A stretch of DNA of 64,000 nucleotides, from the NCBI GenBank assembly GCA_028826165.1, contig JAPDFW010000092.1:806001-870000 (forward strand), written 5' to 3'. The stretch's first letter is position 1. Every line of letters starts with the position of its first letter. The notes below the pieces were generated by a model that was given only the letters and a program-made list of their open reading frames with translations, made no database searches and was not told where the DNA came from. This DNA is from Anaeramoeba ignava BMAN (lineage: Eukaryota > Protista > Anaeramoebae). Position numbers and translations under genes: made by a program. Below are positions 1-64,000 of this stretch, one piece after another.

Positions 1-3000
1 TTATAATTTTATTTATAATTTAATTTATAATTTTATTTATAATTATTTTTATAATTTAATTTATAATTTAATTTATAATTTAATTTATAATTTAATATTA
101 ACCCTCCATTAAAAAAAGATTTCCACCACCAATTATAATCCATTGCAGAAATTCGTAAATAAGTCATAAGTACAACAGAAGTTATAACAGAGATTATTAA
201 AAGAAGAAAAGAAAGAAACAAAGTAGATTGATAACCATAAATATAAATTGTCCAAAATGAAGAAAATGCATAAAATAATTCAACATGAATAATAGAAAAT
301 GGAACAGCTCCAGAAATTAAAATACTCATCTTTGTTTTTAAATACCATGGTAAATCTGGTATTTGTTTAGGTCTTGGATTAACTCTACATGGAACATCAA
401 GTGTAGCTTTTGAATTTTTGCCAATTAATCCAAAAAGTAGTGATAAAGGAAGTGTAACTAAAATAATTTTGATTTTAATTTTAATTTTGATTTTAATTTT
501 AATTTTAATTTTAATTTTAATTTTGATTTTAATTTTAATTTTAATTTTGATTTTAATTTTAATTTTAATTATAATTTTAATTTTAATTTTAATTTTGATT
601 TTAATTATAATTTTGATTTTAATTTTAATTATAATTTTGATTTTAATTTTAATTTTGATTATAATTATAATTTTAATTTTAATTTTAATTGTAATTTTAA
701 TTTTGATTTTAATTATAATTTAATTTTAATTGTAATTTTAATTTTAATTGTAATTTCAATTTTAATTTTATTTATAATTTTAATTTTGATTTTAATTTAT
801 AATTTAATTTGTAAAGATAACACACCAAAAATCCACAAAAGAAAAAGTTTAAATAGAAGTGAAAATGGAAGAGTTATTTCACTTGAATATAAGAAAGCAA
901 AAAAATTAAGAGTTAAGAAAATCAAGAACAAGGGAAGAGAAAATAACAAAGTAGTTAAAACAATATTTCTTGACCAAAACGGACCTTCAAATTGTTTATA
1001 AATTCGTGAAGAGAAAATAGCAAGAAATTCCTGAAGTGAGGAAATATGCAAACAATACAATTTTGGTCATGTATCCTTGGAAATGAGTCATAAATGGTGT
1101 TAATTGAACAAAAATAAGCAAAAATATAATTATTATAAGAAAATAAGCTCCTATTCCAAAAAAAGATGATAAGATTTGAATATTTTCTGGAATTCTAAAA
1201 ACATCTCCATAAATTGCTTTCCATCCTGAAGAATCTTCAATATCTTTTTTATTTGAATTAAATTTATTATTAAAATTATTATTAAATTTATTATTTAATT
1301 TATTATTTAATTTATTATTAAAATTTATTATTAAAATTATTATTAAAATTATTATTAAAATTATTATTAAAATTATTATTAAAATTATTATTAAAATTAT
1401 TATTAAAATTATTATTAAATTTATTATTAAATTTATTATTAAATTTATTATTAAATTTATTATAAAATTTATTATTAAATTTATTATTAAAATTATTATT
1501 AAATTTATTATTGAAAATTATTATTAAAATTTATTATTAAAATTATTATTAAAATTTATTATTAAATTTATTATAAAATTTATTATAAAATTTATTATTA
1601 AATTTATTATTAAAATTTATTATTAAAATTATTATTAAAATTATTATTAAAATTATTATTAAATTTATTATAAAATTTATTATTAAATTTATTATTAGAA
1701 TTTATTATTAAAAAATTATTATTAAATTTATTTTAAAAATTATTATTAAATTTATTATTAAATTTATTATTAAAATTATTATTAAAATTATTATTAAATT
1801 TATTATTAAAATTATTATTTAATTTATTATTAAATTTATTATTAAAATTATTATTAAAATTATTATTAAATTTATTTTAAAATTATTATTAAAATTATTA
1901 TTAAATTAATTATTAAAATTATTATTAAAATTTATTATTAAAATTATTATTAAATTTATTATTAAATTTATTTATTAAAATTTATTATTAAAATTATTAT
2001 TAAATTTAATATTAAAATTATTAAAATTATTATTAAATTTATTTAATTTATTATTAAAATTATTTTTTAAATTTGCCTTCAAGATCTTTGTTTTGTGAGA
2101 ATTGATATTTTGATTTCCAAATTTTTCTAGTAAGTAACCAAATTAATCCAATAAAAAAAAGATTTAATAAAATAGAAGAACCAACTGAAATCCATCTAAT
2201 TTTTTCTTCTGTTATTAAATTAATTTTTGATTTATATAATTCAAGTCTGTTTTCATATGTATATTCTGTTGGAATCCAAAAAACAGAAATATAGAATTCT
2301 GTTCTTCCTTGAGATTTTAATGTTTGAAGTGACATTTTTGATTCAGAATCTGAAAAAATTTGAGCAGAAATAACCTTTAATTTTTAATTTTAATTTAATT
2401 TATAATTTTTAATTTTGAATTTGTTTTAATTTTTAAATTTGAAAAAAACGAAAAATTTCTTACTTGATCTTTATTGTAATAAAATTTAAATACAAAATGT
2501 CGATAAATATTAAGTTTTGTGCTTTGATCATTATCAATAAAACTATTTCCAATAGGAATTGTAAGAGGAAGACCATTAAAATCAAATTCAAAATAAGCAT
2601 TATCTTTTATTGCTTTTTCTAAATGAGAATAAATCTCTTTATTTATAGACGTTTTGCAAATTTCGGTAGAAATAATTTCCGCTAATTTATTATTAAATTT
2701 ATTATTAAATTTATTATAAAAAATTATTATTAAAATTTATTATTAAATTTATTATTAAAATTATTATTAAAATTATTATTTAATTTAATATTTAATTTAT
2801 TATTAAAATTATTATTAAATTTATTATTAAAATTTATTATTAAAATTTATTATTAAATTTATTATTAAATTAAATATTAAAATTATTAAAATTATTATTA
2901 AAATTATTATTAAATTTATTATTAAATTTATTATTAAATTTATTATTAAATTTATTATTAAATTTATTAAATTTATTATTAAAACTATTATTAAATTTAT

Positions 3001-3783
3001 TATTATTAAAATTTATTATTAAATTTATTATTATATTTATTATAAAAATTTATTATTAAAATTATTATTAAAATTATTAAAATTATTATTAAAATTATTA
3101 TTAAATTGATTACTAAAATTATTAAATTTATTATTAAAATTATTATTAAAATTATTATTAAAATTATTATTAAATTTATTATTAAATTTATTATTAAATT
3201 TATTATTAAATTTATTATTAAATTTATTATTAAAATTATTATTAATTTATTATTAAATTTATTATTAAAATTATTATTAAAATTATTATTAAAATTATTA
3301 TTAAAATTATTATTAAAATTATTATTAAATTTATTATTAAATTTATTATTAAATTTATTATTAAAATTTATTATTAAAAATTATTAAAATTATTATTAAA
3401 ATTATTATTAAAATTATTATTAAATTTATTATTAAAATTATTATTAAAATTATTAAATTTATTATTAAATTTATTATTAAAATTTATTATTAAAATTATT
3501 ATTAAAAAATGGTTAAAAAATTTCTACAATTAAAAGGAATTTGAAATAAAGTTTGATAAGGATGTGACCCTTCAAATATTTCCGATAAACTTTGATCTTC
3601 TTTCGGTGATTCATAATCAATAAAACAAAATTGAAAATCATCTAAAGAATAAACTTGATGAGGATTAAATTTTGAAGCAATTTTGTTGATATAAATTAAA
3701 TTATTATGTGAAGCTCCATTTTTTGCATTTACAAAAAGAAATATTAAAAAAGAAATTTTAATGAAAAGAGAAAAATATTTCAT
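1..3783 (-). CDS. TM9SF: Transmembrane 9 superfamily (TM9SF/EMP70) protein, multi-exon, 3' end runs off the window start
   Basis: ATG at 3783 with a signal peptide (MKYFSLFIKISFLIFLFVNA). Spliced exons approx. 3783-3528, 2681-2464, 2374-2077, 1243-~825 and 457-103. Family motifs: DIEDSSGWKAIYGDVFR, PCRVNPRPKQIP, GAVPFSIIHVEL, DYNWWWKSFFNGG. Needs one GC-AG intron and one frameshift near 1010. Confidence 0.9.
1255..2062. repeat. Intronic ~12-bp tandem repeat (aaatttattatt/aaaattattatt); the same family fills the TM9SF intron at 2684-3505
   Basis: Periodicity is directly visible. Confidence 0.9.
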
Positions 3784-3839
3784 TTTGAAAAAGTAAAAAA
3801 ATGAAAAAAAAAATTTCAATTTAAAAAAAAAATTTCAAT

Positions 3840-6800
3840 TTAAAAATTTTTTCGAATCAATTTTAAATCATTAATCCATTGTGTAGTTTCTTTAGATAAA
3901 TCACAAGCGAAAATTGCATCATTTGAATTATCACCTTTTCTTGAGATTAAAAACGCGTTCTTCTTTTTATATTCTTCATGACTTGCAAGAGAAATTAAAG
4001 TGCCGGAATCGACCAAAACGATTTGGATTGGATTTGGATCGAATCTCTCATTAAACACAGCAATTATATTGAGCTTCATGCACACATAACGTTTCTTCCA
4101 ATCTATTCCTTGTGTACTTTTATGCATCAGAATTGCCTCTTTAGCTGGTGAAACTTTGGAATTTTTTGTCCACAAATTGAGCAATTTTTCATCCAAAACA
4201 GGCAAAGTTTTTCCGCTAAAGCTTTTATTACGTTTAAAACGGTGTGCGAAAGATTTGGATCGATTCCTTTTTTCGGCAGTGTTCTTCTCGTTCTTTGTCT
4301 TGGCGCTGCTCTTAGTCTTTTTGACTTTCTCATCGATATTTGAGTTGGCTTTTTTGAGATCGTTATTTGATTTTGAAGAATCAATTGATTTCGAGGTTTG
4401 TAATTGTGATGATTGGTCTATCTTTTCTTCATCAAGAATCTTTGACTTTGTTTCGGCATGATAAATATCAGAGCATAAAATGGCTATTTTGTGGAAATTA
4501 TGAGCTAGATAACTATTTTCTTTGAGGAAAAATTTCCATCTTTTAATTGACTTTAAAATTCCAAATATTTCAAATTCAGGAAGAAAGGCTTCTCCTCCTT
4601 TTAAATAGCTATGGAATATAAACTTCATTCTAATGGCAAATTGTTCTAGTGTATATTTCCCCCGTTTTCTTAGTAAATTAAAAGGAAAAAGTGGATTAAG
4701 TAATTTGTAATCAGGCACAATCTCCTTTTCTTCATATCCTTTAGGAATGACCTTTTGATTTTAAATTCAATTGTAATATTGAAATTAATTTTTATATTGG
4801 TTTGTTTCTTCTAAAATTAATTATTCATTTTTTATTTGAAAAGTGAAATATTTTTAGGTTGTATTTTGTTTTTACACAAATTGATTCAAGAAAAACTTTC
4901 CGATCTTCAAATCGATTAATTATTGCATAATTTAAAGGCTGTAAATGGGATTGTCTTGCAGAAAAAGTAAGCCCACTTGAAAGGGTTTGGATTGCTATTG
5001 ATAAATATTTAAGACCCGATCTTTCAGAAGGAGTTAATTGGTCTAATTATTTCAATCCAAATTATTTCAATTAAAATTTGAATTAAAATTTGAATATTTT
5101 CAAAATTTACAAGATCCATCATGAATAAATGCTGGACTTATTAATGCAGGACAAACATGTCTTAAAAAGAAAAAACTTCCCATCAAAGATAAATAATCGC
5201 TTTTATGCAAAATTTCTTGTCTTAAATGAGCGAAAATAATCTTTAAACGATTTGGAAAAGTAGGAATTGATTCCATAATTCTGTTCAAAAGATCTTGAAA
5301 AAAAATTTTGACATTCTCAATATTTTCGGATAAATCCTCATTTTCTGATAAAGAATTTGGGTTGATTTCAAAAGTTTTCTTTGCTTGGCAAACATCATTA
5401 ATAAAAGGTTCAATAATTTTTTTCAAATGATCTTCTGCATAAATTTTCAAGTATTTTGATATCAACGATTCTGCAATTTCATTAGAACGAAAAAGTGCTG
5501 AATCCGAAGAATACATTGCAACTTTAACTGAAATTGTTGCTTTTATAAATGGAATTAAAAGCGAAAGCGGTTCCAACAAATTGAAAAACATAAATGAAAA
5601 TGCATTTGAAGCATCAATATCAATTTTGCCAGTGATTGCTGCAATAATAAAGCATATATCCTTTTCTTTCAAATGTTCTTGTAATATCGATACTGATTTT
5701 TGATATACAAGATGATCAATCTCATCTTGTCTTAATTCTTCTTTTCGAATATCAATTTCAATATGAATATCTTTTTGGCTCATTAAAATTTCTTTTTGCT
5801 TTTTGATTTCTTGCAATAATTGAGGTGATAAAACCCTTTTGATTAAATTCACTAATATTTTCCCCAAAGCTTTCTTTTTCGCTAATGTGAAAATTTCCAT
5901 TGCCAACTGATTCAATCCAAATCATTTGAATTTTTTTTTTGTTTTAGAAAAAAAACATTGTTTGAATTTTTTTCTTGGAAAAAAAAAATATAAATATATA
6001 TTTTGTTGTTTTACTTTTTCTGTATCTTCAATTTGGAATGTAATCAAAATTGTTTGAATTGCTTGAATAGCCTTTGGGAAATTTATAATCCCAAGAATAA
6101 ACTTATCAAATTTTTTCAAAATTGAATTTTGAAGAATTTCAAATTTACGTTTTTCTGTTGATGAAAAAAATGTAAGAATAATAAATTTAAATGAATAATA
6201 AATTTAAATGAATAAAAATTAATAAATTAATAATAACCATCTAATTTGATATCAATTATTCCTATAGAAGATAATTTCGTTATCAATTGAGAAGCTAATT
6301 CCTTTTTAAATAAAACTGATAAAAAAATATGGTCAAAAATCCCATTTATATTTATAAAAAGTGGATCATTCATTGTCAACTTGATTTTTTCATTTGATAA
6401 AATATCCATAAAATCTTTAAACACTAAATTAATTTTTGAATTTTCCAAATTGATATTCATAATTAAATCTGTAATTTTAGAAATTGTATGAGTTTGTAAT
6501 TGATCTGGTTGGAATTGTTTAAGTAAAGTTTTAAGCAAAATATTGTTGATTTTTTTCTCTTTCTTGAAAAAATGAAGAAAAAATTGTGTTTTTTTTTTTT
6601 TTTGGAATTAAATAAATAATTAATTCAAATTAAATTAATCAAATTTAAATAAATTAAGAGATTATTATTCACTCTTGAATGTTTAGAATCAACTCTTAAT
6701 AATTGTTGACTAAATTTTGCTAATTGAGGTTGACCAGCAAAATATAAATTATCAAACAAATGAAATAAAGTGATTAAATTTTTTTGAAATTCTTGATATT

Positions 6801-7246
6801 CATAAATAATTTCATTCGTTGTTTGTGAGAAATCCAACAAACTAATCATGTCCTTATTTGATTTATCAGGGTTATCTTTATAAAAGGAACTTTCTTTCAA
6901 GATATTTTCCAATTCGGATTTTTTTTGTTGAAATTCTTTTTCAGTTTCTTGTAAAACGTTTCGAAAATGTTGAGTTGATTGGCTTGTTTTTGCATTAAGA
7001 CTTGAAAAATCCAGTTTTGTCATCATCTTTTTCTGATGACGTACTTTCATATTCGCTACTTTCACTCTGTTCATTATTGGGTTCAGAAGAGTATTTTATT
7101 GGGGAAATTAATGGTATTTGTTTGGTTTTTTCAATTTCGTTTAAATTCTTTTTATTATTTTTTTAATTGGAATAATTGAAAATATAATTTGAATATTTTC
7201 TCAATATTAATTTCAATTTTAATTCACTTACAGATTTTTGACTCAT
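3840..7246 (-). CDS. RasGAP-domain protein with a C-terminal PH domain and a helical (possibly BAR-like) N-terminus
   Basis: Arg-finger LFRSN, FEINPN and FFFLRHVCPALISP (RasGAP FLR motif). PH-like WKKRYVCMKLNIIAVF...TTQWINDL. GT-AG introns join the ORFs in frame. Likely start ATG 7246 (MSQKS|GTAAGT), which requires a frameshift near 7010; the alternative start is 7074. Confidence 0.85.
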
Positions 7247-7261
7247 TATATTAAAAAATTA

Positions 7262-7327
7262 TTTAAAAAAAAAATGAAAAAAAAAATGAAAAATATTTTT
7301 TTCATTTTTTTTCTTATAAAATTTTAA
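7262..7327. promoter_or_regulatory. Compact bidirectional promoter with oppositely oriented TTTTTCATTTTT (initiator-like) motifs
   Basis: About 81 bp separate the divergent ATGs at 7246(-) and 7328(+). aaaaatgaaaaa occurs twice next to the minus gene and ttttttcattttttt next to the plus gene. Confidence 0.5.
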
Positions 7328-10300
7328 ATGCTTTCTTTTCATTTAAAAAAATCAAATTATTTCAATAAATTTTTTAAAAATATTCTCCAAAAAACATCTA
7401 TAAGTTCATTTTTAGCAAATAATAAATTAAAAATAGGAAATGATTTAAATGGATTTTTAATTGAAAAAGTAATAAAAAAAAAATATTTTTCCAAAAAATT
7501 TTTTGGAAATAAAAAAACAAATACTAAAATAATTTTAATAAGATTCGCCCAATAGATTTATTAAATATTACACTCTATGAACTTAAACATAAAAAAACTG
7601 GAGCAAAATATTTACATTTTGATGCCAAAAATGATTCAGAAAATGCTTTTAGGTTTTTTTTTTACAAAACAAAAAAATTGAATTTTTTACAAAAATTTAA
7701 ACAAATAATTCTAAAAAATTCCTCAATAAAGTGTTTCCTTTAGAACTGTACCACACGATTCAACAGGAGTTGCTCATATTTTAGAGCACACAACATTATG
7801 TGGATCTCAAAAATTTCCTGTAAGAGATCCATTTTTTGGAATGACTCGAAGAAGCGTAAATACTTATATGAATGCATGGACAGGAAGGTAGAGTCATAAA
7901 ATAAAACACATTAGATCATTTTGATTAAAAATCATAATATAATAGCTTAAATAAGATGAAGTGGAAATTTGAAAAAAAACTAAAAAACTAAAAAACTAAA
8001 AAAAATTTCTAAAATAATTTATTTATAATTTTAATTTAAATATAATTTAATTTAAATATAATTTTAATTTTAATTTTAATTTAATTTTAATTTTAATTTT
8101 TATTTATTTTTAATTTAGTGATTTTACTTCTTATCTTTTTTCTTCTGAAAATGAAAAAGATTTTATGAATTTATTAGATGTTTATCTTGATTGTGTTTTT
8201 AATCCAAAACTTCATCATTTAGATTTTGCTCAAGAAGGTTTTAGGTATTTTTATTTGGAAATTTAAATTAAAATTCAAATTCATTTATAAAATTAAAATT
8301 CATTTATAAAATTTAGATTGGAATTTGAAAAAACAGAAAGTAAAATTTTATCATTTTTATTTTTAGAATTGCAAAATTATTTTTGGATTTTAATTTCCAA
8401 ATAATTTTTTTTATTTTATTTTATAAAGATGGAAAATCAATTCTTCTTCCTAAAGGTGTAGTTTATAATGAAATGAAGGGAGTTTTAGTAAATAATTAAA
8501 AATTAAAAATTAAAATTTAAAAATTAAAATTTAAAATTCTTTTATAAAATTTAAATTCTTTTTTTAATTTAGTCTGATCCAATGAATTTATTTTATTATA
8601 AAATGATGGAAAATTTATTTCCAGATAATACTTATTCAAAAAATTCAGGTGGAGATCCTCAAGAGATTCTAACTTTGAAATATCCAGATTTGAAAAATTT
8701 TCATTCTGAATATTATCATCCCTCAAATTCTTTTTTCTTCTCTTATGGTAAATTTAGGATGTGGAAAATAATTTAAATTTATAAAAGAAAGAAGTTAGAA
8801 AATAATTAACAGAATGTAACTCTTTTTTTCTTTTTATTACAAAATAGGAAACTTTCCTTTATCACAAAAAACTGAATTTATCCAAAAAAACTATCTTATA
8901 AATTTTAATCGAAATGAAAAAATTTCTCAAAAAACAAAAATCAATTTCCAAAAAAAATTTTCAAAACCAAAAACAATTCGAACAAAATATCCAAATGTAA
9001 ATTTGAAAGAGAAAAATAATTCAATTGTTGGAATAGGATTTTTAACAACAGAAATAAGCAATATATTTGAAGTATTTTCACTTGCAATTCTTCAGAAATT
9101 ACTTCTTGATGGACCAAATTCGCCTATTTATCAAGCATTAATTGAATCAGAGTTATCATCAGGATATCTCCCAATAACAGGCTTAGAAGATTCAATTCTT
9201 CAACCAATTTTGGTTATTGGCTTCCAAGGCGTTAAAAAGGAAGATATTCATAAAATTATTCCAACTTTATTTAATTCACTTAAAAATATTATTAAAAATG
9301 GATTTTCTAAAGAAAGAATTGAATCTATTCTTCATAAAATTGAAATTTCACAATTGGAAAGAAGATCAGGATTTGGAATTGGATTAATGGAATATATTCT
9401 TCCTGTTTGGATGAATAATGGTAAATTATTTCAAGAAAAAGAAAAAGAAAAAGAAAAAGAAAGAAGAATATTTTCAAATTAATTTAAATTCAAAAAACTT
9501 TAAATCAAAAAAAAAATTATTATTATTTTTAAAAAAAAAAAAAGCGGATGTGATTCAAAAAATGAATATTACAGAACAAATTAATATTTTTAGAAAGAAA
9601 TATCAAGAAGAATCCTATTTAGAAAATTTGATTGAAAAATATTTACTTAAGAACCCTCATCATGTAATTATAGAAATGGAACCAGATGAAAATTTTCAGA
9701 ACCAAGTTAAACAAAAAGAAAATGATATTATAAAGAAAATTGAAACAAAATTAACTGAAGAAGAAAAACAAAAAATTCAAGACCAATCTCGTCAGTTAAT
9801 TGAACATCAAAAAGATAATGGAAATCAAGATTGTCTTCCAAATATCAAATTGGAAGATATTCAATGTGAAATTAAAAATCATGTTATCCCAATTTCACAA
9901 AAAGAAAACTTCAATAACATCAAAATTGAATTTGTTCCTGAACAAACAAACTCTCTTGTGTATTGCCGAATACTCGCACAATTTCCACACAAATCTTTTT
10001 TTACACAAGAAGATAATTTCAATCTTCCAATATTTTCTGATTCAAAAATTAAATTGGGAACTGAAAAATACGACTATAAAAAATTGCATCAGCAAATAGA
10101 AAGATACACAGGATTTGTCAACACTTCCCCAATATTAATATCTTCTCCATTCAATAATGAAAAGTTCCAACAAGGAGTTCTTTTTTCTGGATCTTCTTTA
10201 TTCTCAAATTCTGAGCAAATGATTAATATTTTGAAAGAAATCATTCATTACTCAAATTTTCAGAAAAACTCAGAACATTTAAAAACAATAACAAACCATA

Positions 10301-11456
10301 ACTTTAATCAATTTATTAATGGATTTTCATATAGTGGACATCGTTTTGCAAGGCGTTATGCATCTGCTTGTTTATCACCTCTTAATGTATGAATGATTTG
10401 ATTTTTGAAAAATTGTTTCTTTGTTATTAATTTACTTTTTTAGGCTTTTGAAGAAACATATTCAGGAATTACTCAAGCAAAATTTCTCAAAAATCAATTG
10501 AAACAATTTGAAAACTCAAAAACTTTGCAATTTTCCAAAAATTTAGAAAATATATCCAAAAAAATTAATGAAAAATCTTTATTTAAAGTTTTGATTACAT
10601 GCGAACCTAAGCATATTGAAACACTTGAAAATCAAATCAAATCAATAACAAGTCTTTTTAGGAATGATCAACAAGAGAATTTAAAAAATCAATATCGATT
10701 TCGAAGTGATTCTGAAGACATTCCAAAATTTGAATTAAAAAATACATTTTTCAAGTTTCCTTTTAATGTGAATCATATTGCCAAATGTTATTATGTAAAT
10801 CAACCATATGTTTCCAAATTTACTGCTTCATTTCAAGTATTATCAAAGTTAATGAATGTATTTTTACATCCAGAAATACGAGAAAAAGGTGGAGCATATG
10901 GTGGTGGTGCAACTTATGATTTTTCATCTGGAATTTTTACTTTTTATTCTTATCGAGATCCACAATCAATTCAAACATTAAAAATATTTGATAAAACTTT
11001 TGAATGGATTAAAAAGAATTCTTTTACAGATGAAGTAAATTGAATAATTTTATTAAATATTTTTAAATATTATTTTTGAATAATATTTTTGAATATTATT
11101 TTTAAATAATTTTAAATATTATTTTTAAATATTATTTTTAAATAATTTTGAATATTAATTTTAAATATTAATTTTAAATATTATTTTTTAAATAGGAATT
11201 AAATCAAGCTCAAATTCAATCACTTAAAACTCCTGTTTTATCTCCAAGTGATAAAGGAATGTCATATTTTATTAATAAAATTACAGGAGAAATGAAACAA
11301 AATAAACGAGATAATCTTTTTTCTATTCAAAGAAAAGATATTCTTGATGCAGTTGATTTATTATTTAATTCACCAAATGCTTCAGTTATTTTAGGAAATG
11401 ATCAAAATGCAAAATTATTTAAATCAGAAAAAAATTGGGAAATAATTGAATTTTAA
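7328..11456 (+). CDS. PITRM1: Presequence protease / pitrilysin metallopeptidase (M16C; PreP/PITRM1/Cym1), multi-exon
   Basis: Spliced sequence contains [27 protein letters not shown] (HxxEH zinc motif), [44 protein letters not shown] and YSYRDP. N-terminus MLSFHLKKS... resembles an organellar leader. Confidence 0.95.
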
Positions 11457-11469
11457 CTTGAATTAAATC

Positions 11470-11760
11470 CTTTTTTAAATTTCTTTTTAAATTTCTTTTT
11501 AAATTTCTTTTTAAATTTCTTTTTAAAATTCTTTTTTAAAATTCTTTTTAAATTTCTTTTTAAATTTCTTTTTAAATTTCTTTTTAAATTTATTTTTAAA
11601 ATTCTTTTTAAATTTCTTTTTTAAATTCTTTTTAAATTTCTTTTTAAATTTCTTTTTAAATTTCTTTTTAAAATTTCTTTTTAAAATCTTTTTAAATTTC
11701 TTTTTAAATTTCTTTTTAAATTTCTTTTTAAATTTCTTTTAAAATTCTTTTTAAAATTTC
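11470..11760. repeat. ~12-bp tandem repeat (aaatttcttttt) between convergent stop codons
   Basis: Direct inspection. Confidence 0.9.
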
Positions 11761-11785
11761 AAATAATTTTTATTGTTTTTTTGTT

Positions 11786-12166
11786 TTAATAAGAATCAAA
11801 TTTTGCATCAGAAAGAAAACCAAAAATCCAAATAATTCCTAAAACAATCAAAGGAGAAAAAACTGAAATATAAGAATAATAAGAAAGACCATCAATTTTG
11901 CGAACAAGTAAAACTTGAAAAGCAAGTAAAGGAATAAAAGTAAAAATATAATGTTGAAAAAAAGTTATTGATTGTTTATAATTTCTTAAACCAAAAAATC
12001 CTCTTAAAAAAGCAACTAAAAGAGTGTATAAAAAGAATATATCAAAAATCCATAACGGAATAAATATTTGTGTCCAAGTCCAAGAAATTTTATCATCCAT
12101 TCTTAAAGTTGCAAAAATTGATGTTAATAAAGAAGTTAAAGAAAAGAAAAAAAGAAAAAAATCCAT
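11786..12166 (-). CDS. Small multi-pass membrane protein, TMEM185/TMEM203/TMEM60 family, intronless
   Basis: Two copies of the family motif: LRMDDKISWTWTQIFIPLWIFD and RKIDGLSYYSYISVFSPL. Confidence 0.75.
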   Translation of the reverse strand: MDFFLFFFSLTSLLTSIFATLRMDDKISWTWTQIFIPLWIFDIFFLYTLLVAFLRGFFGLRNYKQSITFFQHYIFTFIPLLAFQVLLVRKIDGLSYYSYISVFSPLIVLGIIWIFGFLSDAKFDSY

Positions 12167-12261
12167 TTGAATAATAAAAAATAAAAAGAAAAAAATGAAA
12201 AAATTAAATCAAAAAAAAAATTTGTTTTTATTTTCTTCAAAATGTTTTTTTTTCCTTAATT

Positions 12262-27370: not shown

Positions 27371-28295
27371 ATGGATGTAAGTATATAAAGTTAATTATAA
27401 ATTTAATTATAAATTTAATTATAAATTTAATTATAAATTTAATTATAAATTTTATTATAAATTTTTATTATAAATTTAATTATAAATTTAATTATAAATT
27501 TAATTATAAATTTTTGATAAATTTAATTATAAATTTTTGATAAATTTAATTATAAATTTTTGATAAATTTAATTATAAATTTTATTATAAATATAATTAT
27601 AACTTTTTTGATAAATATAATTATAAATTTAATTATAAATATAATTATAAATTTAATTATAAATTTAATTATAAATTTAATTATAAATTTAATTATAAAT
27701 TTAATTATAAATTTTATTATAAATTTAATTATAAATTTAATTATAAATTTTATTATAAATATAATTATAAATTTAATTATAAATATAATTATAAAATAAC
27801 TATAAAAATTATAAATTTTTGAAAATTTTTGAGAAATTAAAACAAGAAAGAGATAATGATGAAAGAACTGTAAAAAATTAAAAAGAAAAAAAAAAATTTA
27901 TTCAATTAAAAATTTTTCAATTAAAAATAATAAAAAGAGAATGAAACAACGTTTCCAAAAAAAAGAAGGTTTAAATGAAGAAAAACCTGCAGTAACACCA
28001 GTTTTAATAAGATTAGAAAAAGTAAAAAACAAAAAAAACATTTTTATAAATTTAAAAATTAAATTTAAAATTAAAATTTAAAAATTAAAAAAAGAAAACT
28101 ACAAAAAGATTCGATTCTGCAGATTTTTTTCGAGGAGAATTAAAAGAAGAAGATTCACAAACTCAAAAAATAGAACCAATTACTAATCAAAAAAATAAAT
28201 CTAAAAATGAAGAAAAATCAAAAACTGAAAAACAAAAATCAAGATTTGCAAAAGAAATTGAAATTGAAGAGAAAAAAGAACAAAAAGAGAATTAG
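27371..28295 (+). CDS. ENSA: Endosulfine / ARPP19 / Igo1-family PP2A-B55 inhibitor (4 exons; absent from the ORF track)
   Basis: Exons 27371-27376, 27834-27869, 27938-28021 and 28095-28295 with GT..AG ends splice in frame to MD KLKQERDNDERT RMKQRFQKKEGLNEEKPAVTPVLIRLEK KTTKRFDSADFFRGELKEE...KEN*. FDSAD matches the FDSG/AD Greatwall-kinase site. Confidence 0.75.
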
Positions 28296-28547
28296 GATTT
28301 AAAATAATTATTTCTTTTCTTTTCTTTCTTCTTTTTTAAAAAAAATTGAAGAAAATTTAATAAAAAACGAAAAATTATCAAAATACTTTTTTTTTGTTTA
28401 ATTTTGTTTTGAAAATAAATTTGAAGAAATGTTTGAAAAAGAAAAAGAAAAAGAAAAAAGAATAAAATGAAATTTTTTTGAATTGAAAAAAAAAAAAAAG
28501 TGGAATGAATTTGAAGAAAAAAAAAATTTGATTCAATCAAAATAGAA

Positions 28548-31500
28548 TTAAAGTTTTTCATCATCATCATCATCATTATCTTTTGGTTTTCCATGTTTAT
28601 CATTTTGTTCATGTTTTGAATCTTTTGAGATATTTTTATCCATAAATTTACGAAGTTTTTCTGAAGCATAAGGTTCTCTATCAGGAGAACTACCATCATG
28701 TCTTTCACAATCTTCACAGAAACAAAGAAGCATAGTATCAACTGTCATTTCAAAAACTGAGAAAAATGCTGATGCAATTCCATAAGCTAAAATTGCGCAA
28801 ATAATTGCTGGAATTATATAAAATGCAATTGAATCCATTGACTTGAGAATTGCAAGAGAAATCACTAAAACAACTGAAGTAACCATCACTTTTCCTAAGA
28901 AAAATAAATAACTTCCTACTACTGAAACTGCAAGCATTCTTAAAATGTTTCTTCCAATTAAATTCCATGCTCTTTTAGTTGATTTGCAAAAGCTTTCACC
29001 ATAAACAGCAATCTAGAAAAAATTCATTTAAAATTAAAATTCATTTTATAATTAAAATTCATTTATAAAATAAAAATTAAAATTAAATTTAAAATTAAAA
29101 TAAAAATTAAAATTAAAATTCATTTTAAAATTCATTTTAAAATTAAATTTAAAATTAAAATTAAAATTAAAATTAAAATTCAATAAAAATTCATTTTAAA
29201 ATTAAAATTAAAATTAAATTTAAAATTAAAATTAAAATTAAATTTAAAATTAAAATTACCATAATATAAGCATTTCTAGTTATAAATTTTAACCATCCTT
29301 CAAGACACCAAAAGCAATATTTCATACAATAGAAACAATAATTAACACATTTGTTTTGATTTGCTTTCATAAGTTTTCTTTGAATCACTTCAATAGTATA
29401 ACGAATCATTCTAACAATTGAAAGTAATAAAGCACCATAAGCTAAAGATCCTAAATGATATCTAAGCATTCTTTTAAAAGCAGATTTAATTGGGCTTGGA
29501 GGAAGATTCTATTTATTTATTTTTAAATTATTTTTAAATTATTTTTAAATTATTTATTTTTAAATTATTTATTTTTAAATTATTTTTAAATTATTTATTT
29601 TTAAATTATTTTTAAATTATTTATTTTTAAATTATTTTTAAATTATTTTTAAATTATTTTTAAATTATTTTTAAATTATTTTTAAATTAAATATTATTTT
29701 TAATTAAGGAAATACGAACATGCTTATCTCTTGTCCAATACCAACTTGAAATTGCTCCTGCAATAGTTGATTCAGTTATAGCTATTATTACCATTGTTCC
29801 CCATAAAAGACCAAAGAAGTGATAAATTGTCAAATAATTCATAGCAGTAGTATTCTCATAATCAAGATAATATTGGGCAAGACCATCATCATATTTAGCC
29901 TTTGGTTTCCCAGAACTCATAAGGAAACTAAAAAAAAATTTATCAATTTAAATAATTTATTAATTTAATTTAATTTAATTTAATTTAATTTAATTTAATT
30001 TAATTTAATTTAATTTAATTTAATTTAATTTAATTTAATTTAATTTAATTTAATTTAATTTAATTTAATTTAATTTAATTTAAATATAAAATACCTTGCA
30101 ACTGCAATCCAATATGCATAAAGTGCTAAAAGCATTAAGAATGTAATAAAAGGGAAGAAGAAAATAGTAGGCATTGCTCTCACTGCTGACACAGCTTCTT
30201 TAATTAATGCAATTGCTAACATAATTCTTTTTCTTAAGTAAATAACAAGGATTACTGCAATAACATCAACTGCAATCATGATCCAAAACATAGTTTTAAA
30301 TCCTAATGCATTTCTTTTATTACTATCCATTTTTTTCTCAGAAGAAATATCAGAACTATTTTGCCCTATTTAATTACACAATTTTAATTTTAATTTTATA
30401 AATTAATTTTAATTTTAATTTTAATTTTAATTTTAATTTTATAAATGAATTTTAATTTTAATTTTTTATTTTTATTTTTGATTTTAATTTTAATTTTAAT
30501 TTTAATAATATTTTCATTTTTAATTTTAATTTTAATTTTAATTTTATTTACATTGAACATAGAAATACCAAGTTAAAAGTCCTAATGATGCTAAGAAACA
30601 TAAAACTGTTAACCAAACCATAAATCCTCCAATAAGTTTTAAAAGCCATAACCAAAGGAAAGCAAATACAACAGCAGCTCCACAGGCAACAAGAAATACC
30701 CACCAACTTTGAACAAAATCTCCCATAATTTTAGCAGTTGTTGAAGTATTTTTTTCATTATTTTTGCTTGGTTTTCTGCTTCATTATCTTCTGTTAAATC
30801 AGGAATACATCTTCTTAAAACTATTATTTAATTATAAATTATATTTTAATATTAATTATAAATTATATTTTAATATTAATTATAAATTATATTTTAATAT
30901 TAATTATAAATTATATTTTAATATTAATTATAAATTATATTTTAATATTAATTATAAATTATATTTTAATATTAATTATAAATTATATTTTAATATTAAT
31001 TATAAATTATATTTTAATATTAATTATAAATTATATTTTAATATTAATTATAAATTATATTTTAATATTAATTTTAAATTATATTTTAATATTAATTTTA
31101 AATTATATTTTAATATTAATCATAAATTATATTTTAAATTATATTTTAATATTAATTATGAATTATATTTTAATTTAAAAAATTTACCTGAAATTGAATC
31201 ATAGGCACAATATGTTGCATTGAAATCGTTTGAGGTCATATAAGGTGTGATCTCTAATCCTGGACAATTGTCATTTAATGCATTTGTAAAATCACCTTGA
31301 TCAGGACATTCAGAAACACAAAATTCTCGCCACGGATTAATTGCAGGAAAGAAGCATTTGGTTTTCTCTGTTAAATCTGTTAAGAAATCAAGATCATTAA
31401 TATTATCAACTTGATCTTTTATTTTATCAACAAGTTTTGAATTATCCATTCCACAAACATTTCCTCGAAAATCACTTGGGTAATAAAGTCTATTATAATT

Positions 31501-33044
31501 AAAATTAAAATTAAAATTAAAATTAAAATTAAAATTAAAATTAAAATTTAAAATTAAAATCAAAATTAAAATTAAAATTAAAATTAAAATTAAAATTAAA
31601 ATTAAAATTAAAATTAAAATTAAAATTAATTAAAATTAAAATTAAAAATTAAAATTAAAATTAAAATTAAAATTAAAATTAAAATTAAAATTAAAATTAA
31701 AATTAAAATTATAATTATAATTAAAATTAATATTAAAATTAAAATTAAAATTAAAAATTAAAATTAAAATTAAAATTAAAATTAAAATTAAAATTAAAAT
31801 TAAAATTAAAATTAAAATTAAAATTAAAATTAAAATTAAAATTAAAAATTAAAATTAAAATTAAAATTAAAATTAAAATTAATATTAATATTAAAATTAA
31901 AATTAAAATTAAAATTAAAATTAAAATTAAAATTAAAAATTAAATTAAAATTAAAATTATAATTTACCTTTTCATTTTAAAATTAAAATTAAAATAATAA
32001 TAAAAAAAATTAAAAATTAAAAATTAAAATTAAAAAAAAAAAATAAAAATTAAAATTAAAATTTTAAAAATTAAATTTAAAATGAAAAATTAAAATAAAA
32101 AAAAAATGAAAATTAAAATTAAAATTAAAATTAAAATTAAAATTAAAATTAAAATTAAAATTAAAATTAAATTAAAATTAAAATTAAAATTAAAATTAAA
32201 ATTAAAATTAAAATTAAAAATTAAAAATAAAATTAAAATTAAAATTAAAATTAAAAATTAAAAATTAAAAATTAAATTTTAAAATTAAAAATGAAATTAT
32301 AAAAATTAAAATTAAAAATTAAAATTAATTAAAATTAAAATTAAAATTAAAATTAAAATTAAAATTAAAATTAAAATTAAAATTAAAATTAAAATTAAAA
32401 TCAAAATTAAAATTAAAATTAAAATTAAAATTAAAATTAAAATTAAAATTAAAATTAAAATTAAAATTAAATTAAAATCAAAAATTAAAATAAAATCAAA
32501 AATTAAAATTAATATTAAAATTAAAATTATATTTACCTTTTTGGTGTTCCAGTCGCAAAACCAACAGCCATAATAATAAGCATTCCAATCCAGAAAATAA
32601 TGAAAAGAACTAAACAGAAAAAATCCTTTTCATTTCGAAAAATTAATTTGTAAAAAAAAAAGGGAATGAAAATTATAATTTAATTATTTTTAATAAATAA
32701 AAAGTTTTTGCTTTTTTTTTTTAATTTATTTAATTACTCTGCATTTTCTTTGGTCAATTGGTCCATGAAAATCTTCTTCATAATCAAACTGAAGATATTT
32801 TTAAAATTTAATTGGAAATTTTTCAATTATAAAAATTATTGTAAAATTTAATTGGAAAATTTAATTATTAAATAAAAAAAAATGGCAAAATGAACAAAAA
32901 AATAAAAGGAAAAAAAAGAAAATAAAAATTAATAAAAAAGGAAAATGATTTGTTTTTTGTTTTTGTTTGTGTTTGTGTTTTTGGATTGAATTAACTTACT
33001 GCTTCATCTGTATCTTTGTTTGTTATTGTTGTTGATGACTTCAT
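28548..33044 (-). CDS. SLC44A: Choline transporter-like protein (CTL/SLC44/Pns1 family), ~10 exons
   Basis: ATG 33044. Motifs FHGPIDQRKCRDFFCLVLFIIFWIGM, RLYYPSDFRGNVCG, TIAGAISSWYW, RYHLGSLAYGAL, KFITRNAYIMIAVYGESFCKS and VDTMLLCFCED. One apparent frameshift near 30750. Confidence 0.93.
30826..31170. repeat. Near-perfect 24-bp intronic tandem repeat (attaattataaattatattttaat)
   Basis: Direct inspection. Confidence 0.9.
31495..32530. repeat. Intronic (aaaatt)n hexamer microsatellite
   Basis: Direct inspection. Confidence 0.9.
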
Positions 33045-33267
33045 TTTGTTTTGAAAAGAAAAAAAAATTAAAAAAATAAAAAAAATAACGAAATAAGAAA
33101 AAGAAGATAAAAAGAAGAAAAAAAAATGAATTTAATTTTTTTAATTAAATTTTGATCAAAAACAAAAATAAAAAACAAATGATGATTAATTATTATTTGT
33201 TTTTATTAATTTTTCTTTCTTTTTTTTTTTGAATTTAATTTTTTTCATTTTTTTCCATTACATTTCA

Positions 33268-35387
33268 ATGAAATTTATTTATAAAATCAAAATTAAATTG
33301 TAAATCAAAATGAAAATCAAAATTTAAACCAAAATCAAAATCAAAATGTAAATCAAAATATAAATCAAAATGTAAATTGTAAATTAAAATGTAAATCAAA
33401 ATTTAAATCAAAATTTAAATCAAAATGTAAATCAAAATGTAAATCAAAATGTAAATCAAAATCAAAATCAAAATGTAAATCAAAATGTAAATCAAAATGT
33501 AAATTAAAATGGAAATCAAAATCAAAATCAAAATGTAAATCAAAATGTAAATCAAAATGTAAATTAAAATATAAATCAAAATGTAAATCAAAATATAAAT
33601 CAAAATGTAAATCAAAATGTAAATTGTAAATCAAAATGTAAATCAAAATGTAAATCAAAATGTAAATCAAAATGTAAATCAAAATGTAAATCAAAATGTA
33701 AATCAAAATGTAAATCAAAATGTAAATTAAAATGTAAATCAAAATCAAAATGTAAATTAAAATTTAAATCAAAAATAAATCAAAATGTAAATCAATTTGG
33801 AAACTAAATTATAAATCAAAATGTAAATCAAAATGGAAATTAAATTATAAATCAAATTATAAATCAAAATGTAAATTAAAATATAAATCAAAATGTAAAT
33901 TAAAATGTAAATCAAAATTAAAATGTAAATCAAAAATGTAAATCAAACAAAATCAAAATCAAAAATTAAATTAAAATCAAAATGTAAATCAAAAATGTAA
34001 ATTAAAATCAAATCAAAATGTAAATCAAAAAAATAAATTAAAAAATAAATCAAAATAAAAATCAAAAAATAAATCCAAAATCAAAATCAAAATGTAAATC
34101 AAAATGTAAATCAAAATAAAAAAATATAAATCAAAAATGTAAAATCAAAAATAAATCAAAAAAATCAAAATTTAAATCAAAAAATAAATCAAAATTAAAA
34201 AATGTAAAAATGTAAATCAAAATGTAAATCAAAAATGTAAATCAAAAATGTAAATCAAAATAAATCAAAATCAAAATCAAAATGTAAATAAAAAATCAAA
34301 ATTTAAATCAAAATGTAAAATCAAAATTTAAATCAAAATTTAAATCAAAAATGTAAATCAAAAAATAAATCAAAAAATAAATCAAAATCAAAATCAAAAT
34401 CAAAAAATGTAAATCAAAATGTAAATCTAAAAAATAAATCAAAAAATAAAAAAATTTAAACCAAAAATATAAATCAAAATGTAAATCAAAAAATCAAAAT
34501 CAAAATTAAAATTAAATCAAAATGTAAATCAAAAATAAAATAAAATTTAAATCAAAATGTAAATTAAAAAAATCAAAATGTAAATCAAAAATGTAAATCA
34601 AAATGTAAAATCAAATGTAAATCAAAATCAAAATCAAAATGTAAATCAAATTGGAAACTAAATTGGAAATCAAAATGAAATCAAATGTAAATCAAAATGT
34701 AAATTAAAATGTAAATAAAATGTAAATCAAAATGTAAATTAAAAATGTAAATCAAAAATGTAAATTAAAAATGTAAATCAAAAACAAATTAAAATCAAAA
34801 TGTAAATCAAAAAATGTAAATCAAAATCAAAATAAAAATAAATCAAAATCCAAAATTAAAATGTAAATTAAAATGAAATCAAATCAAAATTAAAATCAAA
34901 ATCAAAATCAAAATCAAAATCAAAATCAAATTTAAATCAAAATCAAAATCAAAATCAAAATTTAAATTTAAATCAAAATTTAAATCAAAATTTAAATCAA
35001 AATCTAATTTTAAATCAAAATCTAAAATCAAATCCAAAATTAAATTTTCGAAAATTATTTTTACATTCAAGTAAAAATAAAAATGAAAATAAAAATAAAA
35101 ATGAAAATGAAAATAAAAATAAAAATAAAAATGAAAATGAAAATAAAAATGATTATGATTATGAAGATGAAGATTTTATTCCAAATTTCAATGAAATTAA
35201 AGAATCTTTTCCAAAAGAATTTAAACAAACAAATACAAGTTTAGATGATTTATTTTCTGGTTTTATTGGAAATGAAAAAGAAAAATCAAAAAATTCCAAA
35301 AATTTTGAAAATAATCAAAAAAAAGAAATTAAAAAAAATTCAATTAAAGATTTAAAGAAAGATGTTTTTATCTGGAAAAGAAAATAA
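33268..35387 (+). CDS. Hypothetical protein; the unique terminal exon (~35072-35387) is open, the 5' part is uncertain
   Basis: Stop-free, non-repetitive frame DYDYEDEDFIPNFNEIKESFPKEFKQTNTSLDDLFSGFIGNEK...KDVFIWKRK*. ATG 33268 follows a TTTTTCATTTTT motif, and a GT(33300)..AG(35071) intron would join them in frame. Confidence 0.35.
33290..35040. repeat. Degenerate 12-bp tandem repeat (aaatcaaaatgt), ~1.75 kb
   Basis: Direct inspection. Confidence 0.9.
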
Positions 35388-35520
35388 AAATTAAAATAAT
35401 AAAATTAAAAATTTAAAATTTGGAAAATAAAAAAAAAGCAAAAAAAAAAAATTATTAAAATAAATTTTTTTCATTTTTTTTTTCATTTTCTTTTTTATTT
35501 TCTTTTTTCTTTTTAAAAAT

Positions 35521-37145
35521 ATGTCTCAATCCAAAACATTAAAAATATTAATTATTGGAAATTCTCTTGTTGGAAAAAGTTCACTTTTACTTAGATTTTG
35601 TGATAATCAATTTAATGAAGATTTAGGAACAACAATCGGTGTTGATTTTAGATTTGCAACTGTTAAAATAAATGATGAAGTTGTTAAATTACAAATTGTA
35701 TTAAATTTAAATTTAAAAACGTTTTTTTTTTATATAAGTTATTTTTAATTTTGAAATTAATTTATATAAAAAAAAAACAATAATTAATTAATAAATTTAT
35801 TTTAATTTATTAATTAAATTATTTAATAAAATTATTTTATTTTTATTTAGTGGGATACTGCTGGTAAATTATACTTTAAAAAAAAGCAAAAAAAAAAAGA
35901 AAAAGAAAAAGAAAAAGAAAAAGAAAATACTTCATTTTTTTTCTTTTAAAGCAAAATATACAATTTATTTTATTAATTTAAATTTATTTCAATTTATTTT
36001 ATTAATTTAAATTTATTTCAATTTATTTTATTAATTAAATTTATTTCAATTTATTTTATTAATTAAATTTATTTCAATTTATTTTATTAATTAAATTTAT
36101 TTCAATTTATTTTATTAATTAAATTTATTTCAATTTATATTATTAATTAAATTTATTTCAATTTATTTTATTAATTTAAATTTATTTCAATTTATTTTAT
36201 TAATTAAATTAATTTCAATTTATTTTATTAATTAAATTTATTTCAATTTATTATATTAATTAAATTTATTTCAATTTATTTTATTAATTAAAATTAATTC
36301 CAATTTATTTTATTATTTTAAATTTATTTCAATTTATTTTATTATTTTAAATTTATTTCAATTTATTTTATTATTTAAATTCATTTCAATTTATTTTATT
36401 ATTTAAATTCATTTCAATTTATTTTATTAATTAAATTCATTTCAATTTATTTTATTAATTAAATTTATCAGGACAAGAAAGATTTAGAACAATTACAGGT
36501 ACTTATTATAGAAATGCAGATGGAATTATGGTTGTTTATGATATTACTAATAAAGATACTTTTGATCAAATAAAACTTTGGTTTCAAGAAATTAAAAAAA
36601 ATGCACCAGAAAATGTTGTGAATATTTTAGTTGGAAATAAAACAGATTTAGCACAACAAAGAGTTGTTAGTTATGAAGATGGACAAGTAAATTTATATCA
36701 AAAAATTTATTAAAAAAAATTTTATTTGGAAATTCAAATTTTTTTAATTAGAAACTTGCAAAACAATTTAAATGTGATTTTCTTGAAGTTTCAGCAAAAA
36801 GTAATTCAAATGTTCAAGAATCTTTTCATTTACTTGCTGAACAAACTCTTCAAAAGTAGAAACAAAATTTTAATTCAAAACAAAATTTTTAATCCAAAAC
36901 AAAATTTTAATTCAAAACAAAATTTTTAATTCAAAACAAAAATTTTAATTCAAAACAAAATTTTAATTCAAAACAAAATTTTTAATCCAAAACAATTTTT
37001 AATTCAAAACAAAATTTTAATTCAAAACAAAAATTTTAATCCAAAACAAAATTTTTTTAAAAATAGTTTTAATAAGAAAAAAACAAAGAATAGAAAAGGT
37101 CTTAAATTTAATAAAGATACTCCTGATAAGAAATCATGTTGCTAA
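35521..37145 (+). CDS. Rab-family small GTPase (Rab1/8/18-like), 5 exons
   Basis: GNSLVGKSS, TIGVDF, WDTAGQERFRTIT, GNKTDL, EVSAK and C-terminal KKSCC. Exons 35521-35697, 35851-35863, 36472-36687, 36752-36855 and 37066-37145. Confidence 0.95.
35960..36468. repeat. ~28-bp intronic tandem repeat (aattaaatttatttcaatttattttatt)
   Basis: Direct inspection. Confidence 0.85.
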
Positions 37146-37199
37146 AAAATAATATTGGAAAATATTTAAATTTACTTGATTCTAAAATTTTTATCCAAA

Positions 37200-37700
37200 A
37201 AATCAAAATCAAAATCAATTTAAATTAAAATCAAAAAATCAAAATCAAAATCAAAATCAAAATCAAAATCAATTTAAATTAAAATCAAAATCAAAATTAA
37301 AATCAAAATTAAATTCAAAATAAAATATCAAATTAAAATCAAAAAATCAAAATCAAAATCAATATTAAAATTAAAATTAAAATCAAAATTAAAATCAAAA
37401 TTAAAATCAAAATTAAAATCAAAATTAAAATCAAAATTAAAATCAAAATCAAAATCAAAATCAATTTAAATTAAAATCAAAATCAAAATTAAAATCAAAA
37501 TCAAAATCAAAATCAAAATCAAAATCAAAATCAAAATTAAAATCAAAATTAAAATTAAATTCAAAATTAAAATTAATTTCAAAATTAAAATTAAAATTCA
37601 AAATTAAAATCAAAATCAAAATTAAAATTAAAATCAAAATCAAAATCAAAATCAAAATCAAAATTAAAATTAAAATCAAAATTAAAATCAAAATTAAAAT
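37200..37700. repeat. (aaaatc/aaaatt)n hexamer tract downstream of the Rab gene
   Basis: Direct inspection. Confidence 0.85.
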
Positions 37701-37997
37701 TGAAAAGAAAGTTTTCTATTATTTTCTCTTTATTTTCTTTTTAAAAATTATTTTCTTTTTTTTCTCTTTTTTTTTATATTTTTTTCTTTAAAAAATTTGA
37801 ATTTTTAAGAAAAGAAAATAATAATTTATAATTGTTATTTTGTTTAATTCAAACAAAAAAGAATCAAAATAATATTTTCCAAAATAAAAATAATTCAAAA
37901 ATTTTTTAATTTTTTAATTTTTTAATTTTCATTTTTTTTTTCATTTTTCTTTTTTCAAATTTAAAAAATAAATAAAAAATAAAATAATAAAAATATA

Positions 37998-39249
37998 ATG
38001 ATTTACAATCTTTTTATTTTTTCAAAAGATAATAAATGTCTTTATTATTATGAATGGAATAGACCTTTAAAAGCAGATTCATTAGATTATGAAAAAGAAA
38101 ATTTAAGTGGTTTATTAATTGCAATTTGTGATTTTGTTTCTAAAATTTCTCCAATAAAGTAAATTCAAAAAAATAGATTAAAATCAAAAATAGATCCAAA
38201 TTAAAAAAAATAATAAATTTTCAAATTAAAATATAAATTTAAATTAAAAATAATTCAAAAAAATTTTTAAAAATTCAAATTAAAAATAAATTTTTAAATT
38301 AAATTTTAAATATAAATTTTTAAATTTTTCTTTTTCAAATTTAAAAATAAATAAAAATAAAATAATAAAAAAATCAAATAAAATAAATTCAAATTTATAA
38401 ATCTTTTTATTTTTTAAAAAAATAAATAAATAAATTTAAATTTATTATTATGAATTAAATAGACCTTTAAAAGCAGATTAAATTAAATTATGAAAATAAA
38501 AAATTTAATGGTTTATTAAATTTAAATATTTAAATTGATTTAAAAATTTAAATTAAAATAAATATAAATTTAAATTAAATTTAAATTAAATATAAATAAA
38601 CTAAATTAAAAAAATAAATTCAAATTAAATAAATTCAAATTAAATATAAATTTAAATATAAATTTAAATTAAATATAAATTTAAATTAAATATAAAATAA
38701 ATTTATAAATTTAAATAAATTAAATTAAATATAAATTTAAATTAAATATAAATATAAATTAAAAATAAATTTAAATTAAATATAAATTTAAATTAAATAA
38801 TTAATAAAAATAAAATATAAATTAAATTTAAATTAAAAATAAATTCAAATTAAAAATAAATTTAAATTAAATATAAATTTAAATTAAATATAAATTTAAA
38901 TTAAATATAAATTTAAATTAAATATAAATTCAAATTAAATATAAATTTAAATTAAATATAAATTCAAATTAAATAATTAATAAAAATAAATAGACCTTCT
39001 TTTTTTAAAAGTTATTCAACAAGTTCTTATAAACTTCATTATTATGAAAGTCTTTCAGGTTTTAGAATGGCAATTTTAACAGATCCAACAACTGGTGATT
39101 TAACTGATTCTCTTGAATATATTTATGGAGAATTATTTACTAATTATGTTATGAAAAATCCTCTTTATGAAATTGGTCAAGAAATTAAAAGTCAAAAATT
39201 TATTTATGAACTTGATCTTTATATTTCAAAACTTCCTTTTTTTAAATAA
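37998..39249 (+). CDS. TRAPPC1: TRAPP complex subunit Bet5/TRAPPC1, 2 exons
   Basis: Exon 1 37998-38158 (MIYNLFIFSKDNKCLYYYEWNR...SKISP). Exon 2 38994-39249 (FKSYSTSSYKLHYYESLSGFRMAILTDP...YVMKNPL). Confidence 0.92.
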
Positions 39250-39439
39250 ATTCAAATTCAAATTCATTATAATTTTTTTTTTAATTAATTTTCTATTTTA
39301 AATAAAAGAAAAGAAAAGAAAGAAAAATAAAAATAAAAGGTATTTATTGTTTTTAAAATTTATTTATGAATGAAATTTATTTTTTTGTAAGAATTTAAAA
39401 GGAAAAAAATAATTTTTTCCAATTTAAATTTGTTCTATT

Positions 39440-40855
39440 TTTTTGAAATAAATTGTATTTTTGAAATAAATTGTATTTTTGAAATAAATTGTATTTTTGA
39501 AATAAATTGTTTTTTTGAATTAAATTGTATTTTTTGAATTAAATTGTGTTTTTGAATTAAATTGTGTTTTTGAATTAAATTGTATTTTGAATTAAATTGT
39601 TTTTTTGAATTAAATTGTATTTTTGAATTAAATTGTTTTTGAATTAAATTGTTGTTGAATTAAATTGTTTTTGAATTAAATCCTGTTTGTTGAATTAAAT
39701 TGTTTTTTTGAATTAAATTGTTTTTTGAAATTAAATTGTATTTTTGAATTAAATTGTATTTTTGAATTAAATTGTATTTTTGAATTAAATTGTATTTTTG
39801 AATTAAATTGTATTTTTGAATTAAATTGTTTTTGAAATAAATTATGTTTTTGAAATAAATTATTTTTTGAATTAAATTGTATTTTTGAATTAAATTGTAT
39901 TTTTGAATTAAATTATATTTTTGAATTAAATTGTATTTTTGAATTAAATTGTATTTTTGAATTAAATTGTTGTTGAATTAATCTTTTTTTGAATTAAATT
40001 GTATTTTTGAATTAAATTATATTTTTGAATTAAATTGTATTTTTGAAATAAATTGTTGTTGAATTAAATTATATTTTTGAATTAAATTATATTTTTGAAT
40101 TAAATTGTATTTTTGAAATAAATTATGTTTTTGAAATAAATTGTGTTTTTTGAGTTAATCTTTTTTGAAATAAATTGTATTTTTTGAAATAAATTGTATT
40201 TTTGAATTAAATTATATTTTTGAATTGAATTATATTTTTGAATTAAATTGTATTTTTGAAATAAATTGTATTTTTGAAATAAATTATATTTTTGAATTAA
40301 ATTGTGTTTTTTGAATTAAATTGTATTTTTGAATTAAATTATATTTTTGAATTAAATTGTTTTTTTGAATTAAATTGTTTTTTGAAATTAAATTGTTTTT
40401 TGAATTAAATTGTATTTTTGAATTAAATTGTATTTTTGAATTAAATTGTATTTTTGAAATAAATTGTATTTTTTGAAATAAATTGTGTTTTTGAAATAAA
40501 TTATATTTTTGAATTAAATTGTATTTTTGAATTAAATTGTATTTTTGAATTAAATTGTATATTTTGAATTAAATTGTATTTTTGAATTAAATTGTATTTT
40601 TGAATTAAATTCTGTTTTTGAATTAAATTGTATTTTTGAATTAAATTGTTTTGTTGAATTAAATTATATTTTTGAAATAAATTATATTTTTGAAATAAAT
40701 TATATTGTTAAATTAAATTGTATTTTTGAATTAAATTGTATTTTTGAAATAAATTGTATTTTTTGAATTAAATTGTTTTTGAATTAAATTGTTGTTGAAT
40801 TAAATTATATTTTTTTGAATTAAATTGTATTTTTGAATTAAATTGTTTTTTGAAT
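39440..40855. repeat. ~18-bp tandem repeat (gaattaaattgtattttt), ~1.4 kb, abutting the LysRS stop codon
   Basis: Direct inspection. Confidence 0.95.
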
Positions 40856-43348
40856 TAATCTTTTTTCGAATCATCTTTTGGTTTTGAATCATCTTTTGGT
40901 TGTGATTCATCTTTTGGTTTTGATTCTTTTTGTTCACTTGAATTATCAGGACGCATTGCAGGAAAAAGTAAAACCTCTTTAATATTAATATGGTCAGATA
41001 AAAACATAGTTAATCTATCAATACCCAAGCCCCAACCAGCAGTTGGAGGTAATCCATATTCCAAAGAAGTGCAAAATATTTCATCAATAACTTGAGCTTC
41101 TTCATCACCTTTTGCTTTATCTTGAGCTTGTTGTTGAAATCTTTCTCTTTGTATAATTGGATTGTTTAATTCAGTATATGCATTAATTACTTCTTTTCCA
41201 TTAATAAATAATTCAAATCTTTCTGTTATTCCTTTTTTACTTCGATGATATTTTGCAAGTGGTGACATAATTTCTGGATGATCAATAATAAATGTTGGAT
41301 TTATGCATTTAGGTTCAACAAAATGTCCAACAAGCTATTTATAAAAATGTTTTGTTTTGATTTTTAAATATTTTGTTTTAAATTTTTAAATTTTTTGATT
41401 TACTTTATCAAGTAATCTTGCTGTTGTTCTTGGTGGTGGACATTCAACTCCAAATTCAATACATTTTTGAGAAAGAAAATCATTAGTTTCTTGTGTAGTT
41501 AAATCTTCTGGAATCTAAAAAAAATGAATAAATAAATTAAAATAAATATTAAAAATTTAAATATTAAAATTAAAAATTTAAAATAAATTACTTTAATATT
41601 AGCTTCTTTTTCAATTCCTTCAATCATTGGTATCTTATTAAAAGGAGGTGTAAAATCAATTTCAATAAATTGTGCTTCTAACTTTTCTCTTTCTTCTTTA
41701 ATTTTCTCTTCTTCTAATCTTTTTTGTTCTTCTTTGATTCTTTGTTCATCAGAAATTTTCTTAGTGCTTTTCTTCAATTTATCAAATCCTTTTTGAGTCT
41801 TAACAACAGAAGTAATATTTCTTCCATTATAATGATAAACAACTTTATGAGATCCAGTAATATTATAAGCAAGTTGAGAAAGTAAATCTTCAGTAAGCTT
41901 CATCAAATCATAATAATCAGCATAAGCCATATAGAATTCACAAGTAGTAAATTCAGGATTATGAGTTAAATCAATACTTTCATTTCTAAATTGTTTTCCA
42001 ATTTCATAAACTCTATTAATCCCACCAACAACAAGTTCTTTCAAATAAAGCTCAGGTGCAACTCTCATGAATAAATCAATTCCAAGATCATTATGATGAG
42101 TAATAAAAGGCTTAGCACTTGCTCCTCCACAAATCATATTCATCATTGGTGTTTCAACTTCTAAAAATCCTTTTTCATCCAAAAATTTTCTTATAAACTT
42201 AATGATTCTAGATCTTGTTATAAAAGATTCTTTGATATGAGGATTAACTATCAAATCAAGATATCTATGACGATATCGTATTTCTGGGTCTTGAACACCA
42301 AAATGTAATGATGGAAGTGCTCTTAAACAAGGAGATAAAATTTCAATTTGTTTTGGAAAAATACTCAATTCTCCTGTTTTACTTTTCCCAATAAATCCTT
42401 TAATTCCCACAATGTCTCCTCTTTTAGTTTTGTTGTGAATTGTTGCGAAATCTTGTTCTGAAAATCTTGTATCTGCCATAACCTGTATTTTCATTCCGTT
42501 ATCATAAAGATCATAAAAAACTAATTTTTGGCTTTGAACTCTTTTGGAAAATAATCTTCCTGCAATAGAATAAATTTCTTCAGGTTTTCTTTCTCCGTTT
42601 TTAAGTGAACTGTATTTCTTAATTATGTTTTCTACTGATTCTGTTACTTCATATTTATGTGGATATGGTGTTTCTAATTTGGAAATGGTTTTTACTCGAT
42701 TTTCATAATATGCTTTTGGATCTTGTGGTTCTTGTTCTTTTTTTAATTGATTAGTTTGTTGTGTTTGATTTTGTTGTTGTTGAAGTTTTTTTTCTTTTTC
42801 TTCTTGTTTTCTTTGTTGTCTGAGTCTTCTTTTTTGTTCACTTTTATTAAATTTTAATTTTAATTTTAAATTTTAATTATAATTTAATTTTAATTTTAAT
42901 TTTAATTTTAAATTTTAATTTTGATTTTAATTTTAATTTTAATTTTAATTTTAATTTTATAAATGAATTTTAATTTAATTTTATAAATGAATTTTAATAT
43001 TAATTTTAATTTTAATTTTAATTTTAATTTTAATTTTATAAATGAATTTTAATTTTAATTTTAATTTTAATTTTATAAATGAATTTTAATTTTAATTTTA
43101 ATTTTAATTTTAATTTTAATTTTAATTTTAATTTTAATTTTAATTTTAATTTTAATTTTAATTTTAATTTTATTTTTAAATTTAATATAAATTTGATTTT
43201 AATTTTAATTTTAAACAAGAAACCTTTTGCTAATTTTTTCTGTTTCTTGTGTTTCTTGTTGATTTGTTGTTGTTGTTGTTGTTTTTGTTTCTTCAGTTGT
43301 TTTTGATTTTGTTTCTTCTGTTGTTTGTGTTTTTGGTTCTTGTGACAT
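40855..43348 (-). CDS. KARS: Lysyl-tRNA synthetase, class II, cytosolic type, 4 exons
   Basis: ATG 43348. Motifs [61 protein letters not shown] and [18 protein letters not shown]. Confidence 0.98.
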
Positions 43349-43571
43349 TGAATAAAAGAATTATTATAATAATTATAATTAGAATAAGAATAATAATTGA
43401 AAGAGAAAAATGAAAAAAAAAAATCAAAAAAAAAATTTTTTTAATTAAAAAAAATAATAAAAGAAGAAAAATGACGAAGAAAAACGAATTACTTATTAAT
43501 AAAATAAAAATATTTACTAATTATTATTTAAAATAAATAAAAATAGAGATAAAAAAAAACATTTTTTTTAA

Positions 43572-43612
43572 TTTCATTTTTTTCATTTTTTTCATTTTTT
43601 TCATTTTTTTTT
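43572..43612 (+). promoter_or_regulatory. Four tandem TTTTTCATTTTT initiator-like motifs upstream of the Ras gene
   Basis: The same motif recurs, oriented with the gene, before most start codons in the window. Confidence 0.45.
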
Positions 43613-43787
43613 TGCTTTTTTTTATTATTTTAATTTCTATATTTTTTTTAATTATTAAAAAGAAATTAAAAATTTAGAAACAGAAATTAAAGAAATTAAA
43701 GAAATTAAAGAAATTAAAAAATTTAAGTTTTTATTGAAATAAAATTCATTTTGAATAAATCAAAAAAAAACAAAAAGAATAAAAATA

Positions 43788-44363
43788 ATGGCAGTATTAA
43801 AATTAGTAGTAGTAGGAAGTGGAGCAGTTGGAAAATCTGCACTTTCAGTTCAATTTGTGCATTCAAAATTCATAACGGATTATGAACCAACAATAGAAGA
43901 TTCATTTCGAAGACAAGTTGAGATAGACAAAGAAGTATGTCTTCTTCACATTCTCGACACAGCAGGACAAGAAGAATTTTCTATTATTCGCGATACACAT
44001 TTACGTGTTGGCGACGGTTATTTATTAGTCTTTGCAATTGATAATTTTACTTCCTTCACAGAAATTCCAAAATTTCGAGAAAAAATTTTGCTTTCAAAAG
44101 AAAGTTCTCAAGTTCCTTTTGTAATTGCTGCAAATAAATGTGATTTGGAAAGTAATAGAAAGGTTTCTGTTGCTGAAGCTAAGGATTTGGCAAAAAGTTT
44201 TTCTTGTCCTATTTTTGAAACTTCAGCTAAAACTAGATTTAATGTTGATGAAGTCTTTTTTTGTTTAGCTAGAGAAATTAGGAAAATTAAAAATATTGAC
44301 CAACAAAATGTTGATAATTCAAAACCTCAACCGAAAAAGAAAAAGAAATGTATTCTTCTTTAA
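43788..44363 (+). CDS. Ras/Rap-family small GTPase, intronless
   Basis: GSGAVGKS, YEPTIEDS, DTAGQEE, NKCDL, ETSAK, polybasic KKKKK and CAAX box CILL. Confidence 0.97.
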   Translation: MAVLKLVVVGSGAVGKSALSVQFVHSKFITDYEPTIEDSFRRQVEIDKEVCLLHILDTAGQEEFSIIRDTHLRVGDGYLLVFAIDNFTSFTEIPKFREKILLSKESSQVPFVIAANKCDLESNRKVSVAEAKDLAKSFSCPIFETSAKTRFNVDEVFFCLAREIRKIKNIDQQNVDNSKPQPKKKKKCILL

Positions 44364-44584
44364 TTTCTTTTTATTTGTTCTTTTTTTTTTAATCATTGAA
44401 AGAAAAAATTTTTTTTTGTTCTTTTTTTTTGAAAAATTATTTTTGTCAAAATTCTAAGAATATTGACAATTTTCTTAATTTTTGATAATTTTGGATAATT
44501 TGGATAATTTACATTTTTCATTTCAATTTCTTTTTTATTTTTTTTTTCTTTTCCAAATTTTCACTTTTTCAAAAATAAAAAAAA

Positions 44585-46195
44585 ATCAATCAAAATAAAA
44601 TCAATTTTTAATTTAAAATATAAAATAGAATTAATTTAAAAATATAAAAATAAAATAAAATATAAATTAAATATAAATCAAAATTAATTAATTTTATTTA
44701 TATTTAATAAATAAAATATTTTTAATTAATAAATAATCAAAATAAAATCATTTTTAATTTAAAATATAAAATGGAATTAATTTAAAAATATAAAAATAAA
44801 ATAAAATATAAATTAAATATAAATCAAAACTAATTAATTTTATTAATATTTAATAAATAAAATATTTTTAATTAATAAATAATCAAAATAAAATCAATTT
44901 TAATTTAAAATATAAAATAGAATTAATTTAAAAATATAAAAATAAAATAAAATATAAATTAAATATAAATTAAAACTATTTAATTTTATTTAATATTTAA
45001 TAAATAAAATATTTTTAATTAATAAATAATCATAATAAAATCATTTTTAATTTAAAATATAAAATGGAATTAATTTAAAAATATAAAAATAAAATAAAAT
45101 ATAAATTAAATATAAATCAAAATTAATTTAATTTTATTTATATTTAATAAATAAAATATTTTTAATTAATAAATAATCATAATAAAATCATTTTTAATTT
45201 AAAATATAAAATAGGAATTAATTTAAAAATATAAAAATAAAATAAAATATAAATTAAATATAAATCAAAATTATTTAATTTTATTAATATTTAATAAATA
45301 AAATATTTTTAATTAATAAATAATCAAAATAAAATCATTTTTAATTTAAAATATAAAATAGAATTAATTTAAAAATATAAAAATAAAATAAAATATAAAT
45401 TAAATATAAATTAAAACTATTTAATTTTATTAATATTTAATAAATAAAATATTTTTAATTAATAAATAATCAAAATAAAATCATTTTTAATTTAAAATAT
45501 AAAATAGAATTAATTTAAAAATATAAAAATAAAATAAAATATAAATTAAATATAAATTAAAACTATTTAATTTTATTAATATTTAATAAATAAAATATTT
45601 TTAATTAATAAATAATCAAAATAAAATCATTTTTAATTTAAAAATAAAAATAGAATTAATTTAAAAATATAAAAATAAAATAAAATATAAATTAAATATA
45701 AATCAAAACTAATTAATTTTATTAATATTTAATAAATAAAATATTTTTAATTAATAAATAATCAAAAATAAAATCATTTTTAATTTAAAATATAAAATAG
45801 AATTGATTTAAAAATATAAAAATAAAATAAAATATAAATTAAATATAAATCAAAACTATTTAATTTTATTTATATTTAATAAATAAAATATTTTTAATTA
45901 ATAAATAATCAAAATAAAATCAATTTTAATTTAAAATATAAAATGGAATTAATTTAAAAATATAAAAATAAAATAAAATATAAATTAAATATAAATTAAA
46001 ACTATTTAATTTTATTTATATTTAATAAATAAAATATTTTTAATTAATAAATAATCATAATAAAATCATTTTTAATTTAAAATATAAAATGGAATTAATT
46101 TAAAAATATAAAAATAAAATAAAATATAAATTAAATATAAATCAAAACTATTTAATTTTATTTATATTTAATAAATAAAATATTTTTAATTAAAA
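44585..46195 (+). repeat. 11 x ~146-bp AT-rich satellite array (left arm)
   Basis: The landmark gaatt(a/g)attt recurs at 44628, 44774, 44920, 45067, 45215, 45361, 45507, 45653, 45800, 45946 and 46092. Confidence 0.93.
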
Positions 46196-46273
46196 AAAAT
46201 AAAAATTTTAATTTAAAATAATAAAATTTTTGAAAATTAAAAAATAAGAAAAAAAAAAAAATAATTAAATATT

Positions 46274-46384
46274 CTCGGAATAGCTCAGTTGGTAGAGCAT
46301 TTGACTGTAGATTGTAATTTTAAATAATTTATTTAAAAATAAAGAGATATCAAGGGGTCGCAGGTTCGAATCCTGCTTCCGAGA
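46274..46384 (+). tRNA. trnY-GTA: tRNA-Tyr(GTA) with a 38-nt intron (46311-46348)
   Basis: Acceptor stem CTCGGAA/TTCCGAG + A73 (C1:G72), D arm GCTC..GAGC, anticodon GTA at 46307-46309, intron at the canonical 37/38 position, T arm GCAGG-TTCGAAT-CCTGC. Confidence 0.97.
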
Positions 46385-46414
46385 TATTTTTTTTTATTTT
46401 TTTTTTTTTTTTTT
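46385..46414 (+). terminator. RNA polymerase III oligo-T terminator
   Basis: T runs begin immediately after the tRNA discriminator base. Confidence 0.7.
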
Positions 46415-46424
46415 ATTTAATTTT

Positions 46425-47745
46425 AATAAAAAAGTGGAATTGATATTTTTTTTATTTATTTTTTATTTTTTTATTGAATTTAATAAAAATAAAAGTGGAA
46501 TTGATTATTTATTTAATTAATTGAATTTAATAAAAATAAAAGTGGAATTGATTATTATTTTTTTTAATTAAATTTAATAAAAATAAAAAAGTGGAATTGA
46601 TTATTTTTTATTTATTTTTTTATTTAATTAAATTTAATAAAAATAAAAGTGGAATTGATTATTTATTTTTTTATTGAATTTAATAAAAATAAAAGTGGAA
46701 TTGATTATTTATTTTTTTATTTAATTTAATAAAAATAAAAGTGGAATTGATTATTTATTTTTTAATTAAATTTAATAAAAATAAAAAAGTGGAATTGATT
46801 ATTTTTTATTTATTTTTTTATTTAATTAATTGAATTTAATAAAAATAAAAGTGGAATTGATTATTTATTTTTTTATTGAATTTAATAAAAATAAAAGTGG
46901 AATTGATTATTTATTTTTTTATTTAATTTAATAAAAATAAAAGTGGAATTGATTATTTATTTTTTAATTAAATTTAATAAAAATAAAAAAGTGGAATTGA
47001 TTATTTTTTATTTATTTTTTTATTTAATTAATTGAATTTAATAAAAATAAAAGTGGAATTGATTATTTATTTTTTTATTGAATTTAATAAAAATAAAAAA
47101 GTGGAATTGATTATTTATTTTTTTATTTAATTAAATTTAATAAAAATAAAAAAGTGGAATTGATTATTTTTTATTTTGTTTTTATTTTTTTATTTAAATT
47201 TAATAAAAATAAAAAAGTGGAATTGATTATTTATTTTTTTATTTAATTAAATTTAATAAAAATAAAAGTGGAATTGATTATTTTTTTTTTTAATTAAATA
47301 AAAATAAAAAGTGGAATTGATTATTTTTATTTATTTTTATTTTTAATTAAATTTAATAAAAATAAAAAGTGGAATTGATTTTATTGATTATTTTTTATTT
47401 ATTTTTCTTTTTTTAATTTAAATTTAATAAAAAAGTGGAATTGATTATATTTTTTTTGATTATTTATTTTTTTAATTAAATTTAATAAAAATAAAAAAGT
47501 GGAATTGATTTTTTTTATTTTTTTAATTGAATTTAATAAAAATAAAAAAGTGGAATTGATTTTATTGATTATTTTTTTTTAATTAAATTTAATAAAAATA
47601 AAAAAGTGGAATTGATTATTTTTTATTATTTTTAATTTAAATTTAATAAAAATAAAAAAGTGGAATTGATTATTATTTTTTTAATTAAATTTAATAAAAA
47701 TAAAAAAGTGGAATTGATTATTTTTATTTATTTTTTTTAATTAAT
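46425..47745. repeat. ~25-copy minisatellite (43-66 bp units) with invariant core aaaagtggaattgat
   Basis: Direct inspection; lies between the tRNA terminator and the ATPase stop codon. Confidence 0.9.
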
Positions 47746-50700
47746 TTAATAAATCTGAATCTGTTGAAGATCTGAATTTAATTGTTCATATTTCTTCTTG
47801 TTTTTAAAAGATTTTCTGGAACAACATCTTTTAACCTTTTTAAAAGTAGGAGAAGTAACAAATTGTTCCATAAAATAAGCCAAAACAAGATGAAAAAGAC
47901 AAAGAGCAAGCAAAATAAATTTAAAATTCCAATCCAACTTTTCCATTTGCATAAAACCTCGAATAAAAGAATCAGGAAACAAAAGTAAATAAAAGGATAA
48001 AAGAACCAACAAAATAATAGTAACCAACAAAAAACGGTTAGTGAAAACAGATTTCTTAAAGGGTTTTGAGCGATTGACAGCAATAAGAACGAATAAATAT
48101 TGGAAATTTGAAACAAGGAAAATAGTTGTTGTTTCATAACAGAGAATATTATCAGAATCCAAAGAAGCTTCCAAAGGGGAATAAAAAGATTGCTTTTTCA
48201 ATAGTTCAAGACTGACATATTGGAAACCGAAAATCAAAATAAGATGGAGAACTAAGGAAGTGAGAACAGAAGCAGATACTAAACTTGCAGTGGGTCTTCT
48301 TCTCACTAATCGCTTTGCTGCTCCTGTGCGAGACATGAAAATTGAAAGCGGAAGAACCATAAACATGTCCACATACAAATATTGCCAGTCGCCAAGATTA
48401 CTGTTAATCAAATAAAGTTGAACAACGCCAACAAACTGAATCAATGCATACAAAGCTACAAATTTAAATGCTTGAAATGATGAAACTAAAGAGCACCTTC
48501 CTTCCCGAACAACATCAACAAAGCTTTGGATTGTTTGTCTTTTGCTTGTGAATGGCGCTGCTATTGATGCTTCTGTTTCTGCTAGTGAAACCCCAATGTG
48601 TGCTGCTTTTAATGCTTTTACATCGTTGGCTCCATCTCCACACATTCCTACTACATATCCTATTTCTTGATATTCTTGAATCAGTTGTGATTTGTTTTCT
48701 GGTGTCATTCGTGCAAATATATGTGTTTGAATTAGCATCTTTTCAAAGAGTTCGTGATTTTTTTTCATTTCGAAAAAATGTTCTCCGATTATAACCAGTT
48801 CAATATCATTTGCAGAAACTAATAAGTTATTTTCTATGAAGGAGAAAATATTCAATTAATTAAAATATTCAATTAAAATAAATTAAATAATTAAAATAAT
48901 TAAAATAATTAAAATATTTAATTAAAATAATTAAAATAATTAAAACATTTAAAATAATTAAAATATTCAATTAAAATATTCAATTAAAATATTCAAATAA
49001 AATAATTAAAATATTCAAATAAAATAAATTAAATAAATTAAATAAATACCTTTTTTAATAGTTTCTCCTTTAGAAATATCAACCTCTTCGCTATCAGATA
49101 AAGAAATCTCATCATCTTTTAAATTAATAATTTGATTTTTTTCAAGATCAAAAATTTGATTGTGATTATCCACATTAACCCAACGAATCTTTCCATTCCT
49201 TCTTTCAGATAAAAAAACAACAGAAGTAGGATGAATAAGATTGCATTTCTTGGAAACACTGATAGCAGTCAAAGGATTATCACCAGTAGCCATGACACTT
49301 TCAAATCGCGAATCATTAAGTTGGATAATAACATCCTTTGTGTCTGGCTTAAGTTTGTTTTCAAGAACAAGAAACCCAAGAAAAATCAAATCCTTTTCAA
49401 CCTCTTCTCGCAGAAGATGATCAAGATCACTCAAATCTACTTCGGGAAGCTCCCGATAGGCAAGTGCAATCACTCGATATCCTTCCTTTGTATAAAGATC
49501 AAGAACCGACGAGTAATTTTTAGGAATCGAATTTTCATCACAAAGAATACGGATTTGTTCTGGTGATCCTTTCACATGAAGCTCAAGAGATTGAATATCT
49601 GTTTGCTGAACAATAACGCTCATCCGTTGGAGATTTGAAGAAAAATCAAATGTTTTGACAATCCCAAATTCTGTTGAGGGGTTATTAGCTGTCAATGCCA
49701 GATTTGCATCGGGGTTTTCAATTACTAAATCATCTGAATTTTGTTCTGATTTTTGTTCTGAATCGACATCTTCTGAATTGGCTTCCTTTTCTTCGGAATC
49801 TTTTGGTGGATAAACAATTGTCGATATTAGAGTATCAAAACCTGTATTTTCATCTGATTGAATTTCTTGAAATTCCCAACCGGTAAATTGGAACATTTGG
49901 ATCTCAAGTGGATCGCCAATAATTTCACCGTCAACTCTAGAAAGAGAATGACAACACGCCATAACATGAAGCATTTTAGAAGGAACATTGGAAAACGTTG
50001 AATCGATATGAGTTTGTTCTGAAGAAAATTTGTTTTGGGAAGTTGGACGCACACACAACACTTCAAGCCCATCTGTTGTTAAGGTGCCTGTTTTATCAAA
50101 GCAGATAAAATTAATCTTTCCAGACACATTAATACGAGGGGGAGAAATGCAATAAATCTGTATTTTTTTCAGTCGCATGATTGCAAAAGAAGCACCAGTT
50201 GTCATAACAATAGGAAGTTCTGGAGGAACAACAATAGTGATTAAATCACCTGCGCGAACCAAAATATCAGAAACAGAAACCCCAAGCTTCAGGAAAAATA
50301 TTGTCGACACAATAAAGCCAATAACCGCTATTATTGCCATTACAATCAGGAATTTAAATGTGTCTCGATAAAATTTGAAATTATGTGGTTTAGGAAACAA
50401 AATTGATCGAACTAAAGATCCTTTCATTGTATTGAATGATGTTCTCACAACCATTGCAAGTACTCGATTTCCAGAGTAGAATCGAGATTGAATCACTTTG
50501 GTTCCAGAGTATAATGTGTATTTCTTATGAGATAAAATGTCGTAAATTTGTTTGGGATCGTTTGGAAGTGATGTTTTGATCACTGGTGTAGATTCTCCTG
50601 TTAGCATGCTTTCGTTAACTATGCATTGTCCATTAAGAAGTATGAAATCTCCTGGAAGAATAAAGTTGTTTGGAATTTCGATTACATCTCCAGGAACTAA

Positions 50701-53700
50701 TTTTTTAGAGGAGATTTCTTTGACTATTTTTTTAAATTTAAATTTAATTTTTTGATTTTTTGATTTTGATTTTGATTTTGATTTTGGATTTTGATTTTAA
50801 ATTTGATTTTGATTTTAAATTTGATTTTGATTTTGATTTTGATTTTGATTTTAAATTTGATTTTAAATTTAATTTTGAATTTGATTTTGATTTTGATTTT
50901 AATTTTGATTTTAATTTTAATTTTGATTTAAATTTAAATTTAATTTTTTGATTTTTTGATTTTGATTTTAATTTTGGATTTTGATTTTAAATTTGATTTT
51001 GATTTTGATTTTGATTTTGATTTTAAATTTGAAATTGATTTTGATTTTGATTTTGATTTTGAAATTGATTTTGAAATTGATTTTGATTTTGAAATTGATT
51101 TTGATTTTAGATTTGATTTTGATTTTAATTTTAATTTTGATTTTGATTTTGATTTTGATTTTGATTTTGAAATTGATTTTGATTTTGATTTTGATTTTAA
51201 TTTTGATTTTGATTTTGATTTTGATTTTGATTTTGATTTTGATTTTGATTTTAATTTTTTGATTTTGATTTTGATTTTAATTTTAATTTTAATTTTGATT
51301 ACATTCTCCATTTCGAAAAACATTAACAAAGCATTCATGTCTTGCCATTTTTTGTAAATTTTCTAAATTGCGATGAGCATCAAGCATTCCCATAATAGCT
51401 GCAAATGAAGAAATAAGGAAAATACAAACAGCATAATAATAATAATCTTCCAAAGACCAAACAAGAATAGCAAAAACTTGAAAAACAAATAAAGGATTAA
51501 GAATTTCATCAAGTAACAAACCAATATAAGATTTAACTGGAACATTAATTAAATTTTGTCCAAATAAATTTTTCCGATTTTTAATTTCATTTTTATCATT
51601 GATTCCATTTGACATTGTTGAGAGGATTTCTCTAAAATTTTTATTCATTTCAAATCTTTTCAAAATAATTTGAATAATTTGAATAATTTAAATAATATAA
51701 ATAATTTGAATAATTTGAATAATTTAAATAATTTAAATAATTTGAATAATTTGAATAATTTAAATAATTTAAATAATATAAATAATTTGAATAATTTAAA
51801 TAATATAAATAATATAAATAATATAAATAATATAAATAATATGAATAATTTGAATAATTTAAATAATTTAAATAATATAAATAATTTGAATAATTTAAAT
51901 AATTTGAATAATTTGAATAATTTAAATAATATAAATAATATAAATAATATAAATAATATGAATAATTTGAATAATTTAAATAATATGAATAATTTGAATA
52001 ATATAAATAATTTAAATAATTATATAAATAATTTAAATAATTTTGAATAATTTGAATAATTTGAATAATTTAAATAATATAAATAATATAAATAATTTGA
52101 ATAATTTGAATAATATAAAAATAAATATTAAATAATATAAATAATTTGAATAATTTGAATAATATAAATAATTTGAATAATTTAATTTGAATAATTTAAA
52201 TAATATAAATAATATAAATAATTTAAATATTTTGAATAATTTGAATAATTTAAAATAATTTAAATAGTTTAAATAATATGAATAATTTAAATAATTTAAA
52301 TAATTTAAATAATATGAATAATTTGAATAATTTGAATAATTTAAATAATTAAATAATTTAAATAAATTTAAATAATTTGAATAAAATTGAATAATTTGAA
52401 TAATTTGAATAATTAAAAAATATAAATAAATAATTTGAATAATATAAATAATATGAATAATTTGAATAATTTTGAATAATTTGAATAAATAAATAATTTG
52501 AATAATTTAAATAATATAAATAATATAAATAATTTAAATAATTTTAAATAATATAAATAATTTAAATAATTTAAATAATTTAAATAATATAAATAATATA
52601 AATAATATAAATAATTTAAATAATTTAAATAATTTAAATATTTTGAATAATTTGAATAAATATAAATAATTTAAATAATATGAATAATTTAAATGATATA
52701 AATAAATAAATAATATAAATAATATAAATAATTTAAATAATTTTAAATAATATAAATAATTTAAATAATATAAATAATTTAAATAATTTAAATAATTTTG
52801 AATAATTTGAAATGAATAATTTAAATAATTTTAAATAATTTAAAAATATAAATAATATAAATAATTTGAATAATTATGAATAATTTGAATAATTTAAATA
52901 ATTTGAATAATTTGAATAATTTGAATAATTTAAATAATTTAAATAATTTAAATAATATAAATAATTTAAATAATTTAAATAATTTAAATAATTTAAAATA
53001 ATATAAATAATATAAATAATTTAAAATAATTAAAAATAATATAAATAATTTGAATAATATAAATAAATGAATAATTTAAAAATATAAATAATATAATATA
53101 AATAATATGAATAATTTGAATAAATTGAATAAATTGAATAATTTGAATAATATAAATAATTTAAATAATATAAATAATTTAAATAATATGAATAATTTAA
53201 ATAATATAAATAATATAAATAATATGAATAATATGAATAATATAAATAATTTGAATAATTTAAATAATTTGAATAATATAAATAATTTAAATAATTTAAA
53301 TAATTTGAATAATATAAATAATTTGAATAATTTAAATAATTTGAATAATTTAAATAATTTAAATAAAAATATTGTAATTTGCCTTACTCAACTCTTTGGA
53401 ATGTTTGAGTAGTTGTATCTTGTAAATAATTAATAAATCTGTATTGAAAAGAAACTCTTTGATAATTATTTCCCTTTTGATCTATTAATTGAACATGATC
53501 TTTTTTGACGATATTAAAAGTTTTATCATCTCTCAAAATTAAAAAACGATCAGCATGATTTATATGAAGAACTTTACGATGAGTTGATTTGAGTTTTAAC
53601 TTTGGAAACCAGTGAAAAAAAAGAAGAGATAAACCAACTGTCAAAATAGCAAGAATAACAAAAAAAGTAGTTCTTATATAACTTCTTTTATAAAAAATTA

Positions 53701-53851
53701 AATAGCAAGTTATTTGTGATCCATCATCTGCTATATCAAAGATCTGGTGTGTGTTTTTTTCATCTGTTGAATCCTTTTTTTCAATTTTCTTTAGAATCTT
53801 GTTTTTTTCAATTAGACTTTCGTTTTCCAATGAATTTTTATTTGATATCAT
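47746..53851 (-). CDS. P5B-type P-ATPase (ATP13A2/ATP13A3/Ypk9-like, putative polyamine transporter), multi-exon
   Basis: Motifs LNPLFVFQ, WSLEDYYYYA, ESMLTGESTPV, KGSLVRSILFPKP, YCISPPRINVSG, DKTGTLT, KGSPE, TGDN, GMCGDGAND, EASIAAPFTS and NLGDWQYLYVD. Confidence 0.95.
51662..53365. repeat. 9-bp intronic tandem repeat (aataatttg/aataattta/aataatata), ~1.7 kb
   Basis: Direct inspection; lies in ATPase intron 51656-53387. Confidence 0.92.
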
Positions 53852-54061
53852 GATGGAAGCATAGAGTGTTTTAAGAGAAATATTTTAATTTTGTTTTTGA
53901 TTGTTTTGAATTTGTTTTAAAAAAAAATATTTTTTTTTTGATTGTTTTATTTTGATAAAAAAAATAAAGAAAAAAAAAATGAAAAGTTGAAAAATTGTTG
54001 AATAAAAATTTTTTTTCCTTTTATTAAATTAAATAAAAAATAAAAATAATAAAAAAAAATA

Positions 54062-54172
54062 TCTCGGAAGCAGGATTCGAACCTGCGACCCCTTGATATC
54101 TCTTTATTTTTAAATAAATTATTTAAAATTACAATCTACAGTCAAATGCTCTACCAACTGAGCTATTCCGAG
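54062..54172 (-). tRNA. trnY-GTA: tRNA-Tyr(GTA) with a 38-nt intron, inverted copy of 46274-46384
   Basis: The reverse complement matches the first copy over 111 nt, including the intron. Confidence 0.97.
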
Positions 54173-54249
54173 AATATTTAATTATTTTTTTTTTTTTCTT
54201 ATTTTTTAATTTTCAAAAATTTTATTATTTTAAATTAAATTTTTTTATT

Positions 54250-55835
54250 TTTTTAAATTAAAAATATTTTATTTATTAAATATAAATAAAATTAATTAGT
54301 TTTGATTTATATTTAATTTATATTTTATTTTATTTTTATATTTTTAAATTAATTCTATTTTATATTTTAAATTAAAAATGATTTTATTTTGATTATTTAT
54401 TAATTAAAAATATTTTATTTATTAAATATAAATAAAATTAAATAGTTTTGATTTATATTTAATTTATATTTTATTTTATTTTTATATTTTTAAATTAATT
54501 CTATTTTTATTTTAAATTAAAAATGATTTTATTATGATTATTTATTAATTAAAAATATTTTTATTTATTAAATATAAATAAAATTAAATAGTTTTAATTT
54601 TTATATTTAATTTATATTTTATTTTATTTTTATATTTTTAAATTAATTCTATTTTTATTTTAAATTAAAAATAATTTTTATTATGATTATTTATTAATTA
54701 AAAATATTTTATTTATTAAATATTAATAAAATTAAATAATTTTAATTTATATTTAGTTTATATTTTATTTTATTTTTATATTTTTAAATTAATTCTATTT
54801 TTTATTTTTAAATTAAAAATTGATTTTATTTTTGATTATTTATTAATTAAAAATATTTTATTTATTAAATTTAAACAAAATTAAATATTTTTGATTTATT
54901 TTAATTTATATTTTATTTTATTTTTATATTTTTAAATTAATTCTATTTATTATTTTAAATTAAAATTGATTTTATTTTGATTATTTATTAATTAAAAATA
55001 TTTTATTTATTAAATACTAATAAAATTAAATAGTTTTGATTTATATTTAATTTATATTTTATTTTATTTTTATATTTTTAAATTAATTCTATTTTTATTT
55101 TAAATTAAAAATGATTTTATTTTGATTATTTATTAATTAAAAATATTTTATTTATTAAAATATAAATAAAATTAATTAATTTTGATTTATATTTAATTTA
55201 TATTTTTATTTTATTTTTATATTTTTATTTTTAAATTCATTCTATTTTATATTTTAAATTAAAAATGATTTTATTTTGATTATTTATTAATTAAAAATAT
55301 TTTATTTATTAAATATTAATAAAATTAAATAATTTTGATTTATATTTAGTTTATATTTTTATTTTATTTTTATATTTTTAAATTAATTCCATTTTTATAT
55401 TTTAAATTAAAAATGATTTTATTTGATTATTTAGGAGACAAAAATATTTTTATTTATTAAATATGTCAAAAATTAAATAGTTTTAATTTATATTTAATTT
55501 ATATTTTATTTTATTTTTATATTTTTAAATTAATTCTATTTTATATTTAAAATTAAAATTGATTTTATTTTTGATTATTTATTAATTAAAAATATTTTAT
55601 TTATTAAATATTAATAAAATTAAATAGTTTTGATTTATATTTAATTTATATTTTATTTTATTTTTATATTTTTAAATTAATTCCATTTTTTATTTTAAAT
55701 TAAAAATGATTTTATTATGATTATTTATTAATTAAAAATATTTTATTTATTAAATATAAATAAAATTAATTAATTTTGATTTATATTTAATTTATATTTT
55801 ATTTTATTTTTATATTTTTAAATTAATTCCATTTT
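54250..55835 (-). repeat. 11 x ~146-bp AT-rich satellite array (right arm, inverted relative to 44585-46195)
   Basis: The landmark attc recurs at 54355, 54501, 54649, 54795, 54943, 55089, 55242, 55389, 55536, 55683 and 55829. Confidence 0.93.
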
Positions 55836-55968
55836 CTCCTTTTTTTTTGATTGTTGAAATTTCGCAAAAAAAAGGAGAAAGAAAATCTTTTCATTTTTTC
55901 ATTTTTTTCATTTTTTTTAATTTTTTTTTTAATTTTTTTTTTAATTGATAAGATCCCATTTTTCTCTT

Positions 55969-58900
55969 ATGGAATCAATTCGATCATCATCGTCCCTTGC
56001 TTTATTAACAGGAAAAGTACCCATAAGTCTTTATGACGAGAAATTTTGGGAGCAATTTTTTAACGAATTTCATTTGCCACTTTCAAAACTAAAATTTGTT
56101 TCAACAAACAAAGTTTTTTTACAAGAGTTTTTTCATTTTATTGAAAATAATTTAAAAACAGAAAACTTGCAGAAATTAATTTATAAAGGAATAGAGGGAA
56201 TCAGAACACTTAATGAACAAGAAATAAAAAAATCAGAAAAAGCAAAAAAATTTTTTCAAACAACAAATTTATTATTTTTAATAAAAATGTTTATTCACAT
56301 GTTTTTAGAAGTTCATCTTTCTCATAAAAAAATGGATGATTCACCTCAAAATCCTTTTTATTCATTCAAAACACAAAATCAAACAACTTCAACTGAAAAT
56401 GGTTTAAGTTTTATTCCAAAACCACCAGAAAAAACCTTTTCAGTTTCTTCATTTGATGATATTTTTAATACTTTTCCTACAGTTCCAGAAAAAATCCTTC
56501 AAAATCAAAATCTTTATCAACCTTCCAATTTAGAAAATCATTTCTATTTTCAATTAAATAGTAAAATCAAAATCAATTTGAAAATCAAAACCAAAATTAA
56601 AATCAAAATCAAAATCAAAATCAAAATCAAATTCAAATAAAAATTAAAATCAAAATCAAATTTAAAATCAAAATCAAAATCAAAATCAAATTCAAATTCA
56701 AAATTAAAATCAAATTCAAAATCAAAATCAAAATTAAAATTAAATTTGAAAATTAAAATTAAAATTAAAATTAATTTGAAAATTAAAATTAAAATCAATT
56801 TGAAAATTAAAATAAAAATAAAAATAAATCAAGAAAAAGAAATTGAACAAAATCAATCAATTCTTCAAGAATTAATCGAAACATTATCACAATTCCTCTT
56901 GAGCCACACAATGAAAAATTTATCAGATTACATAATTCAAATAGAAGCAATTTCGATACTTATAATTCTTCTATCTTCTGAAATTTATTCCTCATTTAAA
57001 AATACATCATCATTAAAAACATCAGATTATTATCCTTTCCAAATCCAAAAAATCTTCTTTTCACAAAATCAAGAAATTGCTAACTCTTTAATTTCTTTAT
57101 TTCTTTTAAACATTATTTCTCAAAAACAAATCACAAAATCAATCACTTTTAAACCAAAAATTTCACGGAAAAGTATCAAAAATTAAATTAAATTAAATTA
57201 AATTAAATTAAATTAAATTAAATCAAATTAAATTAAATCAAATTAAATCAAATTAAATCAAATTAAATTAAATTAAATCAAATTAAATTAAATTAAATTA
57301 AATTAAAATTAAATTCAAAATTAAATTAAATTAAATTAAATTCAAATCAAATTAAATCAAATTAAATCAAATTCAAAATTAAATCAATTAAATTAAATTA
57401 AAATTAAATTAAATCAAATTAAATCAAATTAAATCAAATTAAATCAAATTAAATCAAATTAAATCAAATTAAATCAAATTAAATCAAATTAAATCCAAAT
57501 CAAATCAAATTAAATTAAATCAAATTGAAAATTAAATTAAATCCAAAATCAAATCCAAAATAAAATCAAATTTAAATTAAATTAAATTAAATTAAATCAA
57601 ATCAAATTAAATTAAATTAAAATCAAAATTAAAATCAAAATTAAAATAAAAACCAAAATAAAATTTTAATTGATTTATTATATTCCGAAGATTGTTTTAT
57701 TGATGTGGATTATTCAACTTCAACTTTGGAAGATACACTAAATAATATTTTTGCAGATTCTACTCCAGTTGCAACATTCTCTCTTTCATTTATTTTAGCA
57801 CTTCTACAACCAACCCATTTTGGTTCAGAAAATACCCACAATCCTTATCAAGATGCCTTATCAAATATTACAAATTTTCAAGGATTTGGATTATCCGATT
57901 TTTCATCTTTACAAATTCCTTTTAATTCATTATTAAAAATAATATTTTCGTAAAGAAATAATTTCTATTTGGAATATTTATATATATATTTATATATATT
58001 TATATATATTTCCTTTTATTATTTTAGAAAAGAAAATATGAACGAACAAATGCTTCTTTTGGCTTTTCATCTTCTTTCCAAAAATTCTTCATTTCTTCAA
58101 TTTTCATTTTCAACTTCAATTTTCTTCACTTGTATTGAAAACTTAATAGATGAATTATATCAATTTACTAAAATTGAACCGCAATTAAAAGATGAAAGAA
58201 TTTCAGTTGTTCATTTGATTTTGGTTGTTTTACTTGTTTGGTCACAAGATCAATCATTTGGAATACTTCTTTCTTCAAAGGTTTTTCTTAAAAAAAAACA
58301 AAACAAAAAATTTTCCGAATTTGAATTTGAATTTGAATTTGAATTTTTTGATTTGAATCCCAAATAGTTTTCACAAAATTTATCACACAGATTGAAAACC
58401 AAGCATTTATCAAAACTTTCTCTTGGAAACTTGCTTATTCTTTTCTTATTAGAACTTGCAAAATCAAATCTTGAAAATTCTTTTGATATGGAATTTATCA
58501 ATATTATTTTTTCCACTGTTCATAATCTGGCATGTGTTTCTACTGAAATTTCAGTAGAAGTTTCTTGCACTTTTTGTGATATCATAAATTTTTTAACATC
58601 CAAAATTTTATCACTTATGGATCTCGATCAAAATCAGTTAGAAAATTCTGAAGACAATGAAGACGAAAAAAGATCACTTAAAGAAATCAAGCAATACAAC
58701 AAAATAATTGAGAAATTTGCGAAAGAAAAAACATCACTTTCTCACAAAATCCGAAAAAATTGGAACAAACACAATCAACTATTCAAAAATGATGAGAAAT
58801 ATTCAAGAAACGAACAAACAAATCATCCGACAAAATGGAATGAAATCAAAAGTTATGAATTTTTTGAAGAAAAAAAGACAGAAAGACCCAAAAGAACAAA

Positions 58901-59372
58901 TCCAATTTTTTGCCGAAACGTGTTTGTTGAAGCAAATATCCTTGATTTCTCTCCAAAACTGGCTTTTTATTCTGATATACTGACTCTTTTATGCGACACT
59001 TTGAATTTTATTTTAGTGACTAAATTAAGAAATAATATTCGAATCTTAGTTTGTATTTTAATTCATTGCAGAGTTTTGTTTTTATTTGAACAGCATCCTC
59101 GAATTTGGAAATTTGTTCATAATTTGAAAAAACTTTCCAAAATATTCCAGTTTGAATCACTTGAACATGATTTAATTAAATTCAAAAATCACAATCAAAT
59201 TGTGAATAAATTCACATCAATGATTCCAACAATTCAACTTGAATTAAAAGGTTTGCATAGTTTTCCTTTGAAAATATTTCGTTTTCAAGACAATTCTTCA
59301 AATCAAAATTTCTTAATCTTGGAAACTTGGTCATCTATTGGTAAATATAGTTCTTTTTGTTGGAATCTTTAA
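55969..59372 (+). CDS. DYM: Dymeclin-family protein, 5 exons
   Basis: LALLTGKVPISLYDEKFWEQFF, IENNLKTENLQKLI, FQTTNLLFLI, TPVATFSLSFILALL, NPYQDAL, LILVVLLVWSQDQSF and LSLGNLLILFL resemble dymeclin. In-frame GT-AG introns 56561-56833, 57173-57690, 57950-58027 and 58281-58367. Confidence 0.8.
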
Positions 59373-59570
59373 TAATAACTTTTGTTTTTTATTTTTTATT
59401 TCATAGAAAATTGTTTTTTTTTTTTGATTATTTTTTTATTTTTTTAAAAAGAAAAGAAAAAAGAAAAAAGATTTGTTTTTTTTTTTTGGAAATAAAAGCA
59501 AAATGGAAATGAAAAAAAAAAAATCAAAAAATGGATTGAAAAAAAAAATAATTGTTTCTTTTTTTGTTTT

Positions 59571-62524
59571 TCATTTTTTTTTCTTGATTTGTGTAAAGTA
59601 AATGATCACAATGATAATTGCCAATAAAACTAAAATAATTATAACAAAAATGATCTATTTTTTAAAAAGAAAATTTTTCTAAATAAATTTTTGGATTGAA
59701 AAAAAAAAATTTTTTTTTTTTTTTGCTTTTAAATAAATAAATAAATATTTTATATTTTAATTACCTTATTTACGATTGCTCTTCTTCCCATAATTGATAA
59801 TAATCTGTGACTTTTATCTACACTTACATCTGCAGTTTTAAGCTAAAAAAAAAATCAATCAAAAAATTTTTCAATCAAAAAAAAATCAATCAAAAAAAAA
59901 ATTTTTTCAATTAAATTAAATTTAAATTAAATACATTTGAACGAGAATTTTCTAAAACTTTTCTTTGATTATGTAAATCACCCAAAACTTGAGTTCCAAG
60001 TTCTTCAGTTTCAAAAGCAACTCTTTGAGTATCTTCAAGGATTCCAGTTGTTCGATCCAATTTTTCATTTGCTTCTAAAAGTGTTTTACGTTGATCTTGA
60101 CTTGTAACTTGTAAATCTGGTCTTCCTGAAAATAAAGAATCTCGATCTTCTTGATAAGAAAAAGATGCTATTGCATTTTTCAAGTCTTTTTGTAAATTGT
60201 TATATTTATCTTGAAGTTTTTGTATTTTTTTATTTGCTTCATTTCTGTTTTCTTGTGTTAAACTTCTTGCCTCAGTTTCCATTTGTTGAAGCTTTAAAGA
60301 ACAATTTATAATTTTATAAATAAATATATAAATAATTTTATAAATAATTTTATATTTAATTTTATAAATAATTTTATATTTAATTTAATAAATAATGTTA
60401 TAAATAATTATATAGATAATTTTATAAATAATTTTATAATTAAATATATAAATAATTTTATAAATAAATTTATAAATAATTTTATAAATAATTTTATAAA
60501 TAAATTTATAAATAATTTTATAAATAATTTTATAAATAATTTTATAAATAATTTTATAAATAATTTTATAAATAATTTTATAAATAAATATATAAATAAT
60601 TATATAAATAAATATATAAATAATTTAATAAATAAATATATAAATAATTTTATAAATAAATATATATAAATAAATTATATAAATAATTTTATAAATAATT
60701 TTTATAAATAATTTTATAAATAAATTTATATAAATAAATATATAAATAAATATATAAATAAATATATAAATAAATATATATAAATAATTTATAAATAAAA
60801 TATAAATAATTATATAAATAAATATATAAAATAAACAAATAAATAAATTTATAAATATAAAATAATTATATAAAATAATTTTATAAATAATTTTATAAAT
60901 AATTTTATAAATATATAAATAAATATATAAATAAATATATAAATAAATATATAAATAAATATATAAATAAATATATAAATAAATATATAAATAAATATAT
61001 AAATAATTTTTATAAATAAATATATAAAAATAAATATAAAAATAATCATATAATTTTTAAATAAAATAAATAAATAAAAAAAATATATATATTTAATTTT
61101 ATAAATAAATTTATAAATAATTTTATAAATAAATTTTATATTTAATTTTATAAATAAATATAAATAATTTTATAAATAATTTTATAAATAAATATATAAA
61201 TAAATATATAAATAATTATATAAATAAATATATAAATAATTTTTATAAATAAATATAAATAATTTTATAAATAATTATATAAATAATTTTATAAATAAAT
61301 ATATAAATAAATTTATAAATAAAATATATAAATAAAATTTATAAAATAAATATATAAATAAAATTTATAAATAATTTTATAAAATAAATATATAAATAAA
61401 TATAAATAAATATATAAATAAATATATAAATAAATATATATAAATAAATATATAAATAAAATATAAATAAAATAATAAATAATTTATAAATAACCAAATA
61501 TTTAATTATATAAATAATTTTATAAATAAATATATAAATAATTTAATAAATAATTTTTATAAATAATTTTATAAATAAATATATAAATAATTTTATAAAT
61601 AATTTTATAAATAATTTTATAAATAATTTTATAAATAAATATATAAAATAAATATATAAATAATTTTTATAAATAAATTTATAAATAAATATATAAATAA
61701 TTTTATAAATAATTTTATAAATAATTTTATAAATAAATATATAAATAAATTTATAAATAATTTTATAAATAATTTTATAAATAAATAATTTTATAAATAA
61801 AATAAATAAATAATTATAAATATAAAATATAAATAAAATAATTTTTATAAAATAATTTTATATAAACAAACATATATAAATAATTTTATATAAATAAAAA
61901 TATATAAAATAAATATATAAAAAATAATTTAAAATATATTTAAATAAAAAATATAATTAAATATATATAAATAAATATATAAATAAACATATAAAAAAAA
62001 CATATAAATAAAATTTTATAAATAATTTTATAAATAAATAAATAAATAATTATATAAATAAATATATAAATAAAAATTTTATAAATAAATATATAAATAA
62101 ATATATAAATAAATATATAAATAAATATATAAATAAATATATAAATAATTAAATATATAAATAAATATATAAATAAATTTATAAATAAATATATAAATAA
62201 TTTTATAAATAAATATATAAATAAATATATAATTAAATATATAAATAATTTTATAAATAAATATATAAATAATTTTATAAATAATTTTATAAATAATTTT
62301 ATAAATAAATATATAAATAATTTAATAAATAATTTTATATTTAATTTTATATTTATTTTTGTTATTAAATTTACCATATCAAAAGCTTCTTCTAATTCTT
62401 TTTGTGCAGAACGAATATTTTGTCTTCTTTCATCTCCTGAAAGTGTTGGTATTTTTGTATTTTTTTCTTGTATTGTTTTTGCTAAAGAAAGAAATTCTTC
62501 TTCATAATTTTCAATCATATCCAT
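59571..62524 (-). CDS. VTI1: Vti1-type Qb-SNARE, 4 exons
   Basis: MIENYEEEFLSL (Habc domain), QQMETEARS, SNARE motif QRVAFETEELGTQVLGDLHNQRKVL, MGRRAIVNK and a C-terminal TM helix; TGA at 59571-59573. Confidence 0.93.
60305..62370. repeat. ~12-bp degenerate intronic tandem repeat (ataaataatttt/ataaataaatat), ~2 kb
   Basis: Direct inspection; fills Vti1 intron 1. Confidence 0.9.
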
Positions 62525-62721
62525 TGTTTAAAATTGTTTAAAATTTGTTTAAATTTGGTTAAAATTGTTTAAAATTTGGTTAAAATTTAATGTTAATTTC
62601 AAATGAAATAATGTAAAATTTATTCAAAAAAAAAAATGAAAAAATGAAAAATGAAAAATGAAAAACGTTTTTTTTTTTAAATTCCAAATTTAATCGCTTT
62701 TTTATTTATTTTCTTTCAAAT

Positions 62722-64000
62722 TCAGAAATACATTTGTATAAACTGAATTAATTGCTGTGATTGAACAATGCAATTATCTTCAAGAGGAACAAAGGAAGAT
62801 ATTCTATATTGACGAGATAACTTTTCCATATAAGAATTCTCGTAAATACTTATAAAAAATAAAAAACGTCGATTTTGGATTTTTTGGAAAACTTGTTCAT
62901 ATTCTTGAGTTTTTTGAGATTGAAAAAGATCATTAAGATAAGAAGCTTTAACGGAAAGTAACTCTTCAGCAACATCATTAAAAGCAGTAGTGAAAATGAA
63001 ATTTGAAGAGTCAGCAATATGAACTTTGAGGATGTATTTATACTCACAATTAGGATAATCCTGGTCGCATTTCTCGCAATACCAACGGTCGCCAATTTGT
63101 TTCATTTTCTTCGAGCAATTCTCAGAAGGACAAGAAGGATATGCTACTTTGTCAAAGTTGGATGAAGTAATATTTATAATAGTCCCGGCAATAACAAAAC
63201 TTTGCGACTTTTTTTCGCCCAAATCGATGGTCATAATATCCTGAATCATAAATCGTGGTCTTGTGACCCAATTGTAATTCTTTGTGACGATTTTTCCTGC
63301 AAGCGGGAGATCCGTATCATTTCCGTTTTGTGTGAAATGGCGAATCAAATCCCGAGCAACAGGAAGATTTGGATTGAAATATAATTGAGAAGTTGATGAA
63401 ATTGATAAATTTTTTGTTTGATATTCTCCAATTTTCCCGCTTTTAATTGCAAGTACAATTGGTTCTTCAAAGTTTGAGATGTCGATATTTTTTGCAGATT
63501 CACCCCAAAAAACAAGATCGATTTTCGAGTTTTTATCGCAAAGAAAACCCGATCTTTTTGATGTTTCTCCATTGCGAGTATTTATAACGGAAATGGGGGA
63601 TAAATTTTGCAAAACACCAACCATATCGACAGTTGATCCTTTTGGAAATTGGTCAATCTGCACAAGTGGCAAAAAGTCAAAGTGAAATTTCGCAATATTT
63701 TCATCGTCCTCTTGAAGCGTTACTGAGCTGTTGCTATTCAAATTGATTTGATAACCGCTGTTTCCATGTGAAAACCCAGGCTTAGAATCCTTCACTATTC
63801 CTTTACTTATTAAATATATTTTTCCCACTTGGAATTGATTATAAAATAAATCGACATCATCGTTAAAAATTGTTGCACGAATTTCAGTCCCAAATTTATC
63901 CAGTAAATCGATAGAAAATAATTTTCCATTTTGTGATCGATTTGCAAAATTTCGAATGTCACTTTTTTTTAAAACTCGAACTTTAATAATCCAATCTTTG
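62722..64000 (-). CDS. RPA1: Replication protein A 70-kDa subunit, 5'-partial (frame is open to the window end)
   Basis: OB-A WIIKVRVLKKSDIRNF...GKLFSIDLLD...EIRATIFN, OB-B TVDMVGV, and OB-C zinc ribbon YPSCPSENCSKKM...WYCEKCD. Confidence 0.95.
   Translation of the reverse strand, partial: KDWIIKVRVLKKSDIRNFANRSQNGKLFSIDLLDKFGTEIRATIFNDDVDLFYNQFQVGKIYLISKGIVKDSKPGFSHGNSGYQINLNSNSSVTLQEDDENIAKFHFDFLPLVQIDQFPKGSTVDMVGVLQNLSPISVINTRNGETSKRSGFLCDKNSKIDLVFWGESAKNIDISNFEEPIVLAIKSGKIGEYQTKNLSISSTSQLYFNPNLPVARDLIRHFTQNGNDTDLPLAGKIVTKNYNWVTRPRFMIQDIMTIDLGEKKSQSFVIAGTIINITSSNFDKVAYPSCPSENCSKKMKQIGDRWYCEKCDQDYPNCEYKYILKVHIADSSNFIFTTAFNDVAEELLSVKASYLNDLFQSQKTQEYEQVFQKIQNRRFLFFISIYENSYMEKLSRQYRISSFVPLEDNCIVQSQQLIQFIQMYF

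Follow-up and report, generated by a model that had tools for sequence, protein, structure and literature searches.

Why should an intact P5-type ATPase gene be bracketed by two inverted arms of ~1.8 kb, each composed of a 146-bp A/T satellite and an intron-bearing tRNA-Tyr gene? The locus lies in a window (the whole stretch of DNA analyzed) of 64,000 nt from Anaeramoeba ignava BMAN (GCA_028826165.1, JAPDFW010000092.1:806,001-870,000, forward strand), whose very A+T-rich genome comprises 42.8 Mb in 147 contigs.

Tandem-repeat arrays identified by TRF and tRNA genes identified by cmscan on opposite strands bore out the two inverted arms of a preliminary description, which had also counted 11 satellite units in each. 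The left array (44583..46206, + strand), the putative donor, contains 11.1 units with 96% matches, and the right array (54242..55835, - strand), the putative inserted copy, contains 10.8 units with 92% matches. In the left arm, a spacer (46207..46273, +) made up in part of a degenerate satellite unit, which differs from its right counterpart by one substitution and one indel, leads to a tRNA-Tyr(GTA) gene at 46274..46384 (+; intron 46311-46348), assigned by cmscan and sequence. The right tRNA-Tyr(GTA) (54062..54172, -) is identical to it, intron included (111/111), and the two point inward, as described. ARAGORN with its intron search off reported no tRNA in the window; cmscan recovered both copies at 60.5 bits against RF00005. 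Each is a eukaryotic tRNA-Tyr gene by every trait, with a cloverleaf, GTA anticodon, C1-G72, A73, A and B boxes, a T-run terminator and, after position 37, an intron of 38 nt. No further tRNA-Tyr gene was found genome-wide, three intron-bearing tRNA matches (C79, C67) standing outside this count. Recoding of UAG, hinted at by a CUA-anticodon tRNA, was rejected: the window's long ORFs contain no in-frame TAG.

Aligned with each other, the arms are ~95% identical; the longest perfect block spans 192 bp, and ~1.6 kb is more broadly ~95% alike. Homology does not stop at the tRNA T-terminator, as first thought, and extends ~45 bp beyond the tRNA to ~46430 on the left and ~54019 on the right. The arms differ in unit order, unit number and both junctions. 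Their units are not collinear and none is identical between arms, in agreement with the earlier view that these are separate copies, and the G/A difference between the two tRNA-proximal units is present as stated. The between-arm distance was 0.043 for position-matched units versus 0.048 overall (p = 0.07), and left and right units could not be separated as groups (p = 0.15).

The core was said to hold only the ATPase gene and a minisatellite, and apart from additional intronic repeats it does. The ATPase gene (47746..53851, -), identified by Pfam with each exon searched separately, has four exons in phase (53851-53388, 51655-51303, 50723-49050 and 48833-47746) comprising 1192 codons without internal stops, and is single copy in a search of its own genome. 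The whole gene, including a 160-bp leader and its 3' end, lies inside the arms. The minisatellite (46383..47755, +) consists of 26 units of 43-66 bp, every one bearing an A-run plus GTGGAAT motif. Directly outside the arms are a Ras gene (43788..44363, +) and a dymeclin gene (55969..59369, +), the latter head-to-head with the ATPase and starting 126 bp from the outer junction of the right arm; both flanking genes lie within 220 bp, with no outer repeats. Leaving the arm out, the ATPase/dymeclin spacer measures ~300 bp.

The junctions distinguish the two arms. The left array comprises a whole number of units between the Ras 3' flank and the tRNA spacer, so that its start phase equals its end phase, and the left arm is in register with both neighbors, Ras and the ATPase stop. 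On its inner side the minisatellite keeps its register all the way between the final 2 nt of the tRNA and the ATPase stop, and its 26 units are diverged, which supports a core that was not inverted. The right arm, which sits in the ATPase/dymeclin spacer, is cut mid-unit at both ends: its array begins mid-unit after unique sequence on the outer side, and its inner end falls within the first minisatellite unit. The right arm is thus truncated relative to a left arm in register with its surroundings, as expected of a templated copy and its donor. Further support for a left donor is the Ras-side junction that the left array has in common with a third 146-bp array (below). A counterpoint is the greater within-array heterogeneity on the right (0.065 vs 0.029), which could reflect greater age or uncorrected long-read errors. 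Anaeramoeba flamelloides has a mean amino-acid identity of 37% with A. ignava and is therefore unlikely to polarize a young event.

Although the preliminary description saw no target-site duplication, a candidate 12-bp direct repeat surrounds the right arm alone and overlaps both of its junctions. The inner copy (54011..54022, +) ends in 4-5 nt of microhomology with the donor, and the outer copy (55832..55843, +) matches it at 11/12 positions. Such a match was equalled by 0.3% of random intergenic junction pairs, a figure for a repeat found post hoc in T-rich DNA, and an alternative reading of the inner copy is donor sequence that has lost 4 nt. Candidate T-run microhomologies of 4-5 nt are present at the right-arm junctions. 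The outer breakpoint coincides with a hairpin (55833..55880; perfect 15-bp inverted repeat, 18-nt loop), the only G/C-containing perfect hairpin with an arm of at least 12 bp in the 64 kb; the coincidence has a chance of ~0.1%, again post hoc, and the folding z-score is only -1.6.

We consider it probable (roughly 0.6) that the right arm is the product of a one-off repair event, an inverted templated insertion of the neighboring satellite-tRNA segment at a staggered break. The ancestral left locus would have read Ras, satellite, tRNA-Tyr, minisatellite and ATPase 3' end. A staggered break ~12 nt wide would have opened in the ATPase/dymeclin spacer at the foot of the hairpin; a T-run could then have let one broken end prime on the left locus close by, from which synthesis would have taken in 1.8 kb, including the tRNA and the greater part of the satellite, before a second microhomology of 4-5 nt joined it back to the other end. 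The result would be an inverted copy ~8 kb away with a short flanking direct repeat and an uninverted core, followed by array turnover through slippage or unequal exchange. Because the copy retains the intron and 1.6 kb of upstream sequence and lies 8 kb from its presumed donor, the event would have been local and at the DNA level. Microhomology-mediated templated insertion, or template-switch duplication, corresponds to MMBIR, FoSTeS and polymerase-theta-type joining. The A. ignava locus resembles these in its inverted copy with arbitrarily truncated ends, its presumed donor close by, a candidate microhomology of 4-5 nt at either end and a presumed break at a secondary structure; it differs in having copied an entire tRNA gene and in its candidate 12-bp flanking direct repeat, which fits staggered nicks or retrotransposition better. 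A literature search on templated insertions with a target-site duplication yielded nothing usable.

Genome-wide, the 146-bp satellite is restricted to one contig of the 147, as 33 units in three arrays. The third array (17 units) follows an identical Ras copy (576/576) located 188 kb away in inverted orientation. It carries no tRNA, so the unit does not always precede tRNA-Tyr, a relationship for which the preliminary description had proposed a search. Its satellite-plus-tRNA unit stands, but a dispersed module, whether a mobile element or a SINE, is not supported by these numbers, with two tRNA copies and three arrays on a single contig. The Ras copy belongs to a block (Rab, a small TRAPP-like gene, LysRS, Ras and satellite; 34850..46206, +) with an inverted duplicate at C82:662.7-674 kb, the far end of which was mapped by coordinates alone; the region from 21.5 to 31.2 kb is single copy at the DNA level. 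The 146-bp array has thus been involved in a second inverted duplication. Homology between the end of the third array and the minisatellite through GTGGAAT was also considered, but this motif occurs 5273 times genome-wide and proves nothing.

The tRNA genes of A. ignava (about 63-111) are dispersed and flanked by long-period satellites, which adjoin 12 of the 17 tRNA types sampled; nucleosome-sized satellites adjoin most types. Of 12 same-score tRNA pairs that share a contig, four are inverted, all of them convergent. The other three convergent pairs (Arg, Glu and Lys) have common flanks of 0.5-2 kb at 92-96% and, together with the Ras-block duplication, lend background support to the templated insertion. 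Comparable pairs are common, at spacings of 2-180 kb; contig C105 bears two nested convergent pairs and most contigs bear none. Entamoeba tRNA genes likewise adjoin A+T-rich tandem repeats, but there the tRNA genes themselves form long tandem arrays amounting to >10% of the genome (PMC2652664), whereas tRNA-Tyr here has only two copies among dispersed genes with long-period satellites, and the suggested parallel fails.

The same final layout would also arise from an inversion with staggered breaks, in which the ATPase was once encoded on the + strand, preceded by one satellite-tRNA unit, and one staggered breakpoint duplicated that unit at both ends. Inverted duplications of this sort, reaching ~1.9 kb, accompany 59% of Drosophila inversions and likewise place a single-copy segment between inverted copies of the size seen here (Ranz et al., PMC1885836); the Ras-block duplicate at 188 kb may have a similar origin. 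This scheme requires the left junction between tRNA and ATPase to be newly made, but the diverged minisatellite spans it in register, pointing to an uninverted core, and the scheme leaves unexplained why a direct repeat should flank only the right arm. For these two reasons we rate the inversion lower and regard it as unlikely. An assembly artefact, in which a single arm was placed at two sites or two haplotypes were merged, might be suspected when Nanopore reads come from a genome full of repeats and very rich in A+T (PMC11550330), but the differences in unit order, number and junctions, the direct repeat at those junctions and the single-copy flanking genes make it very improbable. Scarcely credible is a retrocopy of a 5'-truncated Ras read-through transcript inserted by a LINE-type enzyme: the 12-bp repeat, 3'-end A-run, truncated 5' end and transcription of Ras in the tRNA direction are set against the absence of a poly(A) tail and a landing <10 kb from the donor, which in 42.8 Mb has a chance of ~0.05%.

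The perfect and ~95% inverted homology would permit ectopic exchange, with which the inseparability of left and right units is consistent, and tRNA genes act as barriers in S. pombe (PMC2040200), so an arm-flipped ATPase cassette or a domain insulated by two TFIIIC-bound tRNAs might be imagined. We find either very improbable from the sequence: the whole gene lies inside with an identical tRNA on either side, so a flip would change nothing visible, and similar pairs are common. The flip/flop mating-type cassettes of Ogataea, Komagataella and Ascoidea also have ~2-kb inverted repeats (here 1.8 kb) around an inner segment, but the A. ignava core, known in one orientation from the assembly, has no alternative alleles and no telomere, centromere or silencing landmark near one end (PMC6692504). 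The sequence contains no orientation-dependent asymmetry such as a silencer or promoter, and a regulated flip-flop switch appears unsupported. The outline likewise recalls the fission-yeast cnt/imr, with locus-specific inverted repeats bearing tRNA genes around a several-kb core (PMC6538654), and the satellite unit is nucleosome-sized. Here, however, the core is an intact single-copy protein-coding gene, the arms are ~95% alike, genes adjoin both sides in place of outer heterochromatic repeats, the satellite occupies 1/147 contigs, convergent pairs are not one per contig (two on C105), and satellites of nucleosome size also accompany most other tRNA types. These features speak against the proposed centromere-like or insulated domain, and we give a centromere-like domain almost no credence. 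We propose that the arm symmetry itself is without function; since duplicated tRNA pairs are common in A. ignava, the locus looks like ordinary genome churn, not a centromere or switch.

Taken alone, the locus is of little consequence: what appears to be a known kind of repair event duplicated a tRNA gene. Both copies are probably active and provide a second tRNA-Tyr dose; should the genome contain no further tRNA-Tyr gene, the dose of an essential tRNA would be doubled. What makes the locus valuable is that it is clean and easily read although the genome is very rich in A+T, with putative donor, copy, both junctions and hairpin within 12 kb. A broader conjecture, which we hold to be unlikely, is that tRNA genes systematically seed local rearrangement, with stalled forks spawning nucleosome-length flanking satellites and convergent inverted copies that are still recombination-active, so that the intervening 2-180-kb segments would be inversions polymorphic within the population; the A-run plus GTGGAAT motif, present once per unit in many tRNA-flanking satellites, may mark duplication start points. 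Together with the other convergent tRNA pairs, the locus could serve to test whether tRNA genes drive the birth of satellites, and inverted duplication, in the lineage.

TRF placed the 146-bp satellite arrays at 44583-46206 (left arm, 11.1 copies) and 54242-55835 (right arm, 10.8 copies), and cmscan identified tRNA-Tyr genes on opposite strands at 46274-46384 (plus) and 54062-54172 (minus), confirming the inverted satellite-tRNA arms of the preliminary description. Both genes have a GTA anticodon with a 38-nt intron after position 37, and they are, as first noted, identical across all 111 nt, intron included. The arms are ~95% identical overall, with a longest perfect block of 192 bp. Because their satellite units are non-collinear and no pair is identical, the arms, judged from their sequence, are distinct rather than one sequence entered twice, which upholds their earlier description as separate copies. 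The 7.6-kb core likewise holds what had been described, a minisatellite (46383-47755) and a single-copy P5-type ATPase gene whose spliced model, searched exon by exon, comprises four in-phase exons. The ATPase carries a PF12409 N-terminal domain alongside PPELP in TM4 (50195-50215, minus strand), which we take to be a P5A-type signature and a candidate pointer to its subtype.

The genome of A. ignava BMAN, an anaerobic amoeba, is 80.65% A+T and was assembled from Nanopore reads (PMC11550330); the assembly comprises 42,843,398 bp in 147 contigs. A genome search for the satellite matched its pattern 33 times, in three arrays that all lie on C82, the contig from which the window (806001-870000) comes. 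No tRNA accompanies the 17 units of the third array (C82:662.7-665.1 kb), so the idea that the satellite always precedes tRNA-Tyr fails. No further tRNA-Tyr gene was found by DNA and pattern searches of the genome, which a strongly diverged copy could escape. The third array is preceded by an identical Ras gene, abuts the 3' end of a BTB-TLDc gene, and forms the end of a ~10-kb inverted duplicate (window 34850-46206 and C82:662.7-674 kb; Ras coding sequence identical) containing Rab, a small TRAPP-like gene, LysRS, and Ras; the left array thus takes part in two inverted duplications at once. Next to the duplicate lies an older collinear paralogue of the following gene, choline-transporter-like, at 68% amino acid identity (C82:682.6 kb); together these are possibly an old inverted repeat of which one part was recently homogenised.

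The left array has the same unit phase at its start and end, and its Ras-side junction is common to the third array. The right array starts mid-unit, with unique sequence before it. The minisatellite, 26 units of 43-66 bp in register, begins at the last two bases of the left tRNA and extends as far as the stop codon of the ATPase; only part of its first unit is present in the right arm. Given the array phase, the shared junction, and the minisatellite register, the left locus reads as unbroken towards the neighbour on either side, and the right arm as cut at both ends. With the right arm taken out, the ATPase and dymeclin genes would lie head-to-head with ~300 bp (160 + 126 bp) between them.

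Each end of the right arm is overlapped by one copy of a 12-bp direct repeat (54011-54022 and 55832-55843; 11/12 match), and the overlap with that arm is in both cases a 4-5-nt T-run. Randomly drawn pairs of intergenic positions matched equally well in 0.3% of trials. The outer copy forms one arm of a perfect hairpin (15-bp arms, 18-nt loop), the only perfect G/C-containing one in the window (chance ~0.1%). Since repeat and hairpin were both spotted post hoc, the hairpin's stability is not unusual against shuffles (z -1.6), and a small deletion in donor sequence would also account for the inner repeat, they offer good but not conclusive support.

We favour, at a probability of about 0.6, inverted templated copying of the neighbouring locus during repair of a staggered break at the foot of the hairpin. 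The break would have opened there, and repair of a generally known class would have copied 1.8 kb in inverted orientation, with priming and resolution both on T/A-run microhomology; the greater heterogeneity of the right array than of the left counts against this reading. Its main rival, a staggered-break inversion of the kind known from Drosophila (PMC1885836), yields an identical final layout but requires a newly formed left inner junction, and we consider it rather unlikely. Retrotransposition fits in part: it would account for the direct repeat, but a tail is absent and the copy lies too near its donor.

Comparison with known systems narrows the earlier proposals. In fission-yeast centromeres, cnt/imr domains that carry CENP-A are accompanied by outer repeats (PMC6538654); at this locus the core is a gene and the arms are directly bordered by genes, which argues against a centromere-like domain. 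Yeast flip/flop loci (PMC6692504) pair their ~2-kb repeats with alternative alleles and with a silencing landmark; the locus here shares only the repeats. Passive inversion between the arms could occur, but with no visible effect. The Entamoeba parallel falls away, as there the tRNA genes themselves are repeated in long arrays (PMC2652664), unlike at this locus.

An RF00005 search found 63 tRNA genes in the genome. Among them are twelve pairs with matching scores whose members share a contig; the four inverted ones all converge (p ~0.06, a small number). In the Arg, Glu, and Lys pairs, whose spacers measure 2.3, 60, and 182 kb, respectively, the flanks of the two genes match over 0.5-2 kb at 92-96% identity. 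The identical convergent tRNA-Arg(TCT) pair (C115:469999-472371) has a spacer that is nearly all a 12-unit, 162-bp satellite, and the Glu-CTC pair is nested within Lys-CTT (C105:36065-217964), both pairs being convergent.

Several other tRNA loci stand out. Upstream of tRNA-Trp (C59:171106-171178) lies a 322-bp satellite, each unit of which includes the tRNA's 5'-terminal 20 nt. At least eight clustered genes with a near-identical backbone (C104:288264-292571; anticodons CTG, GTC, CAT twice, CTC three times, ATC, CCA) look like a single gene amplified with anticodon changes. A well-formed 71-nt tRNA (C71:170836-170906; 1501-1571 of the segment examined, minus strand; 67 bits) has a CUA (amber) anticodon and U1-A72/G73, as in Asp/Glu tRNAs; the long ORFs of the window (up to 1815 codons) contain no in-frame TAG, and hence give no sign of general recoding. 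Many satellites that are otherwise unlike one another, the window minisatellite among them, carry the motif A-run+GTGGAAT once in each unit, and some 3' flanks carry it singly; with 5273 copies genome-wide versus 279 for the reversed control, it is a candidate protein-binding or 3'-end element.

For 12 of 17 sampled tRNA types, an array of 80-330-bp period (mostly 135-175 bp) starts within 300 bp, versus long-period arrays in 0 of 84 control tiles, all from elsewhere in this one window; satellites are thus likely enriched beside tRNA genes, to an uncertain extent. We read the arrangement as most likely an ordinary local event in which a tRNA gene was duplicated together with the satellite beside it. 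Given the other convergent pairs and tRNA-flanking satellites, it is one case of a pattern common in the A. ignava genome.
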